Source: Deltaproteobacteria bacterium
GTDB lineage: Bacteria > Myxococcota_A > UBA796 > SXON01
Direction: 5' to 3'
DNA length: 64,000 nucleotides
Assembly (NCBI GenBank): GCA_947445035.1
Contig: CANFCK010000001.1
Location: forward strand, 50,044 to 114,043
Shown here: in pieces, positions 1 through 64,000 of the stretch
Layout of the letters: each line of letters opens with the position of its first letter
Position numbering within the stretch: the first letter of the stretch is position 1
Translations under genes and position numbers: made by a program
The notes under the pieces: generated by a model
The model's database searches: none
Seen by the model: only the letters and a program-made list of their open reading frames with translations
What the model was told of the DNA's origin: nothing

Positions 1-260
1 ACCAGCCGGGCGGTGAAGTCGGTGGCCGCCGTCGCCGCCGGTCCCCGCAGCTCGCGAACGTGCTTGAAGTCGGGGCTGTCGCTCAGCTGTGCCCACAGCC
101 GACCGGCGCTGCGTCCCCGCGCCCAGAGAACCGCCGAGCGCGGACCGACATCACCCACGGCAATGGACCGCGGATCGAGGCGCGTCTGTCCAGCCCACGC
201 CGTAGCCGGCGCGAAGAGGGCCGCCGATGCGCCCACCAGCGCGTCACGCCTGCTGATCAT
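1..260 (-). CDS. Tat-signal, PhoD-like phosphatase-family protein, N-terminal fragment (continues beyond window start)
   Basis: Absent from the ORF track because it is open at the window edge. The reverse-strand ATG (258..260) gives MISRRDALVGASAALFAPATAWAGQTRLDPRSIAVGDVGPRSAVLWARG... This shows a twin-arginine SRRDAL signal followed by a GDxxxxSAVLWxR opening like PhoD-type N-termini. Third-position GC is high. Confidence 0.5.
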   Translation of the reverse strand, partial: MISRRDALVGASAALFAPATAWAGQTRLDPRSIAVGDVGPRSAVLWARGRSAGRLWAQLSDSPDFKHVRELRGPAATAATDFTARL

Positions 261-375
261 CGGCCCGACGTATCTCGCGCCCCCGTGAGGGCGGCGCCGC
301 CGCCGCCCATCGGCGCGCAGCTCCGCGCCGACCTCGACGTTGACCGTGCCGTCCCGCGAGGCCCGTCTGGGACCT

Positions 376-633
376 CTAGGCTTCGGCCGGGTAGACGGAG
401 ATGAGCTTCTTGTTGGCGCGCGCTTCGAACTTCACCTTGCCGTCGACGTACGCGAAGAGCGTCCAGTCACGACCGATGCCGACGTTCTTGCCCGCGTGAA
501 AGACCGTGCCGAGCTGGCGAACCAGGATCGAGCCGCCGGTGACGGCCTCGCCTTCGCCGACCTTGACACCGCGATACTGCGGGTTGGAGTCGCGACCGTT
601 GCGAGAGCTTCCTTGCCCTTTCTTGTGTGCCAT
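376..633 (-). CDS. rpmA: 50S ribosomal protein L27
   Basis: 85 aa beginning [24 protein letters not shown]..., the canonical L27 N-terminus. It lies directly downstream of rplU. Confidence 0.97.
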
Positions 634-636
634 GGT

Positions 637-945
637 TTAGCCCTCGATCCCGTTGATCTGAAGAATGGTCAGCTTCGCACGCCCGTTCTTCTGGGTGCGG
701 GTGCGGCGACGGTGCAAGTAGCGCACGTACTCGGTCTTTTCGCCTTGCTCGTGGGCTACGACCGTGGCCTTGACGCTGGCGCCAGGGACATGGGGAGCGC
801 CGACCTTCGGGCTATCCCCGCCGATCATGAGCACATCCGCGAATTCGATCGTGGAGCCGACTTCGGCGGTAAGCCGATCGACCACGAGCTGGGTCCCTTC
901 GGACACCCGATACTGCTTTCCGCCCGTGACTACGACTGCGTACAC
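637..945 (-). CDS. rplU: 50S ribosomal protein L21
   Basis: The C-terminal 102 codons of ORF 637..1233 read (V)[24 protein letters not shown]..., typical L21. There is a GTG start at 943..945. The upstream part of the ORF is Arg/Gly-rich junk. Confidence 0.94.
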
Positions 946-1013
946 CTTGCACCACCTGAGAGCAGCGCCGGCTAACGTGGAGGTCCTGGGCGCGCAAGGA
1001 TCGTTAAGCCTCG

Positions 1014-2723
1014 CTAAGCCCGCCCCCCGAGTCGCAATCGGAGCGCATCCAGGCGGTTCTGAACCTCTTCGGTGCCCATGTCGGCGTAGCGCGGCGGCAA
1101 CATCGAACGCGAGCTGGCCTCGAAGACTGCGAGCAGCTCCATGTACTCCAGCATCCGGGTGTCCCGACTGGGCACCACGTCGGTGACGGCCCGATCGAGG
1201 TCGGCGGGGGTGATCTCGGCGCGCTCGTCCCAAGCCGCGAAGTTCGCCGCGGCCAGGACGACCGCCTCAAGCTCCGCGGCGCTGTAGCCCCGGGTGCGCT
1301 CGGCAAACGCCTCCCAGTCGACCTTCTTCTTGAAGGTGAGCTTGGCTCGCCGGGCGATGGCCTGGGCGATGTCGGTTCGTTCGGGCTCAGTCTCCGGGAA
1401 AAAGAACGGTATCTTCAGGTCGAAGCGACCCGGCCGCTTCAGATCGGTGTCGAGCTTGTCGGGCCGGTTGGTCATCATCAGGATGAGCACACGCCCGCGG
1501 TGGCTCGTGTCCGACATGAACTCCTTCAGACGAGCGATGACCCGTGACGATGTTCCGCCGTCGCCCTCCCCTCCCGAAGACAAGCTGCGGTCGGCCTCGT
1601 CGATGATGAGCAGGCAATAGCCGAGGCCGTCCACGACGCGGAGGATCCGCTCCAGATTGCCTTCGGTGCTGCCCACCCACTTTTCCCGGAAGTTCTTGAA
1701 CTTGAGGCAGGTCAGCCCGCTCGACGCCGCGAACGCCTCGGCCACAAAGGTCTTGCCGGTGCCCATCGGCCCGACGAAGATTGCCCCCATCGGCACCGCG
1801 CTCTTGCGGCCGGCTTTGATGGACTCCGAAACCCGCATCAGCGTCTGTTTGACGCCGACGTTCCCACCTACGTCGTCGAAGCTGTGGTGGGGATCGACAA
1901 ACTCGACCAGCCCGTGGCACTCCTGCTCGATGATCGCCTTCTTTCGCCGACTCACCGTCCGAAAGCTGATCGCTTCCTTGGACTGCCGGGCGGCGCGCAG
2001 GATGCCGCGGATCTGGGTGAGCGACAGGCCCGCGGTGAGCTTGGCGAGCTGTTCGTCGGTCAGTTCGCAAGGAACGTCGCGCCGATCCTGGGCCCGCAGG
2101 TACCCCGCCCGCGTCGCCTCGTCGGGCAAAGGCACCTCGATAGCCGCGAGATTTCCACTGGCGACCAGCCGGCGGGAGACGTCGGCCAGCTGCTCGGTGA
2201 CCAAAACCACGACGCTGTTGCCGCCCTGAAGCCCAGGATCAGCGCCCAGGCGCATCAGGGTGACGAGGTTGGCCTTTTCGCCCTCGCCCATAAACGCAAG
2301 GTCGCCGTTGGGCGCGATGGTCTCGATGTAGTCGATGATGACGGCCGCGTTGTGCGCTTCGGTGGTGACGAGGTCCTCGATCAGCGGCAGGACCGCGCCA
2401 GGGCTCTGCGGCAGGTCCCCGACCGCCTCCCGACCGGCGAGGGTGCGGACGTTGTTGACCGCGCGGATGAAGCCCGACTTGTGCGTCGGGGTCGGGAACT
2501 CCAGCCCCTCGGCGAGGTTGTAGTAGGCGACGACGTCCTTGGTCCGCGTGAAGGTGCGCTCCAAGAACACGCGGAGTGAGACGTAGCGGAGGGTGCCGTC
2601 GGCTTCGACCCACGGCTGGACGTCGCGAGCGTTCCCATGGAGCAGGAACACGCAAGCTTCCCCGGCAAGGTAGCGCTGACGCAGGTCGTCGGCCCAGGTG
2701 GGGAGCGTCAGGGTTGGCTTCAT
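1014..2723 (-). CDS. Classical-clade AAA ATPase with a degenerate N-terminal domain
   Basis: Walker A GPMGTGKT, Walker [10 protein letters not shown] and second region of homology [18 protein letters not shown] are present. The N-terminal half has no P-loop (FLLHGNARD sits at the equivalent position). Confidence 0.9.
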
Positions 2724-2732
2724 CGGGCTGTC

Positions 2733-2987
2733 CTAGCGCGCGTGCAGCAAGAGGTCGACCAGCCCATCGACCGAGGGGGCGAGCGTGCGGCCGACGGAGG
2801 GGCCTTCTCCCGGCCTGGCGCTGCCGCCGTCGCCGGCTTCGAGCAGCACGCCAGCGCGCACTGGCTCGGCGACCCGCACCCGGACCACTCCCGCGACGGC
2901 CACTACGACTCCGCCCTCGCCCAGCTCCACCGCGCTTTGCGCCACCACCACCCAACCAGCCTCCGCGGCGGAGGCAATCCCCGTCAT
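2733..2987 (-). CDS. Small hypothetical protein (about 84 aa) packed between the HAL-like gene and the AAA ATPase
   Basis: The internal ATG (2985..2987) of ORF 2733..3278 gives MTGIASAAEAGWVVVAQSAVELGEGG... It fills the gap exactly: 29 nt after the upstream stop and 9 nt before the AAA start. Third-position GC is high. No recognisable motif. Confidence 0.4.
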   Translation of the reverse strand: MTGIASAAEAGWVVVAQSAVELGEGGVVVAVAGVVRVRVAEPVRAGVLLEAGDGGSARPGEGPSVGRTLAPSVDGLVDLLLHAR

Positions 2988-3016
2988 CGTTGGTCGGCGG
3001 CGGCGCGAGGGGCCCC

Positions 3017-4516
3017 CTACCAGGGAGTCGGCTGGTCCGCCGCAAGGCCGGCGCGGACACGCTCGCCCACGCTGCGCAGCGCCGGATGCAGGATCTGGTC
3101 GTCCTGCCAGAATGGCACCACCTGGCGCACCCGCCCGTGGAGGGCGAGGATCTGCTCGCCAACCGTCTCCGGAGGCCCGTCGATACGGACACCCTCGACC
3201 ACCCGCATCCCGCGCAGGCGCCAATCCAGGCCCTGGGCGGCGACGAGCGCCTCGATCCCGATGATGTCGGCCAGGCATTCCAAGACCCGCAAGGTGAGCC
3301 GCGCCGCGATCGGGCCCATGCTGACGTGATCCTCGTGGTGTTGCACCGTCGGGATGCTGTCGACACTGGCAGGATGGGAGAGCCCCTTACATTCGCTGGC
3401 CAGCGACGCGGCCGTGTACTGGGCGAGCATGAACCCGCTATTGAGGCCCGTGCCTTCGACGAGGAAGCTCGGCAGGTCCTGGGTGAGCGAGGCGGCGGTG
3501 AGGCGAAAGGTCCGCCGCTCGCTCTGAGTCGCGACCTGGGTGAGCGCGATTCGCAGGGTATCCATCGCCAGCGCCACCGGAGCGCCGTGGAAGTTGCCCC
3601 CCTCCACCACGCCCTCGCCTTCGAACCACAGCGGGTTGTCACACGCCCCGTTGAGCTCGTCCGTCACCGTGCCCTCCACCCACTCCAGGCAGTCGAGCGC
3701 GGTGCCCAGGACAGCCGGAGCGGCACGCAGCGAGAACGCGTCTGGGGCACCCACAGCGGCCCCTGGCGCGCCGAGCCGCTCACGAAGCCGCGTCGCGACG
3801 ATCACCCCGCCGCGATGCCCGCGGGCGGACAAAAGCGCGTTCGAGAGGCAGCGGGCGTCGGCCCGCGACACCGCCAGGGTCATCGCGCAGGCGTCCACGG
3901 CTGCGTCCAGGAGGCGGCGCGCACGGTGGACGGAGATCGCCGCCAGCGCGCTGGTGAGCGTGGCGCCGTTGATGACGGAAAGGGCCTCCTTCGGCGTAGG
4001 CGAGAAGCCCGCCAGCGGGGAAGGACCCACCGACCCGTCCGGGCGTTCCGCCGGACCCCCAAGCCCGAAGAGCACCCTGGCCACGTGGGCCAGCGGCGCG
4101 AGGTCGCCAGCGGCCCCCACCGAGCCCTGGCCGGGCACCACCGGGACGATCCCCGTGTTGAGCATGGTGCACATCGCATCCACCAGCGCGGGGCGAACCG
4201 CAGAGTGGCCGCTGGCCAGGACGTTGGCCCGGCAGGCCAACAACGCCCGCACCTGCCCGCTGGGCAGCGGGTCGCCCACACCGGCGCAGTGGTCGAGCAC
4301 AAAGCGCCGCACGCTCTCGTCCCCGGCGGCAGCCGGGGTGCCGAGCAGCACCTTGCGCTTCTGGTCGAGCACGCTCGGAAACGCAGGGTAGCCCCGCGCG
4401 GAACGCTCCATCGCCGGCCGCGCGCGGTCGGCGAGCCCAACCCGGGCGCCACCGGCGATGGCCGCGACGTCAGCCGCGGTCAAGCTCCGGCCGTCGAGCT
4501 CAATGGTCGGCGTCAT
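3017..4516 (-). CDS. HAL/PAL-family (aromatic amino acid lyase fold) paralog with a degenerate active site
   Basis: 499 aa. It has GSVGAAGDLAPLAH where the family has the GSVGASGDLAPLAH MIO triad, plus NGACDNP and QHHEDHVSM family motifs. The N-terminal YG(I/V)NTGFG motif is absent. Its start overlaps the upstream stop (ATGA). Confidence 0.85.
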   Translation of the reverse strand: MTPTIELDGRSLTAADVAAIAGGARVGLADRARPAMERSARGYPAFPSVLDQKRKVLLGTPAAAGDESVRRFVLDHCAGVGDPLPSGQVRALLACRANVLASGHSAVRPALVDAMCTMLNTGIVPVVPGQGSVGAAGDLAPLAHVARVLFGLGGPAERPDGSVGPSPLAGFSPTPKEALSVINGATLTSALAAISVHRARRLLDAAVDACAMTLAVSRADARCLSNALLSARGHRGGVIVATRLRERLGAPGAAVGAPDAFSLRAAPAVLGTALDCLEWVEGTVTDELNGACDNPLWFEGEGVVEGGNFHGAPVALAMDTLRIALTQVATQSERRTFRLTAASLTQDLPSFLVEGTGLNSGFMLAQYTAASLASECKGLSHPASVDSIPTVQHHEDHVSMGPIAARLTLRVLECLADIIGIEALVAAQGLDWRLRGMRVVEGVRIDGPPETVGEQILALHGRVRQVVPFWQDDQILHPALRSVGERVRAGLAADQPTPW

Positions 4517-6015
4517 GCGAACTCCCCCGCCGCGATTCGACAGGCGATGCGCTCGATCGCCTCACCCGGCACCTCCGCCCCCGCGACCAGCGCCTCGACC
4601 AAGGGGAGCGCCGCCTCGGCGCCGGCGCCCAGCCGCACGCCGGGCGCCTCCTCCAGGCGCATACGCAGGGCCCGCGACGCACACAGAAGCTCGATCGCGA
4701 CGACCCGGCGGCTGTTCTGCACCACCTCCCAGAAGCGCCAGGCGGCGGTGGTGGACATGGCCACGTGGTCCTCCTGGTCCTCACAGGTCGGGATGCTGTC
4801 GACGCTCATCGGCCACGCCAGCGCCTTGTTCTCAGAGACGAGCGCCGCCGCCGTGGTCTGCGGAACCAACATGCCCAGGTCCGGACGGTCGCGCCCGGCC
4901 AGGCCCGGCGGCAACCGGGAGCTGAGCGAGCCCGTGGTCAGGCGGTAGAGTCGACGCTCACTCAGCGACGCGAGCTCGGCGACCCCGATCTTCATCGCGT
5001 CGGCGGCGATGCCCACCGGCTCGCCATGGAACAGGCCCGCCGAAAACGCGTGGTTCTCCACGGCCTCGTCCATGAGCATGACCGGGTTGTCGGTGACGCT
5101 GTTGAGCTCGATCTCCACCGCGCGGCGGCCGTACGCCAGCACGTCGCGGGTGGCGCCCAGGACGATGGGCGTACAGCGCAGGGAGTAGGCGTCCTGCACC
5201 TTCTCGGGCATCGAGTCCACGAGCGAGCTGCCGGCCAGAAGCGCCCGCAGGTGCGCCGCGCTGGCGATCGCCCCGGGGTGGGGCCGGAGCGCGTGCACCG
5301 CTGGGTGGAACGCGCGACTGACGCCCCGGAGGGCTTCGATGCTCATGGCCGCCGCGCGCTCGGCTGTGCGCACCAGCACGTCGGCATCCGCCAGCGCCAG
5401 CGCCGCGATGGCCGTCGTGAGCTGGGCACCATTGGTCATCGCCAGGCCGTCCTTGGCCTCGGGGACGAGCGTCGCCAGACCGGCGGCCGCCATCGCCTCC
5501 GGACCCGTCATCAACGCGCCGCCGAACGGGACCTCGCCGCCCTCACCGAATACGACCAGGGCCAGATGGGAGAGCGGCGCAAGGTCGCCCGAGGAGCCAC
5601 AGCTGCCCTGCCGAGGCACGCGGGGGACGACACCCTTGCCGAGCATCGCGCACAGCGTCTCGACCACCAGCGGGCGGCAGCCCGAGGCCCCGCGCGCCAG
5701 CGCGTTCGCCCGCAAAAGCATCATCGCCCGCACGATGTCGTCCGGGCAGGGCGGCCCGACCCCCGCCGCGTGGGAGCGGATGAGGTTCCGCGACAACAGG
5801 CTGGTGTCCGCCGCCGCGATGCGCACCCGCGCCAGCGACCCGAATCCGGTGTTGATGCCATAGACCGGCTGGTCGCCGTGTAGCGTGGCCCGAACCCAGG
5901 CGTAGGAACGCTCCATCTCGGCCCGTCCTGCCCCTGAAAGCGCGACAGCGCCTGCCTGACGGGAGACCCGCACCAACTCAACCAGCGTCAGGGCGCGGCC
6001 GTCCAGCCAGATCAT
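4513..6015 (-). CDS. HAL/PAL-family MIO-type ammonia-lyase/aminomutase (HutH-like motifs, SSG triad)
   Basis: 500 aa with VYGINTGFG, RSHAAGVG, GSCGSSGDLAPLSHL, SVTDNPV and EDQEDHVAMS. All family motifs are present, but the triad is SSG rather than ASG. Confidence 0.9.
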   Translation of the reverse strand: MIWLDGRALTLVELVRVSRQAGAVALSGAGRAEMERSYAWVRATLHGDQPVYGINTGFGSLARVRIAAADTSLLSRNLIRSHAAGVGPPCPDDIVRAMMLLRANALARGASGCRPLVVETLCAMLGKGVVPRVPRQGSCGSSGDLAPLSHLALVVFGEGGEVPFGGALMTGPEAMAAAGLATLVPEAKDGLAMTNGAQLTTAIAALALADADVLVRTAERAAAMSIEALRGVSRAFHPAVHALRPHPGAIASAAHLRALLAGSSLVDSMPEKVQDAYSLRCTPIVLGATRDVLAYGRRAVEIELNSVTDNPVMLMDEAVENHAFSAGLFHGEPVGIAADAMKIGVAELASLSERRLYRLTTGSLSSRLPPGLAGRDRPDLGMLVPQTTAAALVSENKALAWPMSVDSIPTCEDQEDHVAMSTTAAWRFWEVVQNSRRVVAIELLCASRALRMRLEEAPGVRLGAGAEAALPLVEALVAGAEVPGEAIERIACRIAAGEFA

Positions 6016-6725
6016 GGAATGTCCGTCCAGAGCGAGGTCGGCCCGGCCTTGAGCCCGCCGTCCTCACCGACCGTGAACCACGCGCGGAAGCCCTTGTGCT
6101 CGGCCTGGCCGTGCACAAGGACCTCGAAGACCCCGTCCCCGTCGCGATCCACCGGGGCGGTCAGGACCGGCACCGCGCAGCTGGCCTCGGCCCCAGGCAG
6201 GGGCATCGTCGAAATCGTTCCTTCGGCCTCGGCGTCGAGCACCGCGATGGCCGCTTTGCAGTCGCCGGGATCCAGCACCGGCGCGCGCCCCCCTCCGGCA
6301 AGGGGGATTCCATGCGTACCAACGGTCGCGACCGCGAGATAGACCGGCGGCGCCAGCTTGCGGCGCATCTTCACCACGCTCCGCATCGACACGCCCGCGC
6401 CACGCGCCGGATCGATCTCCCGCGTCTTGTGGCTGCCGAGCACGTCCCGCAATCGGAATCCCGCCCGTTCCACCAACGCCGCCGGCACCGGGCCGCCCTT
6501 TTCGACGGCCGGAAGCTCCCGATCGACGATCCACAGCGGCCCGGCCGCCCCGAGGAGCGTCGTGCCGTCCGGACCGGGCGTCGGCACCCGCGTCACCGTC
6601 CCCGTGGGCCCCCAGAGCATGACCGGCGCGGTCAACGTGCCGCGCGCGACCGCGTTGGCCCCCGACTTGTAGACGCCGACGTCGGGGACGGGCGAGGGAC
6701 AGGCGAGTAGCAAGGCCAGGAGCAC
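6012..6725 (-). CDS. Hypothetical lipoprotein, first gene of the HAL-like operon
   Basis: GTG start. The N-terminus MLLALLLAC has a lipobox-like Cys. A DRDGDGVFEVLV FG-GAP-like segment lies near the C-terminus. The stop overlaps the next start by 4 nt. Confidence 0.6.
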   Translation of the reverse strand: MLLALLLACPSPVPDVGVYKSGANAVARGTLTAPVMLWGPTGTVTRVPTPGPDGTTLLGAAGPLWIVDRELPAVEKGGPVPAALVERAGFRLRDVLGSHKTREIDPARGAGVSMRSVVKMRRKLAPPVYLAVATVGTHGIPLAGGGRAPVLDPGDCKAAIAVLDAEAEGTISTMPLPGAEASCAVPVLTAPVDRDGDGVFEVLVHGQAEHKGFRAWFTVGEDGGLKAGPTSLWTDIP

Positions 6726-6748
6726 GCCGGCGCCTTATCCGCGTTTGC

Positions 6749-7279
6749 ATGTCCATCGACCCAGCCACTACCCAACTCCTCGTCGTGGACTACCAAGAGC
6801 GGCTCTTCGGCGCGATGCCCGAGGCGGCGAGGGAGAGTGCCCGCAAAGCCGCCGATACCCTCGTGTTCACCGCCCGCGAGCTGGGCATCCCGGTCACCTT
6901 CACCGAGCAATACCCCCAAGGGCTCGGCGCCACCCTGCCCGAGCTGGTCGCGGTCGATCCCTTCGTGAAGTTGGCGTTCGCCGCGACGGACGAGCCTGGA
7001 TTCGACGCCCGCCTTGCCGGACGACCCCACGTCGTGGTCTTCGGCATGGAGACCCACATCTGCGTCGCCCACACCGCTTTGGGCCTACGCGCCCGCGGAT
7101 TGGCGGTCAGCGTCGCCTACGACGCCTGCCTGTCGCGACGCACTGCCGATTCCGACGCCGGCCTGATTTGGATGCGCGAGGAAGGTGCGCTGATCTTACC
7201 GAGCGAGACCCTTATTTTTGGCTGGTTAGGGCGCGCCGAGGGTCCACTGTTCAAAGCGGTCAGTCGGCGCATTCGTTAG
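6749..7279 (+). CDS. Isochorismatase-family cysteine hydrolase
   Basis: 176 aa. LLVVDYQ near the N-terminus, VVVFGMETHICV with the catalytic Cys context, and overall length all fit the isochorismatase family. Confidence 0.85.
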   Translation: MSIDPATTQLLVVDYQERLFGAMPEAARESARKAADTLVFTARELGIPVTFTEQYPQGLGATLPELVAVDPFVKLAFAATDEPGFDARLAGRPHVVVFGMETHICVAHTALGLRARGLAVSVAYDACLSRRTADSDAGLIWMREEGALILPSETLIFGWLGRAEGPLFKAVSRRIR

Positions 7280-7386
7280 GCCACCAAAAAAAGAAACGCC
7301 GAGCCTCCCTACACGCAGGCGTCTGAAGGGGGACAAACCTGCGCGAGTGGGACGTCTCGGCGAACGGCGCCTATCCCGACCCCCGA

Positions 7387-8883
7387 CTACCCGCCGCACT
7401 CCGGGGTCTCGTTTTCGATCCGCTTGAGCTCGTCCAAGCCGGTGTCCGCGCCCCAGACGTCCTCGCCGATCTTGTTGATCTCGAAGCTGCCGTTCATCGT
7501 CCACACCGAGCCCGAGCTGTCGTTGCTGTAGAAGAGCACCTGGAAGTCACCGACCAGCGGGGAATCCAGCGTGCCCGGCTCAAGCGCGTCGACCTCGTCG
7601 CGCGTGGCCTTCAGCCGAACCCAGCCGGGGTTGATCGAGGACCAGTTGTCGAAGCCCTCGGGCTTGCCGCCCTCCCCAGCCGGGGTCGTGCGCCAGGAAT
7701 TGTCTTCGATCTTGATGGTGAAGGGGAGCGCGTCGCGCGGGAGCGCCGCGTAGTTGGCGAGCTCGTCCTGAACCGGCGCGTAGCTGACGTCGTCCCCATC
7801 CACGCCACCATTGTTGAAATTGTCCTGCAACAACTGCACGAAGTCAGGGTAGTCGGCGATGTTGCAGGAGTCGCCATCCTTGCCGCAATTCAGCTCCGGG
7901 TACTGTTCGGCGCCGACATCGTCGCCGACGCCGTAGCCGGAGACCGTCTTGCCGTCGTCATCCACCCCGACCCACAGCGGGGTAGCGGCGGTGGCCGAGA
8001 AGTCCGCGAAATCGCTGGTGTACATGTACGCGTCTTCGTCGGCGAAGCGCGAGAACGACGCGCCAGCGAGCCAGGTGCGATCGAAGTACCAGTAGTCCCC
8101 GGTGTCGTTGGGGTTGACCTGGGCCGCACCCGAGTTGAGCATGTACACCGTGTAGCCAGCATCCTCCTCGTAGGCCGACGACCACCCGTCGATCCAGTTG
8201 CCATCGTCAAACAGGGTGCGTTCGGTGGCGACGCCGTCGATGTCCACACACTCGGTGGGCTGGAAGTTGGGCTTGATGACCCAGCCGAAGCGCACGTCCC
8301 CGAACTTGGTGTCCATGTGAAGGGTCAGCTGCAGGTCGCCTTCAGAGGTGATGATCGCCTCTTCGCGCCAGGTCGCCACGTCGCCGTGGTTCAGGTAAAA
8401 CGACTTGTCATCAAAGAAGTTGAGGTAGCGCGCAGTCTGCACCGTGCAGTCATCCGGCGTGAGCATGTCGCCGTCGGGATCGTTCTCGGGGTCGTCATCG
8501 TGCGCCTCGGCGCAGCAGAACTCCTCGTAGTTGGCGTCCCAGCCCGGAATGAGCGCGTCCCGGATCCGCACCGGATTGTCGGAGTACGGCGCCGCACCGA
8601 ACGTGCGACAGTCGAACGGGGTCAGATCGTACGCATCCTGAAACGCCTTTTCCGCCTTGACCTTGTCTGCCCAGCATTCGTCGGCGAAAATCTGTTCGGG
8701 GTCGATTTCGTCGGCGAGGGGATCATTCTGATCGTATTCGCACTGTACGGCGGCTTCGTCGCGACGGAGACGCTGTACGTTGCTCGACGTGGCCGCGGCA
8801 AAGTACATGGCGTACGTTCCCTTGAACGTGGCGTCATGGGGGTCACAGCCGCCGAGTAGGGCGAGCACGAGGGGAAGGGACAT
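7387..8883 (-). CDS. Acidic secreted lipoprotein, hypothetical
   Basis: Internal ATG at 8881..8883 gives MSLPLVLALLGGC (lipobox). The protein is rich in Asp/Trp/Tyr and has several Cys pairs. The upstream part of ORF 7387..9177 is Arg-rich junk and would overlap the neighbouring gene. Confidence 0.7.
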   Translation of the reverse strand: MSLPLVLALLGGCDPHDATFKGTYAMYFAAATSSNVQRLRRDEAAVQCEYDQNDPLADEIDPEQIFADECWADKVKAEKAFQDAYDLTPFDCRTFGAAPYSDNPVRIRDALIPGWDANYEEFCCAEAHDDDPENDPDGDMLTPDDCTVQTARYLNFFDDKSFYLNHGDVATWREEAIITSEGDLQLTLHMDTKFGDVRFGWVIKPNFQPTECVDIDGVATERTLFDDGNWIDGWSSAYEEDAGYTVYMLNSGAAQVNPNDTGDYWYFDRTWLAGASFSRFADEDAYMYTSDFADFSATAATPLWVGVDDDGKTVSGYGVGDDVGAEQYPELNCGKDGDSCNIADYPDFVQLLQDNFNNGGVDGDDVSYAPVQDELANYAALPRDALPFTIKIEDNSWRTTPAGEGGKPEGFDNWSSINPGWVRLKATRDEVDALEPGTLDSPLVGDFQVLFYSNDSSGSVWTMNGSFEINKIGEDVWGADTGLDELKRIENETPECGG

Positions 8884-8927
8884 CTTCGACTCCGACCCCG
8901 TCCTATAGGCCGTCAGGGGGCGGTTCG

Positions 8928-9899
8928 TCAAGCACCACGGCTGATCGAAGCGGCGATTCCACCGCCGTGTTCCGGGTACCGCCAGACGAACGCGAGCTCC
9001 TTTTCGAGGCGGTCCACGTTCAACCGCGCGCTGGCGGTGAACAGCCTCAGGTTGTCGTTGGTAAATCTGGGCTTTCGACCCATGGCGGCCGCCATCCGTT
9101 CGTTCTGCTCGGCGAGCGCCGCCTGAATCACGCTCGGGACCCACGTCGACCAGAAGCGCACCGGCTTGCCGCCGCAACGGGCCGTCACCGCCGCGTAGAA
9201 CTCAGACAGCGTGGGCGTTCCGGGGGCGCTGACGTTCCACAGGCCGGGCTCCCCCCGTGTGCCGATCGCCATGAGCGCGGCCACACAGTCATCGATGTGG
9301 ACGACCGGAACGCGGTTGCGTCCTTCGCCCGGGAGCCAAGCATGCCCCGCCCGGATGCGATCCTCCTGCATGAATCGTAGGCCGGGACCGTACACCGCCG
9401 CAATGCGCGCCACCCGCAGCCGAAGCCCGGTAGCGGCGGCGACCTCGCGCAGCCGGGCCTCGGCAGCGAGCTTGGCCCGACCATACTGGGTCTGCGGTGC
9501 CGCCGGGTGCGCCTCGCCCACCCACAGGCCGCTGCGGTCCCCGTACACGGCGCAACTCGATGCGAAAGTGAACGAGCTCAGCCTGTTGGCGTGCTTGCCG
9601 GCCGCGACGGCGAGCGGTTCCGTGCCGACCCGGTTGAGCCGATCGGCGTCGATTCGCCCGGCACCGCGGAGGCCGCCGGCAAGGTGCCAGACGTGGTCGG
9701 CCTCGGCGACCCCTCGCTCGATGGCGGCGGCATCCTCGAGGTGCCCGAGCAGCAGCCTTGCTCCGTCGGCAACCACGGTCCGCCCTCGCGCTTCGTCGCG
9801 GACGAGCACGGTCACGTCGTGCCCCGCCGTCAGCAACGCCCGAACGAGCGGGAGCCCGATCTGTCCGGTCCCGCCGGTCACGAAGGAGCGCTCAGCCAT
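8928..9899 (-). CDS. NAD-dependent epimerase/dehydratase family protein
   Basis: Internal ATG at 9897..9899 gives MAERSFVTGGTGQIGLPLVRALL, a Rossmann GxxGxxG motif. The rest is an extended-SDR-like body. Confidence 0.85.
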   Translation of the reverse strand: MAERSFVTGGTGQIGLPLVRALLTAGHDVTVLVRDEARGRTVVADGARLLLGHLEDAAAIERGVAEADHVWHLAGGLRGAGRIDADRLNRVGTEPLAVAAGKHANRLSSFTFASSCAVYGDRSGLWVGEAHPAAPQTQYGRAKLAAEARLREVAAATGLRLRVARIAAVYGPGLRFMQEDRIRAGHAWLPGEGRNRVPVVHIDDCVAALMAIGTRGEPGLWNVSAPGTPTLSEFYAAVTARCGGKPVRFWSTWVPSVIQAALAEQNERMAAAMGRKPRFTNDNLRLFTASARLNVDRLEKELAFVWRYPEHGGGIAASISRGA

Positions 9900-9904
9900 C
9901 GGCC

Positions 9905-12247
9905 CTACGGCGCGGTGGCGGCGACGCCGGCGGCGTACCAGAGGGAGCCGGAGTGGTCCACCGCGTCGGCGGTGTCGCTGTCGTCTCCCAACCAAAATCC
10001 GTCGGGCACGCCGTCGCCGCTGAGGTCGCCGACAAACCCGCGACCGCGGGCTTCGCGAGACATGTACCCCAAAACCGGCACCCCGGCGGCGCCACCCAGG
10101 CCGCGCCACGTCGCAAGCACGCCGTCGACCTGCACCAAAATGTCGGCTACGCCGTCGCCGTCGGCGTCACCGGCGGACACCGCCCCCCCGAGCCCGAGCG
10201 TGCTTTCGGCGCCGCCAATACGCACTGCGGTGTCCAGACCGTCGGACCACACCACGTCATCGACGCCATCGGCGTCGAAGTCACCCACCGCGATGGTGCA
10301 GACCCCCTCGCAACCCAGAAGATCGTCCACGCCGTCTCCGTCGGTGTCCGCCGCGACGACGTCGCCCAGCGGGCCGATGCCGGGCTCCGCCACCGCAGTC
10401 CCGTCCCCAGGGAGCCAAAGGCGATCGCCTGCCGCGTCGACCACCACCGCCTCCGCCCCGAGGAAGTCCCCACACGCCAGCATGGCCCCGGGCGCCACCA
10501 CATCGGCACCGGCGCTGGTCAGCCTACCCGCGTCATCCACCGAAAGGTGCCTGACCAATGTCGACAGCGCGCCGTCCACCAAGATCCAGACGTCGTGACC
10601 ACAAACGGCCAGATCGAGCGGCTCTTCCCCCGGAAGGAATGAAAGCGCGATGGCCGGGGTGAGGGCCTCGTTGTTGGCGCCGACGATTGGGGTGCCGACG
10701 AAGGCCTGGACCTGGGCGCTGCCGTTGTCCAAAAGCGCGACGAGATCGATGATCCCGTCGTCGTTGAGGTCACCCATCCACGGCTCACCGACGAGGCCGA
10801 TGTCGAAGAGACCGTCGAAGGCGCGCTCGATCGACCACCCGGTTTCGTCGGCTTCGGTCCCGGGGTCGTCCGCGACGCGCGCGGCGACGTGTCCAACTGC
10901 CGCCGCGCGAGACAAAACCAGGTCGGGGACGTCGTCGCCCGTGAAGTCGGGCGCGTCGATCGTGGCCGCGTACGGCAACCCGGAGATCGTCTCAACCACA
11001 AAAGTGCCGATTTCGGCCGACCAGTGAGCGCGTGCCAGCGCGCCCGGGGTCGACATCAGCACGTCAAGGGAGCCGTCGCCATCGGCATCTGCAAGGGTGG
11101 CGGCCAGCCCACTGATGGGCTCCAAGCTGCTGGATATCTGGAAAACGGTCCCGATCTCATCGTCGTCCATGACCATGACCGCCGTGTAGCCGCCACTGTC
11201 GTCGGCCAGCGGACCGCTGATGAGCACATCGTCGCGACGGTCACCATCAACGTCGAAGCCGCCGCGCATGTCGGCACCCGCCCCGATGCCGAGACTCGAA
11301 TCCATCGCGCTGGTGGCGAGCCACCCATCCCCCTGCCACTCGTAGCGGCGGGTGACGCCGTCACCGGCCAGCAGCGACACCTCCGCGACGCCGTCCTCAT
11401 CGAGGTCCTCGACGGATGCGCCGTGCACGCCCAGGTCCACATCGAGGACCGCGGTGGCGGCCCAGCCGCCTTGACCGTCCCCCGGCATCCAGACCACGGC
11501 GCCGGAGTCAGCGTGGCCTACCACCAGGACAAGGTCGACCACCGTGTCGTCGTCCGCGGTCTGAACCACCGCGGCCCGGACGGTACCCGCCGAGGGCCGC
11601 CACCCGCCGGCGAAGGCCAGTCCGCCGTCGGGACGGCCGCGCAAAAGCACCACCTCGTCGTCGCTGAAGGCCAGCAAGTCATCCACGCCATCATCGTCCA
11701 GGCGCACCGTCCGCACGGACTTCACCGGCGATGCCAGGTTGAGCACCCGAACGGCAGCGCCCCCATCGAACGACCACCACCACAACTCATGGTCGCGGGC
11801 GGTGATCACGCCGCCGCCGGCGTGCGCCACGGGACTGCCCTCCCCTCCCGAGAGCCACGCAGGGAAGCCCGGCCGGACGTCGGCACGCGCGGTGACGAAG
11901 GCACTGCCGGTGGCCTGGAACGTCCCCGCTGTGGCGCCTACCTCGAAGCGCCCGGGGCTCGAAGCCGAAAGCTCGGCGGTGGCCCAACCGAAAGCATCGG
12001 GGGTGGCGCTGGTCGCGCCCAAGGTCCCGGCCGAGGTCAGGGCCAGGTCGCCCCCACCGACCGACGCGCCGACCTCGTTGACGGTCAAGATCGTCACCAG
12101 GGCCGAACCGACCCCGGAACCCTGTCCGACCCACAGACCGGTTGGCGACTCCGACATCGCTTCTACCCGCACCGGAACGAGGTCCTCGGGGTCGCAACCC
12201 TGGCAACCGGGGAGCACGAGGACCAGCGTGACCGACAGCGCCCTCAC
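9905..12247 (-). CDS. FG-GAP/VCBS repeat lipoprotein
   Basis: MRALSVTLVLVLPGC is a lipobox. Repeated DxDGDGxxDLxx / DxNDDGIIDLV calcium-binding FG-GAP motifs run throughout the 780 aa. Confidence 0.85.
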   Translation of the reverse strand: MRALSVTLVLVLPGCQGCDPEDLVPVRVEAMSESPTGLWVGQGSGVGSALVTILTVNEVGASVGGGDLALTSAGTLGATSATPDAFGWATAELSASSPGRFEVGATAGTFQATGSAFVTARADVRPGFPAWLSGGEGSPVAHAGGGVITARDHELWWWSFDGGAAVRVLNLASPVKSVRTVRLDDDGVDDLLAFSDDEVVLLRGRPDGGLAFAGGWRPSAGTVRAAVVQTADDDTVVDLVLVVGHADSGAVVWMPGDGQGGWAATAVLDVDLGVHGASVEDLDEDGVAEVSLLAGDGVTRRYEWQGDGWLATSAMDSSLGIGAGADMRGGFDVDGDRRDDVLISGPLADDSGGYTAVMVMDDDEIGTVFQISSSLEPISGLAATLADADGDGSLDVLMSTPGALARAHWSAEIGTFVVETISGLPYAATIDAPDFTGDDVPDLVLSRAAAVGHVAARVADDPGTEADETGWSIERAFDGLFDIGLVGEPWMGDLNDDGIIDLVALLDNGSAQVQAFVGTPIVGANNEALTPAIALSFLPGEEPLDLAVCGHDVWILVDGALSTLVRHLSVDDAGRLTSAGADVVAPGAMLACGDFLGAEAVVVDAAGDRLWLPGDGTAVAEPGIGPLGDVVAADTDGDGVDDLLGCEGVCTIAVGDFDADGVDDVVWSDGLDTAVRIGGAESTLGLGGAVSAGDADGDGVADILVQVDGVLATWRGLGGAAGVPVLGYMSREARGRGFVGDLSGDGVPDGFWLGDDSDTADAVDHSGSLWYAAGVAATAP

Positions 12248-13197
12248 GGCGTGGTCCAGAATACCCGCGCGTAGACGTAGCCGGTGGAGGGCGTGCTGAC
12301 CTGATCGGCGCGGCCACCCTCATCGATGCGGAAAACCCCACGAGATGCGGAGTAGATCAAGAATGACCCGTCCCCCGGGTCGTAGGCGCAGTCCGACACA
12401 TCGGCGAAGTCGTCATCGTGGTAGGCCACAGGCCGCGCGTCCCCGCCGATGATTTTGTTGATCGAATAGACGGCGCCCGCCGGAGAGCAGGCAAAGGGCG
12501 CTTCTTCGGGGCCGACGAAGACGTTCGTCGCGCGGGTGAGGCTGGTGTCGTAGTCTTCTTTGACCAGTTGGACGTTGCCGTCGCCGTCCACGGTCCAGAG
12601 GTCGGGGCCCCCGGCGCTCGGGTCGACGAAGAAGGCCCGATTTTCACTGCCGCCGACGTAACGGATTTCCGAGAGGCTACCCGACTCGAGCACCGAGGCG
12701 ATCTCGGCCAAGTCGGCGGAGAGGGTCTGCAGCCCGCCCTGGTAGGCCACCAGCAGGTGCCTGCCAAGCCGGGTGGTGTCGTAGTTCTCGCTTTCTGCCC
12801 CGACGTCGTTGACCCTCGTGGTGCCGCCGTCCGCGTCCAGCGTGTAGAGGCCGCCAACGCCGACGAGCAGCCCGGTTCGGTTCCACGGCTCGTAGTACGG
12901 CGCGCCCGCCAGTTCGACCGGGACCGACCATTCCGCTTCCACTTCGCTGGTCACCGGATCGAAGACCCGGATGATGCCCCTTTCACCCCCCCTCATCGAG
13001 GTGACCCAACCCACCACCGGATCGCCGGACGGCCCCGTGTCGGGGTCGCCGGTGTCGTCGGTGTCCGTGTCGGGATTGGCGCACGGCATGTCGCTGGTGC
13101 AGGTGACCTGCACGTCCTCAAAGACGTGGCAACCAGCGAGCAACAGCAGGACACTCAGCGACGACAAACGACTCTCCGGCGGATTCCCCGCCACCAT
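12244..13197 (-). CDS. Hypothetical lipoprotein (beta-propeller-like composition)
   Basis: ATG at 13195..13197 gives MVAGNPPESRLSSLSVLLLLAGC (lipobox), followed by a TDTDDTGDPDTG linker. The exact start is uncertain because it overlaps the upstream gene's 3' end by about 43 nt. Confidence 0.6.
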   Translation of the reverse strand: MVAGNPPESRLSSLSVLLLLAGCHVFEDVQVTCTSDMPCANPDTDTDDTGDPDTGPSGDPVVGWVTSMRGGERGIIRVFDPVTSEVEAEWSVPVELAGAPYYEPWNRTGLLVGVGGLYTLDADGGTTRVNDVGAESENYDTTRLGRHLLVAYQGGLQTLSADLAEIASVLESGSLSEIRYVGGSENRAFFVDPSAGGPDLWTVDGDGNVQLVKEDYDTSLTRATNVFVGPEEAPFACSPAGAVYSINKIIGGDARPVAYHDDDFADVSDCAYDPGDGSFLIYSASRGVFRIDEGGRADQVSTPSTGYVYARVFWTTP

Positions 13198-14639
13198 AGC
13201 AGGGGCGCCACGATCATGGCACCCCCTCCCGCGCCGCAAGCGCCTTCGGTCTCCGCGTCGAGGGACCAAAACCGCGCCTTCCCTCCGCCCAGCCACGGGT
13301 CCGGAGGTTGACCCGCTGATCGCCCGTCAAGCGCGCTGGCTACGAGACGATCAGCAGCCTCTCTCGGGGTGGCGTCAGGGTCAGCGCTCATCGCCACGGC
13401 GACCGCGGCGGCCACCGCCGGCGTCGACGCGCTGGTGCCGTAAAACCCGTTCGTCCCGAAGATGCGCGAGGTGAGGCCATCCGGACCGGCGATGTCCGGC
13501 TTGTAGAAGCCGGCGTGGGTGGGCCCGAACGAGCTGAAGGACTCGGCGCTGTTGTGCGCGTAGCCCGACGCGCGGACGGCCCCGACCGAGAACGCGCTGA
13601 CGCTGGACGCCGGGTCTGCAAGGCCGCCGGGCTCGGTGAAATAGAGGTGTCCGCCACGGGCCTGGACCGACAGCGCGACGCCCCCGACGCCCCGGCGGCG
13701 ATGGATGCGGAGCCAATACCAGTCCTCCGTTTCGGCGCGGATGGAAATGCGCTCAACGGGCGCGCATTGATCGGCGTCGAGGTCCTGGTCGTCGTCGGCG
13801 CGACCAACGATTTCCCCCTCCCGATTGACTGCGACCACGTCGAAGTCGTTGCGACCGCAACCCCAAAACTCGTCCCACGAGACAAACGCCGTCGCGCCCC
13901 CGGCGCTCAGATAAATCGGCAGGTACGACCCGCCCCACGGAAAGTCCATCCACTCGTCGTGGTCGACGTCGTCCCACGGGCCGATCCAGTGCTCCTGGGC
14001 GTAGTTCCCGGCACTGGTGACCAGGAGCGTCCCGCCCTCCGCAAGGTGGCCCGCACTGTCGGCGAGCGCGCCGCTGCCGTCGTAGAAGGAGTTGTTGAAG
14101 AACGACATCGACATGCTCACGACGTCGACCTCATTGCGCAGCGCCCACTCCACCGCGTTCTCGAAGCTCGTCGGGCCGTTCACGCGCACCAGGTGCAGCT
14201 CGGCCTCGGGTGCCAGATCGGCGATGACCTCGGCGCAGGCGACGCCGTGGGCGCCCTCCTCGTAGCTGAAACGCGGGCGCAGCGTGTCCATCGGCACGTC
14301 GCAACTGCGCGTCAGTTCGCAGTCGTGCGTTTCGACATCCCCGAGCTCTTCGGACAGCACCGCAGCGTTGAACCACTGCACGTCGAAGACCGCGACCCGG
14401 ACGCCGCCACCGAGGAAGCCGGCGTCGGCCCAGGGGGCCATCGCCATGGCCTCGACTGCCTCTTCCGCGAAGTATCCGTCGACCACCGGGGGCTCCTCGA
14501 TGCGCCAAGGCGTGCCCGCGGCCGGCGCTTCCAGGAGCACACTGCCCGTCGCGCTCCCGGAAATGGCCCCGGGCCAATCGGGAACGTCCACGCGGATGCG
14601 ATCCACGACGCCCACCTCAGGAAGTTCGACGTCGGCCAT
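13155..14639 (-). CDS. S8 (subtilisin-like) serine peptidase with a MYXO-CTERM-like tail
   Basis: The catalytic triad contexts are VAVFDVQ (Asp), HGVACAEV (His) and GTSASTPAVAAA (Ser). The C-terminus is ACGAGGGAMIVAPLLWWRGIRRR. No obvious N-terminal signal peptide. Confidence 0.85.
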   Translation of the reverse strand: MADVELPEVGVVDRIRVDVPDWPGAISGSATGSVLLEAPAAGTPWRIEEPPVVDGYFAEEAVEAMAMAPWADAGFLGGGVRVAVFDVQWFNAAVLSEELGDVETHDCELTRSCDVPMDTLRPRFSYEEGAHGVACAEVIADLAPEAELHLVRVNGPTSFENAVEWALRNEVDVVSMSMSFFNNSFYDGSGALADSAGHLAEGGTLLVTSAGNYAQEHWIGPWDDVDHDEWMDFPWGGSYLPIYLSAGGATAFVSWDEFWGCGRNDFDVVAVNREGEIVGRADDDQDLDADQCAPVERISIRAETEDWYWLRIHRRRGVGGVALSVQARGGHLYFTEPGGLADPASSVSAFSVGAVRASGYAHNSAESFSSFGPTHAGFYKPDIAGPDGLTSRIFGTNGFYGTSASTPAVAAAVAVAMSADPDATPREAADRLVASALDGRSAGQPPDPWLGGGKARFWSLDAETEGACGAGGGAMIVAPLLWWRGIRRRVVCRR

Positions 14640-14642
14640 CGA

Positions 14643-15107
14643 TCAGCGCCAGGACCGGCCCATCAGCTCGGTCGACGCGAGCACGTGGCCCTTCATCGCC
14701 CCTTTGAGCTCGATGAGACCCGCCCCGTCGCCAAGGGACAGCAACGTGTCCAGGGCGTACAACCTTGTGAAGTACCGATGGGTGCCGTGCCCCGGCGGCG
14801 GACAAGGGCCGCCGTAGCCCACCTTCCCGAAGTCGTTGGTTCCGGCAACCATCCCGGGCGCGCCAGGCCGTTGGCCCTCGGCGAGGGATCGCGTCGCGGC
14901 CGGGAGATTCCACACCAGCCAGTGCGACCACGTCCGTCCGGGCGCGTCGGGATCGTCCATCACCAACGCCAGCGACGCCGCGCCGGTGGGGGGCGCCGTC
15001 CACGACAAGGGCGGCGACACGTCCGCTGCCGAGCAGGTGTGGCGCGGCGGAATGACCGCGCCGGGCAGCCAGGCGGTTGAGGTCAGCTCGAAGACGAGCG
15101 GCAGCAT
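14643..15107 (-). CDS. YbhB/YbcL-family PEBP (Raf kinase inhibitor-like) protein
   Basis: ATG at 15105..15107 gives [31 protein letters not shown]...DPDAP...HW...[23 protein letters not shown]-type motifs, which are diagnostic of bacterial PEBPs. Confidence 0.85.
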   Translation of the reverse strand: [154 protein letters not shown]

Positions 15108-15165
15108 TTCACGGCCTAGCACGACCGTGACATTTCCGGGACAAAGGGCGTGTACATCCACCTCC

Positions 15166-15372
15166 GTGTTCCGCATCGCCCACCTCTCCGACCTGCACCT
15201 CATCGAGGACGGCGTGCGCTCCCGCCGGGGGGTCAGCCGAATCCAGCTCGAATATCTCTCGCTCCTGAAGAAGATTGACCCGGTGGCACGCCGAGAGCGC
15301 GCCGAACGCGCCCTGACCGCCGCCGCCGCCGCCAATCCGGACCACGTGGTCATCACCGGCGACCTCGAGGGG
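15166..15372 (+). pseudogene. Metallophosphoesterase 5' remnant (motifs I-II only)
   Basis: The GTG-initiated reading VFRIAHLSDLHL...PDHVVITGDL carries the DxH and GD motifs. No GNHD/H/GH motifs follow in any frame. The ORF then degenerates and runs into the convergent gene. Confidence 0.4.
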
Positions 15373-15457
15373 GCCCGGGCCTTTGCGCCCTGCGGGGTCG
15401 TCAGCGGCGATCGGCCCGTTCGCGTCTACACGATCGAGGGCAAGCGTTTGGTGCCGA

Positions 15458-16090
15458 CTACCCCTGCGGCGGTGGGACGCGCCGCACGTCGAGGGACGGG
15501 AATGCCAGACGAAGCGCCGTTTCGGCCGGAGCCCAGCTTTCCCCCGCCACCAGCGCCAGCGTAGCGACTCCCGCAAGCTCAAGGGTGTGAACGAGGGCGC
15601 GAAGCTCCATCGGGTGGGCGGACAGGCGGAGGGCAACGTGAACCCACTGGCACAACCCACGAATGCGGACGAGGGTTTCCACCGCCACCGCCGGACCCGG
15701 CAGTTCCAGCGCAATGTGGGTGAAGTCGAGCGTTTCGTCGGCGGCGGTAAGGCGGTCGGTCCACAACCAGCGCGTCGGCGTCGTGCTTTCAGAGAAGTCG
15801 GAGGCATACGGCCCGGGTCCGAAACGGCGCGCGGTGCTCTGGAGGCGGGGTGACTCGGGCGGGTGCGACCAGGGCTCCACCAAAAGCTCCGGGGGCGAGA
15901 GGGCAACGTCGAGCGCGTCGTCCCAGGGACGCCCCTGCACCCCGGAGCAAGCCGGGCGCAGCGCGCAGCGCCGGCAGGGGGGGCCGAAACTGCCGGAAGG
16001 CGCGGACAGCAGCGGCCGCGCCTGGACCAACGTGCCCGGCGCGTAGGTCACGCAGGCTGGGAGTTCGAGCGCGGTGGCGGTCGCGGTCAC
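15458..16090 (-). CDS. Hypothetical protein
   Basis: 210 aa with a GTG start, high third-position GC and sensible composition. A CxxCxxxxxC cluster (CRRCALRPAC) lies near the N-terminus. It is divergent from the histidine kinase. No family recognised. Confidence 0.5.
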   Translation of the reverse strand: MTATATALELPACVTYAPGTLVQARPLLSAPSGSFGPPCRRCALRPACSGVQGRPWDDALDVALSPPELLVEPWSHPPESPRLQSTARRFGPGPYASDFSESTTPTRWLWTDRLTAADETLDFTHIALELPGPAVAVETLVRIRGLCQWVHVALRLSAHPMELRALVHTLELAGVATLALVAGESWAPAETALRLAFPSLDVRRVPPPQG

Positions 16091-16127
16091 GCGGCAACAT
16101 AGCTGGTAGAAGAGTAGGGGTGCACCG

Positions 16128-17192
16128 ATGCGGCGACCTGGTCTTGCACTGAAGCTCAGCGTGCTGCTGATGCTCGGCGTCGTGGGCGCGATGCTGGTGG
16201 ACTACAGCCTGACCTCCGGCTCGCCGCTGGACCGCGCGCGGGTGCTGGTTTTCGTGGCGTTGTCGCTGGGGATGGCGCTCGCCGCGGCGGTGGTGGTGGA
16301 CGTCCTGGTGATTCGTCCGCTGGTGCGTTTGTCCGCGCAGGCCCGCCGGATGCAGGCCCTCGATTACGCCGAGCCCTTCCTGCCGACGGGGATGGACGAG
16401 CCGCACGAGCTGGGCCTGGCGCTGGAACACCTCCGTGAGCGCGTTGTGGCCGATCGGGAAGAGCTGCGCCGTCTCAACGCGGAGTTGGAAGCGAGGGTCG
16501 AGGAGCGGTCGGCCGCGCTCGCCGAGGCCCAGCGGGAGCTGCTGGCGCGGGAGAGGCTGGTCTCCGTGGGGCGGCTTGCCGCCGGGGTCGCGCACGAGGT
16601 CAACAACCCCGCAGGGGTCATCCTCGGCCGCGTGGGGCTCATCCTCGATGATCCCGGCGCGCTTTCGGCCGAGGTCGTTGAGGACCTGCGCGTCGTCGCC
16701 CGCCAAGCCGAGCGCATCCGCGACATCACCGGCGCACTACTGAGATTGGGGCGGCCCAGTCGCGGCGAGCGAGGCCCTGTGGAGCTCGAAGCGGTCGCTC
16801 GCAGCGCCGTGGACCTTGCCCGGCACGAAGCGCAACGACGTTGCGTGTCGCTCGTCGTCGAGGGCCGCTCGCCGGTGCTCACCGGAGACGCCGCCGCATT
16901 GGAGCAAGTGCTCTACAACCTCGTCCGCAACGCGGTCCAGGCGTCGGCCGAGGGGACCACGGTGACGCTGACGATCTCCCGAAGCCAGGTGGCGGTCGAG
17001 GACCAGGGAACCGGGCTGACCCCCGACGTCATGGAGCACCTTTTTGAGCCGTTTTTCACCACGAAGCCGCTTGGCGAGGGCACGGGGCTGGGTCTCGCCG
17101 TGGCACACGGAATCGTCCGCGACCACGGCGGGACGCTGGTGGCAGAGGCACGAGCCGGCGGCGGGGCGCGCTTCGTGATGCGGCTGGGATAG
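16128..17192 (+). CDS. Sensor histidine kinase (NtrB/ZraS-like H-box) with a minimal extracytoplasmic loop
   Basis: Two N-terminal hydrophobic helices are separated by about 14 residues. Then come a HAMP-like linker, a coiled coil, the H-box GVAHEVNNPAGVI, and the ATPase G-boxes DQGTGL and GTGLGLAV. Confidence 0.9.
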   Translation: MRRPGLALKLSVLLMLGVVGAMLVDYSLTSGSPLDRARVLVFVALSLGMALAAAVVVDVLVIRPLVRLSAQARRMQALDYAEPFLPTGMDEPHELGLALEHLRERVVADREELRRLNAELEARVEERSAALAEAQRELLARERLVSVGRLAAGVAHEVNNPAGVILGRVGLILDDPGALSAEVVEDLRVVARQAERIRDITGALLRLGRPSRGERGPVELEAVARSAVDLARHEAQRRCVSLVVEGRSPVLTGDAAALEQVLYNLVRNAVQASAEGTTVTLTISRSQVAVEDQGTGLTPDVMEHLFEPFFTTKPLGEGTGLGLAVAHGIVRDHGGTLVAEARAGGGARFVMRLG

Positions 17193-17200
17193 CAGTCCCG

Positions 17201-17578
17201 ATGCTCCTCGTCTTCGCCCTCGCGTGCTCCTCCGCGCCGCTGGTTCCCGCCGCCCACGCCAGCTCGTGCGGCAGCATCAGCAACAGCGACCTCCGCTACT
17301 ACTGCCAGTCCAGCTGCGGCAGCATCAGCAACTCCGACATGCGCTACTACTGCGACGGCAGCTACGGCGGCATCAGCAACAGCGACCTCCGCTACTACGG
17401 CCAGGGTAGCTGCGGCAGCATCAGCAATTCCGACATGCGCTACTACTGCCAGGGTAGCTACGGCAGCATCAGCAACAGCGACCTCCGCTACTACGGCCAG
17501 GGTAGCTGCGGCAGCATCAGCAACTCCGACATGCGCTACCTTTGCGAGTCCGGTCGTAAATGGCCAGGACCGTTCTGA
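17201..17578 (+). CDS. Secreted tandem-repeat protein (6 x 16 aa, consensus GSCGSISNSD[LM]RYYCQ)
   Basis: MLLVFALACSSAPLVPAAHA is a signal peptide with an AHA|SS cleavage-type site. It is followed by six head-to-tail 16-aa units and a short SGRKWPGPF tail. The gene starts 8 nt after the kinase stop and ends 9 nt before the regulator start. Confidence 0.75.
   Translation: MLLVFALACSSAPLVPAAHASSCGSISNSDLRYYCQSSCGSISNSDMRYYCDGSYGGISNSDLRYYGQGSCGSISNSDMRYYCQGSYGSISNSDLRYYGQGSCGSISNSDMRYLCESGRKWPGPF
17261..17548 (+). repeat. 48-bp tandem repeat x6 with 96-bp higher-order periodicity (coding)
   Basis: Read directly: agc..tgcggcagcatcagcaac(a/t)(g/c)cgac(c/a)t(c/g)cgctactac... recurs every 48 nt. 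The last two 96-bp double units are nearly identical. Confidence 0.9.
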
Positions 17579-17587
17579 GGCATCCGC

Positions 17588-18961
17588 ATGGCGCGCATCC
17601 TCGTCGTAGATGACGAACCCGACCTGCTGGAGACGGTGCGTCGCATCCTGGTTCGCGGTGGCCACGAGGTCCTGACCGCGCCGAGCGGTGCGGAGGGGTT
17701 GCACATCGTGGAGCGAGGCGGCCTCGAGCTGGTGCTCACCGACCTGATGATGCCCGGCGTCGACGGACTGGCGGTGCTGGCCGGTGCGGCGGCGCGGGAT
17801 CCGCTGACGCCGGTCGTGCTGATGACGGCCTACGCCACGGTCGAGACGGCGGTCTCCGCGCTCCGGGCCGGCGCGTGGGACTACCTCGCCAAGCCGTTCG
17901 GTCCCGATGCGCTCCGGGTGGTCGTCGATCGCGCGCTTGGACACCGGGCTCTGGGCACCGAGAATCGTCGTCTTCGCGCTGCGCTCGTCGGCCCCCCTCT
18001 GCTCGGTGCCAGCGCCGCGCTGACCACGGTCATCGAGACCATCGAGCGTGTCGCACCGACCGACCTTGGGGTGCTGATCACCGGGGAGTCGGGAACCGGC
18101 AAGGAGGTGGTGGCGCGTGCGCTCCACTCGTCCAGCCGGCGCGCGTCCCGCTCCTTTGTCCCGGTGGACTGCGGCGCGATCCCGCCCAACCTCGTGGAGA
18201 GCGAGCTCTTCGGCCACGAACGCGGCGCCTTCACCGGTGCCGAGACGGAGCGGCGGGGGCTGGTGGAGGAGGCCGACGGCGGGACCTTCTTCCTGGACGA
18301 GATCGGCGATCTCGACGCCACCGCGCAGACGCGCCTGTTACGACTTCTCCAAGAAGGCGAGTTCCGCCGCGTGGGGAGCAATCGGCTCCGCAAGGTCGAT
18401 CTGCGCGTGGTCTCCGCGACCAACCGGCCCCTGGAAGATGCCGTCGCCGGAGGGCGCTTTCGCGCCGACCTGTTCCACCGCCTCAACGTCGTGCGCATCC
18501 ACCTGCCGCCGCTGCGGGAGCGAGCTGCGGACGTGCCGATCCTGGCTCGTCACTTCGTCGCTCGTTTCCGAGCGGAGGGTGGCCGCGCGCCGCTGGTGGT
18601 CGGTGATGCGTGTTTGGCCCAGTTCGCCGGGCACACCTGGCCGGGCAACGTTCGCGAGCTGGCAAACGTGTGTCGTTACCTCGCGGGCCTCGCGTCGGGG
18701 CCAGAGGCGTTGGTCTCGGACCTTCCGCCCGGCTTCGGCGCCGGCGCCAGTCGTATCGCGACATCGGAGGCGGTAGCCGCCGCACCCGTCGGCGTGCGGC
18801 ACGACCTCCCGTACGCAGACGCCAAGAAGTTGTGGCTCGATCCCTTCGACGAGGCCTACTTCCACGCGCTCCTCGCCGCGCACGACGGAAACATCTCCGC
18901 GGCGGCGCGGGCGGCCGACATCGATCGCAAGACGGTGCAGCGGTTCTTGAAGCGGGAGTAG
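17588..18961 (+). CDS. Sigma-54-dependent response regulator (NtrC family)
   Basis: REC domain (ILVVDDEPD...DLMMPG), AAA+ domain with GESGTGKE, the GAFTGA sigma-54 contact loop, and a C-terminal Fis-type HTH (GNISAAARAADIDRKTVQRFLK). Confidence 0.93.
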   Translation: MARILVVDDEPDLLETVRRILVRGGHEVLTAPSGAEGLHIVERGGLELVLTDLMMPGVDGLAVLAGAAARDPLTPVVLMTAYATVETAVSALRAGAWDYLAKPFGPDALRVVVDRALGHRALGTENRRLRAALVGPPLLGASAALTTVIETIERVAPTDLGVLITGESGTGKEVVARALHSSSRRASRSFVPVDCGAIPPNLVESELFGHERGAFTGAETERRGLVEEADGGTFFLDEIGDLDATAQTRLLRLLQEGEFRRVGSNRLRKVDLRVVSATNRPLEDAVAGGRFRADLFHRLNVVRIHLPPLRERAADVPILARHFVARFRAEGGRAPLVVGDACLAQFAGHTWPGNVRELANVCRYLAGLASGPEALVSDLPPGFGAGASRIATSEAVAAAPVGVRHDLPYADAKKLWLDPFDEAYFHALLAAHDGNISAAARAADIDRKTVQRFLKRE

Positions 18962-19111
18962 TCAGGTCTGGGCGATGCGGCAGGCCAGGACGTCTGGCCA
19001 AACGGACGTCGCGACGCATCGCGGCGCCGTCGGAGGCGCTCAGGGTCCGTCGGGAGGCCACCGCGCTTAGGGTAGCTGCGGTCCCAACGGGAGCCCGGGT
19101 GCGCCCGGGGA

Positions 19112-19813
19112 ATGACGCTGATCGAGCTTTCGTTCGTCCTGGCGATCCTGGCATTGCTGTCCGCGGCCACCGTCCCGGCCTACAACGTGATCATGCGGCG
19201 GGCCCGCGCGGCCGAGCCGCGGGGTCTGGTCGAGGCCATCGCCCACGCCGAGCTGCGCCACTTCCGCGACCGCGGCGGTTACCTCGAGTGCGCCCCCGCC
19301 GGTGAACTCCCCACCGCGCCAGTCGCCTTCCCCAACGCCGAGTCATGCTGGCGGTCCCTCGGCGTGCAGATGACGGGGGACGTCCGCTACCGGTACGGGG
19401 TGCGCCTCGACGGCGACAGCGTCGTCGTCACCGCCTTCCCCCCGCCACCCAGACCAGCCAGAGCCGCACGCAGCCCGCCGCCGCGGGGTCGCCGGCGCCC
19501 GCCGGTGCTTCTGCGCGGGGTGGACGGTTCGGTGACGGGCCGGGTGACGGTGGGGGTCGGGCCCGGGCCGAGCGAGTCTTCGAGCGAGGAGCCGGGACGA
19601 CCTCCACCGGCAGGACCCTGCACCCACCCTCCGTCCACCCCGCCCCGACCACCTCAACCGCGCCGACGACCCCGCAGAGGCACCGCGTCCCGCGCGGCGA
19701 CCCACCCTACAATGCTCCCCGCAGCCGCTCCAACTCCACCAACGCAATCAGCCAGTCGGTGCGTGCCTTCTCGGCATCCGCTCGCGCCTGGTCGACGTCC
19801 TTCTGTGCGGTGA
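19112..19813 (+). CDS. Type IV pilin/pseudopilin-like protein; 3' boundary doubtful
   Basis: It begins MTLIELSFVLAILALLSAATVPAY, which is the pilin N-terminal helix with Glu5. The first 110 aa are pilin-like. The remainder is Pro/Arg low complexity and overlaps the convergent TolC-like gene, so the true stop may be obscured. Confidence 0.45.
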   Translation: MTLIELSFVLAILALLSAATVPAYNVIMRRARAAEPRGLVEAIAHAELRHFRDRGGYLECAPAGELPTAPVAFPNAESCWRSLGVQMTGDVRYRYGVRLDGDSVVVTAFPPPPRPARAARSPPPRGRRRPPVLLRGVDGSVTGRVTVGVGPGPSESSSEEPGRPPPAGPCTHPPSTPPRPPQPRRRPRRGTASRAATHPTMLPAAAPTPPTQSASRCVPSRHPLAPGRRPSVR

Positions 19814-21125
19814 TGAGGTCCCTCTGCAAACTACGACCTTCCACCACCCGCGCTTTCTCCGCGGCGAAGGTTTCTTCAGCTAGGCGCTGGTTCAGCTCCG
19901 CCAGCTCAAGGAGCTGTTTGGCACCGTCGAGGGTGCGCAGTTGGGCGCGCGCGGCGGTCTCGACGATGGCTTCGGCCTGGGCGAGTGACACCTTCGCGCG
20001 GGCGAGCGCGGCGCCGGATTGGGCGAGGGTGCCACGATCGGCACGATTCAACAGGGGCATGGTCAGCGTCGCCCCCAAGCTCCACTGTGGCAACTTCGCG
20101 TCCCCGATCTCGGCGAGGCTGCCCGAGAAGGTCGGGTCGTACCCGCGGAGGGCCACGCCTCCGTTGGCGTCCAACTGAGGAAGCAGACCGTGGCGCGCGT
20201 CCTGCACGTCCTGCTCGCGAGTGTCAACTTCGAGGCGGGCCAGCCGCAACGAAGGGTTTCCTTGAAAAACGGAGTCCAGGACCGCGTGGTACTGAAGTGG
20301 CAACTCCGGCGGGGGGCTCGGGCGGCTGGTCAAGCTCACCGAAGCGTCGAGTGACACGCCGATGAGCACGGCGAGCTGATCCTCCGCGGCCTCGACGGCA
20401 GCTTCGGCATCGAGGGTGGCGCGCTCGGCCTGAGCCAGCGCAGCGGCGATCCGGGTGGCTTCGACTTCGGCGAGCTTGCCCGCCCCGACCAGAGCGCGGG
20501 TGATGCGGGCCTGCTCCGCGGTGGCGGCGCGGGACTGGGCGGCGATCTCGACGAGGCGGCGTGCGGTGTGGAGGCCCCAGTAGCCGCGCGCGGCCTCCGC
20601 GACGGCGTCCTGACGGGCGATTTCGAGGGCCAGCTCCGCCGACGAGACCGCACCCTGAGCGGCGTGCACCCCGCGCAGATTCCAGGCGAGGCGATGGCCC
20701 TGCAACAGGCTCTGCGACAGGCCCAGCGTCAGCTTGCTGCCCCAGGCGGGCTCGCCAAACTCGGCGTCGAACTGTTCAATGGTGAAGGTAGAGTCGGACT
20801 GGTCGGCGTCGAAGTCGAGGGACAGGCCGGTTCCGGTCGCGAAAGCCTGGCTCAGCCCAGCGTTCATGGTGTAGCCGGTGGTGTCACTGGTGTAGGCGCC
20901 GAACTGAGCCTGGCCTTCGTCGGTCGAAGCGAAGGTCGTGCCGCCGAGGCTGAGCGTCGGCTCGAAGGGCGCGCGCGCTGCGAGGAGCGCACCGATCGCA
21001 GCGGCGTGATCGGTCTGGGCGAGCGCGACGCCGGATGCGGACTGCGAGGCCCGAGCCAGGGCGTCGTCATAGCTCAGGGAAACCGGGGGCTCCGCGTGGG
21101 CGGAAAGGGTGAAGGCCAGGATCAT
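19707..21125 (-). CDS. TolC-family outer membrane efflux protein
   Basis: 472 aa with two OEP-type repeats: alternating coiled-coil segments (LxxAxxxL...) and beta segments. The start overlaps the RND stop by 4 nt. Confidence 0.88.
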   Translation of the reverse strand: MILAFTLSAHAEPPVSLSYDDALARASQSASGVALAQTDHAAAIGALLAARAPFEPTLSLGGTTFASTDEGQAQFGAYTSDTTGYTMNAGLSQAFATGTGLSLDFDADQSDSTFTIEQFDAEFGEPAWGSKLTLGLSQSLLQGHRLAWNLRGVHAAQGAVSSAELALEIARQDAVAEAARGYWGLHTARRLVEIAAQSRAATAEQARITRALVGAGKLAEVEATRIAAALAQAERATLDAEAAVEAAEDQLAVLIGVSLDASVSLTSRPSPPPELPLQYHAVLDSVFQGNPSLRLARLEVDTREQDVQDARHGLLPQLDANGGVALRGYDPTFSGSLAEIGDAKLPQWSLGATLTMPLLNRADRGTLAQSGAALARAKVSLAQAEAIVETAARAQLRTLDGAKQLLELAELNQRLAEETFAAEKARVVEGRSLQRDLITAQKDVDQARADAEKARTDWLIALVELERLRGAL

Positions 21126-24100
21126 AGTGCCTCTTTTTTGGGCCAGACGAACGCGAGCCAGCGGCGCCCACTTTCCCGAAGGTCGTCGAGGAAGGCGTAC
21201 AGGAACGGGACGAAGAACAAGGTGAGCACCGTTGCCGCCGTCATCCCGAAGGCGACCACCCTCCCGAGCGGCGCGTAGGGAATGCCGACGAAGGTCTCGG
21301 TGCCGAGCGCCATCGGGAGTATTCCGACAATCGCGGTGAGCGCGGTCATGAGGATCGGGCGCAGACGTTGGCGCACCGCCTCCACCAAGGCTTCTTCGCG
21401 GCCCAAGTGGCGACGCAGCTCGGTGACCCTATCGATGAGCACGATGCCGTTGTTCACGACGATGCCCATCAGGATGATCATGCCGATGCCGCCCATCGCA
21501 TCGAAGGGGGTGTCGGTCAAATACAGCCCCCAATAGACGCCGAAGCTCGCCATCGGGATGGTCATGATCACGGTCAGCGGGAGTAGAAAACTCTCGAAAA
21601 GCACGCCCATGATCAAGAAGACGAAGACGACACTCAGCAAGAACGCGGCGTTCTGGGCCTGGTCGCTCTCCATCTGTTCTCGCCACTCGTCGCCGCGTTC
21701 AGGACCGTACCCCGAAGGCCACTCCATCTGCGCCAGCTCGCCCATCGCCTGGGCGTAGACTGCGTCTTTGCTGGCACCATCCTCCAGCTCCAGGTTGATA
21801 CTGAGCTGCGTCTTCCGATCGTGCCGCCGAATCGAACCCCAACTCGTGCCCGGCTCGGGATCGACCAGCGCTCTGAGCGCGACACCGCCGGTGCGATTGC
21901 CGATCTGGAAGTCGAGCAGGCGGTCCACGCTGACGCGGTCGTCATCGGCAAAGCGGGTGAACATCCGCACCTCCCGTTCGCCCACGATCCACGGCGACAA
22001 CGGCGCGCCGCGCATCGCGAAGGCCACCACCCGGCCGATGGTCGAGGCGCTGACGCCGTACCGCGCCGCCGCGCCGCGATCGACGCGAAGCCGGATCTCC
22101 TCCTCGCCGCCTTCGTCCGCTCCATCCTCCACATTGAGCACGCCCGGGATTCCGCGCAGCCGGCGAACGGCCTCTTTGCCAATCGCGGCCAGCGTCTCGC
22201 TGTCTTCGCCCACCAGGGCCACGCCGATGCGCTTCGATTGGCCCTCACTGTCCCCCCACCCCACCTGCGAATGCACGCCCGGCAGGTCGGGCAGCTTCGT
22301 CTTTGCGTCGGCGAGGACCTTCTCGCGCGGCATCACCTCTTCTTTGTCACTATCGAGGTAGATCGACAGGCTTCCTCGGAGGCTGTCCGAACTCAACCGG
22401 GATCGATAGGTTCGCACCCCCCACGCATCGCGGTTGTCTTCGGCGAGCTTCTCGAAGGTCTCCACCACCTTGAGGCGCTCGTAGTAGGTGTAGGCCCGCG
22501 GCACCTCGAACCGGATGTTGAAGTCGTCGATGTTGCCGTCGCCTTCGTCCTCGCAGGACACCGCCTCCACCGGCACCACCACCGTCAAGACGATCGCAGC
22601 GACTACGCCCACGAAGCTGTCCATGGGGTGTCTCAAAACACGCCGCAGAATCGCCACCACCGTGTCGGAGAGCCACACCATCCAACGCGCGTCGGCCGCG
22701 ATGCGGCCTGAGCTCAACCACACGGTGGAGAGCGGGGTGAATACCAGCGTGATGAGCAGGCTGGCCACGTGGACCCAGACCACCGGCATGCCCAAGGCGC
22801 CCAGGAAGAAGCTGAAGTCCGCGTCCCCACTCATCAGGATGACCGGCAAGAAGACGATCGAGCTGGTGGCCGTGCACAAAACCACTGGCAACAACACTTC
22901 CGCGGTGCCGTCAATCGCCGCTGAAACCGCCTCCTGACCCAACTGTCGTCGTCGGAAGATGGCTTCCACCACTACCACCGCGTTGTCGATCGCGATGCCC
23001 ACGGCGATCATCAGGCCGAGCATCGACAGCAGGTTCAGGGACGTACCCCCGAAGTACATCACGATGACGGTCAAGAGCAACGAAGAGGGGATGGTCGACG
23101 CGATGAGCGCGGTGATGCGCCATTCGCGGAGGAAAAGGCCCAGGACGATGACCGCGAGCACGCCGCCTTCGAGAGCAGCCCGGTACAGTGCCACAAGGGA
23201 CTTCTCGATGAGCTGCCCCTGGTCGAAGAAGCTGTGGAAATGGAAGCCCTTCAGTCGAGGGTCGGCGGTGAGCTCGGCGAATGCGGCTTGCGTGGCCGCG
23301 CACACCTCGACCGTGTTTGCGGTGGACTCCTTGTTGATCGCCAGCGCCGCCGCCTCACGCCCCTCGATCCGGTTGATGCTCGTCGTCGAAGCCGGGGCGT
23401 ACCGAACCTCCGCGATGTCGGTGAGCACGAGCCCATTGCCGATCGGCCAGCGTTTGATCTCGTCGAGATCCTGGTACCGGGCCAGCGACCGCACGTACCG
23501 AACTTGCCCCCGGTCCTCGAGCCGGCCGGCCGCCATCTGGATGTTGTCGCCCCCGAGCCCGGTGACCACGGTCATCAGGTCCACCCGATGGGCCATCAGT
23601 CGCTCGCGGTCGAAGTCGATCCACACCACCGGCTCGTCCACGCCCCACAGATCGACCCGCCCGACGCCCTCGATCCGCTCCAGCCGTTTCTGGATGATGC
23701 GGGTGGTCAGGAAGTGCAGGTCTTCGAGGCTGATGTTCTCGGGCGCCGAGATGCCCGCCCAGACCACGGGCTCGTCGCTGGGGTCGAAGCGCCATATCCA
23801 GACCTTTTCTACGTCGTCGGGGAGGTCGGCCATGGCCCGTTCGACACGGTCGCCTACGGCATTGTAGGCTTCGTCCATATCGACGTCGCTGTGGAATTCC
23901 AGCGAGAGGTTGGCGCCGTCGCTCCGGGCGCGCGAGTCGAGCGACTTGAGCCCAGCGACGGTGCTGATCTGCTCTTCCAGCGGGCGCAGGATGCGCGATT
24001 CGGTCTCGATCGGGGTGCTGTCTTCGTAGTCGACCCACAGCCAAAGCTGAGGAGAAATCCAGCCTGAAGGCATCATCTGGACCGGGATGCGCATCCAGGC

Positions 24101-24187
24101 CAACAGCCCGATGACCATCACCACCGAAAACAGCGTCAAAACCGTGACCGGGCGGCTCACCGAGAAGCGGGGAATCCACTCTTTCAC
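21122..24187 (-). CDS. RND efflux transporter permease (AcrB/MdtC-like)
   Basis: 1021 aa with 12-TM RND architecture, two large periplasmic loops, and conserved TM4 (GLMIAVGIAIDNAVVV) and TM10-like segments. Confidence 0.93.
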   Translation of the reverse strand: MKEWIPRFSVSRPVTVLTLFSVVMVIGLLAWMRIPVQMMPSGWISPQLWLWVDYEDSTPIETESRILRPLEEQISTVAGLKSLDSRARSDGANLSLEFHSDVDMDEAYNAVGDRVERAMADLPDDVEKVWIWRFDPSDEPVVWAGISAPENISLEDLHFLTTRIIQKRLERIEGVGRVDLWGVDEPVVWIDFDRERLMAHRVDLMTVVTGLGGDNIQMAAGRLEDRGQVRYVRSLARYQDLDEIKRWPIGNGLVLTDIAEVRYAPASTTSINRIEGREAAALAINKESTANTVEVCAATQAAFAELTADPRLKGFHFHSFFDQGQLIEKSLVALYRAALEGGVLAVIVLGLFLREWRITALIASTIPSSLLLTVIVMYFGGTSLNLLSMLGLMIAVGIAIDNAVVVVEAIFRRRQLGQEAVSAAIDGTAEVLLPVVLCTATSSIVFLPVILMSGDADFSFFLGALGMPVVWVHVASLLITLVFTPLSTVWLSSGRIAADARWMVWLSDTVVAILRRVLRHPMDSFVGVVAAIVLTVVVPVEAVSCEDEGDGNIDDFNIRFEVPRAYTYYERLKVVETFEKLAEDNRDAWGVRTYRSRLSSDSLRGSLSIYLDSDKEEVMPREKVLADAKTKLPDLPGVHSQVGWGDSEGQSKRIGVALVGEDSETLAAIGKEAVRRLRGIPGVLNVEDGADEGGEEEIRLRVDRGAAARYGVSASTIGRVVAFAMRGAPLSPWIVGEREVRMFTRFADDDRVSVDRLLDFQIGNRTGGVALRALVDPEPGTSWGSIRRHDRKTQLSINLELEDGASKDAVYAQAMGELAQMEWPSGYGPERGDEWREQMESDQAQNAAFLLSVVFVFLIMGVLFESFLLPLTVIMTIPMASFGVYWGLYLTDTPFDAMGGIGMIILMGIVVNNGIVLIDRVTELRRHLGREEALVEAVRQRLRPILMTALTAIVGILPMALGTETFVGIPYAPLGRVVAFGMTAATVLTLFFVPFLYAFLDDLRESGRRWLAFVWPKKEAL

Positions 24188-24317
24188 CCAGGTTCTCCTC
24201 GCGGGCGAGGTTAACCTGCAAGGGGGAAGGGCCCGCGGCCCTTCCCCTACCGTCGCCTACCCTCTGGCCTCCAAGCTGCGCTTTTCGGCCTGCGGCGGCG
24301 GGCGGGCTCGATAACCC

Positions 24318-24479
24318 GCCCGCCGGTCGACTCTCCCCATCCCGCCCAGCCGCAGAGCGGCCCGGTGCGCGTTCCGCCAGCCGGGCGCTCTCTCCATCCC
24401 GCCCAGCCGCAGAGCGGCCCGGTGCGCGTTCCGCCAGCCGGGCGCTCTCTCCATCCCGCCCAGCCGCAGAGCGGCCCGG
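24318..24479. repeat. 57-bp tandem repeat, about 2.8 copies, intergenic
   Basis: The motif catcccgcccagccgcagagcggcccggtgcgcgttccgccagccgggcgctctctc recurs with the 'cat' landmark at 24338, 24395 and 24452. A 26/29-nt related copy sits at 45062..45089. Confidence 0.85.
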
Positions 24480-24546
24480 GGCCCTTCCCCCACCGCGCCA
24501 GACCCTCCACCCTCCAACCTTCGGTGTCGGCGGCGACGGATACGGC

Positions 24547-25029
<483 letters not shown>

Positions 25030-25063
25030 CATACTTAGTCGAATAAACTAAGCTCATCGAGTC

Positions 25064-25306
25064 ATGCGCCAGTACAACGTCCACGAGGCCAAAACCCAGC
25101 TCTCGGCGCTCCTCGAGCGCGTCGAGGGTGGGGAGGAGATCATCATCGCCCGGTCAGGTCGGCCGATCGCGCGCATCGTGCCGCTACGGGAAGTGCGGCG
25201 ACCGCGGGTGCTCGGCCTCTACCGGGGTCAGCCCTTCGCCATCGCGGACGACTTCGACACCTTGCCCGCTGATATCCAGGAGCGCTTCGAGGGCGAAGGC
25301 GGATGA
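25064..25306 (+). CDS. Phd/YefM-family type II antitoxin
   Basis: 80 aa: MRQYNVHEAKTQLSALLERVEGGEEIIIARSGRPIARIVP, the canonical Phd/YefM N-terminus. The stop overlaps the toxin start (ATGA). Confidence 0.88.
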   Translation: MRQYNVHEAKTQLSALLERVEGGEEIIIARSGRPIARIVPLREVRRPRVLGLYRGQPFAIADDFDTLPADIQERFEGEGG

Positions 25307-25689
25307 GGCTGCTCCTGGACACGCACGTACTGCTGTGGGCGCTGCTCGATCCCGACCGGCTGACCGCGCGCGCGGCCGCGGCTCTCCAAGACCCGCAGAA
25401 CTCGCTGTTCGCCAGCGCAGCTTCGGCCTGGGAGGTCGCGATCAAACAATCGCTCGGGAAGCTCACCTTGCCCGGACCCGCCGACGTATGGCTCCCCGAG
25501 GCCTGCCTCAAGACCGGTATCGGCTGGCTGCCGGTGTCCGCTGCCGACGCGCTCGCCGTCGGTCGCCTGGTCTGGCACCATCGCGACCCCTTCGATCGCT
25601 TGCTCATCGCCCAGGCTTGCGACGGGATGATCCTCGTCACCCACGACGACGCCTTCGCCCCCTACGCCGTCCCCGTGCTCTGGGCCTGA
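25303..25689 (+). CDS. vapC: PIN-domain toxin, VapC family
   Basis: 128 aa: MRLLLDTHVLLWAL (first acidic residue), EVAIK, and the HRDPFDRLLIAQA motif typical of this VapC subgroup. Confidence 0.9.
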   Translation: MRLLLDTHVLLWALLDPDRLTARAAAALQDPQNSLFASAASAWEVAIKQSLGKLTLPGPADVWLPEACLKTGIGWLPVSAADALAVGRLVWHHRDPFDRLLIAQACDGMILVTHDDAFAPYAVPVLWA

Positions 25690-28600
25690 CCCCCGCCCCC
25701 CTCTGTAGCCCTCACCGCCAATCGATAAATCACCGGCACCACGACGAGCGTCAGAAAGGTCGAGCTGGCCAGGCCGAAGATGATGGTGATCGCCAGCGGC
25801 CGCTGCATCTCCTGGCCTTCGCCGAAGCCCAGGGCCAGGGGCACCAGCCCCAAAACCGAGTTGAGCGCGGTGATGAGGATCGGCCGCAAGCGCAGCGCCG
25901 CCGCCTCGCGGATGGCGTCGTCCAGGCCCCGGCCTTCGCTGCGCAGGCGCGCGATGGCATCGACCAGCACGATCGCGTTGGCGACGACCACCCCCGCAAG
26001 CACGATGAGGCCGATGAAAACCACGACGCTGACCGGCGTGCCGGTGACCCACAGTCCGACCGAGACCCCGACCAGCGCCAGCGGCACCGAGAACAGGATG
26101 ACCAACGGGTCGCGGAGCGACTCAAAGGTGCTCGCCATGATCACATAGACCAGAAAAACGGCCAAAACCAGGGCCAGAGCCAAGGAGCGCAACGACGTCT
26201 CCAACTCCCGATTCTGCCCTGCCACCTCAAGCTCCACGCCCGCCGGCAGCCCCGCCCCCCGCAGCGCCGTCTCCGCCGCCTCTGCCGCACCGGCCAGATC
26301 GAACCCAGCCACGTCCGCTGACAGCACCACCGCCCGCCGCTGGTCGATGCGCCGCACTTCCGACGGGCCTTCCCCCTCTTCTACAGTCGCGACCGTGTCC
26401 AGGCGCACTTCCGGCACCAGCGCCGGGTTCACGTTGATGGCGCCCAACGCTTCCACGCTGTTGCGGTCACGCTCCTGGAGGCGCACCAGCAGATCGATGC
26501 GGCGCTCACCCTCGGCGATGCGGGTGGGCCGCTCGCCCTGGATTTTGGCCCGGACGGCACGCGCGACGTCGCCCACGCCGATGCCCAGCGCCGCGAGCCG
26601 CTGCCGGTCGTAGCGGACGCGAACTTCAGGGTAGCCGGCGGTCATCGAGGAGTGGACCTCTCGCAGTTGGGGCACCTCGCTGAGCGCCGCCAAACCCAGC
26701 TCGGACGCGGTTCGCAGCGTGCTCAGCTCGGGGTCGTAGAGCACCACCTCGACGGGGGTATGGAAGCTGAAAAGCGCGGGGCGGGCAAAGCGGGAGCGCA
26801 TCTTGGGGAAGGCCAGAAGCTCGGTGCGGATGGCCGCCATCGCGACGTCCTCCCGCGCTTCGAGGTCGCCGCCGGGGGCCAGCTCCACCAGCACGCGCGC
26901 CGTGTTTTCTCCCTCGTCGGGCTTGGCGTCCGCGCGCCGCTCGGTGCCGACGACCGCGTACACGGCCTCGACACCATCGAGCTGATAGAGCCGCGCCTCC
27001 AACTGCTGCACCAGGGCGTCGGTGCGGGCCAGCGGGGTGCCGACGGGCATCGCCAGCTCCACCGTGAAGCGGCCCTGGTGTACGTCGGGAATGAGCTGGG
27101 CGCCCACGTCGGCGAAGGCGATTGCGGCAGCGAGCGTACCGGCGATAGCGACGACCAAGACCCGCGTCGGCCGATTCAGCCACCGATCCAGCAAGCGAGC
27201 GAAGGCCCCTTCGGCCACGGCGTACTGCTCCAAAAAACGGTCCGCGAGCCACACGGTGCCGCGGTTGACGGTGCCGAGGACCACGAAGAGCACCCGCAGC
27301 CCCAAACGTGCCGCCCAGCCGGCCAGCACCGCAAAGAGCACGGCCGCAGACGCCAGGATGCCGTGGGTGACGAAGCGCACCAGGGCCCACGGCCAACGCC
27401 AGAGGGCGCGGCGTTGTCGTAGGGTCGCCCACGCGTCGCGCGGCGTGCTGGACGCGATGTCGCGGGCGCGGGCAGGCGGCGCGGAGAGGGTCAACTGCCG
27501 AGCCGCAAGCATGGGAATCACGATGAGCGCCACGCCGAGCGAGGCGAGCAGCGAAAAGACCACGGTCAACGCGAGGTCCCCAAAAATCTGGCCAGCGACG
27601 CCTTCGACGAACACGATGGGGAAGAAGACCGCGATGGCGGTGAGCACCGACGCGAAGACGGCGGTCGCCACCTCGGCCGTGCCGGCTATCGCCGCTTCTT
27701 TTCTACTCTTTCCCGCGTCGATGTGATTCTGGACCGACTCCAGCACCACCGTGCCCGAGTCGATGACCATGCTGACGCCGAGCGCCAAGCCCCCGAGCGA
27801 CATCAGGTTCAGACTCAGGTCGCCCACGTACATGACGCCGAAGGTGGCGAACAGACAAATCGGGATCGCGGTGGAGATGATCGCGGTGGTGAGCCAATCG
27901 CGGAGGAACACGAAGGTGACCAGGATCGCGAGCAGGCCGCCGAGGATGCCGTCGCTGGTGAGGTTGTCGAGCGCCCCCTCGACGAACTGGGCCTGGTCGT
28001 CCAGCACCCTCGCTTCCATGCCGTCGGGCAAAAGCCGCCCCTCGCCCTCGACGCTCAGCGCCGCTTTCACCTGCCGCGCCACCTGCACGAGGTTGGCGTC
28101 GGCTTCTTTGTAGACCTCGATCTCCACCGAGGCCACGCCGTCCAAACGCGCCACCACCTCGCGGTCGGCGTGCCCCTCGGAAACATCGGCCACATCGCCG
28201 ATGCGGACGCGCTTTCCGTCGGGACGCACAACTTGTAGTTCGCGCACATCCTCGATCGAGCGGAACTCGTTGAGGGTGCGGATCAGGTACTCGTTTTCCC
28301 CCTCGCGCACGAGCCCGCCGGCGACGTTGACGTTTTCGGCGCTCAGCGTCGCCCGCACCTGATCCAGGCTGACGCCCCGCGCCACCAGCCAGTCTTCCCG
28401 CGGCTCGACGAGCACCAGCCGCTCCAAACCCCCGCGCACGCTCACCGCCGCGACGCCGTCCAGGGCCTCCAGCCGGCGCTTGACCTCTTTCTCGGCGACC
28501 TCGCGCTGCTGAAGTTGCGAGCCGCCACCGGTCAGCGCCACCCGCAGGATCGGCTGGAGGGAGGGGTCGTAACGCAAGATCAACGGCCGCTCGATCCCGT

Positions 28601-28955
28601 CCGGCATCCACGTGGTCTGCAGGCGCTCGCGCACGTCCTGCATGGCCGCGCCCATCGGCGTGTCCCAGTCGAACTCCAAGACCACGTCGGACAGCCCCGC
28701 GCGGCTGCGGGACTCGATCGAGACCACGCCCTCCACGGTCGAAAGCGCCTCCTCGACGGGGCGGCTGACCTGCGACTCGACCTCCTCGGGCGCCGCGCCG
28801 CTGTACTCGGTGCGCACGGTGAGGGTCGGGTAGGAGATGTCCGGCATCAGGTCGAGCGGCAGCTGCCCGAACGACACCCAGCCGAAAACGAAGACCGCCA
28901 CGGTGACCATGAGCACGGTGACCGGATGGTCGACGACCCAGCGATAGAAGCCCAT
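25662..28955 (-). CDS. RND efflux transporter permease (AcrB/MdtB-like)
   Basis: 1097 aa with full RND architecture. It lies directly downstream of the adaptor gene with a 6-nt gap. Confidence 0.93.
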   Translation of the reverse strand: MGFYRWVVDHPVTVLMVTVAVFVFGWVSFGQLPLDLMPDISYPTLTVRTEYSGAAPEEVESQVSRPVEEALSTVEGVVSIESRSRAGLSDVVLEFDWDTPMGAAMQDVRERLQTTWMPDGIERPLILRYDPSLQPILRVALTGGGSQLQQREVAEKEVKRRLEALDGVAAVSVRGGLERLVLVEPREDWLVARGVSLDQVRATLSAENVNVAGGLVREGENEYLIRTLNEFRSIEDVRELQVVRPDGKRVRIGDVADVSEGHADREVVARLDGVASVEIEVYKEADANLVQVARQVKAALSVEGEGRLLPDGMEARVLDDQAQFVEGALDNLTSDGILGGLLAILVTFVFLRDWLTTAIISTAIPICLFATFGVMYVGDLSLNLMSLGGLALGVSMVIDSGTVVLESVQNHIDAGKSRKEAAIAGTAEVATAVFASVLTAIAVFFPIVFVEGVAGQIFGDLALTVVFSLLASLGVALIVIPMLAARQLTLSAPPARARDIASSTPRDAWATLRQRRALWRWPWALVRFVTHGILASAAVLFAVLAGWAARLGLRVLFVVLGTVNRGTVWLADRFLEQYAVAEGAFARLLDRWLNRPTRVLVVAIAGTLAAAIAFADVGAQLIPDVHQGRFTVELAMPVGTPLARTDALVQQLEARLYQLDGVEAVYAVVGTERRADAKPDEGENTARVLVELAPGGDLEAREDVAMAAIRTELLAFPKMRSRFARPALFSFHTPVEVVLYDPELSTLRTASELGLAALSEVPQLREVHSSMTAGYPEVRVRYDRQRLAALGIGVGDVARAVRAKIQGERPTRIAEGERRIDLLVRLQERDRNSVEALGAINVNPALVPEVRLDTVATVEEGEGPSEVRRIDQRRAVVLSADVAGFDLAGAAEAAETALRGAGLPAGVELEVAGQNRELETSLRSLALALVLAVFLVYVIMASTFESLRDPLVILFSVPLALVGVSVGLWVTGTPVSVVVFIGLIVLAGVVVANAIVLVDAIARLRSEGRGLDDAIREAAALRLRPILITALNSVLGLVPLALGFGEGQEMQRPLAITIIFGLASSTFLTLVVVPVIYRLAVRATEGGGGQAQSTGTA

Positions 28956-28961
28956 CCGGCG

Positions 28962-30209
28962 CTAGCCCGCGCCCGGCGTCGTGACCGCCGGGGCCTCGGC
29001 CTCCTTCTTTTCGATCAGCGGGTCGCCCGGGAGGCGGACACGAGCGTCGTCGCGGAGGGACTGGTTGCCCACGGTGACGACGATGTCGCCCGCCACCAGT
29101 CCGCTGGTCAGCTCGGTGATGGTGCCGTCGTCAAAACCAAGCTCGACCTGGACCTTGTGGGCGCGCCGATACACGCCGGGAATTTCCGGCTCTTTCTCCT
29201 CTTCCTCGGCACCGCCGAAAAGCGCTGCGAACCAGCCGCCATCGGCCTCCTCTTCGCCCTCTTTGTCGCCGTCCTTCTTCTTTTTGTCCTCGTCGGTCTC
29301 GGGCGGCGGGCCTTCCAACAGCTGGTACACGTAGGAGCGCCCTTCTTCCCAGACGACGCCGCGGCGGGGGATGGTGACCACTCCGTCGTGACGCGCGACT
29401 TCGATTGCCACGGTGACGTACTGGCCCGGGCGCAGGGCGGCCTGCCCCGGGTCCATCGCGACGGTCACGCGCACGGTTCCGGTGGCGGTATCCACGATCG
29501 GCGCGACGCGGACCACCTTCCCGGTGGCCGATACCGCGTCGTCGTAGGCGCTGACGATGCGGGCGGGCTGATCAATCGCGACGCGCGCGAGGTCGCGCTC
29601 GGGCAAAGCAACCACGACCCGCAGTCGATCCAGGTCCACGACGGTAAACGCCGGGGTTCCGCCCGCGATCTCGCCGAAATGCACGTTGCGTGCCGCAAGC
29701 ACGCCATCGATGGGGCTTTCCAGGCGGGTGAACCCCCGGGTGGCGCTGGCCTCCTGGTGGGCCGTTCGGGCCGCCGCCAACGCGCGCTGGGCGCCATCGT
29801 ATTCGGAGCGGCTCAGCGCCCCCTGGTCGAACAGCCGCTGCGCCGCCGCGGCATCGGCCTCCGTGCGCTCCAGTTCGGCGGTGGCGCGCTCATAGGCGGC
29901 ATCGAGCTGCGGCGACGCGATGACCGCGAGCAGCTGCCCCCGCGTGATGCGGTCGCCCTCTTCCACGTAGATCCCGGTGACGACGCCCGTCGCCTCCGGA
30001 ACCAGCACGGCCTGCCCCTCGCTTTCGACCGCGGCGCTGGCCAGGACGTGATCCCCTACCGCCCCGAGCGCCGCCGCCTGCACGTCCACGAGGATGCGCG
30101 GGTCGACGACCGGCTCGTCTTCCTCGTTTCCGCCCTCGCCACCTTTGCCTCTGCCGTCGCCGCCCGAACACGCCAGCAAAAGGACCACCAACGGCATGAA
30201 CGGGTGCAT
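28962..30209 (-). CDS. Efflux RND periplasmic adaptor (MFP/HlyD family) lipoprotein
   Basis: MHPFMPLVVLLLACSG is a lipobox. The body has a lipoyl-like half-motif, a coiled-coil hairpin (AAYERATAELERTEADAAAAQRLF) and beta-barrel domains. The start is taken at the ATG 30207..30209. Confidence 0.88.
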   Translation of the reverse strand: MHPFMPLVVLLLACSGGDGRGKGGEGGNEEDEPVVDPRILVDVQAAALGAVGDHVLASAAVESEGQAVLVPEATGVVTGIYVEEGDRITRGQLLAVIASPQLDAAYERATAELERTEADAAAAQRLFDQGALSRSEYDGAQRALAAARTAHQEASATRGFTRLESPIDGVLAARNVHFGEIAGGTPAFTVVDLDRLRVVVALPERDLARVAIDQPARIVSAYDDAVSATGKVVRVAPIVDTATGTVRVTVAMDPGQAALRPGQYVTVAIEVARHDGVVTIPRRGVVWEEGRSYVYQLLEGPPPETDEDKKKKDGDKEGEEEADGGWFAALFGGAEEEEKEPEIPGVYRRAHKVQVELGFDDGTITELTSGLVAGDIVVTVGNQSLRDDARVRLPGDPLIEKKEAEAPAVTTPGAG

Positions 30210-30305
30210 CGGCCGCTCTCCTAATCGCCGCAGCACACCATCGGGGACGCTCGCTGACGATCACTTACATTCTCGCCTCCAGGACCCGCGCTACGATCCG
30301 AACCC

Positions 30306-31154
30306 GTGCCGCTGTTGATCGACCTGCTCGCCTTTCTGCCGCTCGCGATCGCTGCCCCCGATCCGTCGTGGGTGAGCGCGCGTGATGCGCTGGTGCTGGA
30401 CGCGGGAGACTCGAAGCTCCGCGGCTGGGAAGTCAGCGATGACTGGCGCCAGCGGGTCTTGGCGATGGACGTCCGCGCTTGGCAGAATGACCGGGCGACG
30501 GCGATGTTGGCGTGGTCGGCGGCGCCCTCGGCCTACCGGGGCGCGCTCTTCCGCTTCGGCGATCCCCGCCTGCACACCCCGGCCGCGGCCGGCCCACTCC
30601 TGGCGCGCTTGGCGTGGGGGGGCGACGGCGAGCCCGTCCGCATCGCGCTTGCAGAGGCGATCGTCCACACCGGCGGCGACTGGGCTGAGGCGGTGATCTT
30701 GATGCTCCCCGACGAGCAGAGCGTGGCCGTGCGCAAGGTTTTGGTCGAGGACGGTCGCGTGGCCCCCCCTCCCTTCGCGGCCGCGTTGGTCGCCGCGGGA
30801 TTCGCCGACGAGGCCACCAGCGTTCGTGCCGCCGCCGCCCGCACCGCTCCGTGGGTGACCCCGACGAGCGCAGTGGCGCCGCGTTTGTTGGCGGCGCTGA
30901 GCGACGCGGACGCCGACGTGCGCAGCGAAGCGGCGCGGTCGGTGGGGCTTTTGGATGTCGAGGGCGCGTGGCGGCCGCTGGTGTCCCTCCTGGCCGATTC
31001 GGACGCGCGTGTGCGCCTGCAGGCGCTCAAGGCCTTGCAACGGCTCGACGCGGTCAACGCCGCGACGCTCCCCCAGATGGAAAGCCTGCGCAACGACACC
31101 GACGGCCGCGTTCAGCGGGCGGCAGCGGGCGGGTCGGGCTCATCGGGGGAGTAG
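30306..31154 (+). CDS. HEAT-repeat protein
   Basis: Repeated LLxALSDxDxxVRxxAAxxLG units (for example LLAALSDADADVRSEAARSVGLL and LVSLLADSDARVRLQALKAL). GTG start. Confidence 0.75.
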   Translation: MPLLIDLLAFLPLAIAAPDPSWVSARDALVLDAGDSKLRGWEVSDDWRQRVLAMDVRAWQNDRATAMLAWSAAPSAYRGALFRFGDPRLHTPAAAGPLLARLAWGGDGEPVRIALAEAIVHTGGDWAEAVILMLPDEQSVAVRKVLVEDGRVAPPPFAAALVAAGFADEATSVRAAAARTAPWVTPTSAVAPRLLAALSDADADVRSEAARSVGLLDVEGAWRPLVSLLADSDARVRLQALKALQRLDAVNAATLPQMESLRNDTDGRVQRAAAGGSGSSGE

Positions 31155-31159
31155 GGGCC

Positions 31160-31498
31160 CTACGCCACCACCCCCGAAAGCGGCGAAACGCCACTCACGA
31201 ACGAGGCAGGATCGAGATCAGCGAGCACCAGGAGCGTGCCGCCGAGCGATTCCGCGCTCAGGACGGCGCCGTCGGCTGCCAGCTCGCACGTCGTCGGATC
31301 GATCGTACGACCGTACCAGTTGCTGTCCCACCCGCCGACGCTGCGCCCGACGTCGTTCTGGGCGTGGGTGTCCCACCCGTTGGCGCCGCTGTCGGCCTGC
31401 AGGGTCACGCAGCGCGAGACGCCGAGCGAGAGCGCGGCGTCGGGGGAGCCGGCGGGACGGAGGCGCGCGGCAGCGCGGCGGGCGAGCCAGCGGTCCAC
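31160..31498 (-). CDS. Hypothetical protein (GWDTH motif)
   Basis: It fills the gap between two genes and has good third-position GC. It contains ANGWDTHAQN, reminiscent of DUF1501 sulfatase-like proteins, but is far too short to be one. Confidence 0.4.
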   Translation of the reverse strand: MDRWLARRAAARLRPAGSPDAALSLGVSRCVTLQADSGANGWDTHAQNDVGRSVGGWDSNWYGRTIDPTTCELAADGAVLSAESLGGTLLVLADLDPASFVSGVSPLSGVVA

Positions 31499-31556
31499 GA
31501 GGCTTTCGCTGGGCCGCCGAGGACCAGGCCTGGGTGAACTTCTGGTGTCGCCCGAC

Positions 31557-32081
31557 CTACCGATACTGGGCGGTCAACTCCACGCTCTCGATCACCGCGT
31601 GGTCCCCCGCCGGGCGCACCTTCGCCACCTGCACCCGCCCGTCCATGACCGCCATCACCACCAGCGCCTCGGGACCGAGCACCGAGCCCGGCGAGACCAC
31701 GATCTCCGAGCCGTCAGGAAGACCGAGCACCGCGCGCGGCGGCTGGGCTTGCGCCATGGTGCTCACCAGCCGCACCGGGAACTGGCCGACACCGGCCACG
31801 ACGGATGACACGGGCACCTCCGAGGGCGCGCGCGCAGCGACAGCGACGGCGGCGTCCACGGGGTCGAGCGCGCCTCCGTCCTCCTCGTCCTCGCCTGCAC
31901 CTTCCCCCGACATCTCCTCGCTGCTGATCCGGAACGGCTCCGGCTCGGCGAACCGCGGATCAGCGGCCCCTGTCGCGACCACCGGCGGGGCGGGGGCCGC
32001 CACGGATGCAGGCGAGAAGACACTTCCGGAGGTCGGCATCGACTCGCAGGCACCCAGGAGTAGCCAGAACATCCGTGTCAT
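31557..32081 (-). CDS. Hypothetical lipoprotein (weak PilP-like layout)
   Basis: MTRMFWLLLGAC is a lipobox. An acidic linker is followed by a C-terminal beta-rich domain (RAVLGLPDGSEIVVSPGSVLG...VMAVMDGRVQV). Confidence 0.6.
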   Translation of the reverse strand: MTRMFWLLLGACESMPTSGSVFSPASVAAPAPPVVATGAADPRFAEPEPFRISSEEMSGEGAGEDEEDGGALDPVDAAVAVAARAPSEVPVSSVVAGVGQFPVRLVSTMAQAQPPRAVLGLPDGSEIVVSPGSVLGPEALVVMAVMDGRVQVAKVRPAGDHAVIESVELTAQYR

Positions 32082-32113
32082 GTAATCTGCCGAGGGTGTG
32101 TTAGGGGCGGAGC

Positions 32114-33988
32114 ATGCCGGGGATCGGGCGGGAGATCACCGTCAGCACCAACGAGCCGCCCACCGTCGAGGTGGTGCTGATGCCCCCGAACTCGCCGTTT
32201 GCGGCGACGATCGGCCAGATTGCGCTCGGCCTGGGCGCCGTGCTGGTACGGCCGGACTGCGTGATGTCGCCCGAAATCGCGGTGCGAATTGTGGTCGTCG
32301 ACCTCACACGCATCACGACGCCCGCCCGGCTGAACAACCGATGCATCGTCATCTCGGACGACGTCGGGTTCACGGCATGGGACGTGATCCCTCCGGATGA
32401 GGTGTCCACCCGCCTGCCGCGCGCCCTGCGCAACCTCGTGGACATCGAGATTCTCCGCACGCGCGCCGAAGGCGAACGGGAAACGATCGCGGTCCTCAAC
32501 AAGATCGGGTACGCGCTCTCCGCGATCACCGACCGCACCAAGCTCCTGGACGAGCTGCTCACCCACAGCCGACGCGCACTGCGCGCAGACGGCGCCAGCA
32601 TCTACCTCATCGACGAAAGCTCGGCGGGTTCGGATGCGACGTTGGGCGGGGCGAGGGTGGGGCGCACCATCCGGTTCTCGGCCGCACAGAACGACACGGT
32701 CCCGTTCTTCCCGCCCCGCGCCGTGCTCCCGGTGGACGACTCGAGCCTCGTCGGTTTTGTGGCCAACCGCGCCCTTCCGATGAACATTCCCGACTTCCGC
32801 GCGCTCCCCAAGGAAGTGCCCTACCGTCCTTCCGGCGGGTTCGACCGGGCGACCGGCTACCAGACCCGTTCGGTCATGGTGGTGCCGCTGATGGACCGAG
32901 ACGGTCGGGTCATCGGCGTCCTGCTTTTCGTCAATCACAAGCCGGTCGCGGGCATTCCGCTGGCCACCTTCGACCGGGTCAGCGCGTTTTCAGACCGGCA
33001 TCTCGCGCTGGCGCGGTCGGTCGCGTCGCAAGCCGCGGTCGCACTTGAAAACTATAGGCTCTATCGGGAAATCACCATGCTCTTCGACGGTTTTGTCGAG
33101 GCATCCGTCACCGCGATCGAGGCGCGGGACCCCTCCACCGGCGGGCACTCGCACCGGGTGGCGCAGCTCACCGACCTCCTGGCCCGGGAGGTCACCGAAA
33201 GCACCGAAAAACCGTTCACGCACGTGCATTTCAACGCCCGGGAGCTGACCGAGCTGCACTACGCGGCGATGCTGCATGACTTCGGAAAGGTCGGCGTACG
33301 AGAGGAGGTGCTGCTCAAAGCCGCTCGCCTGCACCCTTGGGAGCTGGCCCAGATCGAACAACGCTTTCGCGTCGCGTCGCTTCATGCCCAACTCGAAGCC
33401 ATCAAGGAGCACTCGCCGCCCGACATGCTCCCGGGGCGCCTCCGCCAGTTGCAAGAGGACCTCACGCTCGTCCGGCGCCTCAATCGACTCGGCCGCGTGG
33501 GCGAGCCCGAGGGCGTCGCGATCCGCGCGGTCGCCGAACGCTGGCGCCTGAGCGAGGCGGAGCCGGTGCTTCACGCCCGGGAAGTGCGTCGGCTGTGCAT
33601 TCCGCATGGCACTCTCGATCCGGACGAACGCCTGGAGATCGAGCGCCACGTCGAGCACACCTACCGCTTCCTGCGGGTCATTCCCTGGACGCGCGAGCTT
33701 CGGAACGTGCCCACGCTCGCCTATGCCCATCACGAGAAGCTCGACGGCACCGGTTACCCGCGCCGCCTGCGCGGTGAGGCGATCCCCTACGGCGCGCGGC
33801 TGATGACCGTCGCCGACATCTTCGACGCGTTGACCGCCGGCGATCGGCCGTACAAGGGCGCGATGTCGCCCGAAAAGGCGATTCACATCCTCCGCACCGA
33901 GGCCAGCGCGGGCAAAGTGATGTCCGAGGCCGTCGAACTGTTGAACACGCGGCGTTTGTGGACACAAATCGTCGAACCCGGCAGCTGA
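32114..33988 (+). CDS. GAF domain / HD-GYP domain cyclic-di-GMP phosphodiesterase-type protein
   Basis: HSHRVAQL, LHDFGKVGV and HHEKLDGTGYPRRL (the HD and GYP signatures) are present. A GAF-like region (LLDELLTHSRRALRADGASIYLID) lies upstream. Confidence 0.9.
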   Translation: MPGIGREITVSTNEPPTVEVVLMPPNSPFAATIGQIALGLGAVLVRPDCVMSPEIAVRIVVVDLTRITTPARLNNRCIVISDDVGFTAWDVIPPDEVSTRLPRALRNLVDIEILRTRAEGERETIAVLNKIGYALSAITDRTKLLDELLTHSRRALRADGASIYLIDESSAGSDATLGGARVGRTIRFSAAQNDTVPFFPPRAVLPVDDSSLVGFVANRALPMNIPDFRALPKEVPYRPSGGFDRATGYQTRSVMVVPLMDRDGRVIGVLLFVNHKPVAGIPLATFDRVSAFSDRHLALARSVASQAAVALENYRLYREITMLFDGFVEASVTAIEARDPSTGGHSHRVAQLTDLLAREVTESTEKPFTHVHFNARELTELHYAAMLHDFGKVGVREEVLLKAARLHPWELAQIEQRFRVASLHAQLEAIKEHSPPDMLPGRLRQLQEDLTLVRRLNRLGRVGEPEGVAIRAVAERWRLSEAEPVLHAREVRRLCIPHGTLDPDERLEIERHVEHTYRFLRVIPWTRELRNVPTLAYAHHEKLDGTGYPRRLRGEAIPYGARLMTVADIFDALTAGDRPYKGAMSPEKAIHILRTEASAGKVMSEAVELLNTRRLWTQIVEPGS

Positions 33989-34003
33989 GCCTGGCGCGGC
34001 GGA

Positions 34004-37000
34004 TCAGACGTTGCGGCGGTACTCTCCGCCCACTTCGTACAGGGCGTGGCTGATCTGCCCGAGGGACGCGACACGAACGGTGCGCATCAGCTCTGCGAAC
34101 AGGTTGCCGCCGTCGAGCGCCACCTGCCGCAGGCGGGCCAGCGCCTCCGGTGCGTCGGCACGGTGTTTTTGTTGGAAGGCCGCTACGGCATCGATCTGAG
34201 CTTGCTTCTCAACGGCGCTGCTGCGGCGTAGCTCGATGGTGGGCGGCTCCCAAGCGGCGCCGAGCGTGGTGGGGTCCTGAAAGGTGTTGATGCCGATGAT
34301 CGGCAAGGTACCGTCGTGCTTCTGCTCCTCGTAGAACAGCGATTCTTCCTGAATCTTTCCGCGTTGGTACTGCGTTTCCATCGCGCCGAGCACGCCCCCT
34401 CGGCTGTCGATGCGCTCGAACTCGACAAGCACGGCCTCCTCGACGAGATCGGTCAGCTCATCGACGATGAAGCTGCCCTGGAGCGGGTTCTCGTTCTTGG
34501 CCCAGCCCAGCTCCTTGTTGATGATCATCTGAATCGCCATCGCACGGCGCACGGACTCCTCTGTCGGTGTGGTCACAGCCTCGTCGTAGGCGTTGGTGTG
34601 CAAGGAGTTGCAGTTGTCGAAGAGCGCGAGGAGCGCCTGAAGACTGGTACGGATGTCGTTGAACTGAATCTCCCGCGCGTGGAGCGACCTGCCGCTGGTC
34701 TGGATGTGATACTTCAGCTTCTGACTACGTTCATCGGCGCCATACCGCTCCTTCATTGCGACGGACCAGATGCGCCGCGCCACCCGACCGATGACCGTGT
34801 ACTCGGGGTCGAGGCCATTGCTGAAGAAGAAGCTGAGGTTTGGGGCAAAGTCGTCGATCTTCATTCCGCGCGCCAGGTAGTACTCCACGAAGGTGAAGCC
34901 GTTGGAGAGCGTGAACGCCAGCTGGCTGATGGGGTTGGCCCCGGCTTCGGCGATGTGGTAGCCCGAGATGCTGACGCTATAGTAGTTGCGAACGTCGTTT
35001 TCGACGAAGTAACTCTGGATGTCGCCCATCATCCTCAGCGCAAACTCGGTCGAGAAGATGCAGGTGTTCTGCGCCTGATCTTCTTTGAGGATGTCCGCCT
35101 GGACGGTGCCGCGCACCGTTCGGAGCACATGGGCCTGAATCGCCACGTTCTCCCCCGCGTCAGGGGCTCGGCCGTGCGTTGCGAGAAAGGCGTCCACCTG
35201 CTGGTCGATCGCGGTGTTCATGTACATGGCCAGCAGCATGGGCGCTGGGCCGTTGATGGTCATGCTCACGCTGGTGTTCGCCGCGCAGAGGTCGAATCCC
35301 CCGTACAAAACCTTCATGTCGTCGAGCGTCGGCACACTCACGCCGGACTCTCCGATCTTCCCGTAGATGTCGGGCCGGATGGCAGGGTCTTCGCCGTAGA
35401 GCGTGACGCTGTCAAACGCAGTCGAGAGGCGCTTCGCGGGCTCGCCCTGACACAGGTAGTGGAACCGGGCGTTGGTCTTGGCCGGCCCTCCCTCACCCGC
35501 GAACATCCGCTTGGGGTCCTCGTTGGTGCGCTTCAACGGGAAGACACCGGCGGTGTAGGGGAAGAAGCCCGGAAAGTTCTCCAGCATCGACCACTGGACG
35601 ATGTCGCCGTCATCGGTGAATCGCGGTGTAGCGATGCGCGGGACCTTGAGCCGGCTGAGCGAGAGGCTGACCAGCGGCTGGGTGATGGCCTTGCCGCGCA
35701 CCTCGTAGGTATAGGTGTCCTGCCGGTAGCGCTCTACCAGCGGTGCGTAGGCGCCCAACAAGGTGTCGGCGTCAGCGTCGAGCGTGATGGCATCGCGCTT
35801 GTGGAGGAGTGCCACCCCCAGCTCCGGCACCTCAGCCGCGGCACGAACGAGCGCCTGGCGGCGTCGGGCACGGCTGGCGTTGTCGGCGGCGCGGCGACGG
35901 TAACCGCGGCAGGTGTCGCTGATCTCCCCGAGATACCGCTGCCGATCGGGCGGGACGATGCGCCGCCGAGGCGGGCTGGCGCGGGTGCCGGGGTCGGGGA
36001 CGGAGCTCGGGTAGGCCCGGCCGGTGTGCTCGGCGAGCTCACCCAAAAGCGCCAGGTACGCGGCGTTGACGCCCGGGTCGTTGAACTGCGAGGCGATGGT
36101 CCCGAAGACCGGCAGCGCTTCGTCAGGCGTAGAGAAGAGCTCGCCGTTGCGCTTGACCTGTTTGCGCACGTCCCGCAGCGCGTCCTCGCCACCACGACGC
36201 TCGAACTTGTTGACCACCACGAGGTCCGCGTGGTCGAGCATGTCGATCTTCTCGAGCTGGCTGGGCGCGCCGAACTCCGGCGTCATCACGTAGACCGCGA
36301 TGTCCGCCAGCTTGACGATGCCGGCATCGGACTGGCCGATGCCGCTGGTCTCCACAAAGATGACGTCCACCCCGGAGGCGCGGCAGATCTCGACGGCTTC
36401 AGCGGTCGCGGCGCTCAATTCCCCCTTTTCGCCGCGCGTTGCCAGCGAGCGCATGAACACGCCGTCCCCGTGGATGGCGTTCATCCGGATGCGGTCGCCC
36501 AACAAGGCGCCGCCGCTCTTCTTTCGGGTGGGGTCGATGCTGAGCACGGCGAGGCGGTGCGCCGGAAAGTCGCGCCGGTATCGACGAACCAACTCGTCAC
36601 AGAAACTCGACTTTCCAGCGCCGCCGGTGCCGGTCAAACCGATGATGGGAGCTGGGTTTTTGACGGCCAGCGCGGCGATCTGGGCCGCGGTCTCGGCCGG
36701 GAGACGATCGTTTTCGGCCAACGAGATCGCACGGGCGATGCTGCCGGCCCGACCGTGCGTCAGCCCCACCAGGACATCGCTCCCCACGCCGAGGTCGAAG
36801 TCGGACCGGCGCATCAGGTCCTCGATCATCCCCACCAGGCCCATGCGGCGGCCGTCTTCGGGACTGTAAATGCGCTCCACCCCATAGGCGTGGAGCTCCC
36901 GAATCTCTTCCGGGACGATCACCCCGCCCCCACCGCCGAAAACCTTGATGTGCCCGGCGCCGAGCTCACGAAAGAGGTCGACCATGTATCGGAAATACTC

Positions 37001-37228
37001 GTTGTGGCCGCCCTGGTACGAGCTGACCGCCACCGCCTGGGCGTCTTCCATGATCGCCGCATCGACGATCTCGCGCACCGACCGGTTGTGCCCGAGGTGG
37101 ACCACCTCGGCACCAAGGCTCTGCAAGATGCGCCGCATCACATTGATCGAGGCATCGTGCCCATCGAAGAGCGATGCCGCGGTCACGATGCGGACCGGGT
37201 TCACCGGATGGAAACGTTGGCTCTGCAC
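34004..37228 (-). CDS. icmF: Fused isobutyryl-CoA mutase (B12-binding + MeaB-like G protein + mutase catalytic domain)
   Basis: 1074 aa. The N-terminal B12 domain has [10 protein letters not shown] (the DxHxxG-type His ligand region). The central P-loop is [12 protein letters not shown]. The C-terminal part is a methylmalonyl-CoA-mutase-like TIM barrel. Confidence 0.92.
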
Positions 37229-37268
37229 GGCTACCCCGACCAGGGCCGCGATCTAACCAGCGTGACGG

Positions 37269-38459
37269 CTACGGGGGCGGCTCTTCCCCGGTGTCAGGCA
37301 TCATCGGCGGCGGCTGGCACGATGCCATCGCGTAGATGGCCGAGCCGATGTCGATGGCAGTGCCAGCGGCGCCGGTGGAGAGCTCGTAGGGCACGACCGA
37401 CGTTCCCTCACCCGACCAGACGCTCGGCTGGGCGATCGCCAGCAAGTCGCCGGTGGTCCCGGTGGTGAGGGTGCCAATGGACGTGCCGTCGCCAATGTAG
37501 TGGGTGACGGTGACGACGCCGCTGGCCTGGGTCGCGATCCAGACCGTGCCGTCGCTGCCGCCCCCGGTCATCCCGACGAAGGTTTGCCCGGTGAGGTCCA
37601 GCACCACGCCGCCGCTGGCAAGGGTGCTGACGTCGAACACTTCCAGCATGGCGCCGACGCTCCCGTGCGGTTCCAGCGCCATGAGCACGCCCGCCGCAGT
37701 GCCCACGCTGTCACGACCGGCGTTGCCGCCGGCGATGCGCCCGCTGCTGGCGATCGAGCCGCTTCCCGAGAAGTCGAGCACAGCGACGCCGCTGGATTCG
37801 TAGACGCCAGACGTGCGATTCACCCGGGCCACGACCGCGGCCACGCCAGTCGGGCCGGACCCAAAGCTCATCACGTCAGGGTTGCCGTCGCCATCGGCCA
37901 ACGAGGAGAGATCGATGCTGGCGGACGCCGCTCCCGCGTCGTTGAAGCCCACGACCGACGCGCTGCCCGTGCCGCCGAACCAGGTGTTCGGTGACTGGTA
38001 ATAGACGGCCTGCGGCGCAAAGCCGGCGTCCAGCGTCAAGGTCTTGGCCACCGTCTTTTCGCGTGAATTGATCCCGACGGCAGAATCACCCATGATCCAG
38101 ACGAACTGCCCTGCGCACCCCAGGGTGTCCGTCGGCGACGCCGTGAGCCCGCTGACGACGGCGGACGTACCGGCGCTGGGGTCGATCAAGTGCACTTCCG
38201 CGCCACCAGCCCCGTCATCGGCCAGGACCACGACTGTGGGCGGGCCGAAGTAGCCGCTTTCCGGGATGGGCGGGTTGGTGTCCGCCGTGTCGCCGGTTTC
38301 CCCGGTATCGGTGCCGGTATCCGTGCCGGTATCGGAATCGGTGCCCGTGTCCGAGGTGTCGGCCGTATCCGCCGAGTCTTTTCCCGAGGTGTCCGTTGTG
38401 TCGCCGTCACAGCCGAGAACGAGGACGAGAGGCAGAATCAAGAGCTTGGTGCGGTGCAT
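37269..38459 (-). CDS. Hypothetical lipoprotein with an Asp/Thr/Gly-rich linker
   Basis: ATG 38457..38459 gives MHRTKLLILPLVLVLGC (lipobox), then a DTTDTSGKDSADTADTSDTGTDSDTGTDTGTDTG linker and a beta-rich body. Confidence 0.7.
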   Translation of the reverse strand: MHRTKLLILPLVLVLGCDGDTTDTSGKDSADTADTSDTGTDSDTGTDTGTDTGETGDTADTNPPIPESGYFGPPTVVVLADDGAGGAEVHLIDPSAGTSAVVSGLTASPTDTLGCAGQFVWIMGDSAVGINSREKTVAKTLTLDAGFAPQAVYYQSPNTWFGGTGSASVVGFNDAGAASASIDLSSLADGDGNPDVMSFGSGPTGVAAVVARVNRTSGVYESSGVAVLDFSGSGSIASSGRIAGGNAGRDSVGTAAGVLMALEPHGSVGAMLEVFDVSTLASGGVVLDLTGQTFVGMTGGGSDGTVWIATQASGVVTVTHYIGDGTSIGTLTTGTTGDLLAIAQPSVWSGEGTSVVPYELSTGAAGTAIDIGSAIYAMASCQPPPMMPDTGEEPPP

Positions 38460-38592
38460 GTGGTCTCCAGCGGCCACGACGCTAACCTGAAAAGCCTCCC
38501 ACCCGCAGTTCCATCGGTCAAGGATGTGCTGGGAGAGCGGCCGGCTGGCTCAGGGCCGGCATTCGGGGTAAGGCCGCCGCCCGGGAGGGTGG

Positions 38593-39486
38593 ATGGTCCA
38601 GAGCCGTCCGGACTGGCTCAAAGTCAAGATGCCTGGCGGCGACCGGTACAACCGGATCAAAGCCCGGGCTCGCGAATTGCGCCTGCACACCGTGTGCGAA
38701 GAAGCCCGCTGCCCAAACGTTGGGGAGTGCTGGGGCGGAGGCACAGCCACGTTCATGGTGCTCGGCGACACCTGCACCCGTGGCTGCCGTTTCTGCGCGG
38801 TGATGACCGCGCGCAACCCCCCGCCGCCCGACGCGGCCGAGCCCGCTAATCTAGCCGATGCCATCGCTGAGATGGAGCTCGACTTCGTGGTGGTGACCAG
38901 CGTCAACCGCGACGACCTGCTCGACCAGGGGGCTGGGCACTTCGCGGCCTGCATCACCGCCTCGCGGGCCCGCAGTCCGCGCACGCTCGTCGAGGTCCTG
39001 ATCCCCGATCTGCGCGGTGACACCACGCTCTTGGACGTGATCCTGGCCGCGCGTCCCGATGTCCTGGCGCACAACGTCGAGACTGTGCCGCGGCTGCAGC
39101 TCCCCGTGCGCGACCCGCGCGCCTCCTGGTCGCAGTCCCTCGCCATCCTGGCCCACGCCAAGTCGCGCGGCGCGCTCACCAAGACCTCGATCCAGATCGG
39201 CCATGGTGAGACAGAGCGCGAGGTTCTCGACGCCATGCGGGAGCTTCGCGGCATCGACGTCGACTTCATCACCTTGGGGCAGTACCTGCGTCCAACACCC
39301 GCCCACCTCGCGGTCACCGAGTTCGTCACGCCGGAAGTCTTCGCGCGCTACGAGGCAGCCGGCCTGGCGATGGGCTTCCGTTACGTCGCGAGCGGGCCGC
39401 TCGTTCGATCCTCCTACAAGGCCGGTGAATACTTCATGCGCGACCTCATCCGGGCCCGTTCCGCCGTCCCGCAAGGGGACGCATGA
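38593..39486 (+). CDS. lipA: Lipoyl synthase
   Basis: RPDWLKVK, the CEEARCPNxxEC auxiliary cluster motif and the radical-SAM motif CTRGCRFC. Confidence 0.95.
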   Translation: MVQSRPDWLKVKMPGGDRYNRIKARARELRLHTVCEEARCPNVGECWGGGTATFMVLGDTCTRGCRFCAVMTARNPPPPDAAEPANLADAIAEMELDFVVVTSVNRDDLLDQGAGHFAACITASRARSPRTLVEVLIPDLRGDTTLLDVILAARPDVLAHNVETVPRLQLPVRDPRASWSQSLAILAHAKSRGALTKTSIQIGHGETEREVLDAMRELRGIDVDFITLGQYLRPTPAHLAVTEFVTPEVFARYEAAGLAMGFRYVASGPLVRSSYKAGEYFMRDLIRARSAVPQGDA

Positions 39487-40283
39487 CGCTCGGGCGCGAC
39501 GCGCTACGCGGGGCGCTGGCCGCCCACGCGGCAACGGCCACGGGAATCCTGGTCGGCGAAGGCGTCGGTGTGGCCGGCGTTTGCGCGGGTCTGGCCGGCA
39601 ACCAGCTCCGCACCCCGCTGTCGGAGGCGGGTTCCGTGGGGGTTGCGATCGGCCTCGCGTTGGCCGGTCGAGCGCCGGTGGTAGAGCTCATCGATCTTGC
39701 GGGGCTCGGCCGCGCCGCGGAAGCGCTCGGCGAGGCGGCGGACGTGGCGCTGCGCAGTGGTGGGGCCTTTCGAGCCACGATCGTGGTTCTGGCGGCGCTG
39801 CCGGACACGGCGGTCATCCCGACGCTTCCACCGGGAGTGACGCTCGCGGTCGCGGGTGTGCCCGAGGACGCCGCGGGCTTGCTCGCGGCGGCGCTCGGGG
39901 GGGGCGGGCCCGTTGTCCTCCTCGTCGCGGAGGCGGCGCTCGACGAGCGCGGAGAAGGCCCTTTCGATCCCCTCGGGGTACCGACAGTGCGTCGCGCCGG
40001 GTCAGGCGCCACCGTGCTCGCGGAGGGGGCCGGGGTCGCGCTGGCGCTCGCCGTGCCCAGCGAGGCCGAGGTCATCGACCTACGTGGGTGTCGCGACCCG
40101 GTCAGGCTCGGAGCGCTCTTCGGGCGCACGGGCCGGGTGGTGCTCTTCAGCCACGGAACCCAGCCCCTGGTCGCGGCGTTGGGCGACCACTTCTGGCGCC
40201 TCGAAAGCCGACCCGTCTTCGTTCCCGTCTCCGGGGGCGCCGACGCGCTCCGGGCGGCGCTCACCGACTCGTTCTCTCCCTGA
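39483..40283 (+). CDS. 2-oxoacid dehydrogenase E1 beta-like protein, shortened/divergent
   Basis: 266 aa that aligns by eye to E1 beta / transketolase Pyr + C-terminal domains (GEGVG..., RTPLSEAGSVGVAIGLALAGRAPVVEL, AEVIDLRGCRDP). It is about 60 aa shorter than typical E1 beta. The ATGA overlaps lipA. Confidence 0.7.
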   Translation: MTLGRDALRGALAAHAATATGILVGEGVGVAGVCAGLAGNQLRTPLSEAGSVGVAIGLALAGRAPVVELIDLAGLGRAAEALGEAADVALRSGGAFRATIVVLAALPDTAVIPTLPPGVTLAVAGVPEDAAGLLAAALGGGGPVVLLVAEAALDERGEGPFDPLGVPTVRRAGSGATVLAEGAGVALALAVPSEAEVIDLRGCRDPVRLGALFGRTGRVVLFSHGTQPLVAALGDHFWRLESRPVFVPVSGGADALRAALTDSFSP

Positions 40284-40293
40284 GGAAGCCCTG

Positions 40294-41595
40294 ATGTTCG
40301 TATTCGAGCTGCCGGAGATCGGCGAAGGTGTTGTCGAGGGCGAGATCGTGAGCTGGAAAATCGCCGCCGGCGAGATGGTGGCTATCGATCAGCCGATCTG
40401 CGAGATCATGACCGACAAGGCAACGGTGGAGATCAGCTCGCCGAAGTCCGGCCGCGTGGTGCGGCTGCACGGGGTTCCCGGCGACGTGATCAAGGTTCAC
40501 AGCGCGCTCATGGAGCTTGACCTGACTGGAGGCGGCGTCGCGGCCGCGCCGGCGGCCACCTCCGTTCCTGTCGCGACGCCCACCGCCAAGGCCGCGCCGC
40601 CACCCCCGGTAAAAACCTTGGCCAATGCCGCGACCACTCCCGCCGCCGGTCCCCACCCCGCGGTCGCCGCACGCCTGCCACCGCCGCCGCGTCCCGCTGG
40701 CGAAAAGGCCCTCGCCAGCCCTGCTGTCCGCCACGAAGCCAGTTCCCGCGGGGTCGAGTTGGACCTCGTCCCCGGCTCCGGAAAGGGCGGCCGTGTCACG
40801 CGTGACGACCTTGCCAGCTTCAACCAGGCCGCGCTGCCCAAGGCACCGCCCGCGCTCGTCGCCCCCATCGTCACCGCCGGCGCGGTGAACCAAGGTGACC
40901 AGCGGGTCCGGATCATCGGGCTCCGCCGCAAGATCAGCGAAAAGATGGTGCACGCCTGGCAGACGGCGCCGCACTTCACCTACGTCGATGAGCTCGACGC
41001 CAGCCGGTTGGTCGATCTCCGCAAATCCCTGGCTCCCCTCGCCGAAGCGCGCGGCGTCAAGCTCAGCTACCTGCCCTTCGTCATGAAGGCGCTGGTTTTG
41101 GTCTTCCGGGAGTTCCCGACGCTCAACGCGGTGATGGACGAGGCGAATTTCGACCTCATCGTCCGCGGCAACGTGAACATCGGGATCGCGACCGACACCC
41201 CAGCGGGGCTTTTCGTCCCGGTCATCAAGGATGTCCAGGCCAAGTCGCTTTTGCAGCTCGCGGCGGAGATCGCCGATGTCACCCAGCGCACCCGCGAAGG
41301 GAAGGCGAAGCTGGACGAGCTGAGCGGCGGCACGTTCACGATCACGTCGGTCGGCAACATCGGCGGGCGCTTCGCCACACCGATCCTCAATACTCCCGAG
41401 GTCGCCATCCTCGGCCTGAACCAGATTCACGACCGCCCGGTCGCGGTCGACGGCCTGGTGGTGATTCGACCGATGATGTACCTCTCGCCCAGCTTCGATC
41501 ATCGGGTGATCGACGGCGCGGTGGCCGCCCGCGCGGTCAGCGCGCTCAAGGCGATCCTCGAGAACCCAGCTCGACTTTTCGCGGACATGCTGTGA
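40294..41595 (+). CDS. Dihydrolipoamide acyltransferase (E2) of a 2-oxoacid dehydrogenase complex
   Basis: Lipoyl domain with EIMTDKATVEI, an Ala/Pro linker, a peripheral-subunit-binding domain (ASPAVRHEASSRGVELDLVPGSGKGGRVT) and a catalytic domain with DHRVIDGA. Confidence 0.92.
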   Translation: MFVFELPEIGEGVVEGEIVSWKIAAGEMVAIDQPICEIMTDKATVEISSPKSGRVVRLHGVPGDVIKVHSALMELDLTGGGVAAAPAATSVPVATPTAKAAPPPPVKTLANAATTPAAGPHPAVAARLPPPPRPAGEKALASPAVRHEASSRGVELDLVPGSGKGGRVTRDDLASFNQAALPKAPPALVAPIVTAGAVNQGDQRVRIIGLRRKISEKMVHAWQTAPHFTYVDELDASRLVDLRKSLAPLAEARGVKLSYLPFVMKALVLVFREFPTLNAVMDEANFDLIVRGNVNIGIATDTPAGLFVPVIKDVQAKSLLQLAAEIADVTQRTREGKAKLDELSGGTFTITSVGNIGGRFATPILNTPEVAILGLNQIHDRPVAVDGLVVIRPMMYLSPSFDHRVIDGAVAARAVSALKAILENPARLFADML

Positions 41596-42152
41596 ACGGC
41601 GACAGCCCCAACGGTTTTCGCACCTGGTGCGAGGCGCAGCCCGCCGCCTCCGGGGTGCTCGGCGTCGCAGCGCTGGTGGAAGGCGTTGTCGCAGCGGTGC
41701 CGAAGCGGGCATGGCTTTTCCCCGGGCGGCGGGAGCGTGGTGCGGCGATCCTCCGCGGGGCCGATGCGGAGCGGATCGCAGCGGCGCGGCCGTACAAAGT
41801 GGTGCCCCCTGGGGAGTCCCCTTCGGTGCGCGCGCTGACCGCCGTGGGCGTCGCGATCGCGGGCGAGCCCGCGGTCTGCTTCCTCGGCACGGGCTCGGTC
41901 AGCTACGGCAACGTCTCCGAGGCCTTGAACCTCGCCGCGCTGCACAAGGCGCCGGTGGTCTTCGTGGTGTCCTGGTACGGCGAGGATGGCCCCTTCGCGC
42001 CGCAGTTGGCGGTCTCGCCCGCGGTTTATGGCGCGGCCCTCGGGCTGGCGACGGCGACTTGTGACGGGGCCGACGCGGACAGCGTGAGCGCCGCGGTGAA
42101 GAAGGTGGGGGCCGGCCCAGCGCTGGTGGTTGCGACGATGCCGCATGGCTGA
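41592..42152 (+). CDS. E1 alpha-like fragment-sized protein with a degenerate ThDP-binding motif
   Basis: 186 aa with a GTG start overlapping the E2 stop. CFLGTGSVSYGNVSEALNLAALHKAPVVFVVSWY aligns to the E1 alpha sequence GDGA..EG.FHEALNFAA..KLPV.FV.ENN, but the Asp and the NN are lost. Confidence 0.6.
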   Translation: MNGDSPNGFRTWCEAQPAASGVLGVAALVEGVVAAVPKRAWLFPGRRERGAAILRGADAERIAAARPYKVVPPGESPSVRALTAVGVAIAGEPAVCFLGTGSVSYGNVSEALNLAALHKAPVVFVVSWYGEDGPFAPQLAVSPAVYGAALGLATATCDGADADSVSAAVKKVGAGPALVVATMPHG

Positions 42153-42837
42153 GGACCACTGGGAGGTCTTGGACGCCGCGCTTCCGCTGGTTGGCCTCCG
42201 CTACGGACCCCAGGACACGCGCATGGCCCTGGTCGGCCTGGGCGGCGGTGATTTGCTGGTGATGAGCCCGGGGTCGGGGCTGTCGGAGCTCGAGTGGGCG
42301 CGGATCGCCGAGTTCGGCACGCCGCGCTGGCTCCTGGCGCCCAACCACTTTCACAGCGCGGGCATCGGCGCGTGGAAGGAGCGGTATCCGCGCGTGCGGG
42401 TCGTCGCCCATCCCACCGCGATCCCTCGACTGAAAATCAAGGTGCCGACGGTGGAGTTCGAGGACGTCTCCAGCTTGGCGGTCGCTTTGCCCACCTCGGT
42501 GCGGTTGATGCACCCACCGACCACCAAGCAAGGGGAGACCTGGCTTTCCATGCGCGTGGGCGTCGGTTGCGCGTGGTTCGTCACCGACGGCCTCGTCAAC
42601 GAGACCAAGCTTCCCGGCTTGTTGGGCGGGTTGATGTGGCTCATCGGGTTTCGGGCCCGGCTGATGGTGAATCCGCTGTTCAAACGGATTTTCCTCCGCG
42701 ATCTCGCGGCGTACCAAGCCTGGGTGCTCGGAGAGTTGGAGCGAGACGCGCCGACCCTGTTCATCCCTTCCCATGGGGCCGTCATCCGCGGCGAGGACAC
42801 CACGGCGCGGCTGCGGGCGGCGGTCGAGCAAGGATGA
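42145..42837 (+). CDS. MBL-fold-like protein (DUF4336-like)
   Basis: Start MAEDHWEVL. It contains LLAPNHFHSAG and IPSHGAVIRG segments resembling a degenerate metallo-beta-lactamase fold. It overlaps the preceding stop by 8 nt. Confidence 0.6.
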   Translation: MAEDHWEVLDAALPLVGLRYGPQDTRMALVGLGGGDLLVMSPGSGLSELEWARIAEFGTPRWLLAPNHFHSAGIGAWKERYPRVRVVAHPTAIPRLKIKVPTVEFEDVSSLAVALPTSVRLMHPPTTKQGETWLSMRVGVGCAWFVTDGLVNETKLPGLLGGLMWLIGFRARLMVNPLFKRIFLRDLAAYQAWVLGELERDAPTLFIPSHGAVIRGEDTTARLRAAVEQG

Positions 42838-42853
42838 GGCGTTGATCGGGCCC

Positions 42854-43747
42854 TTACCCCTCCCACCACTCCCGCGGCAAGACCACCTCCGCCTCTTCCT
42901 CCGCCTCGGGAATCGGCCAGATGTCGCCCCAGAGCGACTGCCCCCCGTCCATGGTCAGCACCTGCCCGGTGACAAACGCCGCCGCTGGCGACAGCAAGAA
43001 CGCGATGCCGGCGGCGATCTCCTCGGCCGTCGCGAAACGTTTCATCGGCACCCGCCGCTGGAAGTCCTGGAGGTCCACCACGCCCGCCGGGTAGTTGCGA
43101 AAGCCCGAGCTGGCGACCAGGCCGGGTGCCACGCAGTTGACGCGCACCCCGCGGCCCGCCCACTCCACCGCCAAGGTTCGCGACAAGGCCTCGACGCCCG
43201 CGCGCGCGGCGACGCTGTGGGCCATCCCCGGAAAGCCCCGCCGGGACAACATCGTGACGTTGCAGATCGCGCCGCCGTGGTCCAACATCCACGCTTTCGC
43301 GACCGCCTGGGTGACCCCCCACTGCCCGGTCAGGTTGGTGGCAACCACCGCATCCCACCCACGGGGCGTGATGGCCTCAGCGGGGGAAAAGAACTGGCCC
43401 CCTCCGTTGTTCACCAGCAGGTCTATGCGTCCGAAACGACCGAGGGTGGCGGCCACCAGTCGATCGATCGCGTCGCGATCGCGCACGTCGCACACCACGC
43501 CGAGCACCTCGCGCCCCAGCTCCTCGGAGAGCCCCTTCGCCGCCGGGGCGATGTTGCTGTCCCTCCGGGAGGCAATGGCCACCTGGGCCCCCATCCGTCC
43601 AAGCTGGCGTGCCGTCGCGACACCGATACCGGTTCCACCCCCGGTCACCAGCGCTACTTTGCCGATGAACACGTCGTCGCGGAGGACCGAAGCCGCCGCG
43701 ATCGCCGCGTCCGCGCGCCCTTGCAGCGGGTCCTTGGCGTCAGCCAC
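42854..43747 (-). CDS. SDR-family oxidoreductase (enoyl/dienoyl-CoA reductase-like)
   Basis: Cofactor motif VALVTGGGTGIG and an NNGG-type motif (LVNNGGGQF) are present. The GTG at 43745..43747 is preferred over the ATG at 43798 because it reduces the overlap with hisS to 8 nt. Confidence 0.85.
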   Translation of the reverse strand: MADAKDPLQGRADAAIAAASVLRDDVFIGKVALVTGGGTGIGVATARQLGRMGAQVAIASRRDSNIAPAAKGLSEELGREVLGVVCDVRDRDAIDRLVAATLGRFGRIDLLVNNGGGQFFSPAEAITPRGWDAVVATNLTGQWGVTQAVAKAWMLDHGGAICNVTMLSRRGFPGMAHSVAARAGVEALSRTLAVEWAGRGVRVNCVAPGLVASSGFRNYPAGVVDLQDFQRRVPMKRFATAEEIAAGIAFLLSPAAAFVTGQVLTMDGGQSLWGDIWPIPEAEEEAEVVLPREWWEG

Positions 43748-45032
43748 GGACGGCGGCGGCCAGCTCGCTGCGGGGCACGGCTCGCTGCTGGCTGTCACGA
43801 AGGTCCTTCAGGGCCACCACGCCGGCGTCGACCTCGTCCGGGCCGAGCACCACGGCGTACGGAATCCCGCGCCCTGCGGCATATTTGAACTGTTTCCCGA
43901 GGGCGCCCGGCTCGCCCAACCACACCTCCGCCTCGACCCCCGCCGCCCGCAGCTCGGTGGCCACTCGTAGCGAGGCACCATCGAGCTCATGGGAGAATCG
44001 CGTCACCAGGACGCGCGTCCGCGTGCCCGAGCTAGGAAGCATGCCGCGCTCTTCCATGACCACCAGGAGCCGTTCCAGACCCAGCGAGATGCCCACGGCC
44101 GGCACGCTGCGGCCGCTGAACATGCCCACCAGCCCGTCGTATCGACCCCCGCCGGAGACCGAGCCGACGCCGCCGTCGGTGATCACTGCCTCGAAAACGG
44201 GGCCGGTGTAGTACCCGAGACCGCGCGCCAACGTCGCGTCGAAGACGACGTTCTTGGCGCCCATCGCCGCGGCGTGGGCCAGCACCTGTCGCAGCTCGGC
44301 CGCAGGGCCCGCGGCGGCTTCGCCAGCCGCCGCTTCGACCGCAGCCAGATCGCCCGGCGCGGCGAGGATTTCCCAGAGGCGGGCGACCACCGCGTCCTCG
44401 AAGCCACGGGCGCTCAGCTCTTTGCTCACCCCTTCGATGCCGATCTTGTCGAGCTTGTCGACGGCGACGAGCACCTCGCCCTCGCGAGCGGCCGCGCCCG
44501 CCGCGGCGACGATCGCGCTGAGCAGGGCGCGGTGGTTGAGCTTCAGCTCGAAGTCCTTGAATCCCAACGCGCAAAGGGCGTCGCTGGCCACCGCCAGGCA
44601 CTCGGCATCGGCCACGCGGGAGTTGATGCCGACAATGTCAGCGTCGCACTGGTAAAACTCGCGGAATCGCCCCCGCTGGGGCCGATCCGCCCGCCACACC
44701 GGCTGCACCTGGTAGCGCTTGAAGGGCATGGGCAACGCCGCGTTCTGCGCGACAACCCGTGCCAGGGGCACGGTCAGGTCGTATCGCAACGCGAGGTCGG
44801 CCTTGCCCTCTCGCCCGCCTTCGCCCCGCTCAAGGATGCGGAAGATGAGCTTTTCGCCTTCGTCGCCGTATTTCCCGGTGAGCGTCTCGACGTTTTCGAA
44901 GGCTGGGGTCTCGAGCGGCTCGAACCCGTAGCGGGCGAAGACCTCGCGGATGACGCCGATCACGTGCAAGCGGGCGTGCATCTGGGCGGGCAAAAGGTCT
45001 CGGGTGCCGCGGGCGTTCTTGACGGGGCTCAT
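43740..45032 (-). CDS. hisS: Histidine--tRNA ligase
   Basis: MSPVKNARGTRDLLP...FEPLETPAFE (motif 1 region), YQVQPVWRADRPQRGRFREFYQCD (motif 2) and GGGRYDGL (motif 3). Start taken at the ATG 45030..45032. Confidence 0.95.
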   Translation of the reverse strand: MSPVKNARGTRDLLPAQMHARLHVIGVIREVFARYGFEPLETPAFENVETLTGKYGDEGEKLIFRILERGEGGREGKADLALRYDLTVPLARVVAQNAALPMPFKRYQVQPVWRADRPQRGRFREFYQCDADIVGINSRVADAECLAVASDALCALGFKDFELKLNHRALLSAIVAAAGAAAREGEVLVAVDKLDKIGIEGVSKELSARGFEDAVVARLWEILAAPGDLAAVEAAAGEAAAGPAAELRQVLAHAAAMGAKNVVFDATLARGLGYYTGPVFEAVITDGGVGSVSGGGRYDGLVGMFSGRSVPAVGISLGLERLLVVMEERGMLPSSGTRTRVLVTRFSHELDGASLRVATELRAAGVEAEVWLGEPGALGKQFKYAAGRGIPYAVVLGPDEVDAGVVALKDLRDSQQRAVPRSELAAAVRG

Positions 45033-45119
45033 CGGGGTTGAATAACCCGGCCGCCGGCCGCCTCTCCCCGCCCGCCCAGCCGCAGCGCGCACAACAGGCG
45101 TCGCGACGGGATGGGCAAC

Positions 45120-48014
45120 TTAGTCCCCACCCTCATCCAGCGCCGGCCGCACGCCGCGTTCATCGCGCACAAAACCCGCATTGGGCGAAGGTTCGATGGG
45201 CAAGATCGGCAACTGCACGTGCCCGTGCGCGGCGCGCTCGTCGCTCGCGGACAGGTGGACCTCGGCCTTGGGACGCGGCCTCGCTTCGGCCGGAGTCGGC
45301 GCTGCCGCCGCGTAGGCAGGCGCGACGGCTACCGCGGTTGCCTCAGCCGGACGCCGGCCGCCAAAGTAGATGATCTGCTTCCACGAGCGGCTGATCTCGT
45401 CGCCGAAGACCAACACGATGTCCCCTGGCGCGGCGCGGCCGAGCGCATGGTCGATGGCCTCCACCTCGGACTCGAACCGCACGATCTGCTCGCTGCGGAC
45501 GCCGTTCCGGAGCAGCTCCGCCTCCAACATGCCGGTGATCTCACCCTCGGCCCGGCCGCGACGGTCATCGTCGGCCTTGCACACGAAGATATCGAAGCTC
45601 GATGAGATACGACGGGCGATACCAAATACGTCCTCATCCCGACGATCGCCCGGGGCGCTCGCGACGATGATGCGTTTTCCTCCTGGGCGCAGCCCGTTGT
45701 CGGCGGCCAGGCGGTCCACCAAAGAGCACATCGCGTCGATGGCGGCCGGGTTGTGGCCGTAGTCGAGGATGACCTTGAAGCCGAGTTGTTCGTAGACGTT
45801 TCCGCGCCCGGGCGCCTGAAAGAACGTGGTGTCGAAGGTGCGCAGGCCGTGGCGGATGTCCTCCAAGCGCACATCCATCGACCACGCCATCGCGGCGGCA
45901 AACATCGCGTTCTGTACGTTGTGGAGCGCTTTGCCCTCCAGCGTGGCGGGGATCAGGTGGGTCCACAAAAGCGGCATGTGGGCACCGTTGTCGTAGATCG
46001 CGATCATCTGGCCGTTGAGGCCGGCTTCCAGCGCCACCGCGCGCCCGCCAGCGCGGATGTGTTCGCGCACCAGCGCATTGTCGGCGCGCATCGTCACCCA
46101 GCAGATCGTCTTGGCGACGGAAGTCTCCGCCATCCGGAGGCAGTGCGGATCGTCGGCGTTGAGCACGATAGTGTCGCGAGCCACTTCAATCGGGATGCGC
46201 TTGACCTCGGCAAGCTGCTCCAGGGTGTGGACGCCGCCGAGCCCAAGGTGATCGGCCGCGACGTTGAGACAAGCGGCGACGTCAGGATGGCGGTACCCCA
46301 GCCCGGCGCGGAGCAGCCCCCCACGGGCCGTCTCCAGAACCGCGACGGTGACGTGCGGATCGGTGAGCACCATGCGAGAAGCGACCGGGCCGGTCATGTC
46401 GCCAGAGACTGTCAGCCGGCCGTCGATGTACACGCCGTCCGTGGTCGTCATGCCCACCGTCTCGCCCCGGAGCTTGTGAATGTGGGCGAGCATGCGGGTG
46501 GTGGTCGTCTTGCCGTTGGTCCCGGTCACGGCCGCGATTGGAATGCGGCTTTTGCTGCCGGCGGGGAAGAGCATATCGAGCACCTTACCTGCCACATCCC
46601 TACTCTTTCCCTCACTCGGGTACACGTGCATGCGGAAGCCCGGCGCGGCGTTGACCTCGCAGATGCCGCCCCCCACATCCTTCCAGCTTCGCGAGATGTC
46701 AAGAGAAAGAAAATCGACGCCGCAGACGTCCAGGCCGACCGCGGCCGCACCGCGAATGGCCATTTCGCGGTTGTCGGGGTGGCAGACATCGGTCTGATCG
46801 ATGGCCGTTCCGCCCGTCGACAGGTTCGCCGTGCTGCGCAAATAGAAGCGCTCCCCGGGTGGGAGCACCGTCGCGACCGTGTGCCCGGACTTTTCCAAAA
46901 TCCGCATTGCCTGCTCGTCAAGCTCGATCCGCGTCAGCTCCTTCTCATGGCCGATGCCGCGGCGGGGGTCGCGGTTGACCGCCACTACCAGCGCGGTGAT
47001 GTCGCGCTCGCCGTCGCCGACGACGTGGCCGGGCACACGTTTGGAAACCGCGACAAGCTCGCCGTTGACGACCAGCATCCGGTGATCAAAACCCTGGATG
47101 AAGCTCTCGACCAGCACGGTGTTGGAGTGCTCGAACGCGCCAGCGAAGGCCACCCGAACCTGCTCGGGCGTGGTGAGCCCGATCGACACGCCACGCCCAT
47201 GGTTCGCGTCCAGCGGCTTGACGACGACGGGGTAGCCGATGCTGACGGCGGCCTCCACCGCGTCCTCCACCTCGGTCACCTGCTCCTGCTTCGGGACCGG
47301 GAGGCCGAGATCCCCGAGGATGCGATTGGTGAGTTCTTTGTCGCCCGCGATGTCCACGGCGATGTGCCGGGTGTCGCTGGTGATGGTGGCCTGGATGCGC
47401 TTCTGGCGGTGGCCATGCCCGAATTGTACGAGCGAACCTGAACTCAGGCGCACCCAAGGGATGTCTCGCGCCTCGGCCGCACGGACCAAGGAAGCAGTGC
47501 TCGGTCCAAACGCCCGGGTTTCAGCGCCGCGAATCAGGGCGTGCAGCTCGGTGACGAAGTCGAAAAGCGGGTCGGGCTCGGCGTTTCCACGAAGCGACTC
47601 GGGCAGAAGTGCGTGCAGCAGGCGCAACGCGAGCTGCCCCGCGCGCTCACCCACCCACGAATCCTCGTACTCGTAGACCATGGTGTACTGCCCTACGACA
47701 CCGTTCCCGCGGGTCTTTCCGAAGCTGACCCGGGCACCCGCGAGGTTCTGCAATTCGATGGCGACGTGCTCCATCACGTGCCCCATCCACGTGCCCCCGT
47801 CCTCACGCAGCCGGCGTACGAAGCCGCCGGCCTCCCCGAAAGAGCATCCGTGCTCGCCCAGCGACGGGACCGCCGAAAGCAGGCGGTCGACAAAACCGGG
47901 GATGGCGGCCGAAGGCGCGTCTTCCAACGGACCAAGCTCCAAGGTCATGCGGATGACCTTGAAGTTGGCGTAGAGGTTGGGTCCTACGTAGACGCGCTTG
48001 TCGAGTACCTGCAC
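45120..48014 (-). CDS. cphA: Cyanophycin synthetase
   Basis: The N-terminus MQVLDKRVYVGPNLYANFKVIRMTLELG is characteristic. It is followed by an ATP-grasp domain and a Mur-ligase-like domain (AVTGTNGKTTTTRM). About 90 extra C-terminal residues are Ala/Pro-rich. Confidence 0.93.
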   Translation of the reverse strand: MQVLDKRVYVGPNLYANFKVIRMTLELGPLEDAPSAAIPGFVDRLLSAVPSLGEHGCSFGEAGGFVRRLREDGGTWMGHVMEHVAIELQNLAGARVSFGKTRGNGVVGQYTMVYEYEDSWVGERAGQLALRLLHALLPESLRGNAEPDPLFDFVTELHALIRGAETRAFGPSTASLVRAAEARDIPWVRLSSGSLVQFGHGHRQKRIQATITSDTRHIAVDIAGDKELTNRILGDLGLPVPKQEQVTEVEDAVEAAVSIGYPVVVKPLDANHGRGVSIGLTTPEQVRVAFAGAFEHSNTVLVESFIQGFDHRMLVVNGELVAVSKRVPGHVVGDGERDITALVVAVNRDPRRGIGHEKELTRIELDEQAMRILEKSGHTVATVLPPGERFYLRSTANLSTGGTAIDQTDVCHPDNREMAIRGAAAVGLDVCGVDFLSLDISRSWKDVGGGICEVNAAPGFRMHVYPSEGKSRDVAGKVLDMLFPAGSKSRIPIAAVTGTNGKTTTTRMLAHIHKLRGETVGMTTTDGVYIDGRLTVSGDMTGPVASRMVLTDPHVTVAVLETARGGLLRAGLGYRHPDVAACLNVAADHLGLGGVHTLEQLAEVKRIPIEVARDTIVLNADDPHCLRMAETSVAKTICWVTMRADNALVREHIRAGGRAVALEAGLNGQMIAIYDNGAHMPLLWTHLIPATLEGKALHNVQNAMFAAAMAWSMDVRLEDIRHGLRTFDTTFFQAPGRGNVYEQLGFKVILDYGHNPAAIDAMCSLVDRLAADNGLRPGGKRIIVASAPGDRRDEDVFGIARRISSSFDIFVCKADDDRRGRAEGEITGMLEAELLRNGVRSEQIVRFESEVEAIDHALGRAAPGDIVLVFGDEISRSWKQIIYFGGRRPAEATAVAVAPAYAAAAPTPAEARPRPKAEVHLSASDERAAHGHVQLPILPIEPSPNAGFVRDERGVRPALDEGGD

Positions 48015-48032
48015 GAAACCCCCCGAAGGGGG

Positions 48033-48746
48033 TCAGTTAACAATGTAGTTGTAGTCCACGCGGGTGGTGCCGCCGGGGCAGGTGACCGCCGCCGGCGCGC
48101 TGTTCACACCATCAACCTTGTATTGCCAGCTGACCTGATCGTACTGGGTGCCGCCATGGGTCTGTTTGACCCTGGGCCAGTGGAAAGTGCCGTCGTAACA
48201 ACAGGTTTCGAGGTGGCGGACCTTGCCGTTGCCGTTGGCGGTCGGCCGCACGAAGACGTCGGCGTTTCCGGTGCTCGCCGTCCCTCCTACCGTCTGGTGC
48301 GCGGTGACGTGGTAAAGGCCGGGCTGCAAGCTCAAGATCGGGTTGGCGTTGACCTGGGCGGTCCACGGACCGGCGCCCACCACCGCCGGGCAGTTCGTGC
48401 CGTTGGTGCACAGCGCGACATTAAACGTGTTCTTGGTGCTGCCAGCAAGCCAACCCGGCGTCCCGGCGGCACAGTTCGTGGAGCCGCCGTAGGTGTCCTT
48501 CACCGGCAGGAAAAGCCAGTCCGACGTCACGACCGGGCTGGTGGAGATGACGCGCGGCCAACTGAACGACGGCGAGCCGCAGACGGTCTCGACCTCCGTT
48601 CCGCTCGGCGCGATCCCGGCGCCGGTGGAACCGACCGAGAAGACGACCGCCACGTTGTTCCCGGTGGAGTCGCGACCGAAGACGCCGTACTCACCTTCGT
48701 GCATCTCGGCGTCGGCGGGGTTGGCGAGGAAAATCAGGGTAAACAT
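48033..48746 (-). CDS. Hypothetical Cys-rich, Asn/Thr/Gly-rich protein
   Basis: 237 aa with a GGAG motif upstream of the ATG. Codon usage is visibly less GC-biased than in neighbours (many AAC/TAC/GTT/ACC codons). It has 9 Cys, including a CC pair. No family recognised. Confidence 0.65.
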   Translation of the reverse strand: MFTLIFLANPADAEMHEGEYGVFGRDSTGNNVAVVFSVGSTGAGIAPSGTEVETVCGSPSFSWPRVISTSPVVTSDWLFLPVKDTYGGSTNCAAGTPGWLAGSTKNTFNVALCTNGTNCPAVVGAGPWTAQVNANPILSLQPGLYHVTAHQTVGGTASTGNADVFVRPTANGNGKVRHLETCCYDGTFHWPRVKQTHGGTQYDQVSWQYKVDGVNSAPAAVTCPGGTTRVDYNYIVN

Positions 48747-48770
48747 GAGGAGGCTCCTAGGTGCGCAACT

Positions 48771-51693
48771 TTACCAGGGTGGGCGCCCCGCGAATACTCG
48801 GGCGCACTCATCCGGGGAGAGGATTTCGAGACGCGTCGAGCCGGGCAGGTCGAGTTCGCGCGGACCGACGCGGTCACGCCAGAGACCGCGCGTCTCGGGC
48901 CGGGCGTAGGCCATCAGCGCGCAGACTTGAAGGCGATGGCGCGGGTGTGCGCTGCTCAGGGCCCCGGCGACGGCTTCGGGATCGACGTCGGTCGCCCCAA
49001 GCGCCAACCGGCAGGCCTGAACGAAAGCGATCAAGTCCGCGCGCTGGGAGTTCGAGCCCGCGGCCTCGTCCGCCCACGCCAACGCCAACGGGTCCCCTCC
49101 GCGCCAGGCCTGCGCCGCCGCGGTCAGACAAAGAGTGAGGTGCCGGTTGTCGTTGCTGACCGCGCGGGAGGCGGCCATCACCTCATCGTCAAGCTCGACC
49201 ACGTCGCCGCCCCGGTACCGGGCGACCAACCAGTAGGTGAACCCGAGCGCCTCGGCGCGGGCCAGCCGCAGGGTCCTCCCCAACGCCTCCAACTCGGCGG
49301 CGGCCACCGCCGCTGCCTCGAAGTCGAAACAATCCAAAAGAGCCGCCGCGAGGTTTCCGAGGGCGATGGTCCGGGCGGCCGGATGTGTCGATGTCGCGAC
49401 TGCATCCTGGTGGTGTCGGACGGCGTCGCGGTACCGTCCCTGTTCGTACGCGCGCTGGCCTCGCCACGTCTGGATTCGACTTCGCCGCTGCGGCCGCGTT
49501 GATGACGGCCTCCGGGTCGGCCAGCCCCAGCCGGACTGCCGCGCGCACCAGGAGCGCCCGCCGCCAGAACTCGAGCTCATCGGCGAAGGGCGAACACCGT
49601 TCGACGGCGGCGGCGGCCTCGCGGAGGTCGCCGGCCAAGGCGCGGGCGTACGCGCGGACCAACTGAAGGGCGTGGGCCGACGTGCCAGGCGGGAGGCGGG
49701 AGATCGCGCTTTCCGTCGCCGCAATGGTGCGCGCCGTCCCGTCCGTCAGCGCCGCGCGCACCAGCAGCGACACCCCAGTGGCCACCAGCGCCGCAGGCGT
49801 GTCCTGCCCGGCGCGACCCAGAATCGGCAACATCGCCGCGACCGCATGCGCCGCGCGGCCCTCCCCGAGGAGCCTTTCCCCCCACGCCGCCGCACACATC
49901 AGCGCTTCGGGCACGTCACCCGCGGCGGAGAGCTGCTGGAGCCGAGCCGCGCTGTCCGCGGGGAAAACCGAGGCCAGGCGCCGGTGTACGTCGACCAGAC
50001 GCTCTTCCGGCCAGGAGAACATGTCCGCGGGAGACACCCGGGCCCGCCAGCTGCCCTCCCGGTCCAAAACGGCGACCCCAGCCTTCGCGAGCTCGCCGAG
50101 ACCGACCTCCACCTCCCAGTCCGGCACGCCCATGGCCGTGGCGAGCATTTCCGCGGTGGCGTTGTCGGCCAGCACCACCCACGCGAGGAGCTCTTCGCCG
50201 CTCGCGTCGGAGAGGCGACGGGCTTCATTCTGGGTTTGATCGCCCAGAAAGCGCCCGCCCTCCAGCTGATCGATGGCGTCGCGATCGAGAAAGAACTTGT
50301 CCCCCTCGCGGGTGGCGAGTCCGGCCAGCGTCCACGCGTCAAGCTCTGCCGCGACCTGCACCGCGTTGCCGCCGGTTCGATGGGCCAGGAGTTTGGAGGC
50401 GTCTTCGCGGACGTGAAAGAACAGGTTGAAGCCACCAAACCAGCCCCGCAGCGCGTCGGGGGAAAACAGCGCCAACCGAAGCGAGGCAGTCGGTTCACCC
50501 AACACGACGAAGTGGCCACAGCCCCGCAGGCGCTCGACGACCTTCCGCGACCAAGGATCCAGCTGATCTTTCGCGTCGACGATGACCGTCGCCCCGGCGG
50601 CCAGGAGTCCGCGCAGCGCTTCCTCCACGCCCGAGGGACCGCCAGCCATGACCTCGTCGGGCACCAGCGCCCGGACAGAGCTGAGCGGCCGAGCGCCGGC
50701 ACGGGTCATCAGCGCAGCTCGGCCGGCAGCGACGAGGCGGACGGCAAGCTCCCGAGCGAACCGGGTGCGTCCGACACCAGACTCGGCGGCAATGTGGACG
50801 TCCCGACCCGCCATCGCCTCGGCGACGACATGGGAGAGCAGATCGTGCACGGCGAGCAGCGGCAGCGGGTCACGGACCTCGGGGGTGCCGCCTTCCGCCA
50901 GGAGCATCCGTCGCGTCTCGGCCGCACTAGCCGGCCGCTCCCCAGGCATCGGGGCCAAGAGCGCCTGGATCACCCGCGCGACCCCCGCGGGCACGTCGGA
51001 TGCGGTGTCGGCCAAGGGCGGCACGATGATCGTGTGCGCAGTGGTGAGCCGGCTGCCCATCGACACCGCATCCATCGGCCCCGTTCCCGCCAGGGCGTCG
51101 TAGAGCATCACGCCCAGCGCGAAGAGGTCGGCGCGGGGATCGACGCGACGGCCGAGGAACTGTTCCGGGGCGAGGTAGCGAGGCGTGCCGATGAGCGCCC
51201 CGTCGCGGGTGACCGAGCTGTCCCCGGGGGTCCCGCGCGCGAGGCCGAAGTCGAGCAGCACCACCCGACCCGCACGATCCACCATGATGTTGGCCGGCTT
51301 CAGGTCGCGGTGGATGATGCCGGTCGCGTGTACGTTCGCCAGAATCTCCAAGAGCCGGAGGGTCGGTTCGCGAAGCTCGAGCCAGCTCAGCCGTCCCGAT
51401 GCGCCGGGAAACGGCGTCCCGTCCAGGAGCTCCATCACGATGTAGGGCTCGCCGAGGTGTTCGCCCTCGTCAATCAGCTGGACGACGCCCGAGATGCGAA
51501 GCGTCTGCAACGCGGCGATCTCACGACGAAAGCGGGCCCGATGGGCGCTGGAGGTGGTGCGCACGAGCTTGAGTGCGGCCTGACCTCCGCGAACGCGGTC
51601 GGTCACCCGCCAGACGCGGCCACCGCCGCCGGTGCCGATGAGCTCATTCAGCTCCCACCGGCCATCAATCACCTGCTCACTCACAGCGCCCAA
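48771..51693 (-). pseudogene. Ser/Thr protein kinase fused to an NTPase-like and TPR/helical-repeat region, interrupted by an apparent frameshift near 49,466-49,500
   Basis: Frame A (ORF 49189..51693) has GTGGGGRVW, ALK, HRDLKPANIM, DFGLA and a P-loop-like ESGVGRTRF, and makes sense up to ...AAAAAKSNPD. Sensible sequence then continues in a different frame (ORF 48771..49724) from WRGQRAYEQGRYRDAV... to the stop. Confidence 0.7.
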
Positions 51694-51725
51694 CCTCGTC
51701 CCCGGGCCGTATCGCAGTGCGATAG

Positions 51726-52097
51726 GGACCGAGACTGACCGAGCCCCTCCGACGTGAACTCGCCTCTCCAGTCGGTCCGCACCTTGCGGTTCTCGATGAC
51801 GATGGCGCGCTCGTCGAGCTCGGCCGCGCTCGGGTCGAGGTCCACGGTCACCCGCGCATGCATCCCACCTTCGACCTGCTGGCGTCGGAGTTGCAGCGGT
51901 ATTGGGCTGGGGATGCGGTCCGGTTCACGGTGCCAGTGAACCCGCCAGGCTCGGGGCAGGCCAACGGCGCCAATCCGGTGGCGATCGTCATTCCTTGCCA
52001 TCGCGTCATCGGAAAAGACGGGAGCCTCGTCGGGTACGCCGGTGGGCTCGACATGAAGCGGGCCCTTTTGCGCGTGGAGCGCTGGCTGTTTCTATGA
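51726..52097 (+). pseudogene. ogt: Methylated-DNA-protein-cysteine methyltransferase (Ogt-like) with an in-frame internal deletion and no canonical start for the N-domain
   Basis: The open frame reads ...SPVGPHLAVLDDDGALVEL...LQRYWAGDAVRFTVPVNPPGS|GQANGANPVAIVIPCHRVIGKDGSLVGYAGG. About 37 aa (the helix-turn-helix, TPFQ..VW..IP.G...SY..LA..G.P.AARAV) are missing relative to E. coli Ogt as I recall it. The only ATG/GTG/TTG is at 51858. Confidence 0.65.
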
Positions 52098-52328
52098 CGC
52101 CGGGGCCATGGCCCGCTCGATCATCCGGTCGAACTCCCGCGCCACCTCCTCGGGAACCTGCTGCTCGGCCAGTTCGACGCTCAGGGCCAGGGTCACGTCG
52201 TAGGTAGACAAGAGCGCCCGACAACAGGGGCACATCCACGCATGGAACAGGAGCGACGCCCGCGCCGCCACCGGAAGCTCCCCGGCCCGGTACACCCCGA
52301 CGCGGTCCGCGAGTTCTCGACAGGTCAT
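52092..52328 (-). CDS. Anti-sigma factor (zf-HC2 type), short
   Basis: MTCRELADRVGVYRAGELP...HAWMCPCCRAL matches the Cx(n)HxxxCxxC zinc motif. The ATG overlaps the ECF sigma stop (ATGA). Confidence 0.7.
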   Translation of the reverse strand: MTCRELADRVGVYRAGELPVAARASLLFHAWMCPCCRALLSTYDVTLALSVELAEQQVPEEVAREFDRMIERAMAPAS

Positions 52329-52936
52329 CGTGCCCCCTTCAGTTCGATTGCGAGCCACTCGCGGAGCTGCAACCGTGTGCGGTGCAGTCGCGTCTTCACA
52401 TTGGCGACGTGCAGCCCGGCGATCGCCGAAATCTCCTGCATGGACAGCTGCTCGACGTCGGCCAGCGCCCACAGCTCCCTAGCGTCCTCCGGCAGCCGTT
52501 CGACGAGGGTGGCGAGGCGTTGCGCCATCCGCGCCCGCTCCAGCGCGTCGTCGGCCCGTGGCCAACGGGTGTGGCGCTCCAGGCGGTGGCCGCCATCGTC
52601 GTACCAGGCGTCGATGTCGTCCATCGCCTCAGCCGGCTTCCGCCGACGGCTACGGAGCCGCATCCGCGCGTGATTGAGCGCGATCTGCCCCAGCCACGCG
52701 CCAAGTGCAGTGTCGTCCTGCAGCTGCTCGATGCTGCGCCACGCGCTGGTGAGGGTGTCCTGGAGGATGTCCAGGGCCTCCTGCCGCTCGCGAGTCACCG
52801 ACCAAGCGATGCCGTAAAGCCGGTCCCGATGGGCATGACACAGCTCGGTGAACGCGGCACGATCGCGCGAGCGGAGGCGTTGCACCAGCGGGAGGCTCAC
52901 CCCCGTTGCGTAGCGTTCCGAGCGCGGCAAGGCCAT
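52325..52936 (-). CDS. ECF-family RNA polymerase sigma factor
   Basis: Region 2 is FTELCHAHRDRLYGIAWSVT...EALDILQDT. Region 4 is LPEDARELWALADVEQLSMQEISAIAGLHVANVKTRLHRTR. Confidence 0.88.
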   Translation of the reverse strand: MALPRSERYATGVSLPLVQRLRSRDRAAFTELCHAHRDRLYGIAWSVTRERQEALDILQDTLTSAWRSIEQLQDDTALGAWLGQIALNHARMRLRSRRRKPAEAMDDIDAWYDDGGHRLERHTRWPRADDALERARMAQRLATLVERLPEDARELWALADVEQLSMQEISAIAGLHVANVKTRLHRTRLQLREWLAIELKGAR

Positions 52937-53034
52937 GACCACGGGCCTACGATGCCGCAAAGCGAAAAAAGTTCTGCTGTTGGCTTGTCAAGAGGACCGC
53001 AATCCTGTATCCAACGGGTTGCAGGCTCACCTCC

Positions 53035-53745
53035 ATGCTGCGCTACGCCCGAATCACCGCTGCCATCGTCGGCACCCTCGCGCTCCTCGGCGCGGTGGGG
53101 TGGCTGGCCGTCGGCTCGCCGTGGCTCCGGTACCAGCGCCTGGACATCGTCGGCAACGATCGCGCCGACGGCGTGCAGCTTCGGCACCTGGCGCGGCTCC
53201 CGGAGGGCGAAGCGCTGGTTTTGCTGGACCTGCGCGGCGCGCTCGCCGGTGTTGAACGGCACCCGTGGGTCAAGCGCGCGACGGCCAGCCGCCGCTTCCC
53301 AAATGCCGTGGTCATCGAGGTCGTAGAGCGTACGCCCGTGGCGCTGGTCCAGCTCGAAGGGCTCTACCTCGTCGACGAGGAAGGCACGCTCTTTGCGCGC
53401 GCCAGCGGCGGTGATCTAGACCATCCGATCCTCTCTGGACTCGATCCCGCCTTGCTCACCGCGCAGCCCGAGCTCTCCCGGCGGTTGGTGCGGGCGGGCC
53501 TGGATTGGCTGGCCGCGGCGCAGGCCCAGGGCGGCTTGGCGGAAGCCGATATCTCCGCGCTGCACTTCGACGCAAAGACGGGGTACACCCTGTATCTTCG
53601 CAACGGTGGCGAGGTTCTTGTCGGCTTCACCGGCAACGAACGAGTCGCTCGCCTCAGCATGCTGACCGCCCGCGGTCTCGACCTGCGCACCCCCCATCGC
53701 GTAGACCTCGCCTCCGACCGCGTCGCGGTCGTCACTCCCCTGTAG
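53035..53745 (+). CDS. ftsQ: Cell division protein FtsQ
   Basis: An N-terminal TM helix, then a POTRA domain ([31 protein letters not shown]...[28 protein letters not shown]) and an FtsQ-type C-domain. Confidence 0.85.
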
Positions 53746-53795
53746 TTTCCCCCGCTTCTCCCTCCGTCTCTCTCTCCCCGCTCTCCCTCCCCGGC

Positions 53796-54950
53796 ATGCA
53801 GGCCGGACAAATCCCCGCAGAGGTTGCCATGATCGACATTGTTGAAAACGAACTCGTAGGCGCGCGCATCAAGGTGGTCGGCGTCGGCGGCGGCGGCGGC
53901 AACGCCGTCAACCACATGGTCCGGGCCGGGCTTCACGGCGTGGAGTTCATCGCGATGAACACCGATGCCCAGGACCTCAAGCGCTCGCTGGCGCCCCGTC
54001 GCTTCCAGCTTGGCGCCCAGCTCACCAAGGGCCTTGGCGCCGGTGCCGACCCCGAAGTGGGCCGTGAAGGCGCGCTCGAAGATCGGGACCGGATCGCCGA
54101 GCTGCTCGCGGGCGCCGACATGGTCTTTGTCACCGCCGGCATGGGCGGCGGCACCGGCACCGGCGCCGCACCCGTCGTCTGCGAGGTCGCCCGCGAGCTC
54201 GGCGCCCTCACCGTCGCCGTCATCACCCGCCCCTTCGCCTTCGAAGGCCGTCGGCGCCGTCGCCAGGCCGAAGAGGGCATGGAAGCCATGATGCAGCACG
54301 TCGACACGCTCATCAGCATCCCCAACCAGCGCCTCCTCGCGATGAGCACCGAGCGCACCCTGATGACCGAAGCGTTCGGCATGGCCGACGACGTCCTGTT
54401 CCAGGCGGTCAAGGGCATCAGCGACCTCATCAATGACCAGGGTGTCATCAACGTCGACTTCGCCGACGTGCGCACCATCATGGCCAACAAGGGTCGGGCG
54501 CTGATGGGCGTCGGCAAAGGCTCCGGCCAGCACCGCGCGGTCGATGCGGCGCAACGCGCGATCAGCTCGCCGTTGCTCGACGATCTCAGTATTTCAGGGG
54601 CGACCAGCGTGCTTCTGAACTTCACCGGCGGGCCGAGCCTGTCGCTCTACGAAGTCAACGAGGCCGCACAGATGGTCGCGGAAGAGACCGCCGAAGACGA
54701 AAACGTCATCTTCGGGCTGGTCATCGACGAGACCATGGGCGACGAGGTCCGTGTGACCGTGGTCGCGACGGGATTCCAGGAAGCCCGCCAGCGCGGCGCG
54801 CCCCCGATCCCCGCCGAAGTGCGCATCGCCAAGGCCGTCAACGCCAACACCTCGCCGTCTCGCGGCGGCGGCCGCGGCATGAGCAGCGGCTTTGACACCT
54901 TGCGCAGCGAAGACTACGACATCCCGACGTTCTTCCGCGGAAGGGACTGA
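53796..54950 (+). CDS. ftsZ: Cell division protein FtsZ
   Basis: [33 protein letters not shown] and the tubulin signature [13 protein letters not shown] are present, with a C-terminal DIPTFFR tail. The start is either the ATG 53796 or the ATG 53829. Confidence 0.96.
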
Positions 54951-55376
54951 AAGGGGAGGTTGATCCAGGTTCGAACTCACGCCCGCTGCGTACGCCGGCA
55001 ACTAGCCGGCGCGCTACCGCGGGTTCGCCCGAGGGTTACCGCCGCTCGGCGGCACGCTCCCAGTCCGCCGGATGTCGGCCAATGCGCGGCCTTCGACATC
55101 CGCTCGTCGCGCCGAGTACGCCCAGCCCGTCGAGAGCTACCGGCGGGAGCAAGATGGCAAGATGGCAAGCCGACGTGCCGGGTGCTCGCCTCGCTCGGGG
55201 CGCTGGACGAGGTCAGCAGCGGTGGCGCCCTCGGTGCCACCAAACAACCCCACACAGCCGAAGAGAAGGGCAATGCCCGCGAATAGACTCAGCCGCGTCG
55301 GCACTCCAACTTCGCGGACCGGCTATCTCCGAAGGGGGCCGAGCACAACACCCGATCACCGCGCCCCCGGGCCCCG

Positions 55377-55805
55377 TCAACCCCCTTCCAAAAACCCCGT
55401 CATGCCCGCGGATGCGTTCCCCGCCGCATCGATCACCCAGAGCTCGACGGTGTAGTCGTTGCTGGTGATCACATCGGGAATCTCGATGATCAGGGTGGGA
55501 GCGGTCCAACAGGCGCCGCTGACGTCCGCACACGCCCGGATCATGTACTCGAAGCCCACCGGCTGGCCGGCATCGGTCGCCACGTCGAATTTCGCGACCC
55601 CGTCGACGAGATCGCCCTCGACGTCGGACACGGTCGCGTCGGCGTGCATCTGAAAGACGCCGGGAGAGAGTTCGTCCCAGATGACCTCCAGCGCGGCGAT
55701 CACCGGCGCTTCGCCGACGGCCGCGGTGTCGGCCGTATCGTCGGAGCCTTCGGCAGTGGCCGTATCGGTATCGCCGGCCGTACACGCGAACAGGAAGATG
55801 AGCAT
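55377..55805 (-). CDS. Hypothetical lipoprotein
   Basis: ATG 55803..55805 gives MLIFLFACTAGDTDTATAEGSDDTADT (a lipobox plus a D/T linker), followed by a small beta-rich domain. Confidence 0.6.
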   Translation of the reverse strand: MLIFLFACTAGDTDTATAEGSDDTADTAAVGEAPVIAALEVIWDELSPGVFQMHADATVSDVEGDLVDGVAKFDVATDAGQPVGFEYMIRACADVSGACWTAPTLIIEIPDVITSNDYTVELWVIDAAGNASAGMTGFLEGG

Positions 55806-55901
55806 GGCCGAAGTGTACCTCGCGGAGGAGTAATCCACGCTCTACGAGCCTACCGGCCCCCCGGATCGAGCGGGTTAACAAAAGGAACTCCCAGGGTTCT
55901 C

Positions 55902-56294
55902 ATGTCCCCTCTTCGCGTGGTCCTCGTCGGCGTCCTCGGCCTTCCCGTCCTGGCCTGTTCGGGCTTCACCGAAGGCTTCAAGCAAGGCTTCGACAAGTCC
56001 TTCCGCCAGAGCTTCATCGACTCCTGCGCGGCCGAGCGCACGCCGGAAATCACCCCGGAGCAGATGACCGCGATGTGCGAATGTGGCGCCGACGGGCTGC
56101 TCAAGGAATACACCGCCACCGAACTGATGAAGCTCTCGACCGAGAATCCCGAGATCATCGGGCAGAAGGCCGAGCCGATCATGACCGCGTGCGCCATGAA
56201 GGTGATCCTGGGCGAGGGGGCCGAAGTGGCGCCGGCCGAGATGCCGGCACGCGCGCCCGAGCTGGTTGAGCCGGCCGTCGCCCCCGCGCCGTAG
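55902..56294 (+). CDS. Hypothetical lipoprotein
   Basis: MSPLRVVLVGVLGLPVLAC is a lipobox. The body is helical with a CECG motif and an Ala/Pro tail. Confidence 0.65.
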   Translation: MSPLRVVLVGVLGLPVLACSGFTEGFKQGFDKSFRQSFIDSCAAERTPEITPEQMTAMCECGADGLLKEYTATELMKLSTENPEIIGQKAEPIMTACAMKVILGEGAEVAPAEMPARAPELVEPAVAPAP

Positions 56295-56295
56295 C

Positions 56296-56469
56296 TCAGG
56301 AAAGGACCGCCGCCAGCGCCCAACCGACGGCACCGAGCGCAAACCCAGCGTGGATCGCGCCTTCCGCAAGCCGCGCCCGACCCCTGCGTGCAGCCGCTCG
56401 AACCGCAGTCCGGATGCGGGCCAGGGCTGCCGGTTCCAGGGGGAGCGGCGGCAAGGATTCAGGTGTCAT
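56296..56469 (-). CDS. 57-aa single-pass membrane protein, candidate minimal anti-sigma factor
   Basis: Too short for the ORF track. The ATG at 56467..56469 overlaps the ECF sigma stop (ATGA). Translation: MTPESLPPLPLEPAALARIRTAVRAAARRGRARLAEGAIHAGFALGAVGWALAAVLS, with a C-terminal hydrophobic helix. Confidence 0.4.
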   Translation of the reverse strand: MTPESLPPLPLEPAALARIRTAVRAAARRGRARLAEGAIHAGFALGAVGWALAAVLS

Positions 56470-57002
56470 GCGAGAGCCTCCTCAAGGGTGCGGCGAGCGC
56501 GGGCGAGTCGTTGGCGGGTGGCGTCGGGACTGAGCCCCAGGATGGTGGCGACGTCGATGGGATCGAGGCCCTCGCCCACCACCAGCAAGAAGACCTCCCG
56601 CTGCGGCTCGGGCAGCGCGGCGATGGCGATGCTCAGCCGCGCCTGGGCACGGGAGGCGTCCAGGCTGTCGGCCGGCGTCTCGGCGCGTGGGCGGGGCGCT
56701 CCCGCCAGCGCCAGGAGGCGCGTCCCGTCGAGCCAAGCCCAGCGCCGGTGAGAGCGCCACAGGTTCCGGGCGACGGTAAAAACCCACGCGCCCAGGCGCG
56801 TGTCCTCTCGCAATCGGGGCGCAGCTTGCACCAGTCGCACCAGCGTCTCCTGCACCAACTCCTCGGCGATCGACGCGCTGGCGCCGAGTCGACGGAGGAA
56901 GGCGTTGAGCCGCGGAGCATACTCGGTCACGACGATATCCACCGTTTCGGCATCCAGTCGCCGAAGGGCGGCCAGGTCGATGACGGGGTCGCTCGCGCTC
57001 AT
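56466..57002 (-). CDS. ECF-family RNA polymerase sigma factor
   Basis: Start MSASDPVIDL. Region 2 is AEELVQETLVRLV...LGAWVFTVARNLWRSHRR. Region 4 is LPEPQREVFLLVVGEGLDPIDVATILGLSPDATRQRLARAR. Confidence 0.85.
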   Translation of the reverse strand: MSASDPVIDLAALRRLDAETVDIVVTEYAPRLNAFLRRLGASASIAEELVQETLVRLVQAAPRLREDTRLGAWVFTVARNLWRSHRRWAWLDGTRLLALAGAPRPRAETPADSLDASRAQARLSIAIAALPEPQREVFLLVVGEGLDPIDVATILGLSPDATRQRLARARRTLEEALA

Positions 57003-57129
57003 GCCTGCCTCATGCCCCGCGCAACGAACGAGCGCGGGCCGCGTGACGCACGCCGCCGTTGAATTTTTTTTCTTGAAAATCTGCGTCACGGGGGCCGGCC
57101 TGGTTGGTTGACCCCGTCGGAGGTTCTCG

Positions 57130-57480
57130 ATGATCTACTTCATGATGGGCGGCTTTCCGATGTTGGTGATTCTGGTCTTCGGCCTTTTGGGGGTGGTCAA
57201 CGCGGCGCGGTTCGCCTGGGCGCCGGGGCCCGGCCGCCTCGGGTACCTGCTTGCCCTCGGGGCAGGCGTACTCTTCGCCGGTATCGGCGGGGTGGCGGTG
57301 GACCTGATCGCGGTGGCGGTCAACGTGCCCCAACACCCCGAGTGGATCGCCGAATCGGGGCTGGGCCTCGTCGTCCTTCAGGGTGTCGGCGAATCGCTCA
57401 CGCCGCTGGTCTTCTCGACGGGAATGCTGATGGCGCAGGCGCTGTTGATGGCGCTGGGGCTGCGTCGCCTCGAGGACTGA
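57130..57480 (+). CDS. Hypothetical integral membrane protein
   Basis: 116 aa with 3-4 hydrophobic helices (GGFPMLVILVFGLLGVV, LGYLLALGAGVLFAGIGGVAV, LVFSTGMLMAQALLMAL). It is divergent from the ECF sigma gene. Confidence 0.6.
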   Translation: MIYFMMGGFPMLVILVFGLLGVVNAARFAWAPGPGRLGYLLALGAGVLFAGIGGVAVDLIAVAVNVPQHPEWIAESGLGLVVLQGVGESLTPLVFSTGMLMAQALLMALGLRRLED

Positions 57481-57494
57481 AGTACATTGTCGGG

Positions 57495-58178
57495 ATGCAG
57501 ACACCGCATCTCGATGCCCAGTACGAACGCGAGGTTCAGGCGATTGCGACCGGACTGGCCCGGGTCGGGGCGCGCGCGGAGCACATGGTGCGGGATGGTT
57601 CGCGGGCCCTGCTTGAGCGTAACCCAGCCCTTGCCCGCAACGTGATGCAGGTAGATGGTGAGCTTGACCGTGCGGAAGTCGAACTCGACTACGAATGTGT
57701 CACGCTCTTGGCCCGACGCGCCCCGGTCGGAGAAGACCTTCGTTTGGTGATGACCGCGCTCAAAAGTGTGGTCGACATGGAGCGCATGGGGGACCTCGCC
57801 GGCCACGTGGCCGAGCGCTCGATCGAGCTGACGACCAGCGTTGGCATCGAGGTTCAGCCTGAGTGCGTGGAGATCGCCGCGGCGGTGGTTGCCAACGTGG
57901 AGCGCGTGATGCGCGCGCTCGGCGACAAGAATGGCGCCGAGGCTCGCGCGGTCATCACCGCGGACCACGCCATCGACACGCTCCACAACCAGCATCTGCG
58001 GCGGCTGATTCAGCTGGCCAAGGATCACCCCGACCAGCTCGAACGCACCCTGGCCTGGGCAAGTGTGTCGCGACACCTTGAACGCATCTCCGATCACGCG
58101 TGCAACATCGCCGAAATGGTGGTGTTCCTAGCGGAAGGCGAAATGTTGCGCCACGGCGGACCGCGCGCCCAGACTTGA
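57495..58178 (+). CDS. phoU: Phosphate signaling complex protein PhoU
   Basis: Two PhoU repeats with the conserved metal-binding motifs (DxxxD-type ..MERMGDLAGHVAE.. and ..LERISDHACNIAE..), about 227 aa from the ATG 57495. Confidence 0.9.
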   Translation: MQTPHLDAQYEREVQAIATGLARVGARAEHMVRDGSRALLERNPALARNVMQVDGELDRAEVELDYECVTLLARRAPVGEDLRLVMTALKSVVDMERMGDLAGHVAERSIELTTSVGIEVQPECVEIAAAVVANVERVMRALGDKNGAEARAVITADHAIDTLHNQHLRRLIQLAKDHPDQLERTLAWASVSRHLERISDHACNIAEMVVFLAEGEMLRHGGPRAQT

Positions 58179-58260
58179 GTTGGCCACGGCGCTGCGTGGT
58201 GGGTCGGACTCATCCTTTGCGCGGCCGGTGCCGATCGGGTTGGTGTACCGAGAGCCTCCG

Positions 58261-58425
58261 ATGTCCCGCCAGCACTCACACTCTCTTCGTCGCCGCACGA
58301 TTGGCATGCTCTACGTCGAGCTTGGCCTGATCACGCGGTCCCAACTGAACCTTGCCCTCGTGGAGTGCGCTCACCAGCGCGTTCCGCTCCCGGACGCCCT
58401 CCGTCGCTTGGGCTACCTCGGTTGA
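58261..58425 (+). CDS. Small MshEN/T2SS-E N-terminal-like domain protein
   Basis: RRTIGMLYVELGLITRSQLNLALVECAHQRVPLPDALRRLGYL resembles the LGELLVxxGLITxxQLxxAL...LGxxL repeat of GspE/PilB N-domains. The choice of start is uncertain. Confidence 0.4.
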   Translation: MSRQHSHSLRRRTIGMLYVELGLITRSQLNLALVECAHQRVPLPDALRRLGYLG

Positions 58426-58467
58426 GCCTTGCCGCAGCCGGGCGCTTCGTATAGAAGGCGGCCCGCC

Positions 58468-58544
58468 GGCTTCGTAGCTCAGTTGGTTAGAGCACGCGGT
58501 TCATAACCGCGGTGTCGTAGGTTCAAGTCCCACCGAAGCCACCA
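58468..58544 (+). tRNA. tRNA-Met (anticodon CAU), elongator-type
   Basis: GGCTTCGTAGCTCAGTTGGTTAGAGCACGCGGTTCATAACCGCGGTGTCGTAGGTTCAAGTCCCACCGAAGCCACCA. The acceptor stem is GGCTTCG/CGAAGCC, the anticodon arm is CGCGG-TTCATAA-CCGCG, and CCA is encoded. The 5' half is nearly identical to the E. coli elongator tRNA-Met. A lysidine-modified tRNA-Ile2 identity cannot be excluded from sequence alone. Confidence 0.93.
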
Positions 58545-58630
58545 TAGATCGTGCCAAAGGGAGAAAGCGCTCGCCGCCCTCTCCCCCACCGCGTCGTTCC
58601 CTCCAGCCTCCTAGCTTCGCTTTCCGGCCT

Positions 58631-59641
58631 TCACGCGGAGGGGGGTCGCGTTTCCAGCAGCTCCGCCAACCGCTGATGAAAGTGCCGCAGGCCGTCCTCC
58701 CACTTCGGCGCGTACTGCCCGGGCCGCGCCAGCCGACTCCGCGCCCCGCGCTGCACACAGGCGACGATGGCGCCGTCCTCGCGCTCCACCTGCTCCAGGC
58801 CGGCCCCCGCTCCCGCTTCCAGCAGCGTCGCGTCGCGCACCCAGCGGCGGTACCGGATCCGCGTCCGTCCCGGGCCGAGCGGCTCCACGATGTTGACCGA
58901 CAGCCCCCACGGGTAATGGTTGAGCATCGTGGTGCAGAAAAGCCCCACCCAAGCGGCCGCGATCGGCCCCTCTGGCGCAGCGAGCGTCGGCTCCTCTTCG
59001 CGACCAACGCCGAGCTGTAGGCTTGACCAGCCGGCCGGCTCAACCCGGTAGTCGCCGAGGTCCAGCGCAGCGCTCAAGCCGGGGTGCACGAAGGGAACGT
59101 GGAGCCCTTCGAGGTAGTTCTCGACGTAGAGGAGGAAGTGCGCGTCGACCTCGAAGCTCGCTTCTCCGAGGGGGTCCGGGAGGGCTGGAAGCGGCGGCAA
59201 CCACGCGAGGCGCTGCTCCGGAAAAAGCGATGCGAACGGCATCGCAGGGGCGATCGACGCGAAAATCAACGACCCGAGCGTCGCGACGGCGACGGGCCGC
59301 AAGTGGTCGTCCTCGCCCGGCCGCTCAAAGCCGGGCGCGGTCAGGCAACGCCCGCCGCGATTGAACCGGCGCCCATGGTACGGACACCGCGCGCCCTCCC
59401 CGTGCGGCTCCAAAACGGCGGCGCGGTGGGTGCAAACCCCCGACCAGCCGTGCACCTCGCCGTCCACCCGACCGAGCAGGAGCGGCTCGTCGAGCACCCC
59501 AGGAAGCAGCGCGCGGGCCAAGAGCGCCCCTTCCGGAACCTCATCGGCCGAAGCGACGACGTGCCACGAACGAGCCAGCACGCGCTCCACCAGCTCGGGC
59601 CAGCGCGCCTCGCCGTAGAGCGAGAGGGGAGGAAGCGTCAC
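58631..59641 (-). CDS. Rieske [2Fe-2S] domain non-heme iron oxygenase
   Basis: The Rieske motif is CTHRAAVL...CPYHGRRF. The C-terminal catalytic domain has NYLEGLHVPFVHP (the mononuclear iron His pair region). Confidence 0.88.
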   Translation of the reverse strand: MTLPPLSLYGEARWPELVERVLARSWHVVASADEVPEGALLARALLPGVLDEPLLLGRVDGEVHGWSGVCTHRAAVLEPHGEGARCPYHGRRFNRGGRCLTAPGFERPGEDDHLRPVAVATLGSLIFASIAPAMPFASLFPEQRLAWLPPLPALPDPLGEASFEVDAHFLLYVENYLEGLHVPFVHPGLSAALDLGDYRVEPAGWSSLQLGVGREEEPTLAAPEGPIAAAWVGLFCTTMLNHYPWGLSVNIVEPLGPGRTRIRYRRWVRDATLLEAGAGAGLEQVEREDGAIVACVQRGARSRLARPGQYAPKWEDGLRHFHQRLAELLETRPPSA

Positions 59642-59652
59642 GTGGGTGCCGA

Positions 59653-60030
59653 TCAGAGCGTCTTGGCGCGAACGGGGGTGCGATCGTCGTCCTCGGGCTC
59701 CGCCCTCAGCCGTTTGAGCTCGTCGAGTTGTTTCTGGGCGCGGGCCACGGGGTCTTCCGTTGGGTCGACAGGACCCCTTTCGGCAGGCGCGCCCCCGTAG
59801 TGGCGCCGCGCGCGGTCCAACGCGCTTTCCCCTTCAAGGTCCCGCACCGCTTCCTCCGCGCCACCCACCTTCCCGAAAAGCACCCGCTCGACGCCGTCGA
59901 GGGCCGCGTGGGCAGCGCCCTCCACCCCGCGCAGGGCACCGGCGGCCGCCGCTTGCGCGGCGCGCACGGCTGCTTCGGTGTGAAGGCGATCGGCCAGGGC
60001 CGGAGAAGGGGTGGGCTTGTCGTGGGGCAC
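59653..60030 (-). CDS. Hypothetical protein (helical/coiled)
   Basis: Only the 3' 125 codons of ORF 59653..60450 avoid ruvB. A GTG lies at 60028..60030. Third-position GC is high. The sequence ends ...ARAQKQLDELKRLRAEPEDDDRTPVRAKTL. Confidence 0.4.
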   Translation of the reverse strand: MPHDKPTPSPALADRLHTEAAVRAAQAAAAGALRGVEGAAHAALDGVERVLFGKVGGAEEAVRDLEGESALDRARRHYGGAPAERGPVDPTEDPVARAQKQLDELKRLRAEPEDDDRTPVRAKTL

Positions 60031-60066
60031 GGGTAAGCATAGCCCCCGTCGGGATATGTCGCCGGG

Positions 60067-61065
60067 GTGACCCGCTTTGTCGACCCCACCGAGCTCGAAG
60101 CGCCGGACCCGGCCCTCCGACCGCGTCGGCTGGACGAGTACATCGGCCAGGAGCGCATCAAGGAGAACCTCCGCATCTACGTGCGAGCGGCGATCCAGCG
60201 GGGCGAAGCGCTCGATCACGTGCTCCTCAGCGGGCCCCCGGGCCTGGGCAAGACCTCGTTGGCCAACATCATTGCCGAAGAACTTGGCGTCACGATGCGC
60301 ACCGCCGCTGGGCCCACGCTGGAGCGGGGCGGCGACCTCGCGGCGATTCTCACCAACCTCGGCCCCCGCGACGTGCTTTTCATCGACGAAATCCATCGGC
60401 TGAATCGCGCCGTGGAAGAAATTCTGTATCCGGCGATGGAAGACTTTCACCTCGACATCGTGATGGGCTCGGGGCCCGGCGCGTCGAGCGTCCGAATCCC
60501 GCTCCAGCGCTTCACTCTCATCGGCGCCACCACCCGCTCGGGCATGCTCACCAGTCCGTTGCGCGCCCGATTCGGCATCGCCGCGGTGCTCGACTTCTAC
60601 ACGCCAGAGGAACTCAAGCGCATCGCCCTACGCAGCGCCGAACGCATGGGCCTTGAGATCGACGACGACGCCGCCACCGAGCTGTCTTGTCGCTCCCGGG
60701 GCACGCCGCGCATCGCCAACCGGTTGTTGCGACGGCTCCGCGACTTCGCCCAGATCGAGTCGGGCGGGCAGATCACCATGGCGCTCACCCGCCACGCGCT
60801 GGAGCGGCTGGAGGTCGACCAACGCGGGCTCGACGCGATGGACCGTCGCATCCTGCACAGCATCGCCTTTCGCTTTGACGGCGGTCCGGTCGGGCTCGGC
60901 AACCTCGCGGCCGCCATCGGGGAAGAGCAGGACACCATCGAGGAAGTGTACGAGCCCTTCCTGATTCGCGAGGGGCTTTTGCAGAGGACACCCCAAGGGC
61001 GCGTGCTGACCAGCGGCGGTGCGGCCGTGGTTGGGTTCAGCGGCAAGGGACTTTTCGGACGATGA
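60067..61065 (+). CDS. ruvB: Holliday junction branch migration DNA helicase RuvB
   Basis: [19 protein letters not shown], Walker [12 protein letters not shown], Walker [10 protein letters not shown] and sensor [16 protein letters not shown]. Confidence 0.96.
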
Positions 61066-61475
61066 CGGCGCTTTTGATGATTGGGTGCGCGGGTGCGCAT
61101 GACCTGGAGAGGATCGAGCTCCGCTTCGGCGCTCACGTGCTGCATGCGCGAGTAGCGGACACGCCCAAAGAGCGCGCGGCCGGGCTGATGGGGGTGACCG
61201 ATCTGGCCGCCGACGAAGGGATGGTCTTTGCCTATCCCGAGGCCTCAGCACGCTTTTTCTGGATGAAAGACACGCCCACCGCGCTCTCCATCGTTTTCTG
61301 CGACGTCAAAGGGGTCATCGTGGCGATGGCCGACCTCGTGCCGCTGGACACCACCCTGACCCCCTCGAATCAGCCCGCAATGTTCGTCGTCGAGGCCAAA
61401 AAGGGGTGGTTTGCCGAGCACGGGGTCGCAGTTGGCGACACCGTGGGTGGGCTGCCGGGGCGCTCCGAGAAATGA
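61062..61475 (+). CDS. DUF192-domain protein (lipoprotein-type signal)
   Basis: [11 protein letters not shown]... then [16 protein letters not shown]......FWMKDT...LSIVF.D..G.IV, the DUF192 signature. The ATGA overlaps ruvB. Confidence 0.85.
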
Positions 61476-62296
61476 CCGAGCAGGCAACTGTGGCCCGGCC
61501 GATCGAAGTCGCCGGGACTGCGCTGCGCAGCGGAGGCGTCCGTCGCGCCCGCCTCTTGCCGGGTCTTCCAGACAGCGGAGTGGTCTTTGTGGTCGATGGC
61601 GTCGAGCTGGCAGCGACGATCGCGCATGTTGAAGACACGACGCTGGCCACGACGCTTGCAGCGGGCGGCGTGCGCGTCGTGCTGGTAGAGCACCTCCTCG
61701 CCGCGACAATGGCGGCGGGCATCGACAATTTGCGGGTGGAGCTCGATGGCGACGAGCTTCCCATCCTCGATGGCGCGGCCCTCACGTGGCTGGGCGCGCT
61801 CGCGACGGCAGGGCGCACGGCACAAGGAGCGGCGGTGCGGTGGTGGAGTGTGTCAGAGCCGGTGCGGGTCGAGACCCCGACCGCGTTTGCGATGCTCGAG
61901 CCGGCGCCGGCATTGAGCCTCGACATATCTGTACAATTCTCGCACGCGCTCATCGGCGCCCAGCGCTGGACTGGGGATCCGATCGCCCGTTTCGGCGCGG
62001 AGCTCGCGTGGGCGCGCACCTTCGGTTTCCACGCCGACGCCGAACGTTTTCGCGCTGCGGGCATGATGCGCGGCGTCAGCCTCGACAACACGTTGGTCTT
62101 CGACGACGCCGGCGTGATGAACCCCGGAGGGCAGCGCGCGGCGGATGAGGTGGTGCGGCACAAGGCGCTGGACGCGCTCGGCGATCTGGCGCTGGTGACG
62201 GGGCGGCCGCGGGTGAAGCTGACTGCGTCGCGAGGCGGGCATGCCGTGCACCATGCGCTTTTGAGGGCGACGCAAGGGGTTTTGGTGCGGGGGTAG
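61472..62296 (+). CDS. lpxC: UDP-3-O-acyl-N-acetylglucosamine deacetylase (LpxC-like)
   Basis: VEHLLAA (the zinc His region), ARTFGF, and DEVVRHKALDALGDLAL (HKxxD zinc/catalytic motif). At 274 aa it is somewhat shorter than E. coli LpxC. Confidence 0.82.
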   Translation: MTEQATVARPIEVAGTALRSGGVRRARLLPGLPDSGVVFVVDGVELAATIAHVEDTTLATTLAAGGVRVVLVEHLLAATMAAGIDNLRVELDGDELPILDGAALTWLGALATAGRTAQGAAVRWWSVSEPVRVETPTAFAMLEPAPALSLDISVQFSHALIGAQRWTGDPIARFGAELAWARTFGFHADAERFRAAGMMRGVSLDNTLVFDDAGVMNPGGQRAADEVVRHKALDALGDLALVTGRPRVKLTASRGGHAVHHALLRATQGVLVRG

Positions 62297-62375
62297 GGGC
62301 TGGGCGGCGAAGGGGATGATCAGCCCCCAGCGCTCTCCCCGCTCAAGTTTCCCCCCCGCTGACCGATGCGCGCCC

Positions 62376-63869
62376 ATGCTCCTTCTCGCTTCGGTCGCCA
62401 TTGCTGGGTCTTCTGCGAGCTCCTTCGCCACCGATGGCGGGGATTGGATCGGCGGCAACGTCGACGGCGGTGTGCTCGTACTGGAGGACACGGCTGGCGA
62501 CCTGGACCTTGGTGAGGTGCTCACCTTCGAGCTCACCGCGCGCGTCCGCCTCGCGACCGGCGACCGCTTCGAGGTGCAACTGTCCGACGCCTGCAGGCTG
62601 AGCGTGGACTACACCGGGACGCGCAGCATCGCCTTCGGGACCGGCGCCGTGCCCTTCGCGGCGGCCGAGCTGCTGATGGTGCCTGACGCGGCCGCGCTTT
62701 TGACCCCGATGATCGACGAGGTGGGCGGCATCCGTCACCCCGATGTGGTCCAGTTCGCAGGAGAGTGGTGGATGTTCTACGGGGCCGCCGATGGCTCCGG
62801 AGCACCCGCCGTCCACGCCGCGCGCTCGACCGACCTGGCGACCTGGACCCGCGTGGAGGGCTTCTCCCTCCCCGGCGCCAGCGAGCCGACGGCCATCGTG
62901 GAGGCCACCTCCCTGGTGCTCTACTATGCCGATGGGGGCTCGATCTGGCGTACCCAGTCCGACGATGGCGTGTCCTTCGACTTCCCGACGGTCGCCCTGG
63001 CACCGGGCCCCGGCTTCGACGCCGCCGGACTCGGCCACCCGGCCATGCTCTTTGACGGCGACGGCCTGTGGCAGCTCTGGTACGGCGTGCCCACCACCGG
63101 CGCGTCCGGCTCCGCGTCGAGCGCCGACGGACTCACCTTCACTCGCGACGCCGAGCTTTCCCCCGACTCCACTCGGTTGAGCGGGCTCGACGTGACCGAT
63201 GGGCTCCTTGGCTTCGAAGCGGTCTACACCATGCTGGACAGCGTGGGCTTCGCGTCGAGCGCCGACGACAGCAACTTCGCCGACGACAGCAGCGATGTCC
63301 GGCCTGCGCTGGTGATGAACCAGGCGGCGTGGTCTGACGGCGGCTTCGGCACCGCCGCCCTGGTGCGCAATGGTGTCGATCTCACCGTGTTCGTCGCTGC
63401 GATGGACGACGGCCTTACGGTGATCGGCCGGGTCACCACGCAACCCGAGCCCGGCACCTGGGGCGGGCTGAGCATGACCTGGGATGGCACCGAAGTCCTT
63501 GCCTCGTGGAATGGTGGCCCGACCCAGAGCTGCGCGCTCACCGACTTCGAGGGCATCTCGATCGTCGGCGTCGGCCGCGCCGAGGTGGACGAGGTGCGGG
63601 TCGACTACTCCGCAGAAGGCGCCATCGACACCGCGGACACCGGCGGCTTGGACACCGGAGATTCGGCCGACACGGCCGACACCGGCGACACGGCCAGCGA
63701 CTCCGCCGACACCGGAGGCCCGGCCTACAACGCGGGCGAATGGATGGGCGAGCCGGGCGGCTGCGGATGTGAGAGCGGGACCGGCGGCGGGGGCGGCGGA
63801 GCCGGCGTCGTCGGGTTGGTCCTCGCAGGCGTTTTGGCGAGACGGCGTGAACCCGGGAGCGGTCGGTAG
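62376..63869 (+). CDS. Secreted MYXO-CTERM protein with a beta-propeller-like (glycosyl-hydrolase-43/32-like) region
   Basis: MLLLASVAIAGSSASSFA is a signal peptide. Repeated WWMFYGA / LVLYYAD / LWQLWYG blades follow, then a D/T/G linker. The tail is GGCGCESGTGGGGGGAGVVGLVLAGVLARRRE (GCGC + hydrophobic + RRR = MYXO-CTERM). Confidence 0.75.
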   Translation: MLLLASVAIAGSSASSFATDGGDWIGGNVDGGVLVLEDTAGDLDLGEVLTFELTARVRLATGDRFEVQLSDACRLSVDYTGTRSIAFGTGAVPFAAAELLMVPDAAALLTPMIDEVGGIRHPDVVQFAGEWWMFYGAADGSGAPAVHAARSTDLATWTRVEGFSLPGASEPTAIVEATSLVLYYADGGSIWRTQSDDGVSFDFPTVALAPGPGFDAAGLGHPAMLFDGDGLWQLWYGVPTTGASGSASSADGLTFTRDAELSPDSTRLSGLDVTDGLLGFEAVYTMLDSVGFASSADDSNFADDSSDVRPALVMNQAAWSDGGFGTAALVRNGVDLTVFVAAMDDGLTVIGRVTTQPEPGTWGGLSMTWDGTEVLASWNGGPTQSCALTDFEGISIVGVGRAEVDEVRVDYSAEGAIDTADTGGLDTGDSADTADTGDTASDSADTGGPAYNAGEWMGEPGGCGCESGTGGGGGGAGVVGLVLAGVLARRREPGSGR

Positions 63870-63931
63870 CACCCACCCCATACGCGGAAACACCTTGTCA
63901 CCGTCCGGCATCCACGTACGTACGCACAGGC

Positions 63932-64000
63932 ATGACCCTGCTCTTTCTCATCGGCCACGCTTTCGCCTGGCCTGCCTCCACCGACTGGGATGCCGTCGAC
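63932..64000 (+). CDS. Start of an unidentified CDS (runs off window end)
   Basis: The ATG at 63932 gives MTLLFLIGHAFAWPASTDWDAVD, which is signal-peptide-like. Only 23 codons are visible. Confidence 0.3.
   Translation, partial: MTLLFLIGHAFAWPASTDWDAVD

Follow-up and report, generated by a model that had tools for sequence, protein, structure and literature searches.

HAL, PAL, TAL and the aminomutases, together the MIO enzymes, appear in textbooks as homotetramers and are in wide use as biocatalysts. Plant PAL isoforms are MIO enzymes able to form mixed tetramers of paralogous subunits, although every isoform in these heterotetramers is catalytically competent and no dedicated dead subunit is known among them. 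In the related aspartase/fumarase fold, the duck delta1/delta2-crystallins and the intragenic complementation of argininosuccinate lyase provide cases of heterotetramers between inactive and active subunits; since the sites of this fold are built from three subunits, an inactive subunit can still supply working parts. These hybrids belong to another enzyme family, which has no MIO, and delta-crystallin was recruited to lens structure rather than to a dedicated bacterial two-gene operon.

HutH of Pseudomonas putida (1B8F/1GKM; PF00221, PRK09367/TIGR01225) is a homotetramer of one gene product, usually encoded in a hut operon, whereas the locus described here carries two apparently co-translated paralogs, A and B (Table 1), and no hut genes. 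A shares with HutH the triad, the Tyr53 loop, the dyad and the active-site residues, and B has the same fold; however, B lacks both MIO and the Tyr loop, and several canonical residues are gone from A. In Pseudomonas fluorescens, hutH1 and hutH2 are likewise two HAL-family paralogs at one locus, both presumably with a normal triad, and no gene overlap or complex has been reported for them. Unlike A and B, they are part of a classical hut locus that also contains hutU and transporter genes, and hutH1 is dispensable for growth on histidine (PMC8034625). Like B, the trimethylammonia-lyases, the known MIO-less members of PF00221, have no Ala-Ser-Gly triad and retain the HAL fold together with the residues that bind imidazole and carboxylate; with trimethylamine as a good leaving group, they can do without MIO. 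These MIO-less enzymes stand alone and keep the catalytic tyrosine that abstracts the beta-proton (bioRxiv 10.64898/2026.04.22.720169); this tyrosine is missing from B, whose similarity to them is only distant. A literature search found no description of a pair such as A/B.

Both ORFs reported by the first-pass annotation are present in the window, the whole 64-kb stretch of DNA that was analysed, with translations that agree, and the ATGA overlap between them was confirmed. The GGGGGAG element upstream of B may serve as its Shine-Dalgarno sequence. A further ORF of 237 aa, without a Pfam match, ends in another ATGA overlap with the start of A and thus heads the operon, though only in this lineage: it is kept at 49-86% identity in L001-L007, L009, L013, L022 and L046 and is missing from more distant A/B pairs.

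Table 1. Features of the A/B locus (positions within the window)
Feature	Position	Strand	Basis
HAL-A, 500 aa, HAL family, predicted catalytic subunit	4513..6015	-	
HAL-B, 499-aa paralog with HAL fold, without the MIO serine or Tyr loop	3017..4516	-	
ATGA, overlap of A stop and B start, putative translational coupling	4513..4516	-	
GGGGGAG, Shine-Dalgarno-like, 5 nt 5' of the B ATG, within the 3' end of A	4522..4528	-	sequence read directly
237-aa ORF with lipobox-like N-terminus (VLLALLLAC)	6012..6725	-	
A, Ser141-Ser142-Gly143 codons, predicted MIO-forming triad, within GSCGSSGDLAP	5587..5595	-	
A, VYGINTGFG codons, catalytic tyrosine loop (Tyr53 of P. putida HAL)	5839..5865	-	alignment and codon check
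B, Ala135-Ala136-Gly137 codons at the triad position, invariant in 120/120 homologs	4106..4114	-	
B, residues 40-68, segment replacing the Tyr loop, clade consensus PSVLxxKRxxLVG	4313..4399	-	

Protein A matched Pfam Lyase_aromatic (PF00221) with 548 bits over residues 9-463, covering profile positions 1-454 of 466. It passed the cutoff of NCBIfam PRK09367 'histidine ammonia-lyase' (541.7 bits, cutoff 524) and fell just below that of the TIGR01225 hutH equivalog (523.6, cutoff 539.15). Using P. putida HAL (1GKM) and Thermoplasma acidophilum HAL (7TQR) as alignment references, A aligned end to end with the P. putida enzyme (336 bits), and its SSG fell on Ala142-Ser143-Gly144; the codons for SCGSSGDLA were checked directly at 5578-5604. 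All eight HAL active-site residues, whose roles are known from mutagenesis (PMC11432326), were found in A: Tyr52, the Ser81-His82 dyad, Asn195, Gln274, Tyr277 and Arg280 (in KVQDAYSLRC), Phe329 and Glu415. Within the A clade, the residues corresponding to His83 of the Ser-His dyad, Asn195, Gln277, Tyr280, Arg283, Phe329 and Glu414 of HAL are 100% conserved, GSCGSSGDLAP is an invariant motif, and the triad of 120 homologs is SSG in 118 and ASG in 2. The first-pass annotation was right in reading SSG instead of ASG, but not in treating it as a departure: MIO triads follow the rule X-Ser-Gly, with X being Ala, Ser, Cys or Thr (PMC9002059), and SSG is an ordinary MIO-forming variant. Its statement that A keeps every family motif holds for the triad, the Tyr loop and the active-site residues, but not for Asn328, the 369-386 loop, Ser418 and two C-terminal residues, which are changed. 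Overall, A looks catalytically competent and is a predicted histidine ammonia-lyase.

Protein B matched the same Pfam family with 390 bits over residues 69-435 only, and the sequence before residue 69 has no match to the family profile. Its AAG aligned on Ala142-Ser143-Gly144 of P. putida HAL, and the codons for SVGAAGDLA were checked directly at 4097-4123, so that this reading of the triad, made earlier from the letters, is no alignment error. Lacking the serine that becomes the methylidene, the predicted protein cannot form MIO; the same change in RxPAL (S153A, ASG to AAG) abolished both the MIO UV signal and activity (PMC3903478). The loss of the YGxNTGFG loop was borne out as well, since YGxNTGxG is absent from B and from all 120 homologs; Val occupies the Tyr53 column in 79%, and the clade consensus of residues 40-68 contains no conserved tyrosine. 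Two further active-site positions are substituted, Gln277 by Pro and Tyr280 by Phe. B retains His76, Asn183, Arg264, Phe309 and Glu395, equivalent to His83, Asn195, Arg283, Phe329 and Glu414, so the residues that position the substrate are kept and the losses are confined to those of the chemistry. An AlphaFold2 model of B had a pLDDT of 88, and its best PDB matches were HALs, with TM-scores of about 0.84-0.85.

Residue losses in A and B were compared in the same 40 genomes. B lost Tyr53, Ser82, Ser143, Gln277 and Tyr280, while A lost Asn328, Ser379, Met382 and Ser418, each 87-97% conserved in canonical HALs, together with two C-terminal residues, an Arg (93% conserved) and an Asp (96%). All of the residues lost from A are retained in B at 97-100%. 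Position 386 is Thr in A and Tyr in both B and the HAL consensus, and column entropy over positions 369-383 of P. putida HAL was 1.38 in A versus 0.49 in B. A does retain Phe329 and Glu414, with a 399-428 region conserved as strongly as that of B. Positions 140 and 410 are Cys/Cys in A and Val/Val in B; Cys140 and Cys410 are specific to the A clade.

The A/B pair recurs, judged from sequence comparison, in some fifty uncultured myxobacterial genomes. An A-type gene, the predicted active paralog, lies directly upstream of B in 46/46 informative loci (B loci with enough upstream DNA), all from uncultured Myxococcota, and also upstream of P0263 and P0267, which diverge most among the B-like proteins. 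With reading frames in relatives taken from the tblastn frame, the A stop and B start overlapped by 4 nt in 34 of the 46 pairs and by 8 nt in 7, and the genes overlapped by some length in 45. Lookup from the A side recovered the pairing in 3/4 A-type proteins. The exceptions are an orphan B in L011 and L018 and an orphan A, P0168; these are one lineage in which the genes are unlinked, and a link of P0168 and the orphan B P0051 to one genome was sought and not found. The pattern is kept in all relatives examined, which places it far beyond chance. As for B itself, the ORF is intact in all relatives, AAG is present in all 120 of its closest homologs, more than 100 columns are invariant among 20 sequences of 53-74% identity, and dN/dS against the nearest relative was 0.069 (0.057 for A). 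The B sequences form a monophyletic clade with identities of roughly 47-92%. The AAG paralogs formed a single clade in 200/200 neighbour-joining bootstrap trees, which, with the SSG partner at every informative locus, bears out the co-occurrence that the first-pass annotation had raised. A and B were recovered as sister clades in only 3/200 bootstraps, so either their split is old or the B branch is long.

The surroundings of the pair vary. Searches of the approximately 40 larger ORFs of the window revealed no domain of a urocanase, imidazolonepropionase, PKS or NRPS, nor was hutU, hutI or hutG found in the window. At 49 related loci, the families listed for 128 non-redundant neighbours included no hut gene, and no family occurred more than twice; this census is approximate, as the GC3-based gene caller fails on low-GC loci. 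The earlier observation that hutU/hutI and polyketide/NRPS genes are missing nearby thus holds, and a secondary-metabolite or hut context was ruled out, with no such genes linked. A defence system was rejected too, since neither A and B nor the 237-aa ORF was hit by PADLOC, whose only hits, generic AAA and subtilase ones, were to neighbours that are not conserved beside the pair. A larger operon comprising the S8 peptidase, FG-GAP, epimerase, 596-aa ORF, 237-aa ORF, A and B was discarded as one unit because its synteny occurs only in closer relatives, and the downstream AAA ATPase was set aside as a partner because it is not conserved next to the pair.

Given these results, we lean, by a narrow measure, towards the view that A and B form an obligate heteromeric histidine ammonia-lyase, most likely A2B2 with two composite active sites, a proposal backed by the conserved gene overlap and the complementary loss of ancestral residues. 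In HAL, three monomers contribute to each active site (PMC11432326). In the proposed enzyme, one A subunit would provide the MIO electrophile (Ser-Ser-Gly), the catalytic Tyr loop, the Ser-His dyad and Asn195, and a second A would provide Gln277, Tyr280 and Arg283. B would then supply the third-subunit part of the pocket, comprising the Phe329 and Glu414 regions, the 369-386 loop and the pocket Tyr386, and would also contribute the canonical C-terminal motif. This division follows the canonical enzymes, in which Tyr280 and Arg283 reportedly come from the second subunit and Glu414 and residues 382-386 from the third. Each tetramer would thus hold two complete A/A'/B sites and two dead B/B'/A sites, and its product would be urocanate. 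Three A2B2 arrangements are possible in a D2 tetramer; only the proposed one yields complete sites, and it agrees with the distribution of conserved and decayed regions in B. The 4- and 8-nt overlaps would fit equimolar co-production of A and B, and B fits a pseudoenzyme subunit, having lost catalytic residues while its fold and purifying selection are kept. We infer the physical association, the stoichiometry, the assignment of residues to subunits and the substrate of the complex from sequence.

Three observations weigh against this arrangement. In one lineage the two genes are not linked, the trees did not recover A and B as sister clades, and Cys140 and Cys410 of A could form a homotypic A-A contact, implying a different topology. 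In addition, since A keeps Phe329, Glu414 and a conserved 399-428 region, an A4 homotetramer could be active alone. The first of the competing explanations builds on this point: A4 would be a self-sufficient HAL and B4 a non-catalytic ligand-binding partner, such as a histidine/urocanate sensor, buffer or regulator, with gene coupling reflecting co-regulation and no shared complex. The full set of eight mutagenesis-supported residues and the competent triad of A are in agreement with this, as are the retention in B of binding rather than catalytic residues, typical of ligand-binding pseudoenzymes, the like-with-like residues at 140/410 and the unlinked lineage. Nevertheless, two separate homotetramers leave unexplained why canonical residues kept by B and by all stand-alone HALs are gone from A, and why the 4- or 8-nt overlap is preserved in 41/46 pairs, and the literature search gave no precedent for a free-standing HAL homolog lacking both MIO and the tyrosine. 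We consider this explanation unlikely, though one to be taken seriously.

Alternatively, B might itself be an active enzyme with MIO-independent chemistry, acting on a substrate with a good leaving group or through new residues, for which His393-His394, Cys77, Cys376 and Lys53 are candidates. MIO-less PF00221 enzymes do exist, namely ergothionase and histidine betaine lyase (bioRxiv 10.64898/2026.04.22.720169; PDB 6S7J), and the B clade has near-invariant residues of its own near the pocket (QHHEDHV, HC and SECK). However, the characterised trimethylammonia-lyases retain the beta-proton-abstracting tyrosine, while B lacks the Tyr loop as well as Tyr280, and B scores far higher against HAL (7TQR, 263 bits) than against ergothionase (6S7J, 107 bits). 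Activity of B alone would also leave its obligate pairing with A unexplained, and we regard it as improbable. That B is a functionless, decaying HAL duplicate, a prospect the first-pass annotation had entertained, agrees with the loss of four catalytic features but is refuted by the invariance of AAG, the intact and monophyletic ORFs, the invariant columns and the low dN/dS, which leave it next to no probability.

Returning to the heteromeric enzyme, it may, and we say so tentatively, be the first natural heteromeric MIO enzyme, one in which a duplicated HAL underwent complementary decay, neither copy is sufficient alone and two sites work. An ancestral HAL homotetramer with three-subunit active sites would have been duplicated, and the copies would then have decayed in complementary fashion, one retaining the electrophile and the catalytic base and the other only a pocket wall acting in trans, which now carries a clade-specific His-His pair beside Glu414. 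Only two of the four sites of such an enzyme would work, and its specificity or regulation might be altered.

Taken together, the pair suggests that an enzyme so far known only as a tetramer of one protein also exists in a form made of two. If this is true, it would show a tetramer with three-subunit active sites drifting into an obligate heteromer, would offer a clean bacterial model for the origin of a pseudoenzyme by complementary degeneration, and would reveal the parts of the pocket acting in trans. It would also correct the database annotation of B-type proteins, which, where named by their source, are called 'histidine ammonia-lyase' or 'aromatic amino acid lyase' despite being unable to form MIO, and it raises the question of what role a HAL unlinked to the hut pathway plays in uncultured freshwater and soil Myxococcota.

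The first-pass annotation had described two overlapping HAL/PAL-family genes in the window, and both ORFs, their translations and the ATGA overlap were recovered in the sequence, with a GGGGGAG run located 5 nt upstream of the HAL-B ATG. Pfam Lyase_aromatic matched HAL-A over its whole length (548 bits) and HAL-B from residue 69 only (390 bits). With NCBIfam, HAL-A narrowly passed the subfamily cutoff for 'histidine ammonia-lyase' and narrowly missed that for the hutH equivalog; HAL-B fell far below both. A third ORF, of 237 aa, shares ATGA with the HAL-A start.

Features of the gene pair and its surroundings in the window
Feature	Position	Strand	Remark
AAA+ ATPase, 569 aa	1014-2723	-	CDC48/FtsH-like module at residues 310-520
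HAL-B ORF, 499 aa	3017-4516	-	as in the first-pass annotation
ATGA	4513-4516	-	common to HAL-A stop and HAL-B start; read in the sequence
HAL-A ORF, 500 aa	4513-6015	-	as in the first-pass annotation
Block upstream of the pair	6012-14639; 6749-7279	-; +	S8 peptidase to 237-aa ORF
237-aa ORF	6012-6725		upstream of HAL-A; lipobox-like start VLLALLLAC; no family match
Divergent isochorismatase-like gene			upstream block, listed between 596-aa and 237-aa ORFs
596-aa ORF	7387-9177		upstream block; no Pfam match
SDR/epimerase	8928-10109		upstream block
FG-GAP protein	9905-12247		upstream block
350-aa ORF	12244-13296		upstream block; no Pfam match
S8 peptidase	13155-14639		upstream block
PIN-domain toxin	25303-25689	+	RND efflux operon on either side
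IcmF-like fused B12 mutase	34004-37228	-	with MeaB GTPase
Cyanophycin synthetase	43740-48014	-	histidyl-tRNA synthetase directly adjoining

HMMER alignments to solved HALs placed the SSG of HAL-A and the AAG of HAL-B exactly on Ala142-Ser143-Gly144 of Pseudomonas putida HAL (PpHAL, whose numbering is used here), and the codons of the motifs in both genes were confirmed directly, so that the AAG was not a misreading of the triad; the proposed absence of the YGxNTGFG loop from HAL-B was also evident in these alignments. HAL-A contains Tyr53, the Ser-His dyad, Asn195, Gln277, Tyr280, Arg283, Phe329 and Glu414, the eight residues shown by mutagenesis to be important in HAL (PMC11432326). HAL-B retains His83, Asn195, Arg283, Phe329 and Glu414; its Tyr loop is absent, the MIO serine is replaced by Ala, Gln277 by Pro and Tyr280 by Phe. 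In a bacterial PAL, the equivalent Ser-to-Ala change abolished both the MIO UV signal and activity (PMC3903478). The AlphaFold2 model of HAL-B was confident (pLDDT 88), its top PDB matches being HAL structures (TM-score ~0.84-0.85). The assignment of HAL-B as a pseudoenzyme is well supported. Elsewhere, an SSG triad is carried by about 10 of the 149 other HAL-like cluster representatives having a Tyr loop.

HAL-B is conserved rather than decaying. Among its best 120 homologs (52-92% identity; Myxococcota, Deltaproteobacteria or Pseudomonadota MAGs where the source names one), all carried AAG and all lacked YGxNTGxG; more than 100 columns were invariant among 20 homologs, and dN/dS against the closest relative (locus L001) was 0.069, compared with 0.057 for HAL-A. 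When 1.84 billion cluster representatives were searched with a profile, the B family proved compact, with eight representatives at 446-754 bits and canonical HALs next at ≤442 bits; a few more divergent B-like proteins (P0263, P0267 and P0307) had lower scores.

The pair is far more general than this one window. Scanning one genome per species gave 49 B-type loci, every one from uncultured bacteria, and an A-type gene with an invariant GSCGSSGDLAP motif lay directly upstream of B in 46/46 loci with sufficient upstream sequence. The stop of A and the start of B overlapped by 4 nt in 34 of these and by 8 nt in seven; P0263 and P0267 each lie downstream of an SSG partner and overlap it by 8 nt. 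In a neighbour-joining tree the A and B clades were each recovered in 200/200 bootstraps and were grouped together in only 3/200, so that the AAG paralogs form one clade, as the annotation had asked. From the A side, three of four proteins examined were followed by a second Lyase_aromatic gene. The triad among 120 A homologs was SSG in 118 and ASG in two, and a B homolog apparently matching each ASG protein is on record, which suggests that these are paired too. The exceptions, B alone in loci L011 and L018 and A alone for protein P0168, each have a conserved context of their own, and a single lake-metagenome project is the source of them all. In one freshwater lineage with the genes apparently unlinked, the orphan AAG gene (L011:5380-6861, L018:10001-11494) lies behind a 4HBT thioesterase gene, and the orphan SSG gene (L087:4001-5515) is flanked by rubrerythrin-like and methyltransferase genes.

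The usual B motif at the triad is GSVGAAGDLAP, replaced in a six-member subgroup by AAGS or TAGS followed by xxLAH. In this sub-clade (L026, L036, L042, L044, L045 and L048) AAGDLAPLAH has become AAGSxxLAH (TAGS in L044), and five of the six loci overlap by 8 nt rather than 4, L048 having 11 nt by the start call used. The most divergent pairs (L081:2948-4372 and L084:3127-4428; B motif GSLG[AS]AGCP) adjoin a GGDEF-EAL gene, and in L081 an alpha/beta-hydrolase gene abuts the stop of B.

The window is ordinary chromosome (RuvB, FtsQ, HisRS, lipoyl synthase, an E2 component, IcmF-like mutase, cyanophycin synthetase, RND pumps). As the annotation had noted for hutU/hutI and polyketide/NRPS genes, no urocanase, imidazolonepropionase, PKS or NRPS was found within the 64 kb. 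Since the upstream block is syntenic in closer relatives only (about ten), and since the 127 Pfam families matched among 128 non-redundant neighbours of related loci each occurred at most twice, the pair appears to be a self-contained unit. Parts of the block are still found in distant relatives (L016, L017, L032, L036, L041, L044). The AAA+ ATPase, with weak IetA/IteA anti-phage matches and ~300 N-terminal residues that match nothing, has a counterpart of 97% identity in L001, set apart there from HAL-B by ~1.5 kb of additional DNA; beyond L001 it is not a conserved neighbour.

With both paralogs taken from one set of 40 genomes (mean pairwise identity 61.5% for A and 55.1% for B), comparison with canonical HALs revealed complementary losses. 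The Tyr53 loop, Ser82, Ser143, Gln277, Tyr280 and Cys284 are kept in A and changed or lost in B, whereas Asn328, Ser379, Met382 and Ser418 (87-97% conserved in canonical HALs) and a C-terminal Arg and Asp (93% and 96%) are changed in A and kept in B (97-100% and 100%, respectively). Position 386 is Thr in A and Tyr, the HAL consensus, in B; column entropy over PpHAL 369-383 is 1.38 in A and 0.49 in B; and the C-terminal 40 residues are poorly conserved in A, while B keeps the canonical WxDD..LHP motif.

The HAL active site is built from residues of three monomers (PMC11432326). If the losses are read against such a site, the contribution of each chain matters. From PAL/TAL/TAM structures we take the first chain to give the MIO, Tyr loop, His83 and Asn195, the second Gln277, Tyr280 and Arg283, and the third Glu414 and the 382-386 pocket wall. 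If this assignment is right, B would have only its third-chain role left, the first two being lost, and A would be relaxed precisely in part of the third. In a D2 tetramer, complete sites would then arise only from A2B2 with A-A across the Tyr280 axis, which would hold two of them. This proposed A2B2 heterotetramer is well motivated and is the likeliest mechanism, at somewhat better than even. An A4 enzyme accompanied by a separate B4 ligand-binding protein is possible because A keeps Phe329, Glu414 and a well-conserved 399-428 segment, and we regard it as rather unlikely. An independent, MIO-free activity of B is improbable: ergothionase and histidine betaine lyase are active without MIO, but they keep the catalytic tyrosine (bioRxiv 10.64898/2026.04.22.720169) that B lacks, and B is only distantly similar to these trimethylammonia-lyases.

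Full-text literature searches found no report of a HAL/PAL-family pseudoenzyme partner or a heteromeric HAL, the nearest precedents including the MIO-less trimethylammonia-lyases and Pseudomonas fluorescens, with two hutH homologues of which one is dispensable (PMC8034625). Both clades also carry residues of their own: Cys140 and Cys410 in A, and Cys84, Cys395 and His412-His413 in B. One near-invariant cysteine of A precedes the triad by two positions (GSCGSSG) and the other lies in PTCEDQEDHVAM; in B, one adjoins His83 (HC) and one lies in SECK, with the His-His in TVQHHEDHV. A published homology model places a Cys at the MIO-minus-2 position close to a Cys of another chain. Plant PAL isoforms, which form heterotetramers, and the hybrid tetramers of delta-crystallin/argininosuccinate lyase are also among the nearest precedents. 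The residues specific to each clade lie around the pocket, give a hint that it has been remodelled, and may mark inter-subunit contacts or an altered substrate.

Follow-up and report, generated by a model that had tools for sequence, protein, structure and literature searches.

The closest described counterpart of the locus analysed here is the pyruvate dehydrogenase (PDH) of Geobacillus stearothermophilus (1W85/1W88/3DUF), in which a split-type E1 serves an E2 of lipoyl-PSBD-core architecture and the genes follow the order alpha-beta-E2-E3. The known non-catalytic subunits of 2-oxoacid dehydrogenase complexes, themselves textbook material, are either E2-derived (E3BP) or small adaptors. E3BP (PDHX or protein X of the eukaryotic PDH) is an ex-catalytic paralogue kept as a structural part, and its recruitment of E3 has been established experimentally. 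A search of the literature for any described inactive E1, and for fused E1 proteins in myxobacteria, found nothing relevant. The roles of the residues mapped in the present analysis are those given in the Geobacillus E1p paper (PMC2663715).

The locus lies in a window of 64,000 nt (the whole stretch of DNA analysed) from Deltaproteobacteria bacterium (GCA_947445035.1 CANFCK010000001.1:50044-114043), where an operon at window positions 38593-42837 carries, in order on the + strand, lipA, a shortened E1beta-like gene (beta'), E2, an E1alpha-like gene reduced to its core (alpha') and a DUF4336-like ORF. All five ORFs lie at the positions given to them by an earlier interpretation made from the DNA alone (hereafter the sequence-only reading). 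The features are as follows.

38593..39486, + strand: lipA, lipoyl synthase, 297 aa (TIGR00510, Radical_SAM, LIAS_N)
39483..40283, + strand: beta', shortened E1beta-like protein, 266 aa (weak profile matches, alignment, AF2 fold)
40294..41595, + strand: E2 dihydrolipoyl acyltransferase, 433 aa (Pfam 2-oxoacid_dh, Biotin_lipoyl, E3_binding)
41592..42152, + strand: alpha', E1alpha PP-domain core only, 186 aa (partial E1_dh match, alignment, AF2 fold)
42145..42837, + strand: DUF4336-like ORF, about 230 aa (ESM Atlas neighbours)
34004..37228, - strand: IcmF-type fused acyl-CoA mutase with B12-binding, MeaB and mutase domains (Pfam)

The lipA stop overlaps the beta' start (ATGA), the E2 start lies 10 nt downstream of beta' with GAGGAAG as ribosome-binding site, the E2 stop overlaps the alpha' start (GTGA), and the likely ATG of the fifth ORF, at 42145, overlaps the alpha' stop. 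The gene order and the overlaps described earlier are thereby upheld; the conserved unit, however, comprises four genes and not five. In contrast to the alpha-beta-E2-E3 arrangement of Geobacillus PDH, the order here is beta-E2-alpha, and no E3 gene is present inside the operon. A promoter and terminator scan gave site counts not above those of shuffled sequence. The IcmF-type gene is divergent from the operon and is listed for context only.

The lipA product scores 367.8 bits against TIGR00510 (cut-off 310.25), carries both the Radical_SAM and LIAS_N domains and was the single match in a whole-genome search, with no second copy found. The E2, judged intact from the DNA alone, is borne out as such by the lipoyl-Lys motif MTDKATVE, the PSBD, the motif FDHRVIDGA and matches above the cut-offs for all three Pfam domains (2-oxoacid_dh at 2.5e-82, Biotin_lipoyl and E3_binding). 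Members of the order, and likewise the sister families described below, all keep the lipoyl-Lys, the PSBD and the DHRxxDG motif. Its best solved relative is the Geobacillus PDH E2 (3duf_I, 1.3e-89), with which it shares the domain architecture; 6h60, an E3BP entry, is a weak match, and none of the NCBIfam equivalogs reaches its cut-off. By the best explanation, one taken as a whole with middling confidence, lipA would be the housekeeping lipoyl synthase and this E2 a fully functional core of the Geobacillus PDH/BCKDH type.

Geobacillus PDH also stands closest, in sequence as in fold, to the two E1-like proteins (alpha' profile 1e-16 to 5e-17; beta' 1.6e-12 and TMq 0.82), which share its split-type E1 organisation. 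The alpha' protein, unlike its Geobacillus counterpart, is of half length. It scores 33.7 bits against Pfam E1_dh (cut-off 22) over only profile positions 121-206 of 300 (86 positions), and 43.5 and 39.7 bits against the NCBIfam models PDH_E1_alph_x and PDH_E1_alph_y, the cut-offs of which are 411 and 394. Aligned to residues 65-262 of the 368-aa Geobacillus E1p chain 1W85_A, it lacks the N-terminal arm, the outer loop and the H271-bearing C-terminal part, the alignment ending at 262. Where canonical E1alpha has GDG...NN, alpha' reads LGTGS...VVSWY, in agreement with the GTG...SWY pointed out earlier for this 186-aa ORF, and D173 and N202 are replaced by T and Y, respectively. Across the family these two Mg2+-ligand positions vary among T/S/I/L/P/Q/E and Y/H/V/D, and the equivalent of Y102 is replaced by variable residues. 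The equivalents of D173, N202, Y102 and H271 are all missing from alpha'. The equivalents of R103alpha and E183alpha are retained as invariant residues, and the conserved residues of alpha' (equivalents of R103, E183, P209 and Q213) group round the former cofactor pocket. The AF2 model is confident (pLDDT 91.8) and has the PP-domain fold, with E1alpha chains as the top Foldseek matches (TMq 0.71-0.79, probability 1.00). In the tree, the alpha' sequences form one clade with 100/100 support on a long branch.

The beta' protein, at 266 aa, is about 60 aa shorter than canonical E1beta (324-338 aa), as had been noted from the DNA. Its matches to Transket_pyr (21.8 bits, cut-off 27) and to the NCBIfam PDH E1beta models (37-38 bits, cut-offs 321-454) all lie below threshold. 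The cofactor-activating Glu is retained, E48 in TPLSE being the equivalent of Geobacillus E59beta; this position is E or D across the beta' family, with Asp in several families. H128beta falls in an 11-residue deletion on alignment with Geobacillus E1p, and F85beta is lost, the F82/F85 region reading ELIDLAG. The AF2 model (pLDDT 93.9) is that of a loop-trimmed two-domain E1beta, its fold covering both E1beta domains (TMq 0.82-0.86, 316-331 columns of 317-331-residue chains) and including the C-terminal domain, which in E1p sits on the PSBD-binding two-fold axis.

As D173, N202, Y102, H271, H128 and F85 are missing and, of the mapped residues, only E59beta, R103alpha and E183alpha have equivalents left, ThDP catalysis by alpha' and beta' is very unlikely; judged on their residues, the two do not qualify as a standard E1 that decarboxylates. 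The pair may nevertheless bind a ligand or have some residual catalysis, because the pocket residues of alpha' and the activating Glu of beta' are kept.

The distribution and constancy of the two genes bear on whether they are functional at all. The alpha' query was matched in 39 of 41 relatives from one order of uncultured Myxococcota, and the order lipA-beta'-E2-alpha' was found, contig permitting, in the examined loci of families f1, f2, f4, f6 and f7. All genomes compared are MAGs of 73-100% completeness, and absences are therefore soft. At E <= 1e-30 about 35 clusters (50% identity) were recovered among 1.84 billion library proteins; the family is thus small and restricted to one clade. 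The 4-bp gene overlaps are restricted to the window's own genus. A frameshift or fragment origin of the short ORFs was excluded, there being no spare DNA between the genes, constant lengths in >40 genomes and compact complete folds. The loss of catalytic residues and the progressive shrinkage of the proteins could be taken to mean that alpha' and beta' are functionless decaying relics and that E2 alone matters. Such decay is highly improbable in view of the intact reading frames of constant length across five families, the dN/dS values (alpha' 0.07 and beta' 0.12, level with lipA at 0.09 and E2 at 0.10), the 20 invariant columns in 20 alpha' sequences with identity down to 39%, and the confident AF2 folds.

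The same conservation has to be weighed in considering whether the pair is a working miniaturised ThDP enzyme, a minimal heterodimer of PP and Pyr domains which would use non-canonical cofactor residues and serve E2 directly. Both domains are intact as folds and under strong selection, beta' has the cofactor-activating acid E48, the R103 and E183 equivalents of alpha' are invariant, and small split decarboxylases offer a likeness. However, both Mg2+-ligand positions vary freely in the family, the activating Glu has become Asp in several families, Y102 and F85beta are gone and both catalytic histidines are deleted, when substitution of H128beta alone lowers complex activity to below 5% in Geobacillus E1p (PMC2663715). 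A miniature enzyme of this kind is thus considered very unlikely.

In all families alpha' and beta' closely flank E2, adjoining it or lying 13-120 nt away in the loci read. This conserved flanking synteny and the retained C-terminal domain of beta' support a possible association of the pair with E2. Both facts weigh against the reading that alpha' and beta' are in the operon by descent only and work independently of E2, for instance by sensing a small molecule or by binding to some other enzyme. The conserved residues on the pocket side could bind a ligand, but an independent role is on the whole rather unlikely. With regard to the non-decarboxylating E1-like scaffold proposed in the sequence-only reading, the loss of motifs and the conservation agree with the proposal, while the scaffold role on E2 is one that we infer.

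The sister families belong to the same Myxococcota class and show the order lipA-E1alpha-E1beta-E2 (loci L087-L090 and L092), with an orthologous E2 of 47-53% identity. Their beta subunit is fully canonical (TPLSEAG, HYHSQS); their lipA-proximal alpha is full-length and has already lost GDG, NN and His. Family f9 has an additional, intact alpha following E2. Relatives with E1 genes of full length in this position, which the earlier interpretation had named as evidence against itself, thus exist in these sister families and not inside the short-form clade, and tell against it in part only. Gene position suggests, the tree being undecisive, that alpha' descended from the post-E2 alpha rather than from the lipA-proximal one. 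As lipA precedes alpha, canonical beta and E2 in the sister families, its linkage is older than the degeneration, and lipA linkage as a mark of the degenerate forms was discarded.

The age of this linkage also affects a lipoylation-related explanation, according to which the lipoyl domain of E2, in its apo- or octanoyl form, would be recognised by alpha' and beta', as such a domain is by its cognate E1, and be presented to LipA or protected. The only lipA is strictly co-operonic with the pair and translationally coupled to beta', and lipA heads the operon throughout the order and also in sister families f8 and f9; an E1-derived funnel devoid of chemistry could, moreover, keep lipoyl-arm binding. 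Yet the linkage precedes the degeneration, lipA standing beside canonical E1beta in the sister families and in one of them with an intact E1alpha as well, and the parts that border the lipoyl channel of E1p, the outer loop and the H271 region, are missing in alpha'. The LipA of model organisms is not known to require an E1-like adaptor of this sort. A job in lipoylation is considered unlikely.

The inventory of related genes in the same genome indicates where catalysis may take place. A complete PDH is encoded elsewhere, with alpha, beta and E2 on contig C37 and an E3 gene nearby, together with SucA and SucB. The operon lacks an E3 of its own, as remarked earlier; outside it the genome has two E3 genes, and there are two LplA/LipB-type genes. 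Two further E1 genes are orphan fusions.

G000:C1:456255-458453: fusA, orphan fused E1alpha-beta, 733 aa, no adjacent E2
C2:345912-348110: fusB, orphan fused E1alpha-beta, 733 aa, no adjacent E2

The fused decarboxylases belong to the same E1 superfamily as alpha' and beta' and, unlike them, have all the cofactor and catalytic residues (GDG/GDA...DN, YR, alpha His, beta Glu and beta His); their nearest solved relatives are BCKDH-type. Five other genomes from the order, all near-complete, have the same set of E1 and E2 genes. fusA occurs in all families bearing alpha' and beta' plus sister families f8 and f9, and fusB is nearly restricted to the alpha'/beta' families, a co-occurrence that perhaps represents one or two evolutionary events only. 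Families f3 and f11 and genus g49, which have no fused E1s, carry catalytic-looking split E1 genes beside E2. Those of f3 and f11 are canonical, while an alpha of g49 has GEG for GDG. Elimination and the co-occurrence among related genomes suggest that the fused E1s are probably the catalytic partners of the operon E2. A repurposed lipoyl-dependent system, the other possibility raised in the sequence-only reading, is probably not the case, since E2 is the only one left for two intact-looking, E2-less fused E1s, with E3 encoded elsewhere; given these genes, the simplest reading is therefore ordinary oxidative decarboxylation with E1 acting in trans. Elimination, the BCKDH-type fused E1s and the IcmF neighbour point to a possible BCKDH-like role for E2, whose substrates would probably be branched-chain 2-oxoacids.

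The explanation that we prefer, in which the fused E1s act on E2 in trans and alpha' and beta' are retained as non-catalytic partners, is given about an even chance. The ancestors of alpha' and beta' would have been an ordinary split E1alpha and E1beta at a lipA-linked locus; deprived of the catalytic histidines of both subunits and unable to bind ThDP-Mg, they became compact proteins kept by purifying selection. The two may have kept the ability to form an E1-like assembly with each other and to attach to E2, where the PSBD would most likely receive the C-terminal domain of beta'; their part there would be structural or regulatory. The two orphan fused E1s would perform the decarboxylation and reductively acylate the lipoyl arm of E2 in trans, and the lipoyl group would be re-oxidised by an E3 encoded elsewhere. 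More tentatively, and by analogy, the pair could be an E1-derived non-catalytic adaptor occupying PSBD sites and organising or gating the access of the fused E1s, E3 or LipA, a possibility towards which we lean less than not.

Such a pseudo-E1 adaptor would, if real, constitute a new subunit class, one not known from any 2-oxoacid dehydrogenase complex, and a bacterial counterpart of E3BP. The likeness is one of kind only, as E3BP is derived from E2 and not E1, and its role is experimentally established where that of alpha' and beta' is inferred. A selected E1-derived pair having no cofactor site, next to E2 across a bacterial order, would likewise be a new type of component. Because the sister families retain intermediate stages, the transition from catalytic subunit to pseudoenzyme is traceable, and the order would offer a natural case of such a change once fused paralogues take over. 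The source labels that alpha' and beta' bear at present are 'hypothetical' or 'pyruvate dehydrogenase E1 alpha/beta', and the latter would credit these Myxococcota MAGs, which are of freshwater and marine origin, with more metabolic capacity than they have.

The fifth ORF, described from the DNA as an MBL-fold, DUF4336-like member of the operon, has no Pfam or NCBIfam match; its tie to DUF4336 is kept only through ESM Atlas feature and structure neighbours, which include DUF4336 clusters. Its membership of the operon was not sustained, since, of the relatives, G007 alone, the nearest one, has the gene next to alpha' (at L002 and L030); a five-gene unit was ruled out on this ground, and the gene is a lineage-specific passenger outside the conserved unit. 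The IcmF-type mutase gene was not found at the operon in G181, G209, G035, G040 or G016; in family f4 (G033, G295 and G105), as at locus L030 of the nearest relative, it also lies 1-6.5 kb upstream of lipA.

Five close-packed open reading frames (ORFs) lie head to tail on the plus strand, in a region of 68% G+C, with minus-strand neighbours upstream of them.

Genes of the lipA operon and its upstream neighbours
34004-37228, minus, IcmF-type fused protein of 1074 aa (B12-binding, MeaB GTPase, methylmalonyl-CoA-mutase-family)
37269-38477, minus, 402-aa ORF between the IcmF-type gene and lipA, no Pfam match
38593-39486, plus, lipA, product above the LipA equivalog cut-off
39483-40283, plus, beta' (E1beta-like), 266 aa, ATG overlapping the lipA stop
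40294-41595, plus, E2, 433 aa, 10 nt 3' of beta', GAGGAAG just before it
41592-42152, plus, alpha' (E1alpha-like), 186 aa, GTGA overlap with the E2 stop
42145-42837, plus, fifth ORF, about 230 aa

The E2 carries three domains (Biotin_lipoyl, E3_binding, 2-oxoacid_dh), has its lipoyl-Lys in the context MTDKATVE and shows the catalytic motif FDHRVIDGA. The E1_dh profile meets alpha' over only its central 86 of 300 positions, and beta' falls below every curated cut-off in the profile search. The sequence-only reading, which had described an intact E2 flanked by shortened E1-like genes, is therefore borne out almost verbatim by the gene layout and by the domain and motif results. The fifth ORF had no family match in the profile searches and is related to DUF4336 solely via its ESM Atlas neighbours. 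Long Arg/Gly/Pro-rich ORFs that overlap the real genes on the opposite strand or in another frame (40261-41712, minus; 39059-40294, plus; and similar) are the usual high-G+C artefacts and not genes.

It is very probable that the genes flanking this functional E2 are conserved, selected relics of E1 that do not use ThDP. In the split-type Geobacillus E1p, Mg2+ and the diphosphate are held by D173, N202 and Q200 of the alpha chain, Y102alpha touches the thiazole and phosphate, E59beta activates the cofactor, F85beta stacks the pyrimidine, and reductive acetylation involves H271alpha and H128beta (PMC2663715). In the profile alignment, alpha' covers residues 65-262 of the Geobacillus alpha chain (368 aa) and lacks H271 and the outer loop. 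The D173 position is T in the window alpha' and T, S, I, L, P, Q, E or V among relatives, the N202 position is Y in the window and H, V, D, E or W among other alpha' proteins, and the Y102 position is R or L. In beta', an 11-residue deletion covers H128 and the F82/F85 stretch reads ELIDLAG. A rival reading grants the pair residual catalysis; E59beta is kept in beta' as E48 (D instead in several families), and alpha' has invariant counterparts of R103 and E183. Set against it, six of the eight key E1 residues are lost and the lost metal-ligand positions are unconstrained, a pattern that argues strongly against ThDP-dependent catalysis by alpha' and beta'.

The alpha' query found a match in 39 of 41 relatives. 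In a 301-genome sample of the phylum, strong matches (at least about 97 bits, open frames mostly shorter than 300 aa) were confined to the window's own order. Outside that order the query met canonical E1alpha genes instead (360-400 aa, scores no higher than 90 bits). A search of 1.84 billion representative sequences gave only about 35 clusters at E <= 1e-30. The order lipA-beta'-E2-alpha' is kept in the examined loci of families f1, f2, f4, f6 and f7, the comparison covering loci where contig extent lets the order be read. Comparison of the window with its nearest relative gives dN/dS values of 0.07 for alpha', 0.12 for beta', 0.09 for lipA and 0.10 for E2. In the AlphaFold2 models (pLDDT 91.8 for alpha', 93.9 for beta'), alpha' is no more than the core of the E1alpha PP domain (TMq 0.71-0.79), and beta' has both E1beta domains complete, with its loops cut back (TMq 0.82-0.86, chains of 317-331 residues aligned over their whole length). 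Pure decay of the two genes is nearly excluded as an explanation. A reading of them as frameshift fragments was ruled out by the lack of unassigned DNA between the genes, the conservation in relatives, the selection and the confident folds.

At one f7 locus (L018, genome G036), tblastn gave no beta' match in the 977 bp that separate E2 from lipA (about 6816-7793), a gap whose size fits one; it may contain a very divergent beta'. The named records are all MAGs of uncultured Myxococcota or 'Deltaproteobacteria', a few of them plainly mislabelled by submitters; the Klebsiella, Enterobacteriaceae or Bifidobacterium titles given to L038, L039, L050, L052, L054, L058, L059, L066 and L071, which carry the operon, seem to be mistakes in the submitted taxonomy. 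In the searchable literature, no account of a conserved E1 pair lacking the cofactor was found; the operon is a variation on a very well known system, and its function is a predicted one.

Elsewhere, the genome encodes a mitochondrial-type PDH alpha, beta and E2 on contig C37, where an E3 gene follows some 3 kb downstream, SucA and SucB, a second E3, two LplA/LipB-type enzymes and two single-chain E1alpha-beta fusions without an adjoining E2.

Fused E1 genes outside the window
fusA, G000:C1:456255-458453 (= L026:5256-7457), 733 aa
fusB, G000:C2:345912-348110 (= L025:4913-7114), 733 aa

The cofactor and catalytic motifs are intact in both fusions: GDG or GDA...DN, the YR pair, the His of the alpha part, and Glu and His in the beta part. 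BCKDH-type E1s are the closest solved structures, and both fusions are highly conserved (fusA identity 61-96% across the order). The pattern is repeated in five near-complete genomes of the order, with three E2s, a single split E1, a single SucA, two orphan fusions and an alpha' remnant. With the other E2s of the inventory accounted for, the operon E2 is, by elimination, the sole available partner for the fused E1s.

The most parsimonious mechanism is in three parts. Judging from the gene inventory, the E2 would be a normal lipoylated core, its lipoylation aided by the co-encoded LipA, and the fused enzymes would feed it in trans, with an unlinked E3 re-oxidising it. Fold, synteny and selection suggest that alpha' and beta' would form an E1-derived pseudoenzyme pair with a non-catalytic role on this core. 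The pair would dock, most plausibly, through the retained beta C-terminal domain on the conserved PSBD; in Geobacillus E1p the beta C-terminal domain sits at the two-fold axis that binds the PSBD, and beta' retains its counterpart. A ligand sensor independent of E2 is a rival to such docking, and a lipoylation-linked role is another, the operon's lipA being the single one found in the genome. The model as a whole, an E2 core fed in trans beside a retained pseudoenzyme pair, is given about an even chance.

The IcmF-type gene, which diverges from the operon, is a weak hint of branched-chain acyl-CoA metabolism; in three f4 genomes (L017, L094, L096) such a mutase is likewise found 1-6.5 kb from lipA, but none was found near lipA in five other genomes examined. 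Relatives of the 402-aa ORF (33-69% identity) occupy the same place beside lipA in L030, L033, L034 and L037.

Orthologues of the operon E2 are found in two sister families within the class, f8 and f9, with 47-53% identity; to the PDH and SucB E2s of its own genome the operon E2 is 32-33% identical.

Locus states and fusions by family (genomes with a match / genomes searched)
f1, alpha'/beta'; fusA 15/15, fusB 12/15
f2, alpha'/beta'; fusA 15/15, fusB 12/15
f4, alpha'/beta'; fusA 22/23, fusB 19/23
f6, alpha'/beta'; fusA 8/9, fusB 8/9
f7, alpha'/beta'; fusA 5/5, fusB 4/5
f8 (L088, L089, L090, L092), lipA-alpha-beta-E2, alpha full-length yet without GDG, NN and catalytic His, beta fully canonical (TPLSEAG, HYHSQS); fusA 10/15, fusB 1/15
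f9 (L087, about 4100-9400), lipA-alpha-beta-E2-alpha: degenerate 275-aa alpha and canonical beta as in f8, E2, intact 376-aa alpha; fusA 2/2, fusB 0/2
f3, canonical alpha-beta-E2, lipA not linked; fusA 0/5, fusB 0/5
f11, canonical alpha-beta-E2, lipA not linked; fusA 0/8, fusB 0/8
Other phylum members, alpha-beta-E2, lipA not linked
Genus g49, alpha-beta-E2 then a second intact alpha, first alpha with GEG for GDG, lipA not linked

Set beside the locus states, this distribution indicates that degeneration of the split E1 tracks the fused E1s, full degeneration in both subunits going with both fusions; because the genomes are related, the co-occurrence stands for one or two evolutionary events and carries no statistic. 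The f9 locus may be an intermediate that has the window's beta-E2-alpha order. The alpha' clade is monophyletic and long-branched in a tree that does not single out the parent copy. A lone alpha about 1 kb upstream of fusA in f8 (L083-L085) groups with the intact alpha that follows E2 in f9.
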